Source: an uncultured bacterium (lineage in GTDB: Bacteria; Abyssobacteria; SURF-5). Taken from it: a DNA stretch of 64,000 bases. Location: positions 1 through 64,000 of the forward strand of contig CAZSKP010000025.1 of assembly GCA_964607485.1 (NCBI GenBank), written 5' to 3'. A program made the position numbers and the translations under genes. Under the pieces are notes generated by a model. That model worked only from the letters and a program-made list of their open reading frames with translations. It was not told where the DNA came from and ran no database searches. This document shows positions 1 to 64,000 of the stretch, piece after piece; the stretch's first letter is position 1; each line of letters opens with the position of its first letter.

Positions 1-206
1 CCCATGGTTGAAGTGTCGCGCCCCAGCCGTTCCGCTATCTGCTCAGGACGCTCCGGCACCAGCTTCAGGGAGCCAGCTATCTCGGCTTCGTCCTCGGTGA
101 AAATCTTCCTGAGCACCTTCAGCTCAACTCCGCTTTCGGTGCGAGGAAAACCGTTGGGGAGCGCATCCAGTCTCTGCGCCAGGCGTTCATACACATCTTG
201 GCTCAT
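1..206 (-). CDS. 4Fe-4S binding protein, N-terminal part (runs off window start)
   Basis: Not in ORF track. Reads MSQDVYERLAQRLDALPNGFPRTESGVELKVLRKIFTEDEAEIA..., with AGGAGG RBS at 215-220. This N-terminus is typical of 4Fe-4S dicluster proteins. Confidence 0.8.
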   Translation of the reverse strand, partial: MSQDVYERLAQRLDALPNGFPRTESGVELKVLRKIFTEDEAEIAGSLKLVPERPEQIAERLGRDTSTM

Positions 207-248
207 GATAACAACCTCCTGTGAGAATCTGCCTCTCCATCAAAATCA

Positions 249-2417
249 TTATTTCTGAATCCTGCAGCGAATGTACTTATGGTACGGAGTCCCGGTGAAG
301 GGTTCCCTGTGTTCCGCTGCAATGAGCTCATTCACGTTCACACCGACCTGTTTGAGCTCGCCCGTTTGTTTGTCCGGATAAAGCATGCCGAAGCCGTGTG
401 GAATCGACAGGTTGCCCGGATAGATGTCGTCGGTCACTTTCACGGGGATAGAGACCGTCGAAGTGTCTGTCACGACCTGCACCGTCTCGCCGTCGGATAT
501 TTCCAGGCGTTCCGCATCTTGCCTGCTCATTCTGAGGTAATTCGTCGGAAGCTGGGCGGCGCGCCACGAATGCTCGCGGATGAGAGAATTGGCCGTGTAG
601 TTTGTGCGCTCTCCCGTCTGGAGAATAAACGGGAAGTCCTCACTATCGGTGATATCCACCTTCTCAGGGACTTTCAGTTTCTTGAGCAACTCCAAGACCA
701 TCGGAACGGCGAGATGGATCTTTCCGTCCTGTGTCTTGAGGTTGTCGAGATTATTATCATCGATCGTGTCGCACAGGTAGATGCCCTCGGGATGGTCGAG
801 CACAGCCTGGAACAGCTCGGCCGTGTCGTCGCCCTCGCCGGTGATGACGCCGTTCGCTATCAGCGCATCGCGGTGCTTCATGGCGAACATCATACAGAAG
901 GCCCTTATCAGAGAAAGGACGGGCTGTTCCTCGCAGGCGTCCTTTGCCTGTTTGAGCATTGCGAAAGGAAGCAGCCCGGAGACATCCACGCCTATCTTCT
1001 CCAGAATCATGAGATGAATATCGCACTCCTGCCTGGCGAGTTCGGGACCCTTGCAGACGGGATGGCGCAGGTGATAATAAATTCGGGGGTATCCCTTCGG
1101 GAAGAGAGACGCCTCGAATTTTTCGTGACCACATTTCGCCGGCAGCACGTAATGTGCAAGCATGGCGGCCTCGCTCATGATCGGATCGACCACCACCAGC
1201 AGGTCGAGCGCCTTGAACGCCTCCTCGAATTTCTTGCTGTCCGCATAAGAACGAAGCGGGTTGCTGCCCTCGACAATGACGGCCCGAATGCGGTCGTCAC
1301 CTGGAGTGAGTATCTCCTCGGGCAGGGCGTTCGGCGGGAACAGACCGCGTATCTGTTGGATGCCCGCGACGCGAGTCTTCCATTTCTCCCCTTCCTCCGG
1401 CAGGTCAACGGCCATGAAGGCCTCGGGGAAGGTCACTCCCCCGGGAACCCCGATGTTGCCCGTTATGGCCAAGAGAATCCGCTCGAGATACACGTTCTCC
1501 ATCATGAATATGTTATGGTATATCCCGAGGTCTATGTACGTGGCCGCTCGTTTCGCCTTGGCGAACATGCGCGCGAGGTCGCGAATCTGTGCGGCATCGA
1601 GGTCGCAGAGCTGCGCAGCCTTTTCGGGCGTCACGAGGTCGGCAATCCACTTCACTTCATCCCAGCCGGTCGTGTGTTCGGCGATGTACGTGTCGTCGCA
1701 CAGGCCTTCGTTCACGATGACGTTGATGAGAGCCAGCAGAAAATAGATGTCCGTTCCCGGCTTAATCTGCAAGAAGATGTCGGCCTTCTTCGCGGTCTCG
1801 TGTCGGCGCGGGTCAACGACAACCAGCTTGCGGTTCGGGTCCTTCGAGATTTCGGTAATTACATTTCTCGCGCGTTGAATGCCGTGACTCATCCAGGGAT
1901 TGCTTCCGATCAGGAGGAGCACGTCGCAGCGATGTTCGTCGAAATGAAAATCGAGCCCTTCGCTGCCGAACATCTGGCCGTTGACCCAGTATTTCTGAGT
2001 GTATTCCTGTGCGAGGGGGTTGTAGATATACTTTGTCCCGAGAGCCTGCAAGAAGAAGACGGCGTAGGGCACGTCGAGGTGGTTGGCCTGACCGCCTCCT
2101 CCCATGAAGGCAACGGTTTTGGAGCCGTGTGCATCGATTATCTTCTTGAGCTTGGCGGCAATCTCGCTCGTCGCGGTATCCCAGTCGATCTCCTCGAACG
2201 AGCCGTCGTCGCGGCGCCTGAGCGGCGAGAGAACACGCTGGGTGTTGTTCTGGTAGTGCGGATTATACATCGACTTGTTGCAGACGTATCCCTTGCTGAA
2301 AGGATTCTTCTTGTCGGCTCTCACCTTGACGATGCGGTCGTCTTCGACCTTCACTTCGATGCCGCAATTATTGCTGCACATACAGCACGCGGTGGATTTC
2401 CAACCGTCGTCGCTCAT
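249..2417 (-). CDS. Molybdopterin-dependent (DMSO reductase superfamily) oxidoreductase, cytoplasmic
   Basis: N-terminal CxxCxxxC...C Fe-S motif, 'IGSNPWMSHG', 'VVVDPRRHETA', C-terminal Mo-dinucleotide binding domain; no TAT signal. Confidence 0.9.
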   Translation of the reverse strand: MSDDGWKSTACCMCSNNCGIEVKVEDDRIVKVRADKKNPFSKGYVCNKSMYNPHYQNNTQRVLSPLRRRDDGSFEEIDWDTATSEIAAKLKKIIDAHGSKTVAFMGGGGQANHLDVPYAVFFLQALGTKYIYNPLAQEYTQKYWVNGQMFGSEGLDFHFDEHRCDVLLLIGSNPWMSHGIQRARNVITEISKDPNRKLVVVDPRRHETAKKADIFLQIKPGTDIYFLLALINVIVNEGLCDDTYIAEHTTGWDEVKWIADLVTPEKAAQLCDLDAAQIRDLARMFAKAKRAATYIDLGIYHNIFMMENVYLERILLAITGNIGVPGGVTFPEAFMAVDLPEEGEKWKTRVAGIQQIRGLFPPNALPEEILTPGDDRIRAVIVEGSNPLRSYADSKKFEEAFKALDLLVVVDPIMSEAAMLAHYVLPAKCGHEKFEASLFPKGYPRIYYHLRHPVCKGPELARQECDIHLMILEKIGVDVSGLLPFAMLKQAKDACEEQPVLSLIRAFCMMFAMKHRDALIANGVITGEGDDTAELFQAVLDHPEGIYLCDTIDDNNLDNLKTQDGKIHLAVPMVLELLKKLKVPEKVDITDSEDFPFILQTGERTNYTANSLIREHSWRAAQLPTNYLRMSRQDAERLEISDGETVQVVTDTSTVSIPVKVTDDIYPGNLSIPHGFGMLYPDKQTGELKQVGVNVNELIAAEHREPFTGTPYHKYIRCRIQK

Positions 2418-2473
2418 CCTTATTTATCCCTTCGTTTCGGGCATTAATTCGCGATATCGCGTTTTACCGATAT

Positions 2474-2502
2474 ATTGTACCAGCCCCTAAAGAGTTTGTC
2501 AA
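2474..2502 (-). promoter_or_regulatory. sigma70-type promoter for the Mo-oxidoreductase
   Basis: TTGACA-N17-TACAAT on the minus strand. Confidence 0.7.
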
Positions 2503-2547
2503 GTGCCTTTTTTCTTTCACATCTATATGCGGGCAAGAAAATCTCCA

Positions 2548-3420
2548 CTACCTCTTGCCCAGTTTGCCGAAGTCGCGCGTTTTGCGGCCGGTGAAAAGCG
2601 AGTACACAACCACGGCCGGAATCATGAAGCCGAATACGTAGGCCCAGAGCCCGAGCCAGACGAAGGGATTGGGCCGCTCCTCGACTCGCTTTACCTTTCG
2701 TTTGTTCGCCATGGTGATGGCTTCCGACGGACAATGCTCGGCGCAAAGGCCGCACCCCAGACAGGCTTCCGTATCAAGTTCAGGCTGAGAGCCGCTGATG
2801 AGAGCCTTCGGGGGACAGATTTCGACGCACGTTCCGCATTCCGAACACTTGTCGCTGTCGAACTCCGGAACGTAATAGCTTGAGCGCATCGCGTTGTATA
2901 TTCCATGGTCGTACCGGAGTCTCATAGCGACACAGCAGCATCGACAACAGCAGCAAATGGAGTAATTGTACGGCGCCATGCAGCTCTCCAGTTGCGTGAC
3001 CAGTCCCTGTTCAGCCGCGTTCTTTAGGATTGCGATTGCCTCTTCTTTCGTTATCAGGCTGTTTTCGTGGCCCTCGGCGTAAGCTTCAGCGGCGGTGTTC
3101 ACCTTGAAGCAGGTTCTCCCCTGTCGGTCGCAGTTGTGCCAGAGGTTTCGGCAAATGCACTCATCAACGGCGATAACCTTGGCCTGTTCTATCACGTCGA
3201 GTATTTGGGGAAGGGGGAGCGGAAACGCGGCGGCATGGAGATGGCTGGCGTAAATCCCCAGGAACGGCTTCATCAACGGCCCGATAACCGGGGTATCGGA
3301 CAACTTTCCCAAGAAGTCGTAAAAGCTCAGCGATTCATAGACGTTATCGAAAAAACGTTTGAGGAAATTCTTGTAGAACGTGGTGGGATTATCGTAGAGC
3401 TTGACGTTTGCTTCGCGCAC
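2548..3420 (-). CDS. 4Fe-4S dicluster ferredoxin-like protein with C-terminal transmembrane helix
   Basis: CSECGTCVEICP and CLGCGLCAEHCP motifs, Cys-rich 'CCCCRCCC', hydrophobic C-terminus. Confidence 0.8.
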   Translation of the reverse strand: MREANVKLYDNPTTFYKNFLKRFFDNVYESLSFYDFLGKLSDTPVIGPLMKPFLGIYASHLHAAAFPLPLPQILDVIEQAKVIAVDECICRNLWHNCDRQGRTCFKVNTAAEAYAEGHENSLITKEEAIAILKNAAEQGLVTQLESCMAPYNYSICCCCRCCCVAMRLRYDHGIYNAMRSSYYVPEFDSDKCSECGTCVEICPPKALISGSQPELDTEACLGCGLCAEHCPSEAITMANKRKVKRVEERPNPFVWLGLWAYVFGFMIPAVVVYSLFTGRKTRDFGKLGKR

Positions 3421-3590
3421 TACCTGAGGGGGATTCTCTGAATACAGATATTAATTCTCAAGTTTCATACGAATCAGTTTGGAGAAAATTTATCACGGCA
3501 TCCGCCTGATGTCAAGCATTTTCTGTATCTTACAATAGTGAGAAATCATACAAAAAATGCACAGTTCAAACCATGACCGGGGTTGGAGTT

Positions 3591-6230
3591 TCACTGGATA
3601 TATCCCAGCGAGCGCAGCTTCTCCTCTTCTTCGGGAGAAAGTGTTCTCTGGGCAGCCTCGTGCGTGGGTTTCACTATCCAGGCAAGGAGCGCCTTGTCGG
3701 TTTCAGGGGCTGTTATGCGATTTTTCTCCGTGCCGAGGTCGGCGGCGCGTATGACGAAAAGAAACTCCTTGCTCGAGTCTTGCGGTTTAAGCAGCAGGCT
3801 CATGCCCTCAACTTTTTGGTCCTTGATAACCAATTCCGACTCCGCACCGAATCTGACCTTGCAGAGAAAATTTGCGGGGTCGGTCGGCAGGTTGTTCTCA
3901 AGCATTTCGATGTTGAAACCGTACACACTGTTTATGTATTTTCCCGCTTCGCTCAGTTTCATCTCGTACTGGCCATCCGCAAAATCGGCAAATGAGATGT
4001 GGATTCCGGGAACAGATTGTATTGTGTCTTCAGCGAATTTCTTCAGTGAATCGGGAAGCTCCTCCCCTGCCTTGAGAAGGTTTTTCCTTTCCAGCGGGTC
4101 GTTCGCCAAGTCGAACAATTCCTTTTTCCCATAGTTTTCCTTTTGAATCGAGGCCCGCAGAATGAACTTGTACTTGTTGTCGGTTTGCCACGAGAACCCG
4201 TTTTCGGGAACGAACGAGTAAAATCTATGGTCCGCCTTTGCGCCTTTTCGCTCGATAAACGGCTTGAGCGTGTGCCCGTCAAACGAGCCCTGAGGCTCGA
4301 TCCCGAGCAGGTCCAGGACAGTCGGCACTATGTCTATCGTGCTGACATGCTCGTTCACCGAAACATCTGCCGGAAGCAGCGCGGGCGCCCAGAATATCAG
4401 CGGAATTCTCAGGTTCTCGTCGTACAGAAGGCCGTGCTCGAGCAGTTCGTGCTCGAAAAACGCCTCGCCGTGATCGGCCGTGAATATGACGATGGTATTC
4501 TCGAGCAGGCCCTCCTTGCGAAGATGTTCGAAAAATTCTCTCAGCCGCTCGTCCACAAAGCCGATCTCGCTGTTGTAAACCTCTTCGATATACTTCACGT
4601 CGTCCAGGGTCACGCGAGAGCTTTCCGGTGCGTCGTCACTCTCATCGAACACGACGTATTTGCCGATTTCAGACGGGGCCAGCCTGTCTCTTCCGTGCAT
4701 ATGTGGGATGTATACGGACTCCTTGTCCCTTGAGACAATATCCGAAGTAACATCACACTGGAAGAATTTTTCCCTCTTATAATATGGGCCGTGGGGCTCA
4801 TACGAATGGACGAACAGGAAAAAAGGAGACCCGGAATTTCGCTGGGCCCATTTCAATGCCCTCGGCAAAACCGAGTCTATATCGGTCTTTCTCGCCCCGT
4901 CTATGTAGAGCGTATCTTCTTGATAAAACGATTCGAATCCCTTGTCGAACTCCTGCTTGTCGGCTACAAGTACTCCTCCCGTGAACGCGGCGGTGATATA
5001 ACTGTCATCGCGCAAGATTTCGGCAAGGGTCGTCGTTTTTCCCAGAGTCCCCTCGAACCCCAGAAAGTTGAGCTTTAACGGTTCCAGCCCCGTCAGCATG
5101 GAGCCATGCGACACGTGTGTCACCGACGAATTCGCAAACGCATTCTCGAAAACGACTCCCTGGCGCGCCAGCTCTCTCAGGAACGGGTCCGTGTTTCTGA
5201 CGCCGCCATACAATGAGAGATGCCTTGCACCCAACGTGTCGATGGAGATCAACAGAACGTTGGGTTTTTCGGGGTGCTCGACGCGGGATGAAATCATCGG
5301 GTTAGAACAAAACACGAGGCCGGTCGAGCCGCTCTCCAAAGGACCCGTAGTCAGGATGATTTTGCATTTCTTGCCCGCGTATCTGCCGAGGCTCAATTCA
5401 TAGTCAGACCAGCCCTCTTCGTCGTCAACGGCCAAGTGTTTGTCGAACAAAATCTCCTTCTTGCGTCCGGGCCGTTCAAGAACAACCTGAAAAAGGCAAT
5501 CGGCATCGTTAGGCTTGAACTTGCTGAGCCCAAAAGAAAAGACATCGTCCTTCCCGATTTCGACCGCTCTCTCCACTTGCCGGCCAGGCTGCAACACAAA
5601 CGCCTCCCTTGTTTCGTTGTGTATCTTGACCTTGCCGGCTTTGACGTCAGGGGTTTCGTAGTCGGATGAGACTGAGTGAGCGATCCTGTAAAACGTGATC
5701 GATTTGAACGTGAGGCCGACCTTCTTATCAATCGGATCGATCCTGAATTTATATCCGTACAGGGCCGGATTCAGTTCGTCCCACAGATTCACCGCATATT
5801 TTTTGAAAGTATCCGACTTCCCAATCGTTACGCGTTTCATTCTGGATCCGTCAAAAGAATCATCTCCCCTTGACCAGAAAACCTCGAGATGCCCCCTGCC
5901 GGAGGACGAGAGCTCCACCTCCAGCATGTTATATCTCATCCCGTCATTCTCAAACACCATCGCAGGATCCGCCGACTGGGGGGAGATTTTGAGTCCGTCG
6001 TCGGCCGGCTCGTATTCAATGTTTTGAAATGTTATCCCTTCCGGCTTCTTTTTCCCTGTAAAATCTATCACTGCCTTATCGGCCAACACGCCCCCGATCA
6101 CCCTTGCCTCCGAGTATTCGTTCTGAATAAACATGCGGGGACGATGCTCGGCCTTCTTGTTCCCACCGCAGGATGCGGCGAGAACCGCCGCCAAGAATGC
6201 AAGAAACATCAACCTTCTACAACGAGCCAT
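3591..6230 (-). CDS. Sulfatase-like/alkaline-phosphatase-superfamily lipoprotein
   Basis: Lipobox LAASC, 'PNVLLISIDTL', 'HSYEPHGPY', 'TADHGEAF', C-terminal 'LRSLGYIQ'. Start uncertain (ORF extends to 6299). Confidence 0.8.
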   Translation of the reverse strand: MARCRRLMFLAFLAAVLAASCGGNKKAEHRPRMFIQNEYSEARVIGGVLADKAVIDFTGKKKPEGITFQNIEYEPADDGLKISPQSADPAMVFENDGMRYNMLEVELSSSGRGHLEVFWSRGDDSFDGSRMKRVTIGKSDTFKKYAVNLWDELNPALYGYKFRIDPIDKKVGLTFKSITFYRIAHSVSSDYETPDVKAGKVKIHNETREAFVLQPGRQVERAVEIGKDDVFSFGLSKFKPNDADCLFQVVLERPGRKKEILFDKHLAVDDEEGWSDYELSLGRYAGKKCKIILTTGPLESGSTGLVFCSNPMISSRVEHPEKPNVLLISIDTLGARHLSLYGGVRNTDPFLRELARQGVVFENAFANSSVTHVSHGSMLTGLEPLKLNFLGFEGTLGKTTTLAEILRDDSYITAAFTGGVLVADKQEFDKGFESFYQEDTLYIDGARKTDIDSVLPRALKWAQRNSGSPFFLFVHSYEPHGPYYKREKFFQCDVTSDIVSRDKESVYIPHMHGRDRLAPSEIGKYVVFDESDDAPESSRVTLDDVKYIEEVYNSEIGFVDERLREFFEHLRKEGLLENTIVIFTADHGEAFFEHELLEHGLLYDENLRIPLIFWAPALLPADVSVNEHVSTIDIVPTVLDLLGIEPQGSFDGHTLKPFIERKGAKADHRFYSFVPENGFSWQTDNKYKFILRASIQKENYGKKELFDLANDPLERKNLLKAGEELPDSLKKFAEDTIQSVPGIHISFADFADGQYEMKLSEAGKYINSVYGFNIEMLENNLPTDPANFLCKVRFGAESELVIKDQKVEGMSLLLKPQDSSKEFLFVIRAADLGTEKNRITAPETDKALLAWIVKPTHEAAQRTLSPEEEEKLRSLGYIQ

Positions 6231-6335
6231 TTCCGCTCCGATTCCGGGGATGTTTGAACCATGGTGTTCGCGGGAAAATGGTGGATTTTGGCACGTCATT
6301 CTATCACAATCTGAACCGGTCCCTCAAGAAGGAAC

Positions 6336-6364
6336 TGGGGACACGACGCACCGTCGTGTCCCCA
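6336..6364. repeat. Perfect REP-like hairpin
   Basis: TGGGGACACGACG-CAC-CGTCGTGTCCCCA. Confidence 0.6.
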
Positions 6365-6387
6365 ATATTCAGGAATATTCGAGCCCG

Positions 6388-6807
6388 CTACTCCCCCGCT
6401 AGGCCCTCTTCTAGTTGGCTTATTGTGAGGAGCAGCGTCAAGAGGTTCTGCCTGTCCTGCTCGCTCAATTCGTCAAACTCGGAGCCGATGACATAGAACC
6501 CGCTTGTGGTAGAGGGACGGGTGTGAAGGACTTTTATTCTCGCCGTCATTTCCGGCCCAATGATGGGCCGGACCTTGAAGTGCATGTTGGCCCCTCGAGG
6601 GGGCTCGAAATTGGTTTCGAAACAGGCCCCGTTGATGCATATATTCAGGAGAAGCGCCCCCAGCTTTTTCTCAATGTCGGCCGCACCGGCATGGCCCGCT
6701 TGCGGCTTCACCGTGCAAGAGCAGGCGAATCTCGAGCACGTGAGCCTAGCGCAGCTGCGGCGTTCGTGGTGGGGTCTTTCACACATCTCTATGTGTCCGG
6801 TTTCCAT
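6388..6807 (-). CDS. PilZ-domain protein (putative c-di-GMP receptor)
   Basis: RxxxR ('RRSCAR') and NxxxxG ('NICING') motifs, C-terminal 'GSEF..LSEQDRQNL'. Confidence 0.75.
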   Translation of the reverse strand: METGHIEMCERPHHERRSCARLTCSRFACSCTVKPQAGHAGAADIEKKLGALLLNICINGACFETNFEPPRGANMHFKVRPIIGPEMTARIKVLHTRPSTTSGFYVIGSEFDELSEQDRQNLLTLLLTISQLEEGLAGE

Positions 6808-6831
6808 GGCTTGGCACCGTGAGAGAAATCT

Positions 6832-6846
6832 GCATAAACCTTGCCA
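6832..6846 (-). promoter_or_regulatory. sigma54 (-24/-12) promoter for the PilZ gene
   Basis: TGGCAAGGTTTATGC = GG-N10-GC, 25 nt upstream of the ATG. Confidence 0.6.
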
Positions 6847-6930
6847 AACCGGAGCAAAATGGTGTGATTGCAGGGCCTTTTTACAGAAATTTTCCGATAT
6901 CCCAACGGTTTTTCAAGCCGCCGGCGTCCC

Positions 6931-8460
6931 CTACCGCTGATGACATTGGTAGCAGAGCTCGCCGCCTGTGACGCCCACACGCAAAAGAAACACGATATCC
7001 GTGGCGTGTGGTGTGTGACAGGTGGTGCAGACGACCTCGTCATCGGGGCCGAAATTGAGCTTGTTGTCGGGTCGGATGTCGAGGTCGGCAGAGGGCTTGA
7101 CCCCTACCGGATGGGGGAAATCCTTATGCCGGCTGGGGTGACACAACGAGCAGAGCTGTTCGGTCTCCATCGTCAAATTGCCATTTCCCACACCTGAGTG
7201 GGGCATATGACACGTCGAGCAATTCCCCTCCTTGTACGGAAAATGAACGAAGCGATAAATTCGCTGGGGGCGTGAGTCGTGACAGCGGAAGCACAGGGCC
7301 TGGCCCTCGTCCTTCAAGAGCGCCGGCAGATTACCCATGTGCGGCTGGTGACAGGCGACGCATCCCTGTTCAACCGCCGTATGAGGATGTTGTTCCTGTA
7401 TCTGCTTCGCAATCTCGGAATGACATTTGAAACAGGTCTCTTTTTCGGGACCGGCCAGAATTCCCGGTACGTCCGAACCGTGCGGATTGTGACACTCCAC
7501 GCATTGTCCGTTCGAGAAAGGCTCGTGCAGCCGCGCACCCTCAGGGGGCACGAGTGCATCGGCGTGACAGCGGGAGCAGAGGCCCACGCCCGGCTCGATG
7601 AGCAATGAGCTGTTGGGCGTGGCATGAGGCCCGTGGCAGTTCAGACAATCTTCCTCAGCGGGAAGGTGCGGAAACTTGGATTTCAAGAGCTCCTCGATAT
7701 CCGAATGGCACACGGTGCAGAGTTGCGACCCGACGGCGACCAGCTTCACCTGCTTTTCGCCCTCGGAGATCACATGACAGCTATCGCACATCCCCTCGCT
7801 GAACGGGTAGTGCGCGTTCTCCAGAATCAGCGCTTTGTTCGATGAGAAGTGGCCCTTATGACAAGAGAGACAATCGGTGCCCTCCGAGAGCAGATTCAGG
7901 TGAGCCTTGTTGAAGGCTTCGTCGGTGACGTCGTGACAGCCGGTGCACAGGTCCCACGGCTTCTCAACCAGCAGGGCGCGATTGGGAGAAGTATGCGGAT
8001 TGTGACAGGTCGTACATTCGCCGTCCTCGAACGGCGGATGCACCGAGGCGGGCCTTTCCCCCGCCGGCATTCCCTCGTGGCACATAAGACACAGGTCGGG
8101 CAGCCGGTCAAGCAGGAGAGTGGGATATTCCGACGAATGCGGGCTGTGGCAGGTGGTGCACTCGTCCACGACCGGATGCACCGACTTCATCTCTTCTTCT
8201 TTGGCGTAATCCCTGTGGCAAACCGTGCATATCGCCGAACCCTGCTCGGTAAAGCCGAACGTTTCGGGGTCATGACAGGCGTCGCATTGCTTTGATTCGA
8301 AGGGATAGTGAAGATATTTCTTCTGCAGGGCTTCCTTCATGTCGGCGTGACAGTCGAGACACTCGGTCTTCGTCGGGTCGTGTTCGACGTTAAATCCGGA
8401 GAAAACAAAGAAAACACCCAGCAAGAAGAAGAACCCGCATACGTTTTTTGCCGTTATCAA
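6931..8460 (-). CDS. Multiheme cytochrome c, 20 CXXCH
   Basis: 20 CXXCH counted, arranged as paired H-P..CxxCHxPH..CxxCH repeats; N-terminal signal; TTG start after AGGAG. Confidence 0.92.
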   Translation of the reverse strand: MITAKNVCGFFFLLGVFFVFSGFNVEHDPTKTECLDCHADMKEALQKKYLHYPFESKQCDACHDPETFGFTEQGSAICTVCHRDYAKEEEMKSVHPVVDECTTCHSPHSSEYPTLLLDRLPDLCLMCHEGMPAGERPASVHPPFEDGECTTCHNPHTSPNRALLVEKPWDLCTGCHDVTDEAFNKAHLNLLSEGTDCLSCHKGHFSSNKALILENAHYPFSEGMCDSCHVISEGEKQVKLVAVGSQLCTVCHSDIEELLKSKFPHLPAEEDCLNCHGPHATPNSSLLIEPGVGLCSRCHADALVPPEGARLHEPFSNGQCVECHNPHGSDVPGILAGPEKETCFKCHSEIAKQIQEQHPHTAVEQGCVACHQPHMGNLPALLKDEGQALCFRCHDSRPQRIYRFVHFPYKEGNCSTCHMPHSGVGNGNLTMETEQLCSLCHPSRHKDFPHPVGVKPSADLDIRPDNKLNFGPDDEVVCTTCHTPHATDIVFLLRVGVTGGELCYQCHQR

Positions 8461-8502
8461 ACTCTTTAACTCCTTTTTTGGCGCCCGATTCTGGGCGTTC
8501 GC

Positions 8503-9288
8503 TCAGTGGGAGATGCCCTTGATGGTTTCCCACTCCTGCAACACGGCGCCGTGGGCCTTTTCCCTCTCGGCTTCGGTGGATTCTAACTCCTCCCTCGTGG
8601 GAGCAAGTGGAATGACCGGCTCCTCTATGGGCTTGGCCGGCACGAGCTCTTTCTTCACTTTCAGGGGGAGCCTCGCGACGTAGCCTTCTTTCCCTTCCGG
8701 ATACATCGCCGCCCCGAGCGCCTGCACCATGTCTTTCACCACGATTTCGGACAGAACTCCCAGCGAATTCACTCTCCCTATCCCAAAGACGATTTCCTTA
8801 TAGTCGCCCTGAAGCGAATGGGTCGCCGACCACACAATCTCACCACTGTTCGCGTCGACGAGCCTCAGGGTTATCGAGACTGCGGGCAACAAGCCCAGGT
8901 CGGTCGTGATGGTGGCGTATTCGTTCACGCTCCCAAAGATGATGCCGTCGGCGGTGAGCTCCCGCGAGGCTGCGCGTATGGTGTCGAGATCGAGCTGCGC
9001 CGCGACCCGAATCCGCGAACGGATTATGAACTGTTGAATCTCGCCCGGCTCGACCAGGTTCACAAGGTTCGAATTGTACAACTCCGAAACCAGAATACTC
9101 GTCACCCGGCTTCCGGCCTCGGGCGCACCGCTGAGGTTCTCCAGCGGAAACACCGCTATGCGGTTGAACCGTGTCACCTCGGGCGCGGGCCGCACGCTGA
9201 ACTGTGTGCGTCCGCAGGAGGCGAACACAAGAATGAGTCCAACAGCCACGAAACGCTCTAACGTGCTTTTCTTCGTCATCATTGTCAT
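8503..9288 (-). CDS. Lipoprotein, CsgG/DUF799 (GNA1162)-like
   Basis: Lipobox FASC, 'RIAVFPLENLS', 'ADGIIFGSVNEY', 'ITLRLVDANSGEIVWSA'; ATGA overlap with the upstream gene. Confidence 0.75.
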   Translation of the reverse strand: MTMMTKKSTLERFVAVGLILVFASCGRTQFSVRPAPEVTRFNRIAVFPLENLSGAPEAGSRVTSILVSELYNSNLVNLVEPGEIQQFIIRSRIRVAAQLDLDTIRAASRELTADGIIFGSVNEYATITTDLGLLPAVSITLRLVDANSGEIVWSATHSLQGDYKEIVFGIGRVNSLGVLSEIVVKDMVQALGAAMYPEGKEGYVARLPLKVKKELVPAKPIEEPVIPLAPTREELESTEAEREKAHGAVLQEWETIKGISH

Positions 9289-9860
9289 CTCACCATGTCT
9301 ATCAGTTTGCGACATACCCTTCGAGTGAGAACCGAAAAAAGCTGCTCCTCGCCCACGTCGACCACCGGCACCCTCGGGCTCCCCTCCTCCGACGCGGTAC
9401 CCATGAAGATGATGGTTCCCGTGTTCACGTCCACCCAGCGGACGTTGACCGCCACAACCGGATAGCTTTCGTTCCGAAACCGCTCCCTACCGTACTCCTG
9501 AACGCTGCCGAAGATGAGCGTGTCGGCCCGAAGCGCATTGCCGACCGATTTGATCTGGCTCTGGCTCAGCTTGCTTCCGACGATGCTGTTGTCTCTCAGA
9601 ACGCGCGCCACCTCTCCCGGCTCGACGACTTCGACGTCTATATCCATCAGGAGCTCTGAGATGTAGATCGTCGTCACCTTTTCACCCGCAAACTGGGTAA
9701 CGGTAAGGTTCTCAAACGGAATGACCGCCACGCGCGCGATTGCGCTCAAATCGGCCTCGGGATGCCTGAACGCCTGCACTCCCGTCGCGCATCCCGCAAA
9801 CAGCAACGCCGACACAAGCAGCCAGCTCAGAAAACGCACTCTAAGGATGTTAGATTTCAT
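9285..9860 (-). CDS. Lipoprotein, CsgG/DUF799-like (paralog of the downstream gene)
   Basis: Lipobox FAGC, 'RVAVIPFENLT', 'ADTLIFGSVQEY', 'VNVRWVDVNTGTIIF'; GGAGG RBS before 9860. Confidence 0.75.
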   Translation of the reverse strand: MKSNILRVRFLSWLLVSALLFAGCATGVQAFRHPEADLSAIARVAVIPFENLTVTQFAGEKVTTIYISELLMDIDVEVVEPGEVARVLRDNSIVGSKLSQSQIKSVGNALRADTLIFGSVQEYGRERFRNESYPVVAVNVRWVDVNTGTIIFMGTASEEGSPRVPVVDVGEEQLFSVLTRRVCRKLIDMVR

Positions 9861-9981
9861 CCCCGCCTCCCGGGATCTGTCCCTGTCGCCACGCTCCAAT
9901 TGGTTCACAGCCATCTTCGTCACTCTCCATCTTCAAGCCAAAGTTTCACAGCACAATAAAGAAACGTTCATGGTGCTGCTC

Positions 9982-12486
9982 TCAGAAAATCTTCGTCAGC
10001 TCGACGAACAGGAAATTGCTGTCGGACTGTTGCCCTTCCTCGATCTCCCAATTGATCGACATTCTGGTGTCCCAAAAGAAAGGAAACTTCGCCTGAGTCC
10101 TGAAGCTGAATACTTTCTCCTCATCGGAGCCGCCCCGGTATCCGACGAAGAAAGTCAGTTTGTCGTTCATCTTCCAGACGAGGTTCGATAAATAGCTCAG
10201 CCTATCCGTGGTCATGCCGTCGGACTTGCTCTCTACGTAATCCATATCCAGAAATAAGTCGAGCCGACGGCTGATGGCCCACGCGAGATCCATGCTCCCG
10301 AAGATCGTCTCCGAGCTCACATCGTCCAGCCCGGCGAACTTGCTGTCGCTCTTATTATATTCGGCAGTCGTGTTCAATGTCATGTTGGGCCTCGGCACAA
10401 GCCTCAGCCGACCCCGAACTCGTTGGCTGTCCACCGTGCCGTCGGCCTCGAAATCCTTGGACTGGCTGCTCGAAAGCTGCACATTGAGGTCGACGCCCCG
10501 ATATATTTTCATGTCGGTCGTGGCCGAGAACGTGTCCGTTTCCAGCACCTTCTCGTTTTCCTGCTCATTCTGCTGGTTCGAGTAGCTGAGGTCCACTCTG
10601 ACCCTGTCGGTGGGGAGCAGGTTCAGGCTCAGGTTTGTAAACGTGCTGTCCTCGTCGGGGCCGATATTGGTGTTCAGGTTGGCCAGCTGGTACGTCGCCG
10701 ACATGTTTACCCGAGGTATCGGCTGGAGAGAAAGCGTGTGGGTCTGGATGAATTCGTCACGCTTCGACTTCACATCTCCCGCCTCGGTTTCGAAAAGCTC
10801 AAGGTCGAACAGCGATGTAAACGATACCCAGCGATAGGGCTGGAGTCTGACCTGGGTGGTCAATTCGTGGGTAAGAGACGAGACCAGCTCCTCTCCCGTG
10901 TCCTTGTCCTCCTCCTTCGATTTGAAAAACTCGTAGTCCACAGAGGCATAGACTCCCTGAACCAGCTCGCGGGAATAGATGATGTTGAACGAATCCGACA
11001 TCAGATGCGTGCTCCGGCCCCGCTCCTCGCCGCTTATGGAGCCGACCTGGAAGATGAACATGCCGGCGCTCGTGAGCACCTGAAACCTGTCGTTTCCCGT
11101 GTCGGCAACAACGACGTCGTCGGCCGGCGTCAGGGCTATTCCACTGGGGGCATTGAACTCGCCGGGGCCGGTTCCCGAGGCGCCAAATTCATTCAGGAAC
11201 GCCCCCGCCGTGGTGAACACCTGTACCCTGTTGTTTCCCGTATCCGTCACGTACACCCGATTGACGGAATCGAGCGCGACATCCGTGGGAGATTGAAACT
11301 GGCCGGGGCTGGAGCCGAACGAGCCCCACTGAGTCACGAATGCGCCAGCCGTCGTGAACACCTGCACGCGGTGGTTCTGGGTGTCGGCCACGAACACGAG
11401 GCTGCCGTTCGACGCGATTCCCGACGGCGCGGAGAAGTTGCCCGGACCGGAACCGGTGGTGCCGAACGAAAACAAGAAGGCTCCGGCGTCGGTGAACTTC
11501 TGCACGCGGTCGTTCCCCTGGTCTGTCACGTACACGCCCGTGCCGTCAACCGCGACGCCATAGGGAGCGTCGAATTCACCCGCGCCGAGGCCGAACGTGC
11601 CCCATTCGGAGACGAACGTGCCCGTCTGGTCGAACCTCTGCACGCGGTCGTTGTCCGAATCGACCACGTACACAAAACTCGGAGTCACGTCTATCCCCAA
11701 CGGATTCCTGAACTGGCCCTCGCCGCTTCCGAAGCTGCCGAATTCTCCCAGAAACGCTCCCGAAGAGCTGAACCTGAAGACACGGTTCGCCGTTGAATCC
11801 GTCGCGTAAATGACCCCCGCGGAATCCACGGCGACGCCCCTGACATTCTGCAGGGTCGTGGTGGTGAGCGTGGAGAGGTTGTTATCGAATTCCGTTTCCC
11901 GATGCGAATACCTTACGGACAGCGGCCCATTATCGTACGTCGAGCGTATTCCCCAGTTGGTCTCGACGAAATCGGTCTGCGGCTCCTCCGCATCGTCTTC
12001 GGTTGAGATCCTTGAGAAATCCACCGTAAGGTCGGGATAGTCAGGGTCGGGCTCATAGTAGAAATTCGAGAAGAGAGTGTTGGACGTCAGGGTAAGGCCG
12101 CCTTCCTCGAGGTCTTTCTGTTTGAACTCTCGATATTCCACCAGCCATCGGTATTCCGGCCCCCTCAGGTTGAATCCGGCCAGCGGCCTGAGTTCCTCGG
12201 AGTCGGGGTTGTTTTGCTCCTCTCGGGAGAACTGAAAATAGAGGTCCAACAAATCCACGTTGCTCAGGGCCGTGCTCCAATTCAGGCGAAACCTCTGTTC
12301 AAAAGAGGAGAAGACCTCGCCGTCTTCTTCCTGTCTAAGGTAGTTCACGGTCGCCGATCCGCTCATTTCGCCGGCCCGCACGCTCACCGACCACAACAAC
12401 AATGCGCCGGTTACGAGCAAGAGCCGGCCTGCTCCTATGCATGAGGAAGACAGTTTACGCGGTTGCACATTCGATTTCTGGTTCAC
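9982..12486 (-). CDS. Outer-membrane beta-barrel with an inserted six-bladed NHL propeller
   Basis: Signal peptide, alternating amphipathic beta strands on both sides of six NHL repeats, C-terminal Phe ('FVELTKIF'). Confidence 0.8.
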   Translation of the reverse strand: MNQKSNVQPRKLSSSCIGAGRLLLVTGALLLWSVSVRAGEMSGSATVNYLRQEEDGEVFSSFEQRFRLNWSTALSNVDLLDLYFQFSREEQNNPDSEELRPLAGFNLRGPEYRWLVEYREFKQKDLEEGGLTLTSNTLFSNFYYEPDPDYPDLTVDFSRISTEDDAEEPQTDFVETNWGIRSTYDNGPLSVRYSHRETEFDNNLSTLTTTTLQNVRGVAVDSAGVIYATDSTANRVFRFSSSGAFLGEFGSFGSGEGQFRNPLGIDVTPSFVYVVDSDNDRVQRFDQTGTFVSEWGTFGLGAGEFDAPYGVAVDGTGVYVTDQGNDRVQKFTDAGAFLFSFGTTGSGPGNFSAPSGIASNGSLVFVADTQNHRVQVFTTAGAFVTQWGSFGSSPGQFQSPTDVALDSVNRVYVTDTGNNRVQVFTTAGAFLNEFGASGTGPGEFNAPSGIALTPADDVVVADTGNDRFQVLTSAGMFIFQVGSISGEERGRSTHLMSDSFNIIYSRELVQGVYASVDYEFFKSKEEDKDTGEELVSSLTHELTTQVRLQPYRWVSFTSLFDLELFETEAGDVKSKRDEFIQTHTLSLQPIPRVNMSATYQLANLNTNIGPDEDSTFTNLSLNLLPTDRVRVDLSYSNQQNEQENEKVLETDTFSATTDMKIYRGVDLNVQLSSSQSKDFEADGTVDSQRVRGRLRLVPRPNMTLNTTAEYNKSDSKFAGLDDVSSETIFGSMDLAWAISRRLDLFLDMDYVESKSDGMTTDRLSYLSNLVWKMNDKLTFFVGYRGGSDEEKVFSFRTQAKFPFFWDTRMSINWEIEEGQQSDSNFLFVELTKIF

Positions 12487-12527
12487 TTACCCTTCGCACA
12501 GCGCTTCCGCCCCCGCGCTCGAAAATA

Positions 12528-14012
12528 CTAATTATGACAAGCCACGTTGCAGTCGCCTTCATCCCAATCTCCGCTCGGCCCCCAGTTCGGGATATCGCTC
12601 TCCAACAACAATACCGTGCCGCCCCGGAGCCTGGCCGGGTCGCTCGTGGTCACGAGCAACGCCCGCCGGTTGATTCCATGCGGAATCTTGTCATGGCAGT
12701 CCATACACCCGATTGGCCGGTTCGCGACGACATTGTCCTGCTGAGAGTGAAATCCATGCAGGTTTCTAGTCCCGCCGTCCGAGGAAAAACCCGTGTTGCG
12801 ATTATCGTTTGCCTGCGCGTAGGTCGAAAAATCGTGGCACAGGAAGCAGAGGTGTCCGCTCGTGTCCTGCGTGGGCTGACCGGTTGTCACATCCCACGTA
12901 GCCTTCAACAGAAACTGAAGTTGGGAACCGTGGGGGCCTTCGGGGTCGCGCTCGACGTCGCTGCCGTGACAGTCGGAGCAGTACATCTGAGAGTCCCATC
13001 TCCAGCCGTTCACGAATTCGCCCCGGCCGTCGAGGTTGGGCGTCTGGATGACGTTGTGCGAACTCTCGTTGTTGGGGTTGAACTCGATCGACTGGTCCGT
13101 CTCCTGGCCTCCTCCCAGAGGCAACAGAGGCGGAAACGATCCATAGGCCCAGTATGAATGACACTTGAAACAAAGCTGATATTCGAATTGAATGTCGAAG
13201 GTCTGGTCCTTCGGCTCAAACGTCGGGAACGTGTCGGGCATGCCTCCATAGTTGGCCACGACGAAACTCGAGCCCATAAGCACGCCCGATGCCTGGTTTG
13301 TGCCCTGAACGTGAAGGTCCCCGGTGTGTACGTGCACGTTGTGGCAATCGACGCACTCGACATGTCGGCCCTGACCGGAAAAATTCGAGGAAATCATCTC
13401 TTCTCCCGCCCTGTGACGCCCGGCCATCTGGCGGTTGTCTATCTGGTGGGTAAATTGGTAAGTCAACTGCGTCTGGATGTCCTTCTGAGCGGGACCGGCC
13501 ACCCTGTGGCATCCCAGACACAAGTCTTCCTCCCGCCTGAACAAAAGCGAAGGCATCAGCCCCTCCGCGTCGCCCCAGCCGTGCGGCGTGTGACAGTTGA
13601 CGCACTTCCCCTTGGCTTCCGGCTCCATCCGGGCCGGAGGCTCCGGGCCAGGCCATCGCACCAGAAAGTCATTCTTGTGAATGGAGCGCTCGTACACGGA
13701 CGAGTCGCGATATGTCTCCTTCGGGCTTTCACCCGAGTGGCAGGTGAAGCACAACTGGTTGGTATCCTCCATCCAGAGCGCAAAATCGGTGGCGGCGCCG
13801 GGCGTTCCGTGCATCGAATGGCAATGCTCGCAGTCGCCCGGCGGAAGCGACGGGTCGCGCTTCACCCCTGTCGTCGGGTCTCCATGCAGCGTAGATGTGT
13901 ACAGTCCACCGCGCGCCCATCCGACGGATGCAACGCGCAAGGTAAGAATCGAGAGCGCGGCCAGCGCTGCGGCGACCATTACGATTTTCTTGACTGTCTG
14001 TCTCTTAGTCAT
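12528..14012 (-). CDS. Multiheme cytochrome c (9 CXXCH plus terminal CX3CH)
   Basis: CEHCH, CFTCH, CVNCH, CLGCH, CVDCH, CFKCH, CSDCH, CFLCH, CMDCH, CNVACH; signal peptide. Confidence 0.9.
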   Translation of the reverse strand: MTKRQTVKKIVMVAAALAALSILTLRVASVGWARGGLYTSTLHGDPTTGVKRDPSLPPGDCEHCHSMHGTPGAATDFALWMEDTNQLCFTCHSGESPKETYRDSSVYERSIHKNDFLVRWPGPEPPARMEPEAKGKCVNCHTPHGWGDAEGLMPSLLFRREEDLCLGCHRVAGPAQKDIQTQLTYQFTHQIDNRQMAGRHRAGEEMISSNFSGQGRHVECVDCHNVHVHTGDLHVQGTNQASGVLMGSSFVVANYGGMPDTFPTFEPKDQTFDIQFEYQLCFKCHSYWAYGSFPPLLPLGGGQETDQSIEFNPNNESSHNVIQTPNLDGRGEFVNGWRWDSQMYCSDCHGSDVERDPEGPHGSQLQFLLKATWDVTTGQPTQDTSGHLCFLCHDFSTYAQANDNRNTGFSSDGGTRNLHGFHSQQDNVVANRPIGCMDCHDKIPHGINRRALLVTTSDPARLRGGTVLLLESDIPNWGPSGDWDEGDCNVACHN

Positions 14013-14021
14013 TACGGAAGC

Positions 14022-15107
14022 TCACTCGTTGTGACACTGTTGACAGGGCGCATACGCGTCGGCGACGTTTCCGGGTGTTTTGAAAGGCCACGTCGCGCCG
14101 GCGCCATAGGGACCTCCGTGGGCGAAATGGCAGCTTTCGCAGAAGACCTCATTGCTTGCGGAAACCGCCCTGGCGGTCTCGAGGCTCGTCGCCGAAGGGT
14201 TCTGAAAGCGAACCCTCGGCATACCCGGCGTCGCGTCGCCCGTCGCCAGCCCAAAGCCGGCCCCCTCGCCGCCCAGCCAGTGCTGGAGGTCGACATGCGA
14301 GCCGCCGATTCCCATGCTGACATCCGCCGGATGCGCCTGGAAATGAGCGGGAAGCGTTCCCGCCTGCGTGGGGAGCAGCCCGTCGTGACATTCGGCGCAC
14401 CACTCTGACATCCTCGAACGATAGGCCACGTTGGAAATCCTGTATGCCTCCGCCGGATTGGTCCCGTCGGGATGGACCTCCTCGAACACGTCGTCGGTCG
14501 GAAGCTCCGGGTCGTGGTGGGCCAAGGGCGTGCCCGCTCCGGCGCCCGGACGGCTCTTGAGGTTCCTGTAGTACTGATTTCCGTGAGGGTCGTGGCAGCT
14601 CGTGCACTTGAGCACCGCAGGCGCCATTTCGCTGAAGGGAACCTCTGCGGGGAACACTCCGAGGTCGTGGCCCTTTTCGCTCTCGCTGCCTCCACTGTAC
14701 TCGAAGTATCCACCGGCGGAGAATTCGTCGGGCCCATAGGGTGTCGAAACAGGCGCCAACACGTCGGCCGCATCGACATCGGAGCCGTCGTGACAACTCA
14801 GGCACAGCTTGGTCGGAGACGAGAAGAGGAGAAGCTTCTCGAACGGGCCCCCCGGCTCCGCCCCGACGGGAGGCCTGCCATGCTGGCTGAAGTGGGCCGT
14901 GTGGCACTTCGAGCACACCTGTCCCTCGATGTGAAACTCGCCTGCAAGGGTCGTGCCCGCGGAGGCCGAGAACAGAAGCGCGAACAGCAGCGCCAGCTTC
15001 CCGAACCTTCCGAGAAGGCGATTACCTCTGCAACATCTTGAAGGCCTGAAGCCTCGAGGCCCCTTTTTCGAGAACATAGAGAGTCCTCTCGCCGAAGGCA
15101 ATATCAA
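14022..15107 (-). CDS. OmcS/OmcT-like hexaheme cytochrome c (second copy)
   Basis: Mature start 'FHIEGQVCSKCHTAH', six CXXCH, 'CTSCHDPHGNQYYRNL', 'MSEWCAECH'. True start uncertain because the ORF overlaps the upstream NHL gene. Confidence 0.8.
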   Translation of the reverse strand: MILPSARGLSMFSKKGPRGFRPSRCCRGNRLLGRFGKLALLFALLFSASAGTTLAGEFHIEGQVCSKCHTAHFSQHGRPPVGAEPGGPFEKLLLFSSPTKLCLSCHDGSDVDAADVLAPVSTPYGPDEFSAGGYFEYSGGSESEKGHDLGVFPAEVPFSEMAPAVLKCTSCHDPHGNQYYRNLKSRPGAGAGTPLAHHDPELPTDDVFEEVHPDGTNPAEAYRISNVAYRSRMSEWCAECHDGLLPTQAGTLPAHFQAHPADVSMGIGGSHVDLQHWLGGEGAGFGLATGDATPGMPRVRFQNPSATSLETARAVSASNEVFCESCHFAHGGPYGAGATWPFKTPGNVADAYAPCQQCHNE

Positions 15108-15945
15108 TCGGGTAGAAAAGCTCGCCGTCGCCCATTCCCGTCCTGCCCCATCGAAAAAGAAAGTTTCCGTCGAGGCTGAAGACTTTCAGGTCCTGCTTGA
15201 AGCTATCGACTATCCAAAGGTTCCCGTCGGGCCCAATCGCCGCCCCGGTGGGAAAAGAAAACTCCGAATCCTTTGGGCCGTGCCTTCCAAAACTTCTCAG
15301 ATGAGAACCGTCGCGGTCGAATACATTGACGGCCAGCCCCTCGGAGCTCAGGATGTACACGTTTCCCTCTGCATCCACCGTCACGTCCTGAACCTTCCAT
15401 TTCGGCGTCCCGTCAGCGGGCGTCTGTGCTATTCGCCGCACTGCATTGTCCGGCCTGGAAACGATGAAGACCGTGGGAGTCGCTCTGTCCGCGACGTATA
15501 TCTGGCCGGCGGGCCCGGAGCAGATTCGCCCCGGCGACGGAGGCGTGTCGCCCAAGGGCTCAAGCAGTATCGGTGGAAAGCGATTCCCAAGAATATCCAG
15601 CCGCATGACCTGCGGCCTGTCCATTTCCGTGAAGTATATTTCCTCATCCTCGCCGGCGGCGACGCCGACCGGGCTTCGGATACCGGCGAGCCGGCCGATA
15701 CTCTTTATGAGCACGCCATCCCTGTTGAAGACACGAATCTGATGATTGCCCGTGTCTGCGACCAGAATGTCTCCCGACGACTTGGAGATATCCAGCCCGA
15801 GCGGGTCGCGCAGGCTGGTTCCGTCGGCCAGACGGGAGACCGAGAAAACAAACCTGAGATTTCCATCGAGAGAATAGGAAGGAGAGTTGTAGAACAACAA
15901 CAGAGAGGTTATGAGCAGGCCGCCTATTTGAACGCGTTTGTTCAT
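15022..15945 (-). CDS. Exported NHL-repeat beta-propeller protein
   Basis: Signal peptide; repeats 'DPLGLDI..DILVADTGNHQIRVF', 'FSFPTGAAI', 'LFYPIDIA'; GAGG RBS. Confidence 0.88.
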   Translation of the reverse strand: MNKRVQIGGLLITSLLLFYNSPSYSLDGNLRFVFSVSRLADGTSLRDPLGLDISKSSGDILVADTGNHQIRVFNRDGVLIKSIGRLAGIRSPVGVAAGEDEEIYFTEMDRPQVMRLDILGNRFPPILLEPLGDTPPSPGRICSGPAGQIYVADRATPTVFIVSRPDNAVRRIAQTPADGTPKWKVQDVTVDAEGNVYILSSEGLAVNVFDRDGSHLRSFGRHGPKDSEFSFPTGAAIGPDGNLWIVDSFKQDLKVFSLDGNFLFRWGRTGMGDGELFYPIDIAFGERTLYVLEKGASRLQAFKMLQR

Positions 15946-16085
15946 ACCTCTCGGACACCGTGTCGGCCGATGGAATCCGGCAATGTCAACTCAAATTGTA
16001 CCAACTATATTAGCAATGTTTTCGGTCAAAAGCAATCGAAAACGAGCATTCTGAAGGTGCCAGATTCTTGCATCAGCGTCAAGCG

Positions 16086-16130
16086 AAAAAATCGAAGGAG
16101 GCGCTCCCTCGTTCAGGAAGCGCCTCCTCC
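16086..16130 (-). terminator. Intrinsic terminator downstream of the OmcS-like gene
   Basis: GGAGGAGGCGCTTCC-N7-GGGAGCGCCTCCTTC followed by GATTTTTT on the minus strand. Confidence 0.65.
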
Positions 16131-16253
16131 CCTCTTTGCTCCTTCGCTTCACCGCTCGACGAAGCGGTGATCGCACATCCGTCTCACAGTGTCAGCAAGG
16201 AGTTACACATTTACTCCGCTGGCGCATGGCCAGCCCAACAATAGCAAACAACT

Positions 16254-17351
16254 TTACGGCACGACCGGCGCTGCTACCACGATCTCGTCGCCGGCGTCCT
16301 GTGCGTGACACTTGTTGCACAGACTCCTCTGGTTCAACATATCCAGCGGAGCGCCGTCATAAGTGCTGATGTACGGCTCCGTTGCAGGATCCGGATGACC
16401 CTCTTCGAGCAATGTCGCTGCGAAATCCCAACGGCCCGCGTCCGGATAAGGAGACGCATGGGCACGGTGACAGGTCAGGCACATGACTTTGCTGGCCGCC
16501 GTCGGACCTGTCGTGCTGGTGGTCGTGTTCGCAGCATCCTCGAACGGAACGAGCGGCAGGTAGGCCGTTCCCTGAGAACCGCCGGTCATATCGCTTGTGG
16601 TCACATACGCGTTGTAGTTACCCGCGAGCGTGGAACCGAGGCTCTCATCCGTCGGGTGCACGAGGTTGGCACTCATGCCGGAATGCATATCCGTGTGGCA
16701 GTTCGCGCACCAGTCGCTCATGCCACTGATGTAAGCGGTGTGGTTACCGATATACTCCTCGCCGGAATCTCCCGGGTTGGTTTTCCGCGAATTCCCTATG
16801 GCTATCGGCGCAGCCTCGGTGAAGCTGTAGCCGGCGGCCGGATAGTTCGCGGCCGTCTCACCTGCACCGTACAGCATCCGGAAATTCGTGTTGCCGTGCG
16901 GGTCATGGCACGAGTTACAGCCCAGGTACGTGGAATCGTACGTTCCGCCCGGCGCTTCGGTGAGCACGTCGTCCTCGACCAAGCCATGGCCGGGAGCATC
17001 AAGGTTGTGGCCGTGTTCACGACCCTGAACGGTAACGTCGCCGTGATGCCCTGCCCACGTGATGTCCTGAGTCAGCCAGTAGAAGTCGCCGCCGGGACCG
17101 CGTCCCAGGCCGGTGGCGAGCTGGCCGTAATCAGCGTGACAGCTCAGGCAGGTGTCGCTGGGTGTTGCGTCGACCAGCAGGTAAGCGTTGCCGGTCGGCG
17201 AGTCTGCGTCTACCGGCGCGCCGTCCTGGCTGTTGTGCATGGTATGGCATCCGCTGCAGCGAGCCACACCAGCATCGTGGAACGCCATGGCCGCCGTGGA
17301 GTAACCCGCCACAAACAGAAGGGCTACTACTAGTACAATCGCCTTTTTCAT
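16254..17351 (-). CDS. omcS: OmcS-like hexaheme cytochrome c (candidate nanowire subunit)
   Basis: Signal MKKAIV..AAMA, then 'FHDAGVARCSGCHTMHNS'; 'PGGDFYWL', 'GHNL', 'CNSCHDPHG', 'MSDWCANCH', 'VMCLTCHRAHAS', 'QRSLCNKCHAQD'; six CXXCH; GGAGG RBS. Symbol is by family resemblance, orthology not tested. Confidence 0.85.
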   Translation of the reverse strand: MKKAIVLVVALLFVAGYSTAAMAFHDAGVARCSGCHTMHNSQDGAPVDADSPTGNAYLLVDATPSDTCLSCHADYGQLATGLGRGPGGDFYWLTQDITWAGHHGDVTVQGREHGHNLDAPGHGLVEDDVLTEAPGGTYDSTYLGCNSCHDPHGNTNFRMLYGAGETAANYPAAGYSFTEAAPIAIGNSRKTNPGDSGEEYIGNHTAYISGMSDWCANCHTDMHSGMSANLVHPTDESLGSTLAGNYNAYVTTSDMTGGSQGTAYLPLVPFEDAANTTTSTTGPTAASKVMCLTCHRAHASPYPDAGRWDFAATLLEEGHPDPATEPYISTYDGAPLDMLNQRSLCNKCHAQDAGDEIVVAAPVVP

Positions 17352-17410
17352 CAGTTCACCTCCTTCCATTTTCGAATGTTTCAGGTTTCCTCTTTGTGCC
17401 CCAGAAGCTC

Positions 17411-18478
17411 TCATTCAAATTCCTCCTTTACCTTGAGAACCTGTACCTTGTTTCCGAATCGTTGTGAAACATAAATCCTTCCGTACCTGTCAATCTCTAG
17501 ACTGCTCGGGTAGAAAAACCAGCCGGGGCGTGAGCCCATACCGCCGAATTCGGTCAGGTAGCGGCCTTCCCCGTCATAGACCGATATGCAATGCCTCAGC
17601 TTATCGAGCACGAAAAGGTGGCCGTGTCTGTCGATGGCGACATCCACCGGAAACGCCAGCTTGCCCGGCCCACCGCCCTGGATGCCGAAGCCCATGACCT
17701 GCTCCCCCTCGGTGTTGAACACGTAAACTCTCCCGAGGGTGCTGACGGGCAGGTACAGCCTGTCTTCCTTATCCACGGTCAAGTTGCCGAATACGACTTC
17801 TTTCCGATCTTTCTCGTCCATCTCGGGCATGATTTTGAAACGAAACTGCCCCTCGCTGTCGAAGACGAGGATGCAGCCGGTTGTCGGATTGGACAGGTAG
17901 ATGTTGTCCTGGGAATCCATAGCCATTCCCACCGGGGCGCAAGTCTCGCCGTCGGGCAAACCCTTCAGCTCCAGCTGTGACAACCCTTTCCCCCGATAAT
18001 CGAAGATGTCTATCTGTCTGCCCCCAAAATTGTTTTCGAGCACGTATATGTCGCCCCGGCTGTTCACCACAACGTCGAGCGGATTTCTCAGGATGCCGTT
18101 GTGGCCGAACTGGAATATCTGCATTCCCTCTTTGCCAAAGATGCGAACGCAGCGGTTTCCCGTGTCCGCAATGTAGACCTCATTATTCCCGTTGTCGCAA
18201 AACACGCCGTTCTGCCGTTGAAAATGCGAATCCTTCGTCGTGCCCTGCAGGTCATAAAGATACGTAGCCTGGATGTTCAGCCCTGCATATGCAGGTATGG
18301 CTATCAGTGAAAAGATGAGAAAACCGAGGGCTGATGCAACGACGGGTGTTTTCACGAAACGGGGGCAGTACGCCTCCTCTTGGGCTGCCGAATCAGGGGC
18401 AACATCTTGAGTAGCAGTCTTTCTCAAGTGCGATATCATGTTTCTGACTGAAATCTTCACGGTCAACATTTCCTTCAC
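17411..18478 (-). CDS. Exported NHL-repeat beta-propeller protein
   Basis: Hydrophobic signal ending 'PAYA'; NHL repeats 'EVYIADTGNRCVRIF', 'LAFPVDVAID', 'FFYPSSLEID'. Start uncertain. Confidence 0.88.
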   Translation of the reverse strand: MKEMLTVKISVRNMISHLRKTATQDVAPDSAAQEEAYCPRFVKTPVVASALGFLIFSLIAIPAYAGLNIQATYLYDLQGTTKDSHFQRQNGVFCDNGNNEVYIADTGNRCVRIFGKEGMQIFQFGHNGILRNPLDVVVNSRGDIYVLENNFGGRQIDIFDYRGKGLSQLELKGLPDGETCAPVGMAMDSQDNIYLSNPTTGCILVFDSEGQFRFKIMPEMDEKDRKEVVFGNLTVDKEDRLYLPVSTLGRVYVFNTEGEQVMGFGIQGGGPGKLAFPVDVAIDRHGHLFVLDKLRHCISVYDGEGRYLTEFGGMGSRPGWFFYPSSLEIDRYGRIYVSQRFGNKVQVLKVKEEFE

Positions 18479-18502
18479 GGCGTATTTCGTCCCTCTATAT
18501 GG

Positions 18503-18517
18503 GCAACACCCATGCCA
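18503..18517 (-). promoter_or_regulatory. sigma54 (-24/-12) promoter for the NHL-omcS unit
   Basis: TGGCATGGGTGTTGC, near-consensus GG-N10-GC. Confidence 0.75.
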
Positions 18518-18758
18518 TTCTCACCTTCGTCATCGAAGCGGGGAAGATATTTCCCAATCATATATCCTTCAGACGAATTCGGGCGGTCGCTTGTAAAGCT
18601 GTAAGATGCTTATTGTAAAGGGGTTATGCATCTATACAAAAACGTAAGGACGGTAACCCGCACGGTGCTGAATTTCTGGGGGAATCCGACGAAGAACTGA
18701 ATGTTAAAAAAATCCTCTTTGGGGAGCTTCCCGTGGGCGGCTGTTCGGTGGAAAAAGC

Positions 18759-18789
18759 GTGAAATAACCCACTTCGATGGTTATTTCAC
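18759..18789. promoter_or_regulatory. Perfect 11-bp inverted repeat, candidate bEBP enhancer
   Basis: GTGAAATAACC-N9-GGTTATTTCAC, about 240 bp upstream of the sigma54 site. Confidence 0.55.
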
Positions 18790-18868
18790 CCATTCCGCCG
18801 ATTTCGGACGATTGTGGCGGGCGTCTTTGATTTCAAAGGGAAAAAGATAGCTCTAAGTAAAATAAGCG

Positions 18869-20125
18869 TCAGGTCGACTTGTGACACTGGATGCATAGTT
18901 CGCGGTCACGGGGATAGTAGGTCAGATAGTCCTCATTCGAGGAGTGCGGGTCGTGGCAGCTCACGCAGTCGAGCCTCGAGCCGTCGCGCGGGTCGATGAC
19001 CCCCTCGCCGAAGGGATGGCTGATGGTATGCTGCCCGGCATGGCACCGCTTGCAGAGCTCCATGACATCGGCCTTCAAGAGGGAGGCCATGTTTGAACCA
19101 TGAGGCTCGTGACAGAGTTCGCACTGCCCCTTCAAGACCGGTTCGTGCACGACCTTGAGCTCGAGCTTCTGCGTGAAATCCGAGTGGCACTCCGCACAGA
19201 GCAGGCGTTTGTTTTCCTTCATCAGGAACCGCTCGTCGGAGGCATGCGGGGAGTGGCAGGCGGTACAATTGCCCTCGATGACGGGCGGGTGTGTGACCGG
19301 CCTTGCGAATTCCTTCCACGTGTCGGCATGGCAGGAACGACACAGGCTTTCTTCGGCCTTGACCAGCTTGAACGGATTCGAGCTGTCAGCCGGCAGGTGA
19401 CAGAACGAACAGAGCTTCTTCGTCATGGGCACGTGCGCGACCTTCCTGGTGAGTCCTTGCTGAGAAGAGGCGTGCGGGTCGTGGCAGTCCGCACAACCGA
19501 CGTTCTGCACGGGATAGTTGGCGTGCGCTTTTCTGAAGGCCAGCTTGGAGCTGTCGTGGCACTGGGTGCATAGCTCAAAGGGCTGCTTCTTCAACAGGTT
19601 CTCCTGGGACGAGGTGTGCGGTGAATGACATCTCAAGCACTCGGCCCGTTCGACGGGAGGATGCACATACTGCTTGGCGAACTGCTCTTTTTCCTCCTGA
19701 TGGCAAACATAGCAGAGCTCCTTCTGAGGCGAATTGAGCAATCGCGCTTGTGTCGAGGCGTGAGGCTGATGGCAGCTCAGGCACTGGCCCTCTTCCACCG
19801 GTTTGTGCGCGTACTCAGAACCGAATTCGGGCGAGCTCTTATCGTGGCAATCGTAGCAGTATCTGCTCTTCGAGCTACGGACAAGGTTCGGGTGATTCGA
19901 GGCATGCGGGTTGTGGCACCCCACGCAGTTGCCCAGTTCCACGGGGGCGTGAACGTGCTTCCCCTGCCACGACTGCTTGAGCTCTTTGTGGCAGGTGTAG
20001 CAGAGCTTCTCGTAGCTCTTCTCGCGCACGATTTCCTTTCCCGCCCCGAAGACGTGCGTGTTCGCGCCGAACATCCCTACAAGGGCAAGCGCGAGAAGGA
20101 TGATGACTGTTCTTCCGCTCCTCAT
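18869..20125 (-). CDS. Multiheme cytochrome c, 16 CXXCH
   Basis: 16 CXXCH counted; signal peptide. Confidence 0.92.
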   Translation of the reverse strand: MRSGRTVIILLALALVGMFGANTHVFGAGKEIVREKSYEKLCYTCHKELKQSWQGKHVHAPVELGNCVGCHNPHASNHPNLVRSSKSRYCYDCHDKSSPEFGSEYAHKPVEEGQCLSCHQPHASTQARLLNSPQKELCYVCHQEEKEQFAKQYVHPPVERAECLRCHSPHTSSQENLLKKQPFELCTQCHDSSKLAFRKAHANYPVQNVGCADCHDPHASSQQGLTRKVAHVPMTKKLCSFCHLPADSSNPFKLVKAEESLCRSCHADTWKEFARPVTHPPVIEGNCTACHSPHASDERFLMKENKRLLCAECHSDFTQKLELKVVHEPVLKGQCELCHEPHGSNMASLLKADVMELCKRCHAGQHTISHPFGEGVIDPRDGSRLDCVSCHDPHSSNEDYLTYYPRDRELCIQCHKST

Positions 20126-20195
20126 AGATTATCCGATCTCAATTCCCCTGTCCCGGCGGCCATGCAAAGGCCCGCGCCTTCAGGGGGCTGAATCG

Positions 20196-22169
20196 TCAAT
20201 GACAAAGTTCGCAGCGAAATTCTCCGTACGGTTCGTGGACAATGGCCGGCTCCAGCCCCTTTTGCTGGGACGCATGCGGGTCGTGGCATCCGGCGCAGTT
20301 CGCCTTGGTGACGTCGTAGCCTTTGTGCGCAGTAAGAAATTCTGGGGCCCCGGTATCGTGGCACGTCGCGCAGAGCTCGCTGGGTTTTTCGGGCAGCAAC
20401 GCGCTGAACTTGCTCAGGTGCGGCTCATGACACACCAGGCAATCGCCGTCGCCGACAGGCCCATGAACCACGGCCTTGCTGAACGCCTGTTTCTGAGTCG
20501 TATGGCAGTCGTAACAAAGCGGGGAGCCCGATTTCTTGAGAATCGGCGCCTGGGATGAAGCATGCGCCTCGTGGCATCCGAGGCAGTTTCTCTCTTTCAC
20601 GGGCTCGTGCACGTAACCGCCCGCGGCTTCCTCGGCATAATCGGCGTGGCAGTCGTAGCAAAGCTCGGTCAACGTAGTTTCAAGTAGTCCTTCGTTGGGG
20701 CTCGCATGCGACGGATGACAGGAAGAACACACGCCCTCGGCGACCGGCTCATGCACGCTGCTTACCTTCAGCGACTTTTCGAATTGCTCGTGACAGGTGA
20801 AGCAGAGCTTCGGCTCGACGGCCGTCAGGTAATTGGCATTGTCGCTGGAATGCGGGTCGTGGCATTGGACACACTGCCCCGCGACGAAGGGATCGTGTCC
20901 GCTCTTGCTCCGTTGCTGCTCTTTGATATCCGTATGACATTCGGAGCAGAGTGCGAACGGTTTGTCCCTCAATAGGGAGGCGAGCTGCGAGGTGTGCGGG
21001 ACGTGACAATTCAGGCAGTCCCCTTCCTTAAACGGAGCGTGAAGCTTCGCCCGCTTGAATTTGGGTTCGTCCCTGTGACAGTCGAGACACAGCTTCTCGC
21101 GCGGCTCATGCGTCAGGTACGGATAATCGCTGGCGTGCGAGTCGTGACAGGCCGAGCAGTTTCCTTCCACGAAGGGCTGGTGAGCCGCGGGCGGCTTCTT
21201 CGTCGGGAAAAGCGCCTCGTTTTCATGACATTGCCGACAAACCGCCTCCTGCCGGTCATTCAGGAGAGCGGCATATCGCGAGGCGTGAGGCTGATGGCAG
21301 CTTTCACACGTTTTGTCAGCGAACGGCGGATGCACGTCTTGAAGCCCGAGCTTCTGCTCCTGGTCGGTGTGGCAGGTGAGGCAGAGGTCGCCCTCGGCCT
21401 GCGCAAGGCCGGGCTTCTCGCCTGGCGCCGGCGGAGTGTGGCAGGTCTGACAATCGGCCTCCGTCAACGGCGGATGAAGCGCGGTTTGAAACAGTCCTTT
21501 CGTCTCGGATGAATGCGGATTATGGCACGAGTCGCAGGCTCCCTGCGTGACATCGTAGTTCTGATGCTTCCGAACGAACGACGCATCGTTAAAATTGTGG
21601 CAGTCGGAACAGACGCTCGCCTCGGACTTTTTGAGCAGTGAAGCGTTGGGGCCGGCGTGCGGCACGTGGCATGTGAGGCACTCCCCCTCTTTCACTGGCG
21701 CGTGAACGACGGGCCTGGTGAATTCCTGCTTTTGGTTCTCGTGGCAAATGTAGCAGAGGTTGACTCCCTCCTGCCTCAGCAATCCCTTGTTTGGGCTGGA
21801 ATGCGGGTCGTGGCACTTCCAGCAAACCCCCTGCTCGTCTTTGAAATGAAGGACCGGCTGCTCGAACATATCTTTCTGGTCTTCGTGACACTGAAAACAG
21901 AGCGACGCGTCCTCCTGCTTCAGCAGCAGCACCTTCATCAGCCCGTGCCGTTTGTGACACTTCTCGCAGTCTTCGCTCTTGAACGGCGCGTGGACCACCC
22001 TGTCGGAGAGTCGCGGGCGCATGTCCTCGTGACATTCGAGACACGACCGGCCCATCCGCCTGCGGGCGGGCCGAGGGCCGGCGCAATACAGCACCGACAG
22101 CGCTAGCACACCAAGAAATGACAGGTAGACGATGCGGCGTAATTGTGAGGCTGATGCGGGTTTTGCCAA
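20196..22169 (-). CDS. Multiheme cytochrome c, 26 CXXCH (possible lipoprotein)
   Basis: 26 CXXCH counted; hydrophobic N-terminus ending 'VLYC'; TTG start. Confidence 0.92.
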   Translation of the reverse strand: MAKPASASQLRRIVYLSFLGVLALSVLYCAGPRPARRRMGRSCLECHEDMRPRLSDRVVHAPFKSEDCEKCHKRHGLMKVLLLKQEDASLCFQCHEDQKDMFEQPVLHFKDEQGVCWKCHDPHSSPNKGLLRQEGVNLCYICHENQKQEFTRPVVHAPVKEGECLTCHVPHAGPNASLLKKSEASVCSDCHNFNDASFVRKHQNYDVTQGACDSCHNPHSSETKGLFQTALHPPLTEADCQTCHTPPAPGEKPGLAQAEGDLCLTCHTDQEQKLGLQDVHPPFADKTCESCHQPHASRYAALLNDRQEAVCRQCHENEALFPTKKPPAAHQPFVEGNCSACHDSHASDYPYLTHEPREKLCLDCHRDEPKFKRAKLHAPFKEGDCLNCHVPHTSQLASLLRDKPFALCSECHTDIKEQQRSKSGHDPFVAGQCVQCHDPHSSDNANYLTAVEPKLCFTCHEQFEKSLKVSSVHEPVAEGVCSSCHPSHASPNEGLLETTLTELCYDCHADYAEEAAGGYVHEPVKERNCLGCHEAHASSQAPILKKSGSPLCYDCHTTQKQAFSKAVVHGPVGDGDCLVCHEPHLSKFSALLPEKPSELCATCHDTGAPEFLTAHKGYDVTKANCAGCHDPHASQQKGLEPAIVHEPYGEFRCELCH

Positions 22170-22196
22170 GTGTCTGCTTTCTCGCTTCAGGTTCGA

Positions 22197-22625
22197 CTAG
22201 TCCATGTTCTTGTACGCGATGAACTGAAAATAGTAACCGGGCTGGTGGATCATGTGAGGGATGGGGTTCTGGTACAAAATCCACGTTTCATACATCAACT
22301 TCTCCTGGTACAAGACCGCCAACTGCAACGCCGGATTCAGCGGCTTGTCCGAGCGGGAGGAGACCTTCTTGGTCTTCATGTTAATCACAAAATCGGGAAT
22401 GAACCTCTCCACCTTCACTGAGTACTCAGTGTCCGCAATGAAAAACTCCTCGCCCACGCGCACCCAATGGTCTTCGTAAGCTTGCTCGTCCAAAATGTGG
22501 CGGACGCGGATGTCGTACGTCGGGCCGGTCGCCTTCGTCGTCTGGCACGCGACAATCGTAACCAGAATCGCCCACACAAACGCAGCGATTACTTTCGCTC
22601 GGATTCTGGTTCCTTGAAATTTCAT
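22197..22625 (-). CDS. Lipoprotein resembling the periplasmic domain of the neighbouring ResB
   Basis: Lipobox IVAC; 'VERFIPDFVINMKTKKVSSRSDKPLNPA'. Confidence 0.7.
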   Translation of the reverse strand: MKFQGTRIRAKVIAAFVWAILVTIVACQTTKATGPTYDIRVRHILDEQAYEDHWVRVGEEFFIADTEYSVKVERFIPDFVINMKTKKVSSRSDKPLNPALQLAVLYQEKLMYETWILYQNPIPHMIHQPGYYFQFIAYKNMD

Positions 22626-22813
22626 GTTGAAGTCAACGTTATAAAGCAAAAAGAGTTCTTGAAGGACTCGCAATTTTCATGCCACGAGCGCTCAAACAAT
22701 ATAACATTATACATGCTTTTCGGCAAAACGCAACTCCCGGCCACAGAGCCGCTCAACTTTTTCTTCACCACAGGGTACACGACACGCACAGCGATCAAAT
22801 TCCTGGAAACCTC

Positions 22814-22896
22814 ACGCCAAGACGCCAAGGCGCAAAGAACGCAAAGGAAGACGTCGTTCAAGACTCTGGACTCTGGACCTTGGACTTTGGACTCAG
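22814..22896. repeat. Two short tandem-repeat tracts
   Basis: About 4x (A/G)CGC(C/A)AAG at 22814-22846 and 5x GAC(T/C)nnG heptamer at 22862-22896. Confidence 0.7.
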
Positions 22897-23699
22897 GCGT
22901 AGGCGTGGAGGCCGGCGAGCCAGTAGTTGACGCCGAGGTAGGTGAACACGACGCAGCAGAATCCCACGACAGCCATGATCGCCGAGGCTCTGCCGCGCAT
23001 GCCGCCGAATCGCATATGCAGGCAGCCCGCGTAGATAAACCACGTGATGAACGACCAGCTTTCCTTCGGGTCCCAGCTCCAGTAGCTTCCCCAGCACGTG
23101 TTCGCCCACACGGCTCCCGTGACGACGCCCAGCGTGAGCAGCGGGAACCCGAACGCGATCGCCCGGTAGGTGAACCAGTCGAGAAAGTCGGCGGTCTCGC
23201 CGATGCGAACCCGAACCGGAAGTCTCAGCAGGCGGACTATTCCCATGTCGAGAAACAGGTAAGCCGCCGCAGAAACGAACGCAAGCCCGAACGAGGCGTA
23301 CCCGAGGAAAGAAGCGAGAACGTGGAACAGCAGCCAGTTGCTCCTGAGCGATGGCAGGAGCGGCTCGATCTCGGACGACATCAGCGAACACGCCGACAGA
23401 ACGACGGCGGCGGCGAGGCTCGCGAACCCGCCCAGCGCCGGCAGCCCGTACCGCTTGTGCGCAACGATGGAGGCGGCCATCAGGAGCAGCGAAAAGAGGA
23501 CCAGCGTCTCGTACGTGTTCGTCACGGGCATCCTGTGTGCGACGATGCCGCGATGGACGATGTAGGCGAGGTGAATAACGATGCCCGAGAGCCCCAGTGC
23601 CCCGGCGAGCTTCGATTGCCACGGCCGCCTCGACAGAGCCGCCAGAAAGAAAAAGATGCTGGCGGCGAAATAGATCAGTTGCACCACTCCGAGCCACAC
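22893..23699 (-). CDS. ccsA: Cytochrome c biogenesis system II heme channel (CcsA/ResC)
   Basis: WWD motif 'GAVWANTCWGSYWSWDPKE', conserved His residues, C-terminal 'GLHAYA'. Confidence 0.95.
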   Translation of the reverse strand: MWLGVVQLIYFAASIFFFLAALSRRPWQSKLAGALGLSGIVIHLAYIVHRGIVAHRMPVTNTYETLVLFSLLLMAASIVAHKRYGLPALGGFASLAAAVVLSACSLMSSEIEPLLPSLRSNWLLFHVLASFLGYASFGLAFVSAAAYLFLDMGIVRLLRLPVRVRIGETADFLDWFTYRAIAFGFPLLTLGVVTGAVWANTCWGSYWSWDPKESWSFITWFIYAGCLHMRFGGMRGRASAIMAVVGFCCVVFTYLGVNYWLAGLHAYA

Positions 23700-23706
23700 G
23701 GCAGGT

Positions 23707-25065
23707 TCACTCCCCTATCGCTTTGCGCAGTTGCGCGAGCAGTCCGTTCCACTCATACACAAAGTCGGGTCTATTCTTCACGCTGTAACTCAAAACTCTT
23801 ATGCGCCCGCTTTCGCCCGACTCTCCGCCGTCGAACTCAACCCGGACGAACCGCCGGAACATGTAGCAAGAAACGAGCGCGCCGCCCACGAGGAGCACAA
23901 ACCCGAAATAAGCGAACGCGGCGCCGGGGTCTTTCACTATCTTGATGCCGGAATAATATTTCAGACTCACTCGCTCGATAGCGAGCGTGAGCGGGCCGGA
24001 CGAGGAGTCGTGCCGCGGCACAATTCCCTTGAAGGCCCATCCGGTCCACACAGGCTGCTCGCTCCGGGCCGGAGAATACACGGACACCTTCGCTGCCGGG
24101 TTCAGGAAGAACCGGCTGCGCGAAAACACATTGTTCTTCGAGTCGATGGCGAAATCGGGAACGATCTCTTTCAGCTCGACCGCCATGTCCCGGCCGGCTA
24201 TGTCGGCGCGTTTGCCGGGCACAAGCCTTATGCTTGCGACAGGCGAGCGGGTTGCCGGTTTAAACGCGACGAGGCTCACATAGCGGACGTCGGGGCGATA
24301 ACGCATTTGATAAAGAGTCGCCCCTCCGACGGAGAGCGGCTGATTCACGCGCAGCATGTGCCAGCTTGGGGCGCCGTCGTTGCCTGTGACCATCAGGGTG
24401 CTGACATATTCCTCGGGCTCTCTCGTGCCCGGATGATGAACGATGGAGAATTTCTCGAGCCTGAGTTTCGTCTGAGTATCGGGAATCGTGTACGTCTCTC
24501 CCTCGCCCAGCATGATTTCGCGGACGGTTCCGAAATTGTGGGTGACGAGCCCGCCGACAAATGCGACGACCAGCCCGAGATGCACAACCAGCGGCCCCAG
24601 CACTCCGGCGCGTCCCTTGTCGAACAGGACGGCCTCGTCGGCCGGTTCGGCAGAGGCTGCGCGCGCGTGGTATCCCCTGTCGCGCAGAATTCGCGTTACT
24701 TTCTTGCGGACCGTTTCTCTTGAAGCCTCGGAAATAGGAATGGAGTGCGTCGCCACTCCGTCCTCGCGGGACCACGCCGCTTTGTCGGGGATGAAAGCGA
24801 AGGCCCTGATTACCGAGGGCAGCCTCCTGAGCGAGCAGTAGATCATCAACGAAGCGAGGAAGACGAGAAGCGATGTGTACCACCACGTGTGATAGAGGTT
24901 CTCCGCGCCGATAGCCCGGAGCAGCCCGGATAAAACTCTCCCGACGGTTCCGGTCTCAAGAAGCTTGACCGGAATCGTGCCGAGAACGGAAGCGAGCCCA
25001 ACGGCGCAAATGAGGGCGATGGTCAGCGCCGGCGAGCGCAGTTTCTGGTCGATCGTCCGCCACAC
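23707..25065 (-). CDS. resB: Cytochrome c biogenesis system II protein (ResB/CcsB)
   Basis: 'SVLGT', 'YHTWWY', 'CSLRR', 'VHLG', 'VNQPL..G..LYQ', 'KDPG'; adjacent to ccsA. Confidence 0.9.
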   Translation of the reverse strand: MWRTIDQKLRSPALTIALICAVGLASVLGTIPVKLLETGTVGRVLSGLLRAIGAENLYHTWWYTSLLVFLASLMIYCSLRRLPSVIRAFAFIPDKAAWSREDGVATHSIPISEASRETVRKKVTRILRDRGYHARAASAEPADEAVLFDKGRAGVLGPLVVHLGLVVAFVGGLVTHNFGTVREIMLGEGETYTIPDTQTKLRLEKFSIVHHPGTREPEEYVSTLMVTGNDGAPSWHMLRVNQPLSVGGATLYQMRYRPDVRYVSLVAFKPATRSPVASIRLVPGKRADIAGRDMAVELKEIVPDFAIDSKNNVFSRSRFFLNPAAKVSVYSPARSEQPVWTGWAFKGIVPRHDSSSGPLTLAIERVSLKYYSGIKIVKDPGAAFAYFGFVLLVGGALVSCYMFRRFVRVEFDGGESGESGRIRVLSYSVKNRPDFVYEWNGLLAQLRKAIGE

Positions 25066-25099
25066 GAGCTTATATTACCAGTTGCGGCTGTATTCTGAC

Positions 25100-25147
25100 A
25101 AAAAAACATAGCTGAAACGGACCGAGCCGGTTCCAGCTATGTTCTTT
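25100..25147. terminator. Intrinsic terminator after the porin gene
   Basis: AAAAAAACATAGCTG...CAGCTATGTTCTTT hairpin with T tract on the minus strand. Confidence 0.65.
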
Positions 25148-25168
25148 CTCCGTTGCGGTCAGGCGAGC

Positions 25169-27181
25169 TCAGAATCGATACGCGAGCGCCACATAGAAGC
25201 CGTGCCCGTGGTAATCTTCAAAGCCGTCGCCCAACTCGTCATCAAAGTCGAAGTATTCGTATCGCGCGCTGACGGTCTTGTTTTCGGCCAACTTGTACTC
25301 CACCCCCAACCAGATTTCGTCAAGCGCGTTGTCCACATCTTTACCGCCGCTCTCAGTGTGCTGGTATGCTGCTTTGGTGGCCCACTTATCGTTTATCACG
25401 TAATTGCCGCTCGTGAAGAATACCAATGAATCGTACCTGTAGTCGTACTTGCCGGTGCCGGGCGCCCACTGGTTGCCCACCGGCACGTTCGTCGGGGTGT
25501 CCAGTCTGTAGTTCTCGTACATCGCCATGCCGGTCAGCGTGATTCGGGTGGTGGGACTGCCGAAGACAGTCGCGGAAATCCGGTGCACGTCCAGGTCCTG
25601 CCCGTCAGTATTCTGAATGTCGAACCGCCTCTCGTCGCTCTCGAACTGATACTTGACCGTTGTCGTCCAGGCCGGCAGGAAATGCCAGTCTCCCTTTAGA
25701 GTAACCTCGTGAACGTCCCGCTTGAGGTCACCCAATATGCCAGGGTATGCGTCCGGTTCGAGGTCAAATTCTTCATCGTAGTCTTCATCGTTATCCTTAA
25801 AACGGTACCGAGCTGTCAGCCTTAGTTTCGGGCAGGGACGGTTCACGACGGTAATCGTGTACTCTTGGTTGTTGTAGTCGATATCGGCATCCCGCGAGAA
25901 GGTTCCCTCCACGACCTCTTTGACGTCCATGAACCTTTGTTCCCACTCTCCTTCGAGCGAGACGGTCGTATTCGGGAATCCCTTCCACACCAGCTCGACC
26001 GACTCGCCCAGCCGTGTGTCTTCCCAATCGGTCGCATTCGTCACCGGTTCGAGAACCCCGCCAAAGGGCGTCTGCTGACCCGTATGGTCGCCGTCGGTGT
26101 CGGAATGTTCCGCCCTGAAATTGGTGTGAATCGTCAGGTCTTTTGCTACATTCAAAAACACGAGCCCGAGAGTGACCACATCAGTTGTGCGGTCGTTGTC
26201 AACGTCGGTATCGATGAATACAAAAGGCCTGGTGAGACTGCCCGGTTGGAACACGTCGCGCTCAAACTCGTTCTTGATATCGCTGTGGTAGTAGTTTGCG
26301 CTCACGTAAATGTTCTCGGTGAGGAAGCTGTCGAAGCTAAACAGAGTTCGAAACTCCCTCCACTCCGGACTGTCGTCATGGATAACCGTGTCGCCAACGA
26401 CGTTGGAGAGAGCAACGGAGAGCTCGTCGTCCCGGAAATCCTCATACTCTTGTCTGAATTTGAAGTTGTACTTGTCGTTGATGGTCACGGGAATTTCCAC
26501 ATACACGGTGTCGCTTTCGCCGTCGAGGTCGTTGATTGTCGGAATCGAGCGCTGCCTCGGGAGCGGGTCGTTTTGCGCGAGCCCTCCCAGGAGCAGTTTC
26601 TCATCCCCGAAGCGTTCCCAGTGATGCCATCCCAGTACGACGTGAGGAATGTCGGGAATCAGCAGCGTGCCCTCTAGGTTCAGGTCAACACGGTCCGCGT
26701 ACAGGTTGTCATCGTCAAAATCGTTAAAACTGCTAGGCAGGCCGTAAAGGGTCGGGTCCCACACATCATTGGAAGAGCCGTCATAATATCTACGGTGCTT
26801 GGCGAATTCGAAATCCACGCGAAACACGTCGGGCTTGATGTAGTGCGCATCGCCTGCAAACTGATCCTCAGGTATCGCGCGAATGGAGACTTTGAGATTT
26901 TCGCTCGAGTAGGAAAGATGCTCGAAGCCGCCAGTGAAATCGTTGTCGATGAAGCGGTCTTCGCGAAAGCGGCCCTCGTCGCCGTTCACCTCGTAGTAGG
27001 TCAATCCCCCGCGCGCGTACCAGCCGTAATACCAGCCGTTCAAATCGTCTTCTCCATAAGGATAATACCAACTGTTCAAGTTTTCCAGCGGGTCCTCGTC
27101 CGCGCCGGCGATGGCAGGGCAAACCATAACCACAAGCAGGCCGACCAGCAACGCCGGAAGGAATTTCTTGGTCGCGTTCAT
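25169..27181 (-). CDS. MtrB/PioB-like outer-membrane porin
   Basis: Signal peptide, 'GDEGRFRED', long acidic amphipathic beta-strand pattern, C-terminal 'YVALAYRF'; follows an MtrA-like cytochrome. Confidence 0.78.
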   Translation of the reverse strand: MNATKKFLPALLVGLLVVMVCPAIAGADEDPLENLNSWYYPYGEDDLNGWYYGWYARGGLTYYEVNGDEGRFREDRFIDNDFTGGFEHLSYSSENLKVSIRAIPEDQFAGDAHYIKPDVFRVDFEFAKHRRYYDGSSNDVWDPTLYGLPSSFNDFDDDNLYADRVDLNLEGTLLIPDIPHVVLGWHHWERFGDEKLLLGGLAQNDPLPRQRSIPTINDLDGESDTVYVEIPVTINDKYNFKFRQEYEDFRDDELSVALSNVVGDTVIHDDSPEWREFRTLFSFDSFLTENIYVSANYYHSDIKNEFERDVFQPGSLTRPFVFIDTDVDNDRTTDVVTLGLVFLNVAKDLTIHTNFRAEHSDTDGDHTGQQTPFGGVLEPVTNATDWEDTRLGESVELVWKGFPNTTVSLEGEWEQRFMDVKEVVEGTFSRDADIDYNNQEYTITVVNRPCPKLRLTARYRFKDNDEDYDEEFDLEPDAYPGILGDLKRDVHEVTLKGDWHFLPAWTTTVKYQFESDERRFDIQNTDGQDLDVHRISATVFGSPTTRITLTGMAMYENYRLDTPTNVPVGNQWAPGTGKYDYRYDSLVFFTSGNYVINDKWATKAAYQHTESGGKDVDNALDEIWLGVEYKLAENKTVSARYEYFDFDDELGDGFEDYHGHGFYVALAYRF

Positions 27182-27248
27182 ATTCAAAACCCCCTGATTG
27201 TGCGCTGTGACCATTGTTTGTTGGCAACCTTCGGATTCGTTCCGCCGT

Positions 27249-28028
27249 CTAATTCAGGAAGTTACGTTCGATGTTAGACCCGTGAGGAGCGGAGTGATGG
27301 TCGACGCATTGCTCTCCCCGGCCCACCTGAACGACAACGCCGTGGGGGAAGTCGCCGATGGATCCAAGCACAGTATTTACGGAAGGCTCCCAATGGCATC
27401 GGATGCACGTCACAGTCTGATCGGCAACCAGCATCTTTTCGTAGACCGAACCGTGCGGATCGTGACATATTTGACAGCCGTCGCGCACGGGGTCGTGCTC
27501 GAACACGAACGGACCTCTTTGTTTCTTATGACATCTGAAGCAGATTTCCCCCGGTCGCAGGACCGAGACGGCCGACCACGGCCTCACGTCTTCGCCGTGG
27601 GGGTTATGACAATCCGTGCATTTCATCCACTTTTCCGGGACGGGATGATGATACTGAAGCTGAAACCTGCCGCGTATGTCCACGTGGCAAGTGAAGCAGC
27701 GGTTGGCGGAATACCTGACAATCTTGCTTGGGTCTCCGCCGGCATCGACGTGGAGGCTGCCCGCCCCGTGGCAGGACTCGCAAGCCTCGCCCTTGACCTG
27801 CTCCCCCTCTTTCACGCTTGTGCCAAAGTGGGAGGTCAGTCGAAATCGCTCCGCCTGATCGGGGTGGCACGCCTCGCAGGTTTCCATGCCCACGTATTCC
27901 GCCCCTTTGATCATCGGCCCGGCGAGACTCATCTGGCCGTGAGGTGAAGTCGTTTGACAGGAGAGGATGAGCGCGGAACCCAGGAGGCCAGCTACCAAAA
28001 TCCTTACTACCCAGCGAACTGTCGGCAT
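27249..28028 (-). CDS. MtrA/DmsE-like multiheme lipoprotein cytochrome (7 CXXCH plus CVDHH)
   Basis: Lipobox ILSC; 'YVGMETCEACH', 'CESCHGAGSLH', 'HHPV', 'KQRGPFVFEHDPV', C-terminal 'HGSN'. Confidence 0.88.
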   Translation of the reverse strand: MPTVRWVVRILVAGLLGSALILSCQTTSPHGQMSLAGPMIKGAEYVGMETCEACHPDQAERFRLTSHFGTSVKEGEQVKGEACESCHGAGSLHVDAGGDPSKIVRYSANRCFTCHVDIRGRFQLQYHHPVPEKWMKCTDCHNPHGEDVRPWSAVSVLRPGEICFRCHKKQRGPFVFEHDPVRDGCQICHDPHGSVYEKMLVADQTVTCIRCHWEPSVNTVLGSIGDFPHGVVVQVGRGEQCVDHHSAPHGSNIERNFLN

Positions 28029-28220
28029 ATCTGCACCCTTTCTTTCTCAACCTAAGCAGTTCAGTCTTCCCAGGGTTACAGTGGGGTGTATATGTGTGGT
28101 GGTATGGGGTGTGTTTTGAGCGCTAGAGGCAGGTGATAGCTAGAAAATCGGAAAGATTGACGCGGAAGATATTACCTTGACACCTCCTTACAAAGATTTC
28201 GAGGGATTGGATACCAATTC

Positions 28221-28255
28221 TGCAATATATTGCACAATAAACGGTTGCTTGTCAA
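28221..28255 (-). promoter_or_regulatory. sigma70-type promoter with a palindrome over the -10 element
   Basis: TTGACA-N17-CAATAT on minus; perfect palindrome TGCAATATATTGCA at 28221-28234. Confidence 0.55.
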
Positions 28256-28766
28256 GGGAAAAAACCGAGGTTGGAAGAGATTTCCCCATTTTTCTCTTCT
28301 TTTTCGTCACGAAATGCTGCTTTTCAAGAACATTGCTACTCTTTCTTTAAGGCAACTCTCCGGAAGCAAACGCAGGCCGCATGGCCGTGCATCCTTGCGA
28401 CCGACTCTCAAGTGTGGCATCGGGATAATGAAGACACGTTAGCAGAATCAAGTACACGATGCCGCACCATGTACCGGGCATGCCAGCTTCATACCAAGCC
28501 TCATCCGGAGTTGACCACAGACCTCAAATGAGGCGCTGCGCGGCCGAATTTGTCCAGCGCGCGTCTGCAGAATCCCCCCATCGAGTATGCACATTACGTA
28601 ACCCCTCGTTTCCACCGTCTGCTTCCTCGCACCGATGTTCCGCACGCACGCGGAAGCAACTCCTGTCTCTCGAATTTTTCTGTAACCAAGAGAGTTACAG
28701 GAGCGAGGGCCATTTGTTGCGGAAGAACTGGAAGGCAAAATGCAATCCGGCGGGGATTACAATTCG

Positions 28767-28805
28767 GACATTTTTTCTCTCAAAATGTCGTGGATTTCTT
28801 GACAT
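28767..28805. promoter_or_regulatory. Overlapping inverted repeats, candidate bEBP enhancer
   Basis: GACATTTT-N7-AAAATGTC and ATGTC-N11-GACAT, about 100 bp upstream of a sigma54 site. Confidence 0.5.
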
Positions 28806-28888
28806 ACAATCAAAAGCCGACGCGTATCCCTTCATTACCCATTGGAACATATGGAGATAGGTGCAAATATCAGGCGAATTCCGACTAT

Positions 28889-28903
28889 TGGCATAGTAAT
28901 TGC
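28889..28903 (+). promoter_or_regulatory. sigma54 (-24/-12) promoter
   Basis: TGGCATAGTAATTGC, near-consensus GG-N10-GC. Confidence 0.75.
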
Positions 28904-29264
28904 CTTTTCCTCGACACAAAATAAGAGGCACCATCAGCGAAGACCGTCGAAAGCCCGCTGATGGCGCCGGGAAATGTGGGGATTACTCTTTCTTCCCCTT
29001 CATATTCTACCATTCATTCGAACGACTGTCAAACAATCACGTCAGCAGAGTATTTCCCCACATCTTCCCGAGCGTTTGGTCAGTGCGGCGCGTCGGCGGC
29101 CGAAGTCAAACCGCGAAACCATAACCGTCTGGAAAATACTGACATCAGGAATTGCAGAGAGGGGGGATGCGCTTACAAAGAGGCAGGCGTCTGGATCCCA
29201 AGATATGGGAGAAAGCATGCATCGGTTGTTTTTCAAAATGCAGGGTAATTCTTAGGGGGAAACA

Positions 29265-30308
29265 ATGAAGCTCAGATTCCTTTTGCTAGTGACAGTGTTC
29301 CTGGCAGCAATCTGTCTGACGGTGTTTTCACCGACGCAGGCCACAGCCGAACCGACTTTCTTCGCGCAGTACTGCGCGGGCTGTCACACGAATGATAGTG
29401 CCACATGCAACGGCTGCCATGCGCACGGCGTGTGGCAGAGCTCTTCGAGACAGGTCATGAACCTGACGGCTACCACCGACCTCGACCAGTATCAGCCCGG
29501 CCAGACGGTGACGGTCACATTCAGTGGAGGGTATCGCCACGGATGGATTCGAGCGATACTGTACGATCACAATTCGCAGGAGGTTGACAGGATCACCGGC
29601 CCGACCGGCATGGGCGACGACGGCACTGGGTCCTCCGACCTGGAGTTCCCGGTGCTGCTCTCGGCAGCGGCTCCTTCGACACCGGGTTTCTACACATGGA
29701 GCGTCTCCTGGTTCGGCTCGCCGTTCGATACAAACAACTCGAACGTATATCCTCACGTTCAGGAAAACGTCCCGACCAACGAGTTCGAAGTCCTTCCCGT
29801 TAGCTGTAACGACGCCGACGGCGACGGCTACGAAGATGCCGCGTGTAATCCCGACCCCGCGAACGGGGGCGGCGACTGTGACGACACCGACGCATCGGTC
29901 AATCCGGGAATGACGGAGGTCTGCGACGACGGCATCGATAACGATTGCGACGGGCTTGTAGACGCAAACGACCCGGACTGTGGAACGGCACTGACGCAGA
30001 TAACTCTCAATTCTCCACAGAATCTTGCTAACGTTTCCTCACCTCCGACGTTCTCCTGGACGCCCGACGGAGGCACGAATTGCGTCTTCGCGGTTGACCT
30101 GGCCCTGTCGCCCACGGGTCCGATTTACTCCACTTACGAGAACATGCATCAACCCATTCACGTCACGACGTGGACCATGCCCGCGTCGATATGGAACAAA
30201 ATCCCTTCAGGAAAGCGGGTGTACTGGCGGGTGCGCGGCGCAGACATGGACGTAGTGCCGCGAAACATCATCACGTCCAATAGCGTGCGGTCGTTCTACA
30301 AGCAATGA
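29265..30308 (+). CDS. Exported diheme cytochrome c with acidic Cys-rich metal-binding repeat and C-terminal beta domain
   Basis: Signal peptide; CAGCH and CNGCH; 'CNDADGDGY..DCDDTDASVNPGMTEVCDDGIDNDCDG' (MopE-like putative metal-binding motif); GGGGG RBS. Confidence 0.8.
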   Translation: MKLRFLLLVTVFLAAICLTVFSPTQATAEPTFFAQYCAGCHTNDSATCNGCHAHGVWQSSSRQVMNLTATTDLDQYQPGQTVTVTFSGGYRHGWIRAILYDHNSQEVDRITGPTGMGDDGTGSSDLEFPVLLSAAAPSTPGFYTWSVSWFGSPFDTNNSNVYPHVQENVPTNEFEVLPVSCNDADGDGYEDAACNPDPANGGGDCDDTDASVNPGMTEVCDDGIDNDCDGLVDANDPDCGTALTQITLNSPQNLANVSSPPTFSWTPDGGTNCVFAVDLALSPTGPIYSTYENMHQPIHVTTWTMPASIWNKIPSGKRVYWRVRGADMDVVPRNIITSNSVRSFYKQ

Positions 30309-30318
30309 ACTGACTCCT

Positions 30319-30367
30319 CCGCTCTCCCCCATTTCGCGGCTGGGACCGCCGTTATGGGGGAGAGCGG
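30319..30367 (+). terminator. Strong hairpin after the diheme gene (terminator-like, no U tract)
   Basis: CCGCTCTCCCCCAT...ATGGGGGAGAGCGG, 14-bp stem. Confidence 0.45.
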
Positions 30368-30693
30368 CCCATCGCGAGACAAACAGAGACCCAATCTGAA
30401 ATTCTTCTAAGTATCCTTTCCGTAGAGTCCGTCTTCTTGAAACAAATGCGTCATCATATTCAGTCGGTGCAAGTCCGAAAGGCTCAGAACATCATCTTTT
30501 TCGCCTAGTCGATGGCAGGCGCTAGGGCCTATGCCGCCGTATTTCTTCCCCGTCGTCTGAAACTTTTCCTCATCCCATTCGTTTAACCGGTTAGAAGCCA
30601 TGGCGGACCCCGGGTGGCAAGTCCGCCGGCTTCATACGAAGCCAAAACAATTTCCGCGGTTTAGCGCAGTGGACCATGAAGGAGGGCGGTAAA

Positions 30694-32994
30694 ATGAAAC
30701 TCCTGAACAAATGTCTCGCGCTGGTAGTACTAATTGTGTTATCGGTTTCAATTCCCGCGTTTGGACAGGACGCCGAACCCGCCAACGACGACACGCTCTC
30801 TCCATATTTCTTTGTGCATAGCGACGACCCGACCGTCGACCGGCTGCCCCTGCAAAGCACGCGCGCCGATGTTGACATCGCGGGCGTGATCGCGCGAGTG
30901 CGGGTGACACAGGTGTACAAGAATGCGGGCAAACGCCCCATCGAGGCCACGTACGTGTTTCCGGCGTCGACGCGCGCCGCAGTTTTCGGCATGAGGATGA
31001 CCATCGGCGAAAGGGTCATCGAAGCGAAAATCCGCGAACGGCAACAGGCGCGAGCTGAATACGAACAGGCCAGGGCGCAGGGGAAAAGCGCCACGTTGCT
31101 CGAACAGCAGCGGCCCAACGTGTTTCAGATGAACGTTGCGAACATCATGCCCGGAGATATCATCAAGGTTGAGCTCGATTACGTGGAGCTGCTCGTGCCC
31201 GAGGACGGAACCTATGAATTCGTTTATCCGACCGTCGTCGGCCCGCGTTATTCGAACACGCCGAGAGAAGGCGCCTCGGACAGAGACAAATGGGTGGAGA
31301 ACCCGTATCTGAAGGAAGGCGAACCGGAGCCGTTCACGTTCGACATCAAGGTCGCCCTCAACTCCGGCATTCCCATCAGCAGAATGGCCTGCTCGTCGCA
31401 CGAAACGAACATCGCGTATGACGGACCTTGGACGGCAACCGTTACCCTGAAGAACAATGAAGGCGCCGGCACGAAAGATTTCATTCTGCGCTACAGCCTC
31501 GAGGGAGACCGCATCCAGTCGGGAGTGTTGCTTTATCCGGGCGAGGACGAAAACTTCTTCCTCGTCATGATGGAACCGCCCGCCAGGGTGACCGAAGCCA
31601 CGATACCACCCCGCGAGTACATCTTCGTCCTCGACGTGTCCGGCTCGATGAGCGGATTCCCTCTCGACACCGCGAAGAAGCTCATGCGCGGCCTCATCAC
31701 TCAGCTCAAGGAGACCGACACCTTCAACGTCGTGCTCTTCTCGGGAAGGGCGGCCGTGCTGTCGGAAAAGTCGCTGCCCGCAACGCGCGAGAATATCGAC
31801 AGCGCGATGAACACCATCGACGGCATGCGGGGCGGTGGCGGCACCGAGCTCATCAACGCCCTAAAAACCGCCTTCTCGCTGCCGCGACAGGAGGAGAACG
31901 TGTCCCGCACGACCGTTATCGTTACGGACGGATACGTAAGCTGCGAGGAGGACGCATTCGAGCTTATACGACAAAACCTCAACCGCTCTAACCTTTTTGC
32001 GTTCGGCATCGGCTCCAGCGTCAACCGCCACCTCATCGAGGGAATGGCTCATTGCGGAAGAGGCGAGCCGCTGATTGTGACCGATCCGAGCGAGGCCGCG
32101 TCAAGAGCGGAGAAGTTCCGCGAGTACATCCGCGAGCCGGTTTTGACCCAGATAAAGGTCGACTTCAAAGGCCTCGACACATACGACGTAGAGCCGCCGT
32201 CGGTCCCCGACGTTCTGGCCAACCGGCCCGTCATCGTGTTCGGCAAGTACAAAGGTAAGCCGTCGGGCACGGTCCGCGTCTCGGGTTACTCAGGCTCGGG
32301 AGAGTATGAAGTGCAGCTTCAAGTCGAACCCGGAATGGCGGAAGAGTCCAACGTCGCCCTGCGCTACCTCTGGGCACGGCATCGGATCAAAACACTTTCC
32401 GATTACAACAAACTTCGCCGTGACGATGAGCGGGTGAAGCAGGTGACCAGCCTCGGGCTGACCTATAACCTTCTGACGGATTACACCTCGTTCGTGGCCA
32501 TCGACTCGCTCGTGAGGAACACAGAAGGCGAACCGACTTCCGTCGCCCAGCCTCTGCCTTTGCCCCAAGGGGTGTCGAACCTGGCGGTCGGCCGGACGGC
32601 GATGAAGTCGGCAGCGCCGCAGGCGATGAGATATGCGCTTCCGGCAGGGGATGCCAGAGCGATGTCCTCCTTGCACACTGAGGGATACTCCTCGGGCTCG
32701 AAGACGCAGGTTCCGAAGGTTCTGTCTGCTCCCTTGAACCTGTTGAAGAATTCCAAGCACGACAGCGACGTCGTGAACGGAAAGGAACTCTCCTCGCCCG
32801 ATGTGGCGGCCGTTGAAGAAAAGGTCGTTGCCGGCGAGAGCGAGCCTACCTTCAAGAAGACAGCGCCCGTCGGCAGCAATGTCTTCGTTAAACTGCTGCT
32901 TGCCGGAGGTCCGATACTAATCATATGCCTTCTGCTCTGGCGTCGGCATAACCGTATGAAGACCATGCCTAACGAAAAGGAGAACGCCGGCTAG
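30694..32994 (+). CDS. Exported VIT + VWA domain protein with C-terminal membrane anchor
   Basis: Signal peptide, VIT 'EATYVFP', MIDAS 'DVSGSM', 'TDG', 'FAFGIG', C-terminal TM followed by WRR. Confidence 0.9.
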   Translation: MKLLNKCLALVVLIVLSVSIPAFGQDAEPANDDTLSPYFFVHSDDPTVDRLPLQSTRADVDIAGVIARVRVTQVYKNAGKRPIEATYVFPASTRAAVFGMRMTIGERVIEAKIRERQQARAEYEQARAQGKSATLLEQQRPNVFQMNVANIMPGDIIKVELDYVELLVPEDGTYEFVYPTVVGPRYSNTPREGASDRDKWVENPYLKEGEPEPFTFDIKVALNSGIPISRMACSSHETNIAYDGPWTATVTLKNNEGAGTKDFILRYSLEGDRIQSGVLLYPGEDENFFLVMMEPPARVTEATIPPREYIFVLDVSGSMSGFPLDTAKKLMRGLITQLKETDTFNVVLFSGRAAVLSEKSLPATRENIDSAMNTIDGMRGGGGTELINALKTAFSLPRQEENVSRTTVIVTDGYVSCEEDAFELIRQNLNRSNLFAFGIGSSVNRHLIEGMAHCGRGEPLIVTDPSEAASRAEKFREYIREPVLTQIKVDFKGLDTYDVEPPSVPDVLANRPVIVFGKYKGKPSGTVRVSGYSGSGEYEVQLQVEPGMAEESNVALRYLWARHRIKTLSDYNKLRRDDERVKQVTSLGLTYNLLTDYTSFVAIDSLVRNTEGEPTSVAQPLPLPQGVSNLAVGRTAMKSAAPQAMRYALPAGDARAMSSLHTEGYSSGSKTQVPKVLSAPLNLLKNSKHDSDVVNGKELSSPDVAAVEEKVVAGESEPTFKKTAPVGSNVFVKLLLAGGPILIICLLLWRRHNRMKTMPNEKENAG

Positions 32995-33169
32995 CAATTA
33001 GCTGCGTGAATAAACACAGCTCGGAAATCCCCCCTTCCCCCCCTTCCAACAGGGGGGATATCCGAGTTTTCCCCTTTTCCCTCCGTTCTCGACCGACCAT
33101 GTTGAAATCGAAAGGCATGACGGGTATCATGTCTCCCAGACAAGAGAATGCCCAAGGATCTCATATTGA

Positions 33170-33237
33170 GATGGGGACTGTCCCAAGAATTACGGCCCGA
33201 GCTTGTCGAGGGCGTAGATTCGGGACTGTCCCCATCG
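33170..33237. repeat. REP-like inverted repeat pair
   Basis: GATGGGGACTGTCCC...GGGACTGTCCCCATC; a further C-run/G-run hairpin at about 33028-33060. Confidence 0.5.
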
Positions 33238-33271
33238 CGGGCTATCCATCAGACAGATTCCTTCCATCCAA

Positions 33272-33643
33272 ATGTGGCTCAGCCGAAAGAAATTTGAAGC
33301 GATAGTCGCCGAAGCGCTCGACGAGCTTCCCGACGAAATAGCAGAAGCGCTTAACAACGTTTCTGTCGTCGTCGAAGCATGGCCCTCGCGCGATGTCATG
33401 AAGAAGATGAATCTGCGCAGTCGCTACTCACTGCTGGGGCTGTATGAAGGAATACCGCTCACTCGCAGGGACACAAGTTACGGCGGCGTGCTTCCCGATA
33501 AGATAACCATTTTCCAGGGGCCGATAGAGGCGACGGGAAGAACCGAGTCGGAGTTGAGAGAGCAGATAAAGAGCGTCGTCGTGCACGAGATTGCTCACCA
33601 CTTCGGAATCGACGATCGCAGAATACGCGAACTCGGCTACTGA
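33272..33643 (+). CDS. Zincin-like metallopeptidase family protein
   Basis: 'LLGLYEGIPL', 'PDKITIF', 'HEIAHHFG'. Confidence 0.9.
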   Translation: MWLSRKKFEAIVAEALDELPDEIAEALNNVSVVVEAWPSRDVMKKMNLRSRYSLLGLYEGIPLTRRDTSYGGVLPDKITIFQGPIEATGRTESELREQIKSVVVHEIAHHFGIDDRRIRELGY

Positions 33644-33648
33644 GGGAT

Positions 33649-33975
33649 TCAGTCATCCCAGGGGATATCGAGGTGGAGCAAAGGGGCGTGCTGTTGGGCG
33701 CCGAAGACGTCGCTGTCGCCGGCGGTGCCGGAGCTTACCGGCCGCGCGATGGTAGCCTTGACCGCATACGCCTGGTCGAAAAAGCAGAAATTGAGAACGC
33801 TACTGACAGGGACGCGATAGAGTTCCGCGAACAGCTCGCGCGAGAAGACGCCGCTTCTTTTCACGCGCTCGTACGTTTCGGCGTCTTTGAATATGATGTC
33901 GAACGTCAGCTCGAACGGGCCTGCGTTCTTGCTCCTGATAACGCGGGCAAGCTCGGTGATGTTTCTCGTTGCCAT
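33649..33975 (-). CDS. DUF4387 family protein
   Basis: 'IRSKNAGPFELTFDIIF', 'DVFGAQQHAPL'. Confidence 0.85.
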   Translation of the reverse strand: MATRNITELARVIRSKNAGPFELTFDIIFKDAETYERVKRSGVFSRELFAELYRVPVSSVLNFCFFDQAYAVKATIARPVSSGTAGDSDVFGAQQHAPLLHLDIPWDD

Positions 33976-33982
33976 AAGAATC

Positions 33983-35362
33983 TCACATCTCGATGATATC
34001 CATCGGAAACAGGCGGCAGGGGTCGTCTTCCTCCATCAGATGGTAGATGTTGAACTCATACACGGGTCCAGCGGGGATATCGAGCGGAGAGAACGGAAAC
34101 GCGAGGTTGCCCGCGGTCGAGATGCGGCCGGGAAATCCATAGTGAAGCATGATGGTGTGCGCGCAGCCGCAGATGCCGGTCGCCAGCTCCTGGTGGGGCG
34201 CCACCGCCTCGATCACTATTCCCAGCTCACGCGGCGGCAATCCGCCCTCGGCTTCGAGTTCGCGCATGACGCCGTCGCGTCCATAGACGTGAAAGAAGAG
34301 CTTGTATGAATCCGCGCGATTGCCGAACTTCGCGCTCACCTCTTTTCTCGCCTCGCGGATGAGCTCGTCTATTCGACCAATGGTGCCGGGGTCGCGAACT
34401 CCGGCGATGCAGATGGTGCGGTATCCCGTCCGCTTCGAGCCCTCGAGCTTTATCCTGTACGCGGCGTCCGGAACGTATCGACTTCCCGAGACCCTCACCG
34501 TGCGGTCTCCCTGCTGCTCGAACCTGACACCAGAGAGGTCCACCATGCCGCCGGGACCATACAGATGCAGCGGGTCGGACTTCTCGTACAGGCTGTGAGC
34601 GGCGACCGACGTCGTGCTGCAAATTCGCGCGGGATTGAGCGGTTCGACGAGAAAGTGGTCCTTCCTCAATGTTCCAATCATGGCGTCGCTTCCGCTTCCC
34701 GGCTCGGCAGCTATCGCCGCGCACTCGAGAATTTTCGCCATATGGAGCGCGAGCCCTTTGTCGAATCCTTCAACGAAAGGAAGCGCGGCGAACATACTGG
34801 GGTCGTTCGCCCTGCCCGCGACGATTACCTGCGCGTCCGCCTCGAGCGCCTTCACGAAAGGCTCGACGCCCATCTGCCCGACGATGCGAACGCTGGCATC
34901 CACTTCTTCCTCGGTCAGTTCAGGCACGGGACCGAGCGGACGTATTTTCCCGTCGCGCAGCTTCTGCTTCACGTGGTCCTTCCCAACTTCGGCATGGATG
35001 ACAGCCATCCTGAAATGAAGCCCCATCTGCTCGGCCAGGTTTCGAATCAGCATGACGGTCGCCTGAAGATGAAGCTCCGCGCCCGCGAAACCGGCCGACC
35101 CGATTATAAGCGGAATGCCCGCGCCGGTGGCCGCCTCGAGCAGCGGGCCGACGTCGCCCGACAGCATTTCGAAGAAAGCCGAGGCGCCGCCTCCCATGCC
35201 ACCACTGCCTGGCTCGATTCCTAGGTAGTAGGGACCTCCGTCGGTCGAACCGCCATCGACGGCGACGACGTGCGGTTTCCGCCTCATGCCTTCCTCAAGC
35301 GATGCGCGCGGATAGCCGTATCCAAGTATCGCGGTGGGCGAAAGAACCCGTATCTCTTCCAT
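33983..35362 (-). CDS. AtuA-like (DUF1446) family protein
   Basis: 'LSPTAILGYG', 'DGGSTDGGPYYLG', 'IVGQMG', 'AHSLYEKSDP'; usual partner of DUF4387. Confidence 0.85.
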   Translation of the reverse strand: MEEIRVLSPTAILGYGYPRASLEEGMRRKPHVVAVDGGSTDGGPYYLGIEPGSGGMGGGASAFFEMLSGDVGPLLEAATGAGIPLIIGSAGFAGAELHLQATVMLIRNLAEQMGLHFRMAVIHAEVGKDHVKQKLRDGKIRPLGPVPELTEEEVDASVRIVGQMGVEPFVKALEADAQVIVAGRANDPSMFAALPFVEGFDKGLALHMAKILECAAIAAEPGSGSDAMIGTLRKDHFLVEPLNPARICSTTSVAAHSLYEKSDPLHLYGPGGMVDLSGVRFEQQGDRTVRVSGSRYVPDAAYRIKLEGSKRTGYRTICIAGVRDPGTIGRIDELIREARKEVSAKFGNRADSYKLFFHVYGRDGVMRELEAEGGLPPRELGIVIEAVAPHQELATGICGCAHTIMLHYGFPGRISTAGNLAFPFSPLDIPAGPVYEFNIYHLMEEDDPCRLFPMDIIEM

Positions 35363-35611
35363 TGTCTTTCCTCGATTGCGGGTCGCGTCAAAGAGTGCGA
35401 ATGTTCGGCGCTGCTATATTACCCCGAAGGCGGCAGGAATGTCCACGTGTGGTGAATACGTCCGTGCCAACCCGCGCCCTCATGGTTTAATCTCCCGGAT
35501 TTTTGCAGCGGACTTTACGGAAACCGTGTCATGAGGTATAATATTATTTCGTTGTTTCGCATGGAAGCGACAGGTGGGAATGATTCTTTTGAACGGAAGC
35601 GAGGGAATACG

Positions 35612-36742
35612 ATGGCACGAATGAATTTTGGGGGTGTGCGAGAAAAGGTTGTCACAAGGGGCGAGTTCCCGCTGTCAAGAGCCAGAAAGGTGCTGAAGAA
35701 GGAAACGGTCGCCGTGTTGGGTTACGGCGTACAGGGACCGGCGCAGGCGTTGAACATGCGCGACAACGGCATCAACGTCATCGTCGGCCAGTGGCCGGGC
35801 GACAAGCCGTACTGGAAAAAGGCGATCGCCGACGGATGGAAGCCGGGAAAGACGCTCTTCTCCCTGGAAGAGGCGACCGAACGCGGGACCATCATCCAGT
35901 TCCTCATTTCCGACGCCGGCCAGATGGCGCAGTGGCCCAGGATAAAACCGTACGTCAAGCGGGGCGACGCTCTGTATTTCTCACACGGATTCTCGATCGT
36001 GTACAGCAGACAGACCGGCGTGAAACCGCCGAGGAACATCGACGTGATAATGGTGGCGCCGAAGGGCTCGGGCACGACGGTACGCCGCAATTTCCTCGAG
36101 GGTACCGGCATCAACAGCAGCTACGCAGTGCACCAAGATTACACCGGTCGCGCCGAGGAGAGGACGCTGGCGCTCGGCATCGCCATCGGTTCGGGCTACC
36201 TCTTCCCCACCACGTTCAAGAAGGAAGTCTATAGCGACCTCACCGGTGAACGCGGCGTGCTGATGGGGGCGCTCGCGGGAATAATGGAGGCGCAGTACAA
36301 ATGCCTCCGCAAGCACGGCCACAGCCCGAGCGAAGCTTTCAATGAGACGGTCGAGGAACTCACGCAGAGCCTCATCCGGCTCGTCGGCGAGAATGGCATG
36401 GACTGGATGTACGCCAATTGCAGCACCACCGCCCAGCGCGGCGCGCTCGATTGGCGGCACGACTTCCGCAAGGCCGTCACGCCAGTGTTCGACAAACTGT
36501 ACAAGAGCGTCGCGTTGGGCGAACAGACGGCCATAGTACTCAAGGCCAACAGCGCGCGCGACTACAAGAAAAAGCTCGACAAAGAGCTCTCTGAAATGAG
36601 AAATTCGGAGATGTGGCGCGCCGGCGCGGCCGTCAGGTCGCTCAGGCCCGAGAGAGCGACGAAGCCAAAAAAGAAAACCGCAAAGTCAAAAGCGAAGAGG
36701 AGAACCACCAAGAAGAGAACCGCAAGAAAGAAGAAGCGGTAA
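35612..36742 (+). CDS. ilvC: Ketol-acid reductoisomerase with a basic C-terminal tail
   Basis: 'GYGVQG', 'FSHGF', 'MVAPKGSG', 'SDLTGERGVLMG', 'CSTTAQRGA'. Confidence 0.95.
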   Translation: MARMNFGGVREKVVTRGEFPLSRARKVLKKETVAVLGYGVQGPAQALNMRDNGINVIVGQWPGDKPYWKKAIADGWKPGKTLFSLEEATERGTIIQFLISDAGQMAQWPRIKPYVKRGDALYFSHGFSIVYSRQTGVKPPRNIDVIMVAPKGSGTTVRRNFLEGTGINSSYAVHQDYTGRAEERTLALGIAIGSGYLFPTTFKKEVYSDLTGERGVLMGALAGIMEAQYKCLRKHGHSPSEAFNETVEELTQSLIRLVGENGMDWMYANCSTTAQRGALDWRHDFRKAVTPVFDKLYKSVALGEQTAIVLKANSARDYKKKLDKELSEMRNSEMWRAGAAVRSLRPERATKPKKKTAKSKAKRRTTKKRTARKKKR

Positions 36743-36780
36743 AACGAACACTGATGAGCCTGCGAGGGCGAAGCTCTCCA

Positions 36781-37767
36781 TCATTCGGCGGATATGGTAA
36801 GCACATCGCCCTCGCGGCGAACGGTCGCGCCAAAAGCCCGCGAAGATTCTTGCATCCGCCTCATCACGAATGAAGCCTCTTCCCCGTACACCCTGTTCGC
36901 CTGAAAATTCTCTATCTTCGTCGGCGTCAGGGTCAGCTTCCAATCGGCGTCGCGCCAGTCCAGCATGAACAGGAACGAAAGGTCGTTCCTCTCTCTGGCG
37001 TCAACGGCGTAATCGTCGATGAAATCGCCGGTGCTGTAAAGGATCGGCTTGCCGCGGCACACCTCCACTCCCTGCGGCGTGTGATTCGAGTGCCCCCAGT
37101 AGCAGTCGGCGCCCATCTCGACAAGCTCGTGCGCGAGCACCCGCATCGCCGGCGACGGCGGCCCCCAGTTCGGACCGACGTGGGCGCAGACGATGACGAT
37201 GTCGGCGGCGCTTCTTGCCTCGTTCATGGTACGCTCAACGTATGAGCGGTACGGCTCGCGAAGGCCGCCCGAATCGTAATCGACGTAGAACGTGCCGTAA
37301 TCGGAGCCTTTGGCCTCCCACGCCGGCTCGTTGTCGGTCAGCGAGACGATTGCGAGCTTCTTGCCGTTTCTTGCGAGCACCGCCCGGCGGCGCGACTCGG
37401 CCTCGCCCCTTCCGGCACCGGCGTGGGCGATTCCCGCTCGGTCGAGCAGTTCCAGACATTCCGCGAGCGCCTTGGTTCCGTAATCCATCGAATGATTGTT
37501 GGCAAGCGAGACAAAGTCTATCTTCGCGGCTCTCAGCCATTCAATCGCTCCCGGATTCGCGCGAAAATGGAACATCTTGGCGAGCGGCCGCCAAGGTCGG
37601 CCGGAACCGGCGACGACGCACTCCAGATTGATGAGCCGGAGGTCAGCGGTCTGGAGCAGAGGTAGGCAATCCCCCCACACGTACGCTGCGCTGGCGTCGG
37701 GATCCCGAACGACAAATTCATCGACGAGACGCCCCAACATCACATCGCCCGTGATCGCCATCCTCAT
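36781..37767 (-). CDS. CapA-family metallophosphoesterase
   Basis: 'GDVMLGR', 'INLEC', 'SLANNHSMDYG', 'GHSNH', 'YSTGDF'. Confidence 0.88.
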   Translation of the reverse strand: MRMAITGDVMLGRLVDEFVVRDPDASAAYVWGDCLPLLQTADLRLINLECVVAGSGRPWRPLAKMFHFRANPGAIEWLRAAKIDFVSLANNHSMDYGTKALAECLELLDRAGIAHAGAGRGEAESRRRAVLARNGKKLAIVSLTDNEPAWEAKGSDYGTFYVDYDSGGLREPYRSYVERTMNEARSAADIVIVCAHVGPNWGPPSPAMRVLAHELVEMGADCYWGHSNHTPQGVEVCRGKPILYSTGDFIDDYAVDARERNDLSFLFMLDWRDADWKLTLTPTKIENFQANRVYGEEASFVMRRMQESSRAFGATVRREGDVLTISAE

Positions 37768-37874
37768 ATCCACCACCAACCGGCTCTGCCGTCTGCAACT
37801 GCCTCACCATCGTACTACTTGCCCATCTATCAACTTTACGGAAGAAATAAGAAATCGGCAATCCAATTGATGTG

Positions 37875-38588
37875 TTAGAAAGCCTCTTTATATCGAAGCC
37901 TTTCTTGCACGAGCTTTTCAATGGCAGAAATGATAGGCGAGATGTTGTCGTTGAGCTTTCTGTATGATTCGTGAATCATTCTACGGTCTGTATCTTCCTC
38001 TCCGACTTCTCTAGTTACTAAGACATCCCACATTAGTTCATCAGCCTTATTGAACTGCTCCTTCAGTTCTTCGCTCAAGAAAATGCGATTTCTTGTAATG
38101 TAGCTGTGAAAGTCTGAGATTCTTGATCTTGCTTCGCTAAGACGCTGCCAAAATATTGTATCTTTGAAACAGTTGATTTTGTCATCAGCGCTAATTAGGT
38201 CAGCAATTTGGTAGTCCTCCCACTCGTAGTCCTTTAAAATACTTCTAATCTCAATCTCTCTTAGCCGGTTAAAATCCGGATAATTTTGAAGAGGCGAGAC
38301 AAGGCTGGCAATATAATCCTGTGCATCATGAAGCTTAGTCCAGGCAGCGGGCAGGACTTCGTACTCTTTTTCATGTATCTTTAGTACCCTATTAAAGAGA
38401 GTGTTTATTTTATATCTGAAATCTTCGAGTTCTTTATCTTGAGCCGATTTATATTCTTCGAGTTTTGTCGCAAATCTATTTTCAATCCATTTCTTCCCCA
38501 AGAAAATAAAGAGACAATATGCTATGCCTACAGCACTGCCCCCGTACAGAACGAGTTTACCAACAGATTCAAGAACTATATTAGTCAT
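37875..38588 (-). CDS. Hypothetical protein with N-terminal TM, low GC
   Basis: Open frame with AAGGA RBS; AT-rich codon usage unlike the flanks. Confidence 0.7.
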   Translation of the reverse strand: MTNIVLESVGKLVLYGGSAVGIAYCLFIFLGKKWIENRFATKLEEYKSAQDKELEDFRYKINTLFNRVLKIHEKEYEVLPAAWTKLHDAQDYIASLVSPLQNYPDFNRLREIEIRSILKDYEWEDYQIADLISADDKINCFKDTIFWQRLSEARSRISDFHSYITRNRIFLSEELKEQFNKADELMWDVLVTREVGEEDTDRRMIHESYRKLNDNISPIISAIEKLVQERLRYKEAF

Positions 38589-38603
38589 ATATTGTCCTTC
38601 ACT

Positions 38604-38677
38604 TTCTACCCTTGCGCTGACCGAGCGAGGGTTGATCGCCAGCGAAACAACAGTCAGCGTCCAGCAAATTGTTTGAC
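38604..38677 (-). mobile_element. Degenerate integron attC-like site
   Basis: GTCAAAC-AATTT-GCTGGACG...GGTCAGC-GCAAG-GGTAGAA between two co-oriented low-GC ORFs. Confidence 0.5.
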
Positions 38678-38693
38678 GTGCGCTTTCCAATGC

Positions 38694-39173
38694 TCACCAC
38701 AAGTCATCCCAGTCCTTGTGACGTGTGAACCGGAGCAGAAGCAAGTCGTTTAGCACGCGCAGTCCCGTATGCGCAAATAGAACTCCACTGCCAAAAATGA
38801 GTGCGGTAAGCATGCCGACAGTAAACGATAGAACTACCTCGATCCTAGTGGAGTTGGCAAAGGAGGGAAGCTTGAGCAAGGCAAATATGAAATATTTCAG
38901 AATTGACGCAATCAACACTAGAATTGCGCCATGAAGGAGGCGTTCTCCCGCAAACGTGATGCGATCTTTCAGCTCGTCAGATTCGACAACCCGAGCAAAA
39001 GAAAATGATAGCGCAGCTAAGGTCGCCATAATGGCGAATCCTGCATTAGTGACGCTTGTTGTGTCTTGACGATAATTAAAGGCGATTTGCGCGGTGTACA
39101 AGAAGCCAAGAATCCCAACTAGAACCACGGGAGCTCTATACACAAACTGGACAATACGGGGTTGTTGAATCAC
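38694..39173 (-). CDS. Hypothetical membrane protein (about 4 TM), low GC
   Basis: Hydrophobic helices; GGAGG RBS before GTG. Confidence 0.7.
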   Translation of the reverse strand: MIQQPRIVQFVYRAPVVLVGILGFLYTAQIAFNYRQDTTSVTNAGFAIMATLAALSFSFARVVESDELKDRITFAGERLLHGAILVLIASILKYFIFALLKLPSFANSTRIEVVLSFTVGMLTALIFGSGVLFAHTGLRVLNDLLLLRFTRHKDWDDLW

Positions 39174-39227
39174 GCATCCCTCCCAAATCGTACTTACTGC
39201 CTATTCATCACTTGCTCCCGCTAAACG

Positions 39228-39386
39228 TTAACCGACCCCTCTTTTCCTTGAATCTTTCCCCCCAGCCACCCTGTCCCCAGAATCTTTGTCGGCTGGTTCT
39301 TTTTTCTTCAGCTCGTAACGCTTGATTCGCCGGTTGAATTCGTAGAGGTCGCTGAGCTGTTTGAGTACTCTATCGATCTTCTTCAT
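39228..39386 (-). CDS. Small basic protein (52 aa) coupled to the nucleotidyltransferase
   Basis: Below the ORF track cutoff: MKKIDRVLKQLSDLYEFNRRIKRYELKKKEPADK...; ATG lies within the end of the upstream gene. Confidence 0.5.
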   Translation of the reverse strand: MKKIDRVLKQLSDLYEFNRRIKRYELKKKEPADKDSGDRVAGGKDSRKRGVG

Positions 39387-39828
39387 CTTCAAGCTTCTCT
39401 ATGTCTGCCCGGTCCTGCTTCGAATCTCGCATTTTCTTGAGCCATATCAGGTCTTTCCTGCTCGCTATTCTAACCTTTCCTTCCTCCGATTCGGCTTCAA
39501 CGGAGTCGCTGATTATTCTCCTGACCTCATCGGTTTTGGCGACGAGGATGTCGATAAGCATTTCGTCTTCACTGCGCACCTTCAAAAAACGATGAAGCTC
39601 TATGGACGTCTCGCTGAATTTCCACGGGGAAATCGATTCGAAATATCCATCCTTCTCCAAGATGCCTTTGGTTTTCTCATAGTCTTCAGAATGAATCAAG
39701 AGATCGATGTCCCTCGTGAAGCGTGGTTCAGCGTAAAATGCCATCGCCACTCCTCCGACAAGGGCATAGCGCACCTCACTTTTCTCCAATTCCTTAATCA
39801 GGCGGGTGAATTCTTCAAATACGTTCAT
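39370..39828 (-). CDS. Nucleotidyltransferase-fold protein (DUF6036/AbiEii-like)
   Basis: 'YALVGGVAM..PRFTRDIDLL', 'LIWLKK..KQDRADIE'; GAGG RBS. Confidence 0.8.
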   Translation of the reverse strand: MNVFEEFTRLIKELEKSEVRYALVGGVAMAFYAEPRFTRDIDLLIHSEDYEKTKGILEKDGYFESISPWKFSETSIELHRFLKVRSEDEMLIDILVAKTDEVRRIISDSVEAESEEGKVRIASRKDLIWLKKMRDSKQDRADIEKLEDEEDR

Positions 39829-40139
39829 TTCACCTCTTCTCAACTTAAAGCCGGAAGGCGCGGCCCCTTACCTTCACTGAAAATACCACACCCACCATGT
39901 AAAGTCAATTGTTCCAGCGGTCTTATGAGATTTTCGCGGAGTCGAGAAGACGCTGAGATATGCCTGAGCATTTATCTTTCTGGACATTGTGGCGTTCACT
40001 CCTCAGGTGTCGGGTCTTTGAATTGAATTCATCAATCGCGGGGATATCTCAGCGTTCTACAGAGGGTCAGTATGTTAAGCTGTAATATCTTAATTATGAG
40101 TATATTATGACTAATGATTTTGGCTCCATCTCTCTCCTC

Positions 40140-40186
40140 TTGACAAATCTTATTCAATGTGATAGGATTTAAGTGAATCTGATTCA
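40140..40186 (+). promoter_or_regulatory. sigma70 promoter with downstream operator palindrome
   Basis: TTGACA-N17-TAGGAT with extended TGn; TGAATC-T-GATTCA at 40174-40186. Confidence 0.7.
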
Positions 40187-40227
40187 GATAACGGCAAGTG
40201 TCGAGGAAAGACAAGGTAAAAGGACTG

Positions 40228-40908
40228 ATGACGACGATGGGCGTCAGGGCGAGGACACTCAAGGACAAGCAGCAACGAAGGCGGTTGATTCTGGAGGCCG
40301 CGAAGGAGCTTTTCTTCGACAGGGGCTATCGCGACACTACGATAGAAATGATAACAGAGCGCGCGGGTCTGAGCACCGGCGCGTTCTACCTCTATTTCAA
40401 GAGCAAGCGAGAAATCTACACGACGCTCTATGCCGACGGTATAGACATCTTTCACCGAATGGCCGAGGAAGCGATCTCGTGGCCCGGCATGAAGACCCTC
40501 GCGCGACTGTCCGCCATCGCACAGGCCTACTATCGCTTCTACACCGAGTACACCGCCTATTTCGACATCCTCGCATTCATTCATTTGCATCAAGCCGAGC
40601 TCGTAGAACGGAGCGAGATGGCGTCGATGCTCGACAGCAAGGCGATCGAGCTGCTGAAAATGATAGAGGGCGTGATAAAGGAAGGGGTCGAAAGCGGCGA
40701 GCTTGCCCCGATGGACACATGGAAGGCGACCAACGTCCTGTGGGGCATGATGGACGGGCTCGTCGTGCTCGCCGAGCGGAAGAACGTGATGGTGATGGGA
40801 GTGAGCCTCGAGGATTTGATAAAGCAGGCTCTCGAGATAGTATTCTACGGCATCGTGACGCGGAACGCGTCCGGCCAAAACGGCAGTGAAAGGGAGAACA
40901 TGGCATGA
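40228..40908 (+). CDS. TetR/AcrR family regulator
   Basis: 'ILEAAKELFFDRGYRDTTIEMITERAGLSTGAFYLYFKSK'. Start uncertain (40198, 40228 or 40237). Confidence 0.92.
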   Translation: MTTMGVRARTLKDKQQRRRLILEAAKELFFDRGYRDTTIEMITERAGLSTGAFYLYFKSKREIYTTLYADGIDIFHRMAEEAISWPGMKTLARLSAIAQAYYRFYTEYTAYFDILAFIHLHQAELVERSEMASMLDSKAIELLKMIEGVIKEGVESGELAPMDTWKATNVLWGMMDGLVVLAERKNVMVMGVSLEDLIKQALEIVFYGIVTRNASGQNGSERENMA

Positions 40909-43406
40909 CTTCGACCAGGGCTATCGCGCATGAAAAAAGCAAGGCCGCGTCTGGGCGCTCGAAGTTCATCGAGGCTCTGGAGAAGAGTCTGGACAACGGC
41001 AGCACCGATTTCGTCAAGTTCATCATCGAGAATCAGGGGCCGACTACGGAGCGCAACCGCCGCAGGCGCGAGGCGTTTTTCGACACCACCTTCAGCATCT
41101 GCATAGAACGCGCGCGCTACTTCACTGACAGTTTCAAGCAAACCGAGGGCGAGCCTCGCGTCATGCGGATGGCGAAGGCATTCCGAAATTATCTGGAGAA
41201 TGTCACGCTGGTGCTCGACGACAGCGACCTGTTCGCCGGTTATGCGGGCGGCAAGATGCTGTGCTCGCAGCTCTTCCCCGAGCTCTGCTCCTCCTACCTC
41301 GACGAAGACGCATGGGAGGAAGCGGGGAATTTCAACATCAATCCGGTCCAGATAAGCGAGGAGGAAATCGCCGAGCTCAAGGAAATGGCACCGTACTGGC
41401 GCGGCAAGGCCTTGCAGGATTATTACAATCACATCAAGCCACACAACGACGACCTGCTGCATCAGCGCGGCCTCATCTTCGCCTATAACATGCTCGCCGG
41501 AATCGGCCACGTCATCGTGGACATCGAACGCGGGCTCAAGCGCGGGCTCGGAAGCATCCGCGAGGAGGCTCTTAAGAAGGCCGCGCGGCTGAGAGAACAT
41601 CCCGAAGACGCGCTGACGCCCAAGAAGATAGCGTTTTACAACGCCGCCGCGATCTCGATAGACGGGCTCATCGCATATGCTCACCGCAATGCCGAGCACG
41701 CTGAACGGCTCGCGGAAAACGAGGATGACGAAGAGCGGCGCGCCGAGCTGTTGAGGATCGCCGAAGCATGCAGGTGGGTGCCCGAGCATCCCGCGCGCAA
41801 CTTCTTCGAGGCGCTCCAGTGCACACTACTGCTGCTCGTGGCGAACCAGATGGAATCCTCCGAGATATCCATCTGTCCCGGCAGGATGGACCAGTTCCTT
41901 TACCCCATCTACCGGTTGGATATCGAAGAGGGCGCAACCACGAGGCGGGAGGTCGTCGAGCTTTTTGAAAATTTCCTCATCCGCATCGGCCAGAGCTCGT
42001 GGCTCTACAGCGGACGCCAGCAGGGCACGCTCTTCTACCCAAAGCGGGGCAACCTGGTGACCATCACCCTTAGCGGAAAGGACATGGCCGGCCGCGACAC
42101 GACCAACGAGCTCACCTATCTCATGATGTATGCCCACGCCAACAACCGGCTCGGCCATCCGAGCCTCGCAGTCAGGCTCCACAAGAATTCGCCCAATGCT
42201 CTCCGCGAAGCGTGCGCCCGGCTGATAGGCACCGGCAAGGGCCAGCCCGGCATAATGAACGACGAGGTCATGATCCCTGCCCTCACTCGGCTCGGCTTCG
42301 AGGAAAGAGACGCGTACGAGTATGCCGACATCGGATGCATCGAGATGGGGAGCGCCGGCACGTCCATCGGCCCGTCCAGCATCGGTTTCGTCAACCTCGC
42401 AAAATGCCTCGATCTTGCGCTTCACAACGGCCGCTGCTCCATTTTCGGCGACCTTGTCGGACCCGAGACGGGCGACGCCTGCGCTTTCACGTCCTATGAA
42501 CAACTGGTCGACGCATACGCCCGACAGGTGCGTTTCGCCGTGACCCAGTTCAATCAGTCGGTGTCCGCCATCGAGATGGGGCACGAACTGCTGAGGCCGA
42601 TTCCGTTCATGTCTTCCATTACGGATGACTCGATGGAACGCGGGCTCGACCTGACCGACGGCGGGTCGAAATACTACTTCGCAGGCATCGAGGGAATAGG
42701 TGTCGCCGACGTGGCAGATTCGCTGGCGGCGGTTAAGAAGCTGGTCTTTGATGAAAAGAAGATCACGATGGCCGAACTCGTGGATGCGTTGCGCGGCAAT
42801 TTCGTGGACAACGAGCGGCTGCGGCAGATGCTGCTGAACGCTGCCCCAAAATTCGGGAACGACGACGACTTCGTGGATGAGATCGCGCGCGAAAGCTGCT
42901 CGGTGTTCCTCAAAGAGGTCAAGAAACACAGGGACTACTGGGGAAGCGTTTACTGTCCGGGGATATGGTCGATAGAGCTTGCGATGATTCTGGGAGGCGC
43001 GGTCGGCCCGCTGCCGAGCGGACGGTACGGCTTCGAATCGCTCACCGAGGGAGTCTCACCCTCACGCGGTTGCGACAGGCATGGCCCGACGGCATCCGTG
43101 AAATCGGTCGCCAAGCTCGACCATCACCTGATCGAAAACGGCAGCATTTTCAACATGAAGTTCAGCCCCGACACCTTCAGGAATGAGAACATCGGCAGGT
43201 TCGTCGATGTCATGAAGACCTACTTCGACATCGGCGGATTCCAGATGCAGTTTACCGTTGTCGACAAGAATGCGTTACTGGAAGCGCGCGAACACCCGGA
43301 AAGACACCGCGACCTGGTGGTGAGAGTGGCGGGCTACAGCGCATACTTCGTCGAACAGTCGCCCCGTGTGCAGGAACACATAATCGAGAGAACCGAACAC
43401 TCCTGA
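40905..43406 (+). CDS. Glycyl radical enzyme (PFL/diol dehydratase superfamily), substrate unknown
   Basis: Cys loop 'IGCIE', 'GRMDQFL', 'PKFGNDD', glycyl motif 'RVAGYS'; ATGA overlap with tetR. Confidence 0.93.
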   Translation: MTSTRAIAHEKSKAASGRSKFIEALEKSLDNGSTDFVKFIIENQGPTTERNRRRREAFFDTTFSICIERARYFTDSFKQTEGEPRVMRMAKAFRNYLENVTLVLDDSDLFAGYAGGKMLCSQLFPELCSSYLDEDAWEEAGNFNINPVQISEEEIAELKEMAPYWRGKALQDYYNHIKPHNDDLLHQRGLIFAYNMLAGIGHVIVDIERGLKRGLGSIREEALKKAARLREHPEDALTPKKIAFYNAAAISIDGLIAYAHRNAEHAERLAENEDDEERRAELLRIAEACRWVPEHPARNFFEALQCTLLLLVANQMESSEISICPGRMDQFLYPIYRLDIEEGATTRREVVELFENFLIRIGQSSWLYSGRQQGTLFYPKRGNLVTITLSGKDMAGRDTTNELTYLMMYAHANNRLGHPSLAVRLHKNSPNALREACARLIGTGKGQPGIMNDEVMIPALTRLGFEERDAYEYADIGCIEMGSAGTSIGPSSIGFVNLAKCLDLALHNGRCSIFGDLVGPETGDACAFTSYEQLVDAYARQVRFAVTQFNQSVSAIEMGHELLRPIPFMSSITDDSMERGLDLTDGGSKYYFAGIEGIGVADVADSLAAVKKLVFDEKKITMAELVDALRGNFVDNERLRQMLLNAAPKFGNDDDFVDEIARESCSVFLKEVKKHRDYWGSVYCPGIWSIELAMILGGAVGPLPSGRYGFESLTEGVSPSRGCDRHGPTASVKSVAKLDHHLIENGSIFNMKFSPDTFRNENIGRFVDVMKTYFDIGGFQMQFTVVDKNALLEAREHPERHRDLVVRVAGYSAYFVEQSPRVQEHIIERTEHS

Positions 43407-43425
43407 GAATCCCCTTAAACACATG

Positions 43426-45630
43426 CTAATCGCGGCGGGCGAGCGCTCGGCGCTTAAACAAGTAGAACGCCCCTACCCTCCTGTCAAATTCATAATTGCT
43501 GGATATGTATTCTCCGACAGGGGGCAACAGACGAAAGAAGCTCCGTGCGTCCAAATCCGCCCTGGGCGCGGCATTATAGATTATGAAAGGAGGCTTCTTC
43601 TCGCTCAGGTCTTTCGCGAGTTCCATCTGCTGTTCCTTTAACATGAATTGGGGCCAGATGTATCTGTATCTGGACTTAAACTTTCTGTCGGCCAGAAAGT
43701 TAAACATGCCCGTCGAGGGAGCGCCAAAGAGAAAGTCGTCTTCGTCGGTATTGGCCCGTATGTATCGAACTACTTTTTCAATCTTTGTAAGAAACGCACT
43801 GTTTATATAGATGCCCCCCTTGTCGCCCTCGATCTTCCTGAGAAGACTCTCACATTGTTTGCCCGTCTCTCTCGAAAAGTCTTCGCAGTACTCTACGTTC
43901 GCCTTGTATTGCAGGTGGAAAATGATAAGCGCCCTCCCGACGTATGGCACGAGAAAAGGCAGCGAGGCGGCGACGAGGATTCCCGTCTTCCTCCACCTCG
44001 TCGCGAACTGCGGATTTACCAGTATCCTCCAAGCTCTGCTGTATACAAGATAATATGCGTAACCGAGCAATACAAGCCACGGGAAGATGTTCATCTGGTA
44101 GTGGACCCTGTCGGCGAATATGTAGAGGCTCAGAAAACTGTAAATATTGAAAATGGCCAGCGTCAAGACCGCGAATACTTCCTTCGGATCGCCAAAAGAG
44201 AACAGGTTGCCCCCAGGTTTCTTTGACAAAGCGAAAAGAAGAAAGAGTTCCAGAAGCAAGGGTAGATAGAACATCGAGCCCCCGTTCGGGTCGACCGGGA
44301 AGACCAATCGCCAGATAATGATCAGGGCCCCTAAGGAAACGGCGAAAGTGACCCACAACGTCCTTCGCGACCTGCTAACAACAAGAAGGAAGATGACCAA
44401 CGCGCACATCAAACACAGCGCAAGATAAAACAACACGGCCTCGCCCCGCAACGGCTGAAGCGGGATGGAGAAAGCATACGACCGCCTGAAACCCTGCTGC
44501 GACGGGTCGGTCACGGAAATGATTCTGTAGAATTTTCTCCACCCCATCAAGCTGGAGAAATAGACGAACCACGGGACCACCGAAGCGGCAAAGCCCGCCG
44601 CAAGCGCCGATTCTCTTTTCAACAGAGCCCAGAACAGTTTGCGAAAGTCGCCCGGCTCATTCCGATACACCGCGGTTTTGAGAAGCGACGCCAGTATCAG
44701 CGAATTAACAATGAAGACTGGTACAAGAAACACAAGGAAGGCCTTCGCGTCGAGGGTTCGGTAAGATGTGTGTAACTGTTTCAGAAACACGAGGGGAAAC
44801 ACGACGTAGCCGGGGAGCAACAGTGCGATATCGAAAAGAATGATGAGATACCGGAAATGGGGGAAATTCCCGGAGCCATCGGATTGCGTCTTGCTTCCCC
44901 AATTCTCCATTATCTGAACGCTGACGGCCGTGGCAATTGCAATGGCAACGAGATTGAGCACGCCCACGTGCTGTTTGAAAGAAAAGGTCAAGCCCAGAGC
45001 CACTCCCGTCGCCGCCAGCCACAGGTATTTCCCCTTCGAAGCGCCGAGATATTTCACAAATCCCAGAAGCGCAAGCAGTCCGAAACAGTTTGAGAACCAT
45101 CCGCTGTAAGGGAGGTTCACGGTAAAATTTCCCCATAGCAGCGACACCAGCGCGACTGCCAAGGCGACTGGTTTCGGCATCACTTTTTCGGAGATGCAGA
45201 ACAATGTTGTCGCCGATATGGCTATGAATATGGCGAGAAGCAGCTTGGCCGAAAATATGCTGACTCCAAATATCTTAAAAGCAAACGCATTGAGATAAAA
45301 CGTGGCCGGAGCCCAGTTTTCCCAAAAGTCCCGCAGAGGAACCTCGCCCATGAGGGTCATTTCGTAATTGTACAACTGATGGCCAAGGTCGCTGAAGTTA
45401 AATTTATCAATGAAACCGAGGTCAAACGTTGAAAAGAAAATGCAGACGAAGCTGCTGACAAGGATTACTATCGGAAGGTAAAGCTTTGCCCCCCGTTTAT
45501 CAGAGGTCAAACCTGAATCTCCTCCCAGATCCAGAGGGACTGCCGAATGTTGCTGGAAAAAAACCCGAAAGTCCTGATTGGCAGCCAGAATATCAACCCA
45601 TCTGAGCAAAGTCAACCCCGTTGTTGACAA
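43426..45630 (-). CDS. Polytopic GT-C/ArnT-like membrane protein
   Basis: Many TM helices, 'GEVPLRDFWENWAP', 'FKQHVG'. Start uncertain. Confidence 0.65.
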   Translation of the reverse strand: MSTTGLTLLRWVDILAANQDFRVFFQQHSAVPLDLGGDSGLTSDKRGAKLYLPIVILVSSFVCIFFSTFDLGFIDKFNFSDLGHQLYNYEMTLMGEVPLRDFWENWAPATFYLNAFAFKIFGVSIFSAKLLLAIFIAISATTLFCISEKVMPKPVALAVALVSLLWGNFTVNLPYSGWFSNCFGLLALLGFVKYLGASKGKYLWLAATGVALGLTFSFKQHVGVLNLVAIAIATAVSVQIMENWGSKTQSDGSGNFPHFRYLIILFDIALLLPGYVVFPLVFLKQLHTSYRTLDAKAFLVFLVPVFIVNSLILASLLKTAVYRNEPGDFRKLFWALLKRESALAAGFAASVVPWFVYFSSLMGWRKFYRIISVTDPSQQGFRRSYAFSIPLQPLRGEAVLFYLALCLMCALVIFLLVVSRSRRTLWVTFAVSLGALIIIWRLVFPVDPNGGSMFYLPLLLELFLLFALSKKPGGNLFSFGDPKEVFAVLTLAIFNIYSFLSLYIFADRVHYQMNIFPWLVLLGYAYYLVYSRAWRILVNPQFATRWRKTGILVAASLPFLVPYVGRALIIFHLQYKANVEYCEDFSRETGKQCESLLRKIEGDKGGIYINSAFLTKIEKVVRYIRANTDEDDFLFGAPSTGMFNFLADRKFKSRYRYIWPQFMLKEQQMELAKDLSEKKPPFIIYNAAPRADLDARSFFRLLPPVGEYISSNYEFDRRVGAFYLFKRRALARRD

Positions 45631-45719
45631 CTTTCTCCCGACAACTTATACTTCAGGACGCACAGCCGTGCGCCCGTACTTCGTCATAGATACTAAAGCA
45701 TGTACTCAGGAGGCAAAAC

Positions 45720-46976
45720 ATGGGAGCGGTATTGGACCTTTCGGAAAAACTCTGGACTGGCGAGACGACGACCGACGAGCGCCACCCTTTTGCGGCCCTC
45801 GACGACTTCGATGAGATCGCCGAACGAACCATCTTCTACTATTCGTTCGCCAATGTCACCGCATTTGACACCGATGCCGGACTGGTGCTGGTGGATACGG
45901 GCACATTCTTCAACCAGGAGATTGTTTTCGACGCAATCCGCAGGTGGTCGGCGGCTCGGCTCGATACCGCGATCTTCACCCACGGCCACGTTGACCACGT
46001 GTTCGGCGTGCCTCTCTACGCGAAAGAGGCAATGGGACGCGGCTGGGCGCCGCCGCGCGTCGTTGCGCACGAGGCGGTCGTCCGCCGCTTCGACCGCTAC
46101 ATCATGACGGCGGGCTACAACTCGGTCATCAACCAGCGTCAGTTTGGCCAGCCGGTCGAGTGGCCCACGTCCTACACCTATCCAGACATCACTTACCAGA
46201 AATCCATGACGCTGTCGGTCGGGGGCGTGCGTTTCGAGCTTCATCACGCCCGGGGCGAAACCGACGACCACACGTGGGTATGGGCGCCGGAGCGAAGGGT
46301 GCTCTGCACCGGAGACCTCATCATCTGGGCGGTGCCCAATGCCGGCAATCCGCAGAAAGTACAGCGGTACTGCGCCGAATGGGCGGCGGCCCTGAAGAAG
46401 ATGGCAGGGCTGAACGCGAGAGTCCTGTGCCCCGGCCACGGCGTTGCCGTAGTCGGCGAGGAGCGCGTCCGACAGATGTTACTCGAAACGGCTGAATTCA
46501 TGGAGTCGCTCCACGAGCAGGCCCTCCGGCTCATGAACGAGGGCGCGACGCTGGACACCGTTCTTCATTCCGTCCGGCCTCCCGCGCATCTTGAAGGCCG
46601 ACCGTTTCTCCAGCCGGTGTACGACGAACCGCAGTACATCGTCCGAAACATCTGGCGTCTGTACGGAGGCTGGTATGACGGAAATCCAGCACACCTCAAA
46701 CCTGCGCCGGAGGCGCAGCGGGCGGCGGAGGTAGCGCGGCTTGCGGGAGGTGTCGCCCCTCTTATGGAACGGGCGCGCGCCTTGTTGCAGGAGGGCGACC
46801 TGCGCCTGTCCTGTCACCTCATCGAGTGGGCGGCCATGGCTGCTCCGAAAGACCGCGCCGTGCATGAGCTACGGGCGGAGATTTACGGACGCCGCGCGGA
46901 CGAGGAGCGGGCGTTGATGACGATGAACGTTTTTCGCGCCGCCGAACGCGACTCAAGGACTGAGACGGAAGGCTGA
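45720..46976 (+). CDS. MBL-fold alkyl-sulfatase-like hydrolase
   Basis: 'THGHVDH', 'GETDDH', 'PNAGNPQKVQRY', 'PGHG', 'YGGWYDGNP'. Confidence 0.88.
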   Translation: MGAVLDLSEKLWTGETTTDERHPFAALDDFDEIAERTIFYYSFANVTAFDTDAGLVLVDTGTFFNQEIVFDAIRRWSAARLDTAIFTHGHVDHVFGVPLYAKEAMGRGWAPPRVVAHEAVVRRFDRYIMTAGYNSVINQRQFGQPVEWPTSYTYPDITYQKSMTLSVGGVRFELHHARGETDDHTWVWAPERRVLCTGDLIIWAVPNAGNPQKVQRYCAEWAAALKKMAGLNARVLCPGHGVAVVGEERVRQMLLETAEFMESLHEQALRLMNEGATLDTVLHSVRPPAHLEGRPFLQPVYDEPQYIVRNIWRLYGGWYDGNPAHLKPAPEAQRAAEVARLAGGVAPLMERARALLQEGDLRLSCHLIEWAAMAAPKDRAVHELRAEIYGRRADEERALMTMNVFRAAERDSRTETEG

Positions 46977-46997
46977 ACCTCGGGCTCCGTCACAACT

Positions 46998-49190
46998 CTA
47001 TTTTTCTTCCATCTGCCGAAGGAGTTCGCTTGCCTCACGCAGGTCAGGGTCGAGCTTCAGCGCCCGCCTTAGCTCGTCGGCGGCCATCTTTCTCATTCCC
47101 TTGCGCGCGTATATCCTGCCGAGCTGAAGCCGCACGGTCGCGTTGCGCCGGTCCAACCTCTTCAGCCTCCTGAAATATTTCTCCGCGTCGTCCAGTCGGC
47201 CGAGCGCAAGATTCAGGTTGGCGAGATTCGTGAGGTTCGCCACCGAGCGCGGGCTCAATCGGTCCACCGCCTCGAACTCGGCCAGGGCTAACGAATACAG
47301 CCTCTGCTTCCAGTACACCACGCCCAGGCCGGCGTGGGCGACCTCGGAATCGGGATAGATGTCCAGCGCCTGCCGATACAGCAGCCGCGCGTTGTCATAG
47401 TATCCGAAGGCGCTGCAGAAACTGGCCCTCGTGATCTCGGCGAAAGGGAAGACCTGCCGGGGAATTTTGTCGGTAAGGCGTGGAAGCAGACCGAGAGCCC
47501 CGGAGAAGTGAGACTCTTCAATATCGCTTGGAAGGCTCGCGTCGAATTTTTCCTTCTCGTTTTCGAACGTGGCGAAGTCGATGCCAAATTTTTCTATCAC
47601 TTTGGCGTTCTCCGGCGTGTTTCTGACAAACAGTAATGAGACATCGTCGAAGTAGACCGGCTTCCACCGTGGAGAAACCATCAGGTGCTCGATCAAGTTC
47701 TTCGGCATGTATCCGATTGTGTAGTGAAGCAGCGCATAGCCGACATTCATCGCCGCGGCACGCTCTTCGAACAAGACGGGATTGGCATACATCAGGCCAT
47801 AATTCTCCAGAAACTTGTTTCCATACACCTCCCAGCGGCCGTCGTAGTAGACCTTGCGTTCCGGGTAGAAGCGCCAGATTAAGTATCCGCCGTCTCTGGG
47901 ATCGTTGAACATATTTCCATCCAGATTCTCCGCCTCGATGAAGTTGGCCGCCTTGATTGGGTAGGCGTGCTCCGCGACCCCGAACCCGAACCGCGTGAGG
48001 TCCCTGTCGGATATGTAATAATTGTCCGTCACTATCTGACAGATCATATATATGATTCCCACCATTATCAGGGGCGCGATGACGAGCTGCACGACCGCGA
48101 ACACGCGCGACAGGTTGACTTGCCTAAAATTCTCGGAAACGTCGTTCATGAAGCTGCCGACGTTCGTGACGGCGATTGGAGCTGCGATAACCGCAAAGAT
48201 GTCCATGTTTCGGCGGGCGGTGACAGCGAGGTAGGCAAAGGCGCCGAACAGGCAGAGATGCGTCAGGTTCAGCCTTCTCAGATTTAACAGAAAACAAAGG
48301 GCCGAGATATAGATCATCCACTTGAAATAGTTCTCGGCCCGGCTGAGGTCAAAGCCCGCGAGCGGCGGCATGAGCTCCGTAACGCTGGCAGCCACGAGGT
48401 TGGTTTCGCCATGAATCTCCTTAAACAGAGTGAAAGGATACAACGCCACGTCGGTCGTGTAGGGATTCAGGAAGCTCTCCAATATCATGACGACCAAGAC
48501 GACGACAAGCCACACATATCTCTTTCCGCGAAGCCCGTCTCCCACATCGCGCTTCCACGGCAGCCTGACCTTCCACTCGATGAGCGCAAAAAAAAGATAG
48601 ACAGCGGGGAGGATCAGACCCATTACGAACAGACCGTGCATGTTCACCCAAAACAGTTGAAGCACGGGCAGAAGGAAAATCGCCCGAGTATCTCGCCTCT
48701 TGTGTCGTTCAAGTATGAAGAAATAGGCGGCGAGAAAAAGCAGCGTGACGATATGCGGGCGCGCGAGGAATCTTTCGCCAGCGATAACAACCGCGGCCAC
48801 CGTGAACACCGAGGCCGCGACATACTTCTCCCTGTCGTATCCGATGAAATAGACCAGCAAAAACGTGACCAGCAGCGCGCCCGTCACGAGCAGGGTCGGC
48901 CCGACGATTCCGAGCAGCCGGTAAGAGACAAACAGCAACAGTTGAAACAGCCAGTGCGAGTCGATGTACTTGTTGCCCGTGACCGTGAACGAGTAGAAGT
49001 CGGCCCGGGGAACCTTGTGGGTTTCATAGATATATTCCCCCGTCTTCAGCAGCCACCCGAAGTCGCGATTCTCGACCTTGTGAACCGAGAAGATTAGCAC
49101 GAGCAGAAGCGTGAGACAGAGCAGGAGCGCCCTCGCGGTTTTATTCAGCCGCTCCATCAGGCTGCCGTCCTGTGGGCAATCGTCATTCAT
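46998..49190 (-). CDS. Polytopic membrane protein (GT-C-like) with C-terminal TPR repeats
   Basis: 'DFGWLLKTGEYI', 'WVNMHG', 'YYDGRWEVY', TPR-like C-terminus. Confidence 0.75.
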   Translation of the reverse strand: MNDDCPQDGSLMERLNKTARALLLCLTLLLVLIFSVHKVENRDFGWLLKTGEYIYETHKVPRADFYSFTVTGNKYIDSHWLFQLLLFVSYRLLGIVGPTLLVTGALLVTFLLVYFIGYDREKYVAASVFTVAAVVIAGERFLARPHIVTLLFLAAYFFILERHKRRDTRAIFLLPVLQLFWVNMHGLFVMGLILPAVYLFFALIEWKVRLPWKRDVGDGLRGKRYVWLVVVLVVMILESFLNPYTTDVALYPFTLFKEIHGETNLVAASVTELMPPLAGFDLSRAENYFKWMIYISALCFLLNLRRLNLTHLCLFGAFAYLAVTARRNMDIFAVIAAPIAVTNVGSFMNDVSENFRQVNLSRVFAVVQLVIAPLIMVGIIYMICQIVTDNYYISDRDLTRFGFGVAEHAYPIKAANFIEAENLDGNMFNDPRDGGYLIWRFYPERKVYYDGRWEVYGNKFLENYGLMYANPVLFEERAAAMNVGYALLHYTIGYMPKNLIEHLMVSPRWKPVYFDDVSLLFVRNTPENAKVIEKFGIDFATFENEKEKFDASLPSDIEESHFSGALGLLPRLTDKIPRQVFPFAEITRASFCSAFGYYDNARLLYRQALDIYPDSEVAHAGLGVVYWKQRLYSLALAEFEAVDRLSPRSVANLTNLANLNLALGRLDDAEKYFRRLKRLDRRNATVRLQLGRIYARKGMRKMAADELRRALKLDPDLREASELLRQMEEK

Positions 49191-49274
49191 GCGTCGGCGT
49201 CCATCGGCCTCGGAAACCCATCGGGGAAAGATACCATCGAATGCGGAAGCTTGTCAACATCGCCATGCCGCCCC

Positions 49275-49303
49275 TTGATTAGCAGGGTGATTTATGGTAT
49301 ATT
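49275..49303 (+). promoter_or_regulatory. sigma70 promoter upstream of the sulP leader
   Basis: TTGATT-N17-TATATT with extended TGn. Confidence 0.6.
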
Positions 49304-49585
49304 CAAGTCCGGGTGGCCTCAAAACGACGGGGAACAACTCCCCGCGAGGGCGGGAAGTACGACGCGTTCCGCTTCTTTGAGCGACCACACGGCCTTCCGG
49401 GGTTTCTCCCCGGCATGGGGGCGGAAAAACCTTGCTCCGCCCGGCAGACTCAAGCGTGAAATTATGGTATCTATCACCCCCTCGGACACTTCGGGAGATG
49501 GCTTCCCGTAAGAGGTCCTAGATAGATTCTGCGCGGATTCACGAATTAGTTGCATCCATAACCGAAGCGGGAGAAATAGAACGAA

Positions 49586-51718
49586 GTGCTGACACGCATT
49601 TTCCCTTTTCTCTCCTGGTTCAAAGAGTTCAACGGCCAAACGCTTCGGGCCGATTTCGTTTCGGGCCTAACGGTGGCCCTCGTGTTGATTCCGCAGTCGA
49701 TGGCCTACGCCCAGTTGGCCAGCCTGCCAGCCTACTACGGCCTGTATGCGGCCTTTCTTCCCCCCATCATCGCGGCCCTGTTCGGCTCCAGTCGCCAACT
49801 GGCCACCGGTCCCGTCGCCGTTGTCTCACTGATGACGTCCGCGGCACTGGAACCCATCGCCAAGGCCGGAAGCGAAGGCTTCATCATGTACGCGATCCTG
49901 TTGGCTATGATGGTCGGAGCCTTCCAATTTCTTCTCGGAGTGCTGAGGCTGGGTGTGGCGGTAAACTTTCTCTCACATCCCGTTGTGAACGGATTCACCA
50001 ATGCCGCCGCCATCATCATCGCCACGTCTCAGCTCTCGAAAATATTCGGCGTATACGTCGACGCGGCGGAACACCACTACGAGACAATATACAGGGTGAT
50101 CAAAGCGGCCATCGCTTACACGCACTGGCCCACGCTGGGCATGGCCATTCTGGCGTTCGCCATCATGTACGGCCTCAGGCGTCTGAATCCCAAGATTCCC
50201 AATGTGCTCGTGGCGGTCATGGTCACGACACTTCTTTCTTGGGCGACGGGTTTCCAGAACAATTACAAGACCGACGCGTCTATGATCGAGTCCTCCCAGA
50301 TGAAGGAAACGATCCAGGAATACAACGCATGTCTGCTCGAAATCGAAAGACTCTCCGAAGCCCGCACGGCACTGGACCCTACAATCAAGGAAACTGAAAA
50401 AACCCACGGCAAGCGCTCGGCCGAGGCAATGCAACTCCGCCACAAGCTTGCGCTGCTGAACCTCCAGCTCAACGAGCATAAGGAACAGAGTCTCGCCTAC
50501 AAGACCAAGCTGCGCTCCTACCATTTAGAAGCGGTGGAAGGCGCCGACGGGAAGAAGAGGTTTTACATCCGCGGGAATGTGCCGCCGGGGGAAAACGGCG
50601 ATGGGCATCGATGGCGGCTGAAGATAGGAAATAACATCATCAATGAAAGCTCCATCACGCTGGCCGGCGGGGGCGACGTGGTGGCCTCTATCCCTAAGGG
50701 ATTGCCGAAGTTCATCCTGCCGAGGCTCGATTTCAGGTTCATCCTCCAGCTCTTCCCCATGGCGGCCATCATCTCGCTGCTCGGCTTCATGGAAGCCATT
50801 TCTATTGCCAAGGCCATGGCCGCCAGAACGGGCCAGCGGCTCGACCCCAACCAGGAGCTCATCGGCCAGGGACTGGCCAACATGGTCGGCGCCATCGGTC
50901 AGAGCTACCCGGTCTCGGGCTCCTTCTCCCGCTCGGCCGTGAACATACAATCGGGGGCCGTAACGGGGCTGTCGAGCGTGGTGACGAGCTGCGTGGTGTT
51001 GATAACGCTGCTGTTTTTCACGCCGCTCTTGTACTATTTACCCCAGGCCGTGCTCGCGGCGATAATCATGATGGCCGTTATCGGCCTGATCAACGTAAGT
51101 GGATTCCTTCACTCATGGCAGGCCCAGAAGCACGACGGGGTCATCTCCATCCTCAGCTTTGTTTTCACGCTGGCATTCGCCCCGCACCTCGACCGTGGCA
51201 TCATGATCGGCGTCGTGTTGTCGCTGGGCCTGTATCTGTACCGCAACCTGAGGCCCGGGCTGGCCGTCGTGTCCCTGCACCCGGACGGCTCCCTCAGGGA
51301 TGCGGGACGGCACGGCCTTCGGCGATGCCGGCATATCGCGGCGGTCCGGTTCGACGGTCCCCTGTTCTTCGCCAGCGCCAGCTATCTTGAAGATAAGGTA
51401 CTCGAACAGGTGGCGGCCATGCCCGACCTCCGGCACGTACTCATCATAGCGCACGGCATCAATGAGCTCGATGCATCCGGAGAAGAGATGCTCTCGCAGC
51501 TTGTCAGTCGATTGCGTTCCTCCGGCTACGAGGTCTCGTTCAGCGGGTTGAAGGATGACATCATGGACGTGCTCAAGCGCACCCACTTGTACGAGGAGAT
51601 CGGCGAGGAAAACATGTTCCCCACCCAGGCGCTGGCCATCGAGGCCATCCATGCGAAGGCACACGAGAATTCGCAAGAAAAGGAATGCCCACTGCTGAAG
51701 GTATGCCTCACGAAGTAA
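49586..51718 (+). CDS. SulP/SLC26 anion transporter with STAS domain
   Basis: 'PQSMAYAQLA', 'GSSRQLATGP', 'NQELIGQG', 'GSFSRSAVN', STAS 'DGPLFFA..DASG'. Confidence 0.95.
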   Translation: MLTRIFPFLSWFKEFNGQTLRADFVSGLTVALVLIPQSMAYAQLASLPAYYGLYAAFLPPIIAALFGSSRQLATGPVAVVSLMTSAALEPIAKAGSEGFIMYAILLAMMVGAFQFLLGVLRLGVAVNFLSHPVVNGFTNAAAIIIATSQLSKIFGVYVDAAEHHYETIYRVIKAAIAYTHWPTLGMAILAFAIMYGLRRLNPKIPNVLVAVMVTTLLSWATGFQNNYKTDASMIESSQMKETIQEYNACLLEIERLSEARTALDPTIKETEKTHGKRSAEAMQLRHKLALLNLQLNEHKEQSLAYKTKLRSYHLEAVEGADGKKRFYIRGNVPPGENGDGHRWRLKIGNNIINESSITLAGGGDVVASIPKGLPKFILPRLDFRFILQLFPMAAIISLLGFMEAISIAKAMAARTGQRLDPNQELIGQGLANMVGAIGQSYPVSGSFSRSAVNIQSGAVTGLSSVVTSCVVLITLLFFTPLLYYLPQAVLAAIIMMAVIGLINVSGFLHSWQAQKHDGVISILSFVFTLAFAPHLDRGIMIGVVLSLGLYLYRNLRPGLAVVSLHPDGSLRDAGRHGLRRCRHIAAVRFDGPLFFASASYLEDKVLEQVAAMPDLRHVLIIAHGINELDASGEEMLSQLVSRLRSSGYEVSFSGLKDDIMDVLKRTHLYEEIGEENMFPTQALAIEAIHAKAHENSQEKECPLLKVCLTK

Positions 51719-51832
51719 CCTTCAAGCCGACTGTCCCGATTTCCTCAGACCATGCCGTCTCCGGCGAGAACTCTCCGCTTCTCATTGCTTTTCGAGGCAT
51801 TTCTGAAACACGATGCTGGAAGGGAGTAAACG

Positions 51833-53410
51833 TTAGGAGGCCGCTTTGACCTGTTCGAGGTCGGCCGGAAAAGTGGTGATCGGCAAACGGATGATGAATG
51901 TGGACCCTGTTCCGACCTTGCTGTTGACGCTGATGTGGCCGCCGTGTTTGGCCACGATTCCCTGACATATGGACAGCCCCAGTCCCGTTCCCTTGGACTT
52001 CGTGGTGAAGAACGGGTCGAATATGGTGGGAAGCACGTGGTCCGGGATGCCCGGGCCGTAGTCTGTTATCTTGACCGCCACATAGTTGGGTTCGTCGGCG
52101 GGAATAACAAGAATCTGTATTCGTCCGCCCTTTTCCGTGACATCGATGGCATTGAGGATAACGTTCAAGAACACCTGCTCAAGCTGTTGCCTGTCTCCGT
52201 GGACGCGAGGAAGGTGCGGCATGATCTTCAGGTCAGTGTGGATGCCGGCGAGCGCAATCTGGTTGCCGGCCAAAGCCAGCGTCCCTTTTATGACGTTCCC
52301 CAGGTCGAGGGGTTCCATGTTGCTTTCGCTCTCCCTCGCGAAGTCGAGCAAGTTGCGAACGATCGTCTTGGTCCTGTCAGCTTCGTTAATCAGGTCGTTG
52401 ATCATATCGAGTCGCTCGTCGTCCGGAAGGTCCCTGTAGTCTTCCTGCAGCATGTGCGCCGTCAGGGAGATGTTGTTGATGGGATTGTTCAGCTCGTGCG
52501 CCACGCCGGCTGTGAGCGTGCCGACGGCCCGCAGTTTGTGAGTCTGGACGAGGATGTCCTGCCGCCGCTCCAGCTCGCTTATCATATGGTTGATGGCCAC
52601 GGCGAGGTTCGAGAATTCGTCGCGGTAGCGACGGACGGGCATGATGGGCGAGTAATCACCGGCGGCGATACGGTCGGCATACGACAGAAACCGCCTGAGC
52701 GGGGTGAGAACTCTGTATCCGAGCACCACGGTGTTGAAGACAAACAGGATCAAGAGGAAAAGGAAGGAATATATGTGAACCCTTCGGGAAAACACTATCA
52801 TCTTGTCAAGGGCCACCTTTTCCTTCTGCATCAGGTCTTGGGCGAACGAGACCATCTCTTGCCCGTGCTTGCGCACTTCCACCTCGGCGTCCTTTTTCCT
52901 CCAGAAATAATCCTCGGCTTTGGGGTCGCGCTCGATGTCTTCCAATTTTTCCAACAGGCCTTCGTACTGGTCGAGGTGCGCCAGGATGGCGGCAGAGGAG
53001 CCCCTTCCCACCACTTCCTCCAGTCTGTCCGCGTTCTCTAACAGAATTCTTCGGGCCGCGTATATGTTTTCCAAGGCATCCGCCAGGTTGGTTCCGTACA
53101 GGAAGTAGTTCTTCTCGAAACGGCGGGCCTGCTGGATCTCGAAGAGATAACTATTCGAGACCTCAAGCAGCTTCACTTTGTCCTCTATCATGTATGTTGC
53201 AAACAGGAGGGCCGTTGCAATGCCGAAGAACAAGACGACGGAGAGCACAACGGCAAGGTAAATCTGCATCCTGATGCTGAACTTGGGGCGGCCTTTCAAG
53301 GCCTTAAGAGCGACCTCGGTGGCCTTTTCCCCTTGGTCGATCGATTCCGCGTTTTCCGTCGGGTCGGACGGACGGTCGTCGGTCGCCTTGTTCGACGCGT
53401 TCTCGCTCAT
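51833..53410 (-). CDS. HAMP sensor histidine kinase
   Basis: Two TM, 'AGVAHELNNP', 'LEQVFLN', 'DPFFTTK', 'GTGLGL'. Confidence 0.95.
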   Translation of the reverse strand: MSENASNKATDDRPSDPTENAESIDQGEKATEVALKALKGRPKFSIRMQIYLAVVLSVVLFFGIATALLFATYMIEDKVKLLEVSNSYLFEIQQARRFEKNYFLYGTNLADALENIYAARRILLENADRLEEVVGRGSSAAILAHLDQYEGLLEKLEDIERDPKAEDYFWRKKDAEVEVRKHGQEMVSFAQDLMQKEKVALDKMIVFSRRVHIYSFLFLLILFVFNTVVLGYRVLTPLRRFLSYADRIAAGDYSPIMPVRRYRDEFSNLAVAINHMISELERRQDILVQTHKLRAVGTLTAGVAHELNNPINNISLTAHMLQEDYRDLPDDERLDMINDLINEADRTKTIVRNLLDFARESESNMEPLDLGNVIKGTLALAGNQIALAGIHTDLKIMPHLPRVHGDRQQLEQVFLNVILNAIDVTEKGGRIQILVIPADEPNYVAVKITDYGPGIPDHVLPTIFDPFFTTKSKGTGLGLSICQGIVAKHGGHISVNSKVGTGSTFIIRLPITTFPADLEQVKAAS

Positions 53411-53817
53411 GTCTGCGTTTCTTCGTCCTCTTTTCCCAGCTTGTGTCCGAGGGCTTCAGCCGCCTTCACGACCACCGCCCTCAGCTCGTCGGGTTCAAAC
53501 GGCTTCGCGATGAAATCGAATGCTCCCTTCTCCATGGCCTCGCGGGCGGTTTCCATCATCGCGTAGCCCGTTATCATTATCACCTTGGTTCTCGAAGACT
53601 TCTTTCTGACCTGCTCCAATACTTCAATTCCGTCCACGTCCTTCATGCGTATGTCGGTCACTACGATGTCAAACTCCTGCTCTCCAATCCTCTTGAGAGC
53701 CTCCTTGGGGTCTTCAAACACCTCCACCTCGCAGCCGATCTTGGCGAGCGCGGGTTTCAGCCTTTTCCCCACGATGGGCTCATCATCCAGCAGGAGAAGC
53801 GTCAATCGGTCCGCCAT
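53407..53817 (-). CDS. Single-domain response regulator
   Basis: 'LLLDDEP', 'VVTDIRM', 'MITGY', 'AKPF'. Confidence 0.93.
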   Translation of the reverse strand: MADRLTLLLLDDEPIVGKRLKPALAKIGCEVEVFEDPKEALKRIGEQEFDIVVTDIRMKDVDGIEVLEQVRKKSSRTKVIMITGYAMMETAREAMEKGAFDFIAKPFEPDELRAVVVKAAEALGHKLGKEDEETQT

Positions 53818-53841
53818 CTTGTTCTCCTCTTGCCATAGCGG

Positions 53842-54666
53842 CTATCGCATCCCGCCCGCGATGCGCTCGAACAAATCTTCAGACATATGCACCTCGACGC
53901 TCACGACGCCGGGCAGTTTCGCTATGCGTTCCTCGATTATCGCGGCGTTCTTCTTCATCGCCCTGCCGGAGGCCTTGGTATGCACGTGAACCTTTCCGTC
54001 CTCGGACCGCACCCGTATGTCGGGGTCTATATCGACGAGGTTCGCCGCGACTCTGCATGACAGCTCTATGTTTTTCAAGAGCTTTACCGAGTATGTGATA
54101 GGCTGGAACTTCTTGTGTTTGACAGTGCTGGTGATAATCTCCACCGATTTCTCCACGCTGATCTGGCTGACGTTTATCACGAGGTCGTACAGGCTCGCGT
54201 CGGTATCGTCTCTGCCGTAGACCCACTTCATCAGCTTGCCATGCTGCTCGTCGGCGCGGAGGATTCCTTTTCGAGCTTCCTTTTCGGGGATGCCGTCGCG
54301 CTCCATTTTCAAGGCAATCCTGTCTTCGAGCGTTGCGGTGATACGGACCCTGAGCAGATGCGACACTCCCTGGATGAGCAGCTCTCCGGCGGGACCGTGG
54401 TAGACGACGTTGTCCTTCAACATGTACGCGGCAAACGCCGCCTTCACATACGCGATATACTTCTTCCTGGCGGTCGGGGTCATGCCAAGAAAAGAGGGCG
54501 CGTCGTGGGTGGCCTTGTAGAGTTTCTCCTCGGGAACTCCGTACTCCTTTGAGGCCGCCAGAAGCACCTCCCGACCGACGCATTCATACCCCAACAGTCG
54601 GGCCACCTCTTCCGCTATTTCCTTGCCCCTGCTGTAGGAACGCCTGGAGATGGTTATGATAGACAT
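53842..54666 (-). CDS. Cytidylate-kinase-like protein with BON-like C-terminus
   Basis: 'IITISRRSYSRGKEIAE', 'NVVYHG', 'YDLVIN'. Confidence 0.85.
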   Translation of the reverse strand: MSIITISRRSYSRGKEIAEEVARLLGYECVGREVLLAASKEYGVPEEKLYKATHDAPSFLGMTPTARKKYIAYVKAAFAAYMLKDNVVYHGPAGELLIQGVSHLLRVRITATLEDRIALKMERDGIPEKEARKGILRADEQHGKLMKWVYGRDDTDASLYDLVINVSQISVEKSVEIITSTVKHKKFQPITYSVKLLKNIELSCRVAANLVDIDPDIRVRSEDGKVHVHTKASGRAMKKNAAIIEERIAKLPGVVSVEVHMSEDLFERIAGGMR

Positions 54667-54858
54667 TGTTCAGACCCCTCTCACGTTACACGGCCCGGTT
54701 TCTGACAACACCACGCCGGGTCCTCCCTGATTGAGACCCATGCCGGGATGTTGAAACACCTCGCATATGTCGGGAAAGCGGTCGACGATGAGGAGGAAGC
54801 TTGCGGGTTTTGGGAGCCCGAATTGCGCATCGAGGCCTCGGTCTTTATCGATTCGGCC

Positions 54859-55272
54859 TTACGGTTTCGCAGGGCCTGCGTCTTCGCGAATGCCGGAGAC
54901 ACCGAGGGCGTCGGCAGCCTTGGCGATTACCTCTCGCAGGTCGGCTGGCTTGAAAGGCTTTGCGATGAAATCAAACGCCCCTTTGGCCTGCGCCTCTCTT
55001 GCCATTTCAAGGGTTGCATAGCCGGTGATCATGATCACCTTGGTACGCGGCGACTTCGCGGTCACGCGTTCCAGTATCTCGATTCCGTCGATTTCTTCCA
55101 TGCGAATATCGGCGACGACGATGTCGAATTCCTTTTCCTCGAGACGCGCCACGGCCTGGCGCGGGTCGGTGAAAATCTCCACCTCGCACCCCACCTTGGC
55201 CAGTGCCGGCTTCAGGCGCTTTCCGACAATCGGCTCGTCGTCGATAAGCAAGACGTCCAGCCTCTTCCCCAT
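54859..55272 (-). CDS. Single-domain response regulator (paralog of 53407-53817)
   Basis: 'DDEPIVGKRLKPALAK', 'DIRM', 'AKPF'. Confidence 0.93.
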   Translation of the reverse strand: MGKRLDVLLIDDEPIVGKRLKPALAKVGCEVEIFTDPRQAVARLEEKEFDIVVADIRMEEIDGIEILERVTAKSPRTKVIMITGYATLEMAREAQAKGAFDFIAKPFKPADLREVIAKAADALGVSGIREDAGPAKP

Positions 55273-55341
55273 GGTTCCTCCCCTCTGTATCGAGACATCT
55301 CGACGAATTGCGGCGGAGTGTCCTCGCGTCTCGCCGAGAAG

Positions 55342-56430
55342 CTATGTTTTTGCGTATTCCATGACGACCTGAATACTTCGTCTTCGCCTGTGGGCGCGGA
55401 AGACGTTGTAGAGGATTACCCCTACTCCCCCGAAGCCAGCCGCAAAGAGCAGCAGCTTGCTGGCACCATTGAAATAGGCGTCCCATTCGGGGTTCATTTC
55501 CAGGAAGCCTAACTGGCGCAGATACATTGGAATAGCAACTCCCCGGCTTAGCACACAGATAAGTATGACGAGTCCGGTGACCAATCGTATGTACACTTCG
55601 TTGACCACTTTGACGCCGTATGTGCCGATGAAAATACCCAAGAGAGACCCCAGATACAGCAGCATGGTCAGCCGAAGGTCCACAAACCCTTCCCATGCGT
55701 AGTTGAGCGCTCCCCACGCGCCCATGAACATGGCCAGAAAGAGCTCCGTACCGGCGGCCACGGCGGTGGGGATTCCGAACACGTAGATCATAGCGGGAAC
55801 GCCAATGAAACCGCCGACCCCGATGGTGCCCGCAAGATATCCCGTGGCCAGACCCACCAGCATCAGTATCCACAACGACACTTTTACGTCGGCGACCTTG
55901 AAATAAATCATCGGCGGCAGACGAAGCCGGGAGAGGAACTCACTTATCTTTCTCGATGGCCCCATACCTTCCGGGCCCGAGGTTCTCCTCACGTCTCGAA
56001 GCATCGAGATGGCGACAAGGGAGAGAATGAAAACGAACACCAGGCTAATATAGAGATCGGCCGCCGCGCCTCCGCCGCCTTCGCCGTGTCCGCCGCCTCC
56101 TCCTCCGGCGAACAGCTTGCTGTTAATCCATACGGCCAGCCGAATCCCGATAAAGGACGTGGCGACGAGGTAGATGGCCAGCCTTCTGTCCACGTTACCC
56201 ATCTCGCCATGTTTGCGCGAGCCGACCATCGCCTTGCCGAATTTGTGCGTGATATTGCTCCCGACGGCGATAACCCCCTGCACTCCCAGGTTCATCATGC
56301 CGGGCGTCATAAAGAACGCTCCCCCGCTGCCGATAAACCCGCTCAGAATACCGCCAATAAACCCGAGAAGAACGACCTGGAGTGCAATCATCAGGTCAAG
56401 GTTAATGAAATGCTCTCCCATCAGGTGCAT
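55342..56430 (-). CDS. TauE/SafE sulfite exporter family protein
   Basis: 'SGFIGSGGAF', 'GTIGVGGF', multiple TM helices. Confidence 0.9.
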   Translation of the reverse strand: MHLMGEHFINLDLMIALQVVLLGFIGGILSGFIGSGGAFFMTPGMMNLGVQGVIAVGSNITHKFGKAMVGSRKHGEMGNVDRRLAIYLVATSFIGIRLAVWINSKLFAGGGGGGHGEGGGGAAADLYISLVFVFILSLVAISMLRDVRRTSGPEGMGPSRKISEFLSRLRLPPMIYFKVADVKVSLWILMLVGLATGYLAGTIGVGGFIGVPAMIYVFGIPTAVAAGTELFLAMFMGAWGALNYAWEGFVDLRLTMLLYLGSLLGIFIGTYGVKVVNEVYIRLVTGLVILICVLSRGVAIPMYLRQLGFLEMNPEWDAYFNGASKLLLFAAGFGGVGVILYNVFRAHRRRRSIQVVMEYAKT

Positions 56431-56473
56431 CCAGTACCTCCTTCCGGCTGGAGACCATGCCGGAGCCAGTGGG

Positions 56474-58030
56474 CTATTCGAATTTTAGAAGCTTCAAGAC
56501 GAGACTTGTGACGGTGCCGTACAAATACGCAATTACCGGGATAAACAGAAAGATGGCCGCCATCCTTAGAATCTTTTGTTGCGTATGCTCAGTGGGACCG
56601 AGGAACGACATTATCGGTTCCTGAAACTGAAACACGAGGAAGTACAAGACCGCCACGGCGGCGGCATAAAGCCCTATCTTCAAGAACTGCCTCTTGCCGA
56701 CAAGATATTTTTTCTGCAACTCATCCGCCATAATCACCGGCACCCTGACACGGTCTGAGAGATAACCGCCCAGCTCTCTCATCATTCGCATCTGCGTCTC
56801 ATGAGACTTCGAGAGGAACAGGTCGCCGAGCACGATGAGGCTGTATTTGACATCCTTTCGGATGACGGAAAGCAGCGTGTGGTAGTTTCCCTTCATAGTA
56901 TGAGCGCCGCCGGAACGGCCGATGTTGACGAGTTCCTGGATTGTCGCCGAGACACCTCCTTCGTCCTGCTCGGGCTCGACTTCAACATCGTCCTCTATTC
57001 CCCCATTATACTCCGACTTTCGAGAGCCTCCGTCGACCGGTCCTGCCGCAGCTCGCGCGGGCTCTTCGAAGGCCTGAACTGTCTCGACGTATGAACCTCC
57101 GAACAAATCTTCCAGATCGGGAGGAACGGTGAATCGCACAAGCTCGATGGCGGCGTCCCATCTCTTCGCTATCTGGTTGAGCTGGTGAAAGGCCGCGCAG
57201 TGCGGGTCGAACTTCTCCTGAACCCAGAGGATGTTGGTGCTGGCCATCGTGCACATCAATTCCTTGCACCCCTCCAGGCCTTCCAGCACCTTTGGAATCA
57301 ACTCGGCCACGCCGGGCTGCCTCGGCATGTATGTCACCGTGACGACGCCGTTGGTGGCGCGCACCTTCAAGTCGGCATTGGCTGTCTGAGGGTCCATGGC
57401 CAATCTTTTTCGGGCCCTTACCTCAAGGCTTCGATTTTCCAGCGTTCTCTGCGAGGCCGGCGTGGGCTTGAAGTCGGGCAAATCCGCCATGTAGCACAAC
57501 ATCGCGCTGGCATTGGGCAAGCTCATATTTTCCAGGTTCACGACGACATCATACTGGCTGGGTTCGTCGCGCTCTATGTTGTAGAAATAACGTACCCACC
57601 TTTCGATGTCCTCGTCGATGTTCCTTACATACTCGTCGGCCTTTTCTCTGCCGAGCTTCAGGTTCTCCATCGCCTCCGCAATCCGGGTCTCGCGGCCCAC
57701 CACCAGACGAACCTTTATGATATGAGATATGCCCTGCAGCAGCATGTGCCCGGCTCGACCGTGATAAACAAAATCCTGCTTCAAGGCGCGCTCGCAAAGG
57801 TTGGACGTGATGAAAGCGAGATAGCGCTCCTTTTGCCTGGCTACCCGCTCGTTCATAGCTGGAGACTTGATCATCGCCATTTCGAGTTTTCCGACGGGAA
57901 TGCCCGCCTGCGTGGCTTCGTCGATCAAGTCTTCGCGACAAAGGCAGGAACATCCGAGCTTTTTCGCCAGGTCCTCGGCCAACTGCTTCCGCGAAGTCTT
58001 GGACTCGCTCGAAATAAATATGAGAGGCAT
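56474..58030 (-). CDS. Fusion of cytidylate-kinase-like, BON-like, USP-like and two C-terminal TM segments
   Basis: 'FVYHGRAGH', 'YDVVVN', USP-like end 'SLIVLG..DRVRVPVI', C-terminal TM pair. Confidence 0.7.
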   Translation of the reverse strand: MPLIFISSESKTSRKQLAEDLAKKLGCSCLCREDLIDEATQAGIPVGKLEMAMIKSPAMNERVARQKERYLAFITSNLCERALKQDFVYHGRAGHMLLQGISHIIKVRLVVGRETRIAEAMENLKLGREKADEYVRNIDEDIERWVRYFYNIERDEPSQYDVVVNLENMSLPNASAMLCYMADLPDFKPTPASQRTLENRSLEVRARKRLAMDPQTANADLKVRATNGVVTVTYMPRQPGVAELIPKVLEGLEGCKELMCTMASTNILWVQEKFDPHCAAFHQLNQIAKRWDAAIELVRFTVPPDLEDLFGGSYVETVQAFEEPARAAAGPVDGGSRKSEYNGGIEDDVEVEPEQDEGGVSATIQELVNIGRSGGAHTMKGNYHTLLSVIRKDVKYSLIVLGDLFLSKSHETQMRMMRELGGYLSDRVRVPVIMADELQKKYLVGKRQFLKIGLYAAAVAVLYFLVFQFQEPIMSFLGPTEHTQQKILRMAAIFLFIPVIAYLYGTVTSLVLKLLKFE

Positions 58031-58604
58031 GGTTCCGCTTTTCCTCCTCCCTCTCCCCCACCGGGTGGGTGTGTGAATGTCCCCGCCTTCTCGTAGGGGA
58101 CCCGGCCCGACTGAGGCGGCTGGTCCGGCGCGTCTCAGGCCAAAGGCAAAGACACCGCAACGGCCGGAAAAGGGCTAATGCTCTTTGCGACAATAACCCG
58201 AAGGCGAAAATCCCTCGGGCACAATATATTCCTCTGAGTCAGTCAATATGAATAATTGCTGAAACGGCTTTCCAGCCGGAGATTACCTCGTCAATATTGT
58301 GGGGTGTCGAAGGCCTCTCCCTCACTGGATCGCTTTCAAGAATGCTCGGTTGCTCCGGTTTTTCAGCAAGTCGCATCTATGGGATGGCAGCGACCACCAT
58401 GTCGTTGTGCGCTCATTCCTCGACAACATGTGCAAGTGAGCGAACAACCAGATTATACAACATGTCCGTCTCGCAGTCAACCGCATCAGAATGCCCCGGC
58501 GCCTTGCGGGCAGGAGCCCTCTCATTCGACGGTGGGCGTGTGGTATAATGACCTTTCTCGGATTTCAGACCCAATTTCGCTTCTCCATGCGTGGAGTCGG
58601 CCGA

Positions 58605-60119
58605 ATGAAGACAGGCGCTTTGAGCCGGACATCGAATTTTCTGAGATACGCACTGCTCATCTGTGCACTTGCGTACATCGTCCTCTATATCGCTCTTGCC
58701 TTTTCCCGTATCCGGTATCCGTTTGAATTAGAGTGGCAGGAAGGGGGCACGGTGGACCACGTAAGGAGGATACTCTCGGGGGAAAGACTGTATGTCGCTC
58801 CGTCTCTGGAATTCATCCCGTTCATATACACCCCTCTCTACTACTACGTTTCGGCAGTCGCTTCAAAGATTATCGGCGTAGGATTCGTGCCGCTCAGGCT
58901 GGTGTCGTTCATCTCGTCATTGGGCTGCTTCCTCGTCATTTTTCTCATGGTTAAGCGAGAGACGGGGAGCAACTTCTCGGGCGCGCTTGCCTCCGGCCTG
59001 TTTGCGGCAACCTTCAAGATAAGCGGTTCGTGGTTTGACATCGCAAGAGTGGACTCGCTGTTTCTTTTTCTCCTTTTGCTGGCGCTCTATTTGATAAGAT
59101 TCAGGACTTCGCTGAAATCGTATGTCCTCGCGGGAATGCTTATCTCGCTTTCTTTTCTGACCAAGCAGACGGCGCTGCTTATCTCGCTGCCGGTAATGGC
59201 CTATTGCGTCTATTCGAATCGTCGCTCCGGCGCCGTCCTCATCGGCACCTCGTTTGCAGCTATTGGTCTGAGCACATGGTTGCTCAATCATGTTAATGAC
59301 GGTTGGTACGTGTACTACGTCTTCGACTTGCCGAGAAAACATGCCATCGTAAAAAACATGATCCTCAGCTTTTGGGCCAAGGATCTGGCGTGGCCGCTTC
59401 CGATCGCCTTCGGTGTGTCGGTTTTTTCTCTGTACGCCGACATCCGAGCCCCTGACAAGAGGAGATCCCTTTTCTACCTCTCGATGGCAGTGGGGATGCT
59501 GGGAGGAGGCTGGTTCTCGAGGCTGCATCTCGGAGGGGAGGCGAATGTGCTGTTCCCCGCCTACGCCGCCATAGCAATCCTGTTCGGGATAGGAACACAT
59601 CGGGCGTTTGGGCTCGCTTCGGCCGCGCCCCCGAGCAGGGCGAAACCGATGGAAATCCTAATCTGCGTCCTCTCCATTCTGCAATTCTCTTTCCTCATAT
59701 ATAATCCTTTCCCCCAGGTTCCAACCGAGAAGGACGTAGAGGCGGGAAGGCGCTTCATCCGCACGATGGCACAGATGGAAGGGGAGGTGTACGTTCCTTA
59801 TCACGGTTATCTGCCCGTCCTGGCCGGCAAGAAGACGCACGCGCATGCGATGGCCATGATCGACGTTCTGAGGGGAGATCAGGGACAGGTCAGGGCGAGA
59901 CTGGTCGTCGAGCTGAGGCAGGCGCTGCTGCAGCGAAGATTCGGCGCAATTATCCTTGATTCGGGTCAGTTTATGAAGGATTGGTTCCAAAAGAAGGATT
60001 TTGAAGGGTATTGCATGACGGAACAACCGTTCTTTGAAGACAAATCCGTATTCTGGACGATTTCGGGTATGAAGACCAGGCCGCAGACGATAGTTTACGT
60101 TTGTTCGCACGACGACTGA
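58605..60119 (+). CDS. GT-C/ArnT-like membrane glycosyltransferase
   Basis: 'YPFELEWQEG', 'YTPLYY', 'ARVDSL', 'TKQT', many TM helices. Confidence 0.75.
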   Translation: MKTGALSRTSNFLRYALLICALAYIVLYIALAFSRIRYPFELEWQEGGTVDHVRRILSGERLYVAPSLEFIPFIYTPLYYYVSAVASKIIGVGFVPLRLVSFISSLGCFLVIFLMVKRETGSNFSGALASGLFAATFKISGSWFDIARVDSLFLFLLLLALYLIRFRTSLKSYVLAGMLISLSFLTKQTALLISLPVMAYCVYSNRRSGAVLIGTSFAAIGLSTWLLNHVNDGWYVYYVFDLPRKHAIVKNMILSFWAKDLAWPLPIAFGVSVFSLYADIRAPDKRRSLFYLSMAVGMLGGGWFSRLHLGGEANVLFPAYAAIAILFGIGTHRAFGLASAAPPSRAKPMEILICVLSILQFSFLIYNPFPQVPTEKDVEAGRRFIRTMAQMEGEVYVPYHGYLPVLAGKKTHAHAMAMIDVLRGDQGQVRARLVVELRQALLQRRFGAIILDSGQFMKDWFQKKDFEGYCMTEQPFFEDKSVFWTISGMKTRPQTIVYVCSHDD

Positions 60120-60130
60120 CGCATGCCTTG

Positions 60131-61441
60131 TCAGGTCCCAGGGGCAAGACGGTCGGCCACCTTACGGGCCGAGCGCACCACAGTCTCTATCGTCGAGTGT
60201 CCGTAGTAATCTCCGACCAGATGCAATCCTTCGACCCGGCCGACGCTGTTCAGAAAATCTCTCAGCCTCCGATACACGCCGACTTCGTATCGGGGCATCC
60301 CCGTGTGATGCCGCACCACCTCGAAGGATTCCACCTCTTCATCGAACTCCGGTACGACACGCTTCATTTCGCTCCTGGCCAGCTCGACGATTCTCTCGTC
60401 GGTCTCATCGATAAGCTGGTCGCCTGCTTCGCCGACAAACCACGCCTGAAGAACGGAGTTGCCGGAGGGAACCATCTGGTCGCACTTGAAGGCTGCGTCG
60501 GACGTGAACGACGCCTTGAAATTCTCGGTCCGGGAGAATACATACGCCCAATGATTTTCCGGAAGGCGCCGCTTCATGAAGAACACCGCCATGGGGAACT
60601 GAGAGTATTTGAAATCTCTGATGACGTCTTTCTCTTTATCCGTGAGAATGGGAAGCAAACGGGCCAGCTCCTTCAGCGGCGTTGCGCAAATGACATCAGC
60701 CGCCCCTATCCTCCTCATCTCCCCTCCGACCAGCACGCGTACTCCCGTGACCCGGCCCGACTCCGTCTGGATTTCTTGCGCGTCGGCGTTGTAGGTAACG
60801 GGAAGCGTTCGCGCCAGACGGTCGGGCAGCGTGTACATCCCCGTGGGCAGGCAGGTATCGGAAGATGTGAGGAACTGCTTGGTTATCCTCAAGAAATGCG
60901 CAAGGCTTTCCCCCTCGGGGTCGGACAGGTTGAACGCGGTGATAATCGGACGCACGAGAAATTCCAGAACGTCCTTGTCGCATTTTTGCAGAATATGCTC
61001 CGCAAGCTCGATGTCCTCAAATTCCTCCAGGGGGTCGTTATAATACGTGTCGATCCTTCGGAAATTTCTCAGCGTGGTCCAGATGAGCCTCGCAAACTTC
61101 AGGTTGGAGCCGAGCGGTATCAGCCTGTATCTCAGAGTGTTGTGTTTTACCAGGAATCCGCGCCCGTTCCGGATCAACTTCACGGGCGGCCTGATGGGCA
61201 GAAGCTTCTCTCTGAGGCCGAGCGTGTCGAGCAGTTTCAGCGTTTCGACATAGTTGGTGTGAAAATACTGAGCCCCAACATCGACGCGGGCACCCTCTCT
61301 TTCGAGCAGTTGTATCCTCCCGCCCGGAATGGAAGAGCGCTCGTATATTTCCACTTCACGGCCCGACTCGCGCAGAAAGTGGCCCGAGGCTAATCCGCCT
61401 ATCCCGGCTCCTATTATTACGACCTTCTGAGATGGTTCCAT
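60131..61441 (-). CDS. FAD-dependent oxidoreductase (protoporphyrinogen/amine oxidase-like)
   Basis: 'IIGAGIGGL', 'GGRI', 'DVGAQYF', 'LVGDY'. Confidence 0.88.
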   Translation of the reverse strand: MEPSQKVVIIGAGIGGLASGHFLRESGREVEIYERSSIPGGRIQLLEREGARVDVGAQYFHTNYVETLKLLDTLGLREKLLPIRPPVKLIRNGRGFLVKHNTLRYRLIPLGSNLKFARLIWTTLRNFRRIDTYYNDPLEEFEDIELAEHILQKCDKDVLEFLVRPIITAFNLSDPEGESLAHFLRITKQFLTSSDTCLPTGMYTLPDRLARTLPVTYNADAQEIQTESGRVTGVRVLVGGEMRRIGAADVICATPLKELARLLPILTDKEKDVIRDFKYSQFPMAVFFMKRRLPENHWAYVFSRTENFKASFTSDAAFKCDQMVPSGNSVLQAWFVGEAGDQLIDETDERIVELARSEMKRVVPEFDEEVESFEVVRHHTGMPRYEVGVYRRLRDFLNSVGRVEGLHLVGDYYGHSTIETVVRSARKVADRLAPGT

Positions 61442-61481
61442 AGCCGTTCGCTCCTCAAATCACATTCCGCTCGCATATGGC

Positions 61482-61513
61482 AAAAACGGCTCACATCGAG
61501 ATGTGAGCCGTTT
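61482..61513 (-). terminator. Intrinsic terminator after the radical SAM gene
   Basis: AAACGGCTCACATC-GA-GATGTGAGCCGTTT with T run on the minus strand. Confidence 0.7.
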
Positions 61514-61592
61514 GGGAACATCCAGCTATTTGACACTGCCCGCTCTCAAAAGGTATCCATGACGAGCCCGGCCGATATGATGCTCCGCCGGG

Positions 61593-63689
61593 CTATTGGG
61601 AAACGCCTACGGCCTCGAGCGTGGCCTTCGCAAGCCCTGTGAGCGCCGGATGCGTGAGAACCTTCTTCAGGTCGCCGCCGCTCTTCAGTTCCTCCGCGTA
61701 ATATTCCAGCAGCGCGGCGAGGTTCTCCTTGGCATTCCCGACCATGAAGTCTATCTCGTTCTCCGGATTCTCGCCGGCCTCGACGGCTTTCGCCAGAAGG
61801 CCAACGATTCCCTCCCGCAACTCGGCGGAGAACGCGCTCACGTCCAGCCGGGGCGCTCGCAGATGGCCTGCAAGACAGTTCAGGAGCGATGAGCCGTCGT
61901 CTCGGAGCTCACTCACAACATCGTGCAGCTTTGAGTCGGGGTAATCCAGAACCTGGGCCGCCGCGTGCGCGACCCCCAGCAACGACTGCTCGGCAGCCTG
62001 GATCTTCATGTCGCGTACGTAGTTTGGGTCCTGAGTGAGGTATTCCTTCCTGTAGGGGAGGCTGCCGTCGTCCTTAATGTCCTTTCCGAAGTAGTAGTAT
62101 CGCTTGGCGGGGGGGATCTTTATATAGCGATTAGCAGGGTTGATTATCTCCTTCAGAGTCGCCCATGCCGCCTTGAGTTCAGTGTATTTCCCCTGCACTT
62201 TCAGGAAGGTCGAAGGCTCTCCGAAATGCTGTTTCCAGCGCTGCTCCGCTTCCTTGACCATCCGCCTCACGCGGCCGTTCGGGGCGAAGCGCTCAAGCGC
62301 GGGAATCATCGTGCATGCCTGAAACAACTGGTTGCGGTGGCGCTCGGCAATCTGCCGGAAATACACGTCGTCGGAGTCCTTGTACCGCTCGTATCCCTGA
62401 AAGTGAACCTTTATCATTCGGAGAATGCTCGGCCCCCACGTGTTGAGCATCCGCTCGTCGCCGTTTCGGATGTACTCCAGTATCTCGTGCTCGTAGAGAT
62501 TCTTATGAATCATGCCGCCGCCGTAGAAGCTCACGTCCTCCCACTTGAACGGCTTCACGCGGCCTTCTTCCTTCAGCCGCTTGTAGAGGGGAGTGCCGGG
62601 ATAGGGAGTCACGCGCGTCAGCTGCGCCGTCGTGGGTTCACACGCGAGCAGGTACTGGAAGTCTTCCTCCATTGTTTCGCGCGTGTGGAAGTCGAAGCCG
62701 GCCATCCAACCGATGGTCGTGCTCATGCCCCGTGCGTAGAGCTGGTGGAAAATCTCCTTCGCATCGCCCACCCGCTTGCCGTATCCCTCGTCGGGAGCGA
62801 ACTTGGACTCGAGCCCGATGAACAGATGGGCGATGTTGCAATGAGCCAGGTCATCCAAATCGTCATACGTCGAGAGCGTATTGATGCTGGTGAGAATGGT
62901 TATCATGAACTGTGAGAAGTCTATCTCCGGGTCTTCGCGCAACAGACGCCCCACCTCGAGAATGAAGTCTTTGTCCTGGTCTTCTTCGTAAACGATGAAG
63001 TTTGTGCCGGGCATGTGCTGCTGGCACATTTTTATCTCGTTCTTCACCTGCTCGGGCGAAACCAAAACGATGCGCTTGCCGCCGAAATGGGTGGTCGTCG
63101 TGCAGAAATCGCAGCCGCGGTTGCACCCCACGGCCGCAATGAGCGCGGTCGTCTCACCCTCAGGCCATCTGTTGAGCCACGGCACCGACCCGAACGAGCA
63201 GCGGGGCAGGAAATGCTGTCGGACGGGCGCGTTCACGTCGTCGCCCAGAAGCTCGCGGAACCATCGCACGCCGTCGCCCAGCACAACGTAGTCCGCAAGT
63301 TTCTTCCATTCCTCCTCGGGATAATACGCACCCACGCTCTGAGCGACAAAGCTCCCCAGTACGACTTTGCTCTGAGGCGAGTACTTTCGCACCATCCGGC
63401 ACATCTCCATCACGCTCTCGAGGTTCGGCGTGAGCGCGGAAATGCCCACGTAATCGTAGCCCTTCTTGACCTCCTCGATCCAGTTCTCCATTCTCGGATG
63501 GTCCAAGACCACACACGGAACGGAGATGTTCTGCGCGATTATGAATGAACCGACGAGGTGCATGTGTCCCTCGTGCGTGAAGATTCCCTGCCCCTTCATG
63601 AACCGTTGTCGCATGATGTCGGTCGGCGTATCGTGCCACGGCTGGATGGGGTAAGGAGTGACCGGTGTGGAAAGCAGAACGCGTTTCAT
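61593..63689 (-). CDS. Cobalamin-dependent radical SAM protein
   Basis: N-terminal B12-binding-like domain ('YDYVGIS', 'VVLGDG'), CNRGCDFC, 'IGLES', 'TPYPGTPLY'. Confidence 0.88.
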   Translation of the reverse strand: MKRVLLSTPVTPYPIQPWHDTPTDIMRQRFMKGQGIFTHEGHMHLVGSFIIAQNISVPCVVLDHPRMENWIEEVKKGYDYVGISALTPNLESVMEMCRMVRKYSPQSKVVLGSFVAQSVGAYYPEEEWKKLADYVVLGDGVRWFRELLGDDVNAPVRQHFLPRCSFGSVPWLNRWPEGETTALIAAVGCNRGCDFCTTTTHFGGKRIVLVSPEQVKNEIKMCQQHMPGTNFIVYEEDQDKDFILEVGRLLREDPEIDFSQFMITILTSINTLSTYDDLDDLAHCNIAHLFIGLESKFAPDEGYGKRVGDAKEIFHQLYARGMSTTIGWMAGFDFHTRETMEEDFQYLLACEPTTAQLTRVTPYPGTPLYKRLKEEGRVKPFKWEDVSFYGGGMIHKNLYEHEILEYIRNGDERMLNTWGPSILRMIKVHFQGYERYKDSDDVYFRQIAERHRNQLFQACTMIPALERFAPNGRVRRMVKEAEQRWKQHFGEPSTFLKVQGKYTELKAAWATLKEIINPANRYIKIPPAKRYYYFGKDIKDDGSLPYRKEYLTQDPNYVRDMKIQAAEQSLLGVAHAAAQVLDYPDSKLHDVVSELRDDGSSLLNCLAGHLRAPRLDVSAFSAELREGIVGLLAKAVEAGENPENEIDFMVGNAKENLAALLEYYAEELKSGGDLKKVLTHPALTGLAKATLEAVGVSQ

Positions 63690-63755
63690 TTGTGCTTCGC
63701 CCCCCTTGTTTGTTCCCTTGGCGGGAAAATCGGAGTCAACCTACCATTTATCTAT

Positions 63756-63783
63756 ATTATAACGATTCTGTTGACTGAGTCAA
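63756..63783 (-). promoter_or_regulatory. sigma70 promoter for the radical SAM gene
   Basis: TTGACT-N16-TATAAT on minus; the -35 lies in the palindrome TTGACT-G-AGTCAA. Confidence 0.55.
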
Positions 63784-63886
63784 GTAAAATTTATGAATGA
63801 GCTTCATTTTCATCACCCGAACGCCATTTTCGGCCCAGAATTCAACAGTTCGATTGATGAATGAACATTCATTCACAATAGCCGCG

Positions 63887-64000
63887 CTACGTCACCCGAT
63901 ACGGATAGTAGCCACGGGCAATGTCGAAGCGACCGAGCTGCGCGCCACCCAGCCAGAGCTGTATCTCCTTCACGTCGCGCCAGTACTTTTCCACATGATA
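63887..64000 (-). CDS. Acyl-CoA dehydrogenase, C-terminal end (runs off window end)
   Basis: Not in ORF track: ...YHVEKYWRDVKEIQLWLGGAQLGRFDIARGYYPYRVT*, matching the ACAD 'VE+..RD.K..Q' motif. Confidence 0.75.
   Translation of the reverse strand, partial: YHVEKYWRDVKEIQLWLGGAQLGRFDIARGYYPYRVT

Follow-up and report, generated by a model that had tools for sequence, protein, structure and literature searches.

Does the hexaheme cytochrome gene of this locus encode the subunit of an extracellular filament, as does OmcS of Geobacter sulfurreducens? The gene lies within a 64-kb stretch of DNA (hereafter the window) from an uncultured bacterium. The original prediction had described its product as a shortened OmcS homolog, retaining terminal motifs associated with polymerisation. 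The features of the gene and of its surroundings are listed in Table 1.

Table 1. Coordinates of the hexaheme cytochrome gene, its parts and the neighbouring features in the window
Feature	Position	Strand	Description and evidence
Hexaheme cytochrome gene	16254..17351	-	Intact ORF, 365-aa precursor, OmcS-family hexaheme c-type cytochrome; translation, phmmer, AF2 and Foldseek
Shine-Dalgarno GGAGG	17359-17363	-	7 nt 5' of the ATG at 17351; read from the sequence
Signal peptide, residues 1-23	17283..17351	-	MKK, hydrophobic core, AMA; predicted cleavage before F24
Mature N-terminal motif FHDAGVARCSGCHTMHNS, residues 24-41	17229..17282	-	Distal ligand H25, heme-1 motif C32-H36, H39; aligns with OmcS residues 1-18
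Heme-2 motif CLSCH, residues 68-72	17136..17150	-	Kept in 92/92
Heme-3 motif CNSCH, residues 145-149, then DPH	16896..16919	-	H152 a conserved distal ligand, 92/92
Heme-4 motif CANCH, residues 215-219, to LVHP	16656..16709	-	H232 a conserved distal ligand, 92/92
Heme-5 motif CLTCH, residues 291-295, then RAH	16458..16481	-	H298 a conserved distal ligand
C-terminal motif QRSLCNKCHAQD, residues 341-352	16296..16331	-	Contains heme-6 motif C345-H349
C-terminal extension AGDEIVVAAPVVP, residues 353-365	16257..16295	-	Acidic, then Pro-rich; modelled disordered
Intrinsic-terminator-like hairpin	16084..16130	-	16 pairs and U-run; about 125 nt 3' of the stop codon of the hexaheme gene
NHL beta-propeller gene (NHL355), GSU2505/GSU2493-type slot	17411..18478	-	Directly upstream of the hexaheme gene; Pfam NHL E 1.1e-15
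Second NHL beta-propeller gene	15022..15945	-	Pfam NHL E 1.7e-22; 23.5% identity to the upstream propeller
Divergent hexaheme paralog PAR361	14022..15107	-	OmcS E 6e-07, 32 bits; A1 profile 86.7 bits
Multiheme cytochrome, 494 aa	12528..14012	-	9 CXXCH and one CX3-4CH
OscE-like outer-membrane protein with inserted NHL propeller	9982..12486	-	Slot profile E 1.9e-26 over residues 22-215 and 612-757; Pfam NHL in the middle
Two CsgG/LpoB/GNA1162-like lipoprotein genes, OscF-/OscG-like slots	9285-9923 and 8503-9315	-	Pfam CsgG E ~3e-06 each; slot profiles E 3e-42 and 2.2e-31
26-heme and 16-heme cytochromes, GSU2495/2494-like slots	20196-22169 and 18869-20125	-	CXXCH counts, synteny
CcsB and ResB	22893..25065	-	System II cytochrome c maturation
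MtrB/PioB-like porin and 7-heme cytochrome	25169-28028		

Reading of the gene and homology to OmcS

The reading frame ends with the stop codon at 16254-16256 and is also open to an alternative start at 17414, 21 codons upstream of 17351. The upstream start was rejected because of the placement of GGAGG before the ATG at 17351 and because the signal peptide of most relatives is some 23 residues long. The cleavage site was placed with the -3/-1 rule; A23 is conserved in at least 90% of the close homologs in alignment A1, and F24 and H25 are invariant there. The predicted mature protein comprises 342 aa and its core (residues 24-352) 329 aa. Translation yields the six-heme, 365-aa product with the terminal motifs quoted in the original prediction, the CXXCH motifs starting at residues 32, 68, 145, 215, 291 and 345. 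The terminator-like hairpin is strong (fold energy -37.1 kcal/mol, z -5.27, none of 200 shuffles folding equally well) and would, together with the GGAGG, be compatible with a subunit made in excess.

Against the PDB, phmmer aligns residues 24-352 end to end with residues 1-407 of OmcS (6ef8_A, E 9.6e-49, 170 bits) while the next-best match has an E value of 1.4. Confidence in the AF2 model is moderate (pLDDT 71, pTM 0.71). Foldseek matches it to 6ef8_A only (E 3.1e-19, TM 0.67/0.61, 34% identity; next E 1.1). This similarity is far above chance and the protein is a genuine full-length OmcS homolog, as had been proposed. It resembles OmcS (G. sulfurreducens GSU2504; PDB 6EF8/6NEF) in the order of the six CXXCH motifs, in its fold, in its six distal histidines and in nearly identical terminal motifs. 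The OmcS termini seen in the 6ef8_A alignment (N-terminally FHSGGVAECEGCHTMHNS, C-terminally QRALCNKCHAKD) agree with those given in the original prediction. The cytochrome is indeed shorter than OmcS: its core has lost 78 residues (329 versus 407), the largest gap corresponding to OmcS 152-185, several other loops are absent and 13 residues are added at the C-terminus. The low identity, the shorter core and the loss of OmcS 152-185 speak against filament formation. A two-copy dimer prediction with residues 24-365 and alignment A1, made with neither hemes nor controls, scored 0.00 in both runs, a value that argues in neither direction about binding.

Axial ligands, termini and the compact subfamily

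Ligand positions were counted in 92 family members, chosen by BLAST coverage and heme count rather than by motif. The 12 motif cysteines and 6 motif histidines align in the cytochrome and in all 92 members. Outside the motifs exactly six histidines are nearly universal, H115, H152, H232 and H298 (92/92 each), H25 (91/92) and H39 (88/92). All six are present in the cytochrome, where H25, H39, H115, H152, H232 and H298 align with OmcS H2, H16, H110, H147, H257 and H335. The remaining histidines are variable (H113 in 55/92, H223 in 51/92 and H204 in 39/92). H223, which belongs to a CHTDMH sequence, was ruled out as a ligand since barely more than half of the members keep it (27 of the 32 compact and 24 of the 60 long ones, as defined below). 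As shown by this conservation, each heme is predicted to be bis-His ligated, by its motif histidine and one of the six distal histidines. The axial pattern expected from OmcS is therefore retained, H39 included.

H39 is the counterpart, in the alignment to 6ef8_A, of the OmcS histidine that follows heme 1. This residue, H16, is said to have been identified as the inter-subunit ligand by Wang et al. in 2019; our literature search found no publication naming the OmcS inter-subunit histidine. OmcS has 12 histidine ligands, of which 11 are provided within the subunit while the neighbour contributes one, on heme 5 (PMC6584659, PMC12203936). The six universal distal histidines of the family are consistent with this number, and the family has no seventh universal histidine able to stand in for H39. 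However, H39 is also kept in OscC-like paralogs (L042_11360) and in the neighbouring paralog PAR361. The terminal motifs, initially regarded as polymerisation-associated, thus do not discriminate between wire-forming proteins and their relatives.

In the family tree, a branch with 100% SH-aLRT support divides 34 rows, including the cytochrome, from 60 others. The former correspond to a "compact" OmcS subfamily, which occurs mainly outside Desulfobacterota and whose core comprises about 330 residues. The OmcS-type (L065_8618, 537 bits to 6ef8) and OscC-like (L042_11360) genes share one 45-row subclade within the 60 rows. No group unites the cytochrome with the OmcS-type genes while leaving out the OscC-like paralogs; the cytochrome lies outside the clade that holds both, across the 100% SH-aLRT branch, and therefore is not an OmcS ortholog. 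The OmcS family, which comprises about 1000 clusters when grouped at 50% identity, is large and has already been noticed, and the cytochrome is an ordinary member of it.

The C-terminal extension is modelled with low confidence (mean pLDDT 61 at residues 351-360 and 41 over the last five). The original prediction had pointed out this extra tail, which is present, and had suggested that it could cap or alter assembly. Such a special role was rejected: two or more residues beyond CHxKD are found in 31 of the 32 compact-clade members, compared with extensions in 9 of the 60 long-clade members, and likewise in 98 of the 112 close homologs of alignment A1 (2-8 residues in 71, 9-16 in 21 and more than 16 in 6). 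The nearest relatives bear similar acidic, Pro-rich tails. A PEP-CTERM-type sorting signal was also rejected, as the tail includes no transmembrane segment. The extension is a normal trait of the subfamily and is probably flexible.

Gene neighbourhood and osc-like genes

The NHL propeller encoded directly upstream matches a profile derived from 40 loci (E 3.1e-85). The order NHL gene then OmcS-like gene is the same in 37 of 44 related loci; omcS itself is preceded by an NHL gene and has osc-like genes in its vicinity. The slots of Table 1 were defined by profiles built from loci related to this one, their assignment to Osc letters being inferred from the gene order of Geomonas loci. The neighbourhood resembles that of the OscC gene (GSU2501) and of the osc, or omcS-companion, block GSU2500-2493 (Shen et al. 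2025, as cited in PMC13194489 and PMC12977616), with a hexaheme gene beside OscE/F/G-like slots and a 26-heme cytochrome (GSU2495 in G. sulfurreducens, PMC12977616) followed by another multiheme cytochrome. The Geomonas loci L042 and L045 show the same combination of hexaheme, Osc slots and 26-heme cytochrome, and the cytochrome pair recurs in many related loci. The osc genes reportedly act in the folding, secretion and morphology of OmcS (PMC13194489 and PMC12977616, citing Shen 2025).

Several differences from the osc block are apparent. The OscE-like protein carries an inserted NHL propeller and the cytochrome pair is found on the upstream side instead of the downstream one, as it also is in loci L040 and L063. 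Moreover, both the OscD-like YNCE-type propeller and the OscH-like PPIase are missing from the window. No window ORF of at least 70 aa matches the profile of the OscD-like propeller (about 470 aa) at E <=0.01, and few loci of the compact clade have this propeller (3 of 18). For the PPIase, neither a profile match nor a Rotamase domain was found in the scanned ORFs of the 64-kb window; the gene may lie outside it. The osc core, defined as the joint presence of the S2 porin-like slot and the S3 lipoprotein slot in loci spanning at least 18 kb, is present in 12/18 compact-clade and 21/26 long-clade loci, and in the compact clade it is accompanied by the PPIase in every one of the 12 cases. The lack of both genes in the window speaks against a filament. 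In six of the 18 fully flanked compact loci the vicinity is devoid of osc genes; family members therefore exist outside such clusters too.

Two other systems can be compared by their descriptions. The clusters DFE_0448-0451 and DFE_0461-0465 of Desulfovibrio ferrophilus IS5 resemble the window in gene content, combining extracellular and periplasmic multiheme cytochromes with NHL-repeat beta-propellers, and have been proposed to mediate extracellular electron exchange, there electron uptake (Deng et al. 2018, PMC5815863). However, their description is that of outer-membrane cytochrome complexes, whereas a wire of the OmcS type is not described. CwcA of Thermincola is a non-Geobacter hexaheme cytochrome modelled on OmcS, and its proposed stacking involves an open heme-5 distal position filled by a histidine of the next subunit (PMC12203936). 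Unlike the present case, its context is a Gram-positive cell wall.

Possible filament formation and alternative functions

That the cytochrome forms a filament is plausible, the balance of the analysis tipping just in its favour; our literature search found no report of a filament from any compact-clade member. The best explanation of the locus as a whole, a reasonably probable one, combines an exported hexaheme cytochrome, osc-like export, OmcS-like polymerisation and extracellular electron transfer. The precursor would be exported by Sec and cleaved between AMA and FH, after which six hemes would be attached at the six CXXCH motifs, probably by ResB/CcsB, whose genes lie 5.5 kb upstream. Homology and synteny suggest that the mature protein crosses the outer membrane through the OscE-like protein and the two CsgG/LpoB-like lipoproteins, helped by the NHL propellers. 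By analogy with OmcS, subunits would most likely polymerise head to tail outside the cell, H39 of one subunit completing the coordination of heme 5 in the next and joining the hemes into an uninterrupted stack for extracellular electron transfer. The neighbouring cytochromes with 26, 16 and 20 hemes, the porin-cytochrome module, or both, would supply the electrons.

The cytochrome may instead be a non-polymerising hexaheme protein, a soluble or surface electron carrier or a terminal reductase/oxidase like OmcT, OmcJ or OscC, partnering the porin-cytochrome module and the large periplasmic cytochromes. This is a real possibility but a distinctly less probable one. Of the four similar paralogs in G. 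sulfurreducens, OmcS is the one known as a wire, and sequence cannot separate them (PMC12977616); OmcT, OmcJ and OscC have no known wire. The position of the cytochrome outside the OmcS/OscC clade, the absence of the 78 OmcS core residues, the lack of OscD- and OscH-like genes in the window and the presence of a separate MtrB/PioB-like porin with a 7-heme cytochrome all agree with such a function. However, the family has six universal distal histidines for six hemes, one of them being H39, the equivalent of the OmcS histidine after heme 1. If the fold follows that of OmcS, heme 5 of a monomer would lack its sixth ligand. The conservation of secretion-type osc genes beside the family also speaks against a non-polymerising protein, and the invariant Phe-His at the mature N-terminus suggests a structural role of the free end.

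The window contains a second family member, PAR361 (30% identity to the 365-aa cytochrome over 322 aa), which might be the main or a co-polymerising wire subunit, leaving the other protein a minor, nucleating or connecting role. PAR361 has all 12 ligand positions and an NHL propeller gene of its own upstream. Its own family (311 matches) shows, among the matches listed, six hemes and CXXCHxxH in 120/120 and an OmcS-like ending, no more than three residues after heme 6, in 116/120. Contigs of identical length occur in the match lists of both proteins, which suggests that the pair travels together. A wire built on PAR361 is nevertheless improbable: the paralog is much further from OmcS, its branch is very long (3.77) and its start overlaps the preceding gene, whereas the 365-aa cytochrome occupies the conserved position after the NHL gene and precedes the terminator. 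The latter is the stronger of the two candidates for a filament subunit, because of its higher score to OmcS (170 versus 32 bits), its NHL-adjacent slot, its strong Shine-Dalgarno sequence and its strong terminator. It may be the major filament subunit, as initially inferred.

A broader and rather speculative proposal is that the compact subfamily, here in a genome whose closest named relatives are Candidatus Abyssubacteria, represents a self-sufficient minimal nanowire subunit with a reduced export set that lacks the OscD propeller and the PPIase and has an NHL propeller as part of its OscE-like protein. PAR361-type hexahemes would then form distinct or mixed wires, giving two kinds of OmcS-type filament outside Desulfobacterota. 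We consider this unlikely.

The locus offers a test case for the published problem that sequence cannot tell wire-forming OmcS relatives apart (PMC12977616). The six conserved distal histidines, one of them following heme 1, constitute a simple testable rule, for which the four Geobacterales members devoid of the histidine after heme 1 are natural negative controls. If the cytochrome polymerises, its smaller scaffold (329 core residues against 407) would help to find the parts of OmcS needed in assembly, and the range of OmcS-type wires would come to include little-known lineages of the subsurface.

Sequence, fold and family of the target

The ORF of the OmcS-family hexaheme cytochrome (the target) is intact (365 codons plus stop), and every sequence element quoted in the original prediction is present in its translation. 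GGAGG is found at 17359-17363, 7 nt 5' of the ATG at 17351, and in most relatives the start lies about 23 residues ahead of a conserved Phe-His. An upstream start at ATG 17414 (386 aa) is disfavoured by the GGAGG position and by the N-termini of the relatives. Residues 1-23 resemble a Sec signal peptide with an AMA end, and the predicted mature chain begins with FHDAGVARCSGCHTMHNS. The six CXXCH motifs start at precursor residues 32, 68, 145, 215, 291 and 345, and the C-terminus reads QRSLCNKCHAQD then AGDEIVVAAPVVP.

In a phmmer search of all PDB chains, the target matches OmcS, the Geobacter sulfurreducens nanowire protein (6ef8_A/6nef), with E 9.6e-49 (next match E 1.4). The alignment is composed of two adjoining stretches (query 24-352 against OmcS 1-151 and 186-407), and in its printed form confirms the OmcS terminal sequences given in the original prediction. 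The core (24-352) comprises 329 residues versus 407 in OmcS, the largest piece absent from the target being OmcS 152-185. An AF2 model built from a 112-sequence alignment has a mean pLDDT of 71.1 and a pTM of 0.71, with low confidence in segments 23-31 and 146-174 as well as over the final five residues. Its sole PDB match (Foldseek) is again 6ef8_A (E 3.1e-19, TM 0.67/0.61, 34% identity; runner-up E 1.1). The target shares the OmcS fold and its membership of the OmcS family is virtually certain.

This family is large. A word-indexed search with the target gave 4610 proteins at E <=0.001 among 8000 candidates scored, and when representatives at 50% identity were searched exhaustively there were 993 clusters at E <=0.001, 407 at 1e-10 and 128 at 1e-30. 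The best named matches (66-76% identity) come from Candidatus Abyssubacteria/Abyssobacteria MAGs and Lindowbacteria, followed by Poribacteria (61%) and by Krumholzibacteria and Eisenbacteria (52-55%). OmcS-encoding genes of Krumholzibacteria were already reported in 2021 (in a passage of PMC7914226), and a table passage of PMC12501874 lists one Abyssubacteria MAG as a carrier of iron-reduction marker genes, a set including OmcS. In a Nitrospirota MAG (locus L068), five to six OmcS-like genes stand in tandem, and two of these are almost the same.

A quick IQ-TREE tree of 94 rows is divided by a branch with SH-aLRT support of 100% into 60 "long" rows and a group of 34. The latter is made up of the target, its divergent window paralog, whose branch is very long, and 32 "compact" sequences of Krumholzibacteriota, Acidobacteriota, Fibrobacterota, Gemmatimonadota, Ignavibacteriota and unclassified MAGs. 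OmcS-type genes (L065_8618, 537 bits to 6ef8; L042_9493, 439 bits) and genes resembling the omcS companion oscC occur together in a 45-row subclade (100%) inside the long group. Since the 100% branch sets the target apart from this subclade, it is an outgroup to the OmcS/OscC duplication and not an OmcS ortholog.

Compact members have a median mature length of 335.5 residues (n=30) versus 398 for long ones (n=57). At least two residues follow CHxKD in 31/32 compact and 9/60 long sequences. Among the 112 close homologs of alignment A1, these extra residues number at most one in 14, 2-8 in 71, 9-16 in 21 and more in 6, most often in the form xGDAP[YF]. In the closest relatives the tail resembles that of the target, being acidic, rich in Pro and 10-14 residues long; the target tail is disordered in the AF2 model. 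The proposal that the tail could cap assembly does not hold as stated: tails are a trait of the compact subfamily and give no sign of a capping role.

Axial ligands and terminal motifs

Ligands were compared in OmcS-like ORFs from 78 genome loci, retained at BLAST coverage of at least 0.88 with at least six CXXCH, His motifs being ignored in the choice. Removal of one overlapping frame artefact left 92 sequences, which were aligned with the target and paralog. Apart from the motif His, these 92 family members have exactly six that are near-universal: H115, H152, H232 and H298 (92/92 each), H25 (91/92, the single miss being a contig-edge truncation) and H39 (88/92). H113 (55/92), H223 (51/92) and H204 (39/92) are not universal. 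H113 and H204 (codons 17013-17015 and 16740-16742) are invariant in the 112 close homologs and absent from OmcS; H204 occurs in 32/32 compact and 7/60 long sequences.

In the phmmer alignment H25, H39, H115, H152, H232 and H298 correspond to OmcS H2, H16, H110, H147, H257 and H335. We take H16 to be the heme-5 ligand given by the neighbouring subunit (after Wang et al. 2019). The axial ligand pattern, whose loss the original prediction had named as evidence against itself, is conserved. According to passages of PMC6584659 and PMC12203936, OmcS has 12 axial His, of which 11 belong to the same chain and the remaining one, at heme 5, is provided by the neighbouring subunit. Across the 92 family members there is no spare universal His able to replace H39.

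A1 took 112 of 121 proteins, leaving out the window's own longer form of the protein, three truncated matches, three whose N-terminus differs and two that are clipped N-terminally. Its F24/H25 invariance is therefore partly due to selection. In the unselected match list 114/120 match the N-terminal pattern, and CXXCH-x-x-H is present in all three full-length exceptions.

The terminal motifs had also been read as a mark of polymerisation. This cannot be maintained as stated, since H39 is likewise retained by OscC-like paralogs, L042_11360 (406 bits to OmcS, ending CYKCHATLPQ) among them, and by the window paralog. In the family of the latter, six hemes and CXXCHxxH are present in 120/120 matches listed and 116/120 matches listed end at most three residues past heme 6. 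Of the four G. sulfurreducens paralogs, passages of PMC12977616 name OmcS alone as a known wire former and describe sequence methods as unable to separate the four. H39 loss is limited to four Geobacterales sequences of the 92 (see Table), making these four obvious candidates for relatives that do not polymerise or that assemble in another way.

Gene neighbourhood

Table. Target neighbourhood in transcription order, followed by other features of the window and of related loci
Feature	Position	Strand	Remark
7-heme cytochrome	27249-28028	-	related to GSU2203 family
MtrB/PioB-like porin	25169-27214	-	weak GSU2204-family similarity
ResB	23707-25065	-	System II cytochrome c maturation
CcsB	22893-23699	-	System II cytochrome c maturation
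Unknown 158-aa ORF	22197-22673	-	
26-heme cytochrome	20196-22169	-	matches GSU2495-type slot
16-heme cytochrome	18869-20125	-	
NHL propeller	17411-18478	-	
Target	16254-17351	-	
Second NHL propeller	15022-15945	-	
Divergent hexaheme paralog	14022-15107	-	
9-10-heme cytochrome	12528-14012	-	
834-aa outer-membrane protein	9982-12486	-	OscE-like
CsgG/LpoB/GNA1162-like lipoprotein	9285-9923	-	
CsgG/LpoB/GNA1162-like lipoprotein	8503-9315	-	
20-heme cytochrome	6931-8460	-	
Molybdopterin oxidoreductase and 4Fe-4S partner	249-3420	-	
Glycyl-radical (PFL-like) enzyme	40905-43406	+	
Low-GC stretch	38001-40000		GC 0.454 vs ~0.57 elsewhere
L070_9815	L070:9815-11221		without H39
L074_9965	L074:9965-11197		without H39
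L065_1826	L065:1826-3067		without H39
L053_906	L053:906-2261		without H39
Tandem OmcS-like genes	L068:6703-16428		Nitrospirota MAG

The maturation genes ccsB and resB lie inside the cluster, and the porin and 7-heme cytochrome look like a separate porin-cytochrome conduit. The paralog shows 30% identity to the target and E 6e-07 to OmcS, and keeps all 12 ligand positions; its own family (311 matches) covers Abyssubacteria, Zixibacteria, Nitrospiraceae, Anaeromyxobacter and others. Target and paralog probably co-occur in relatives, because same-sized contigs (78654, 29985, 83885) appear in both match lists.

Related loci, including those of cultured Geomonas silvestris and G. limicola, exhibit a recurrent order of nine slots: NHL propeller; one or more OmcS-like genes; YNCE-type propeller (~470 aa); porin-like protein (~750 aa); lipoprotein (~200 aa); protein of ~390 aa; SurA-like PPIase; 26-heme cytochrome; 13-16-heme cytochrome. 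The order agrees with the osc block GSU2500-2493 published as lying behind oscC (GSU2501), and we infer the Osc letters of the slots from gene order. Passages of PMC13194489 and PMC12977616 associate OscH with folding, OscE/F/G with secretion and OscD with morphology, and describe GSU2495 as a 26-heme protein.

Slot profiles built from these loci match the window for the NHL (E 3.1e-85), lipoprotein (E 3e-42 and 2.2e-31) and porin-like slots, the last (E 1.9e-26) on residues 22-215 and 612-757 only of the 834-aa protein. The target has secretion-type neighbours. Between the two matching segments the middle part of the OscE-like protein is replaced by an NHL beta-propeller; at locus L012 an F5/8 type C domain occurs in this slot instead. 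Profiles of the OscD-like (YNCE-type) propeller and SurA-like (OscH-like) PPIase have no match in the 64-kb window, and the scanned ORFs of the window contain no Rotamase domain. Among loci of at least 18 kb, the core, defined as slots S2 (porin-like) and S3 (200-aa lipoprotein) occurring together, is present in 12/18 compact and 21/26 long loci, the OscD-like slot in 3/18 and 20/26, and the PPIase in 12/18 and 20/26, including 12/12 compact-clade loci with the core. For the compact clade, lack of OscD is normal and lack of the PPIase is unusual. Loci L040 and L063 share the order 26-heme, 16-heme, NHL, OmcS-like, and in 37/44 loci the gene immediately after NHL is OmcS-like.

About 125 nt past the target stop codon there is a hairpin of 16 pairs with a U-run (-37.1 kcal/mol, z -5.27, 0/200 shuffles folding as well). 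Terminator-like sites are not above chance in the scanned region (5 found, 4.4 expected) and the argument rests on the strength of this single hairpin. Together with the SD site, it gives no more than a hint of expression above the downstream neighbours, as expected of a structural subunit.

Proposed assembly and setting

After cleavage of its signal peptide, the target protein would receive its hemes from ResB/CcsB and may be exported through the OscE/F/G-like proteins. Subunits would then polymerise head-to-tail, H39 reaching heme 5 of the next subunit, with electrons supplied by the neighbouring large cytochromes. That the protein polymerises appears slightly favoured.

The molybdopterin oxidoreductase/4Fe-4S partner and glycyl-radical enzyme genes point to an anaerobic host. 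The ORFs of the low-GC stretch gave no Pfam matches. A passage of PMC5815863 links NHL-propeller/cytochrome clusters of D. ferrophilus to electron uptake. Electron flow through the target system may serve either reduction or uptake. The target itself adds one more well-supported member to a known, widespread family.
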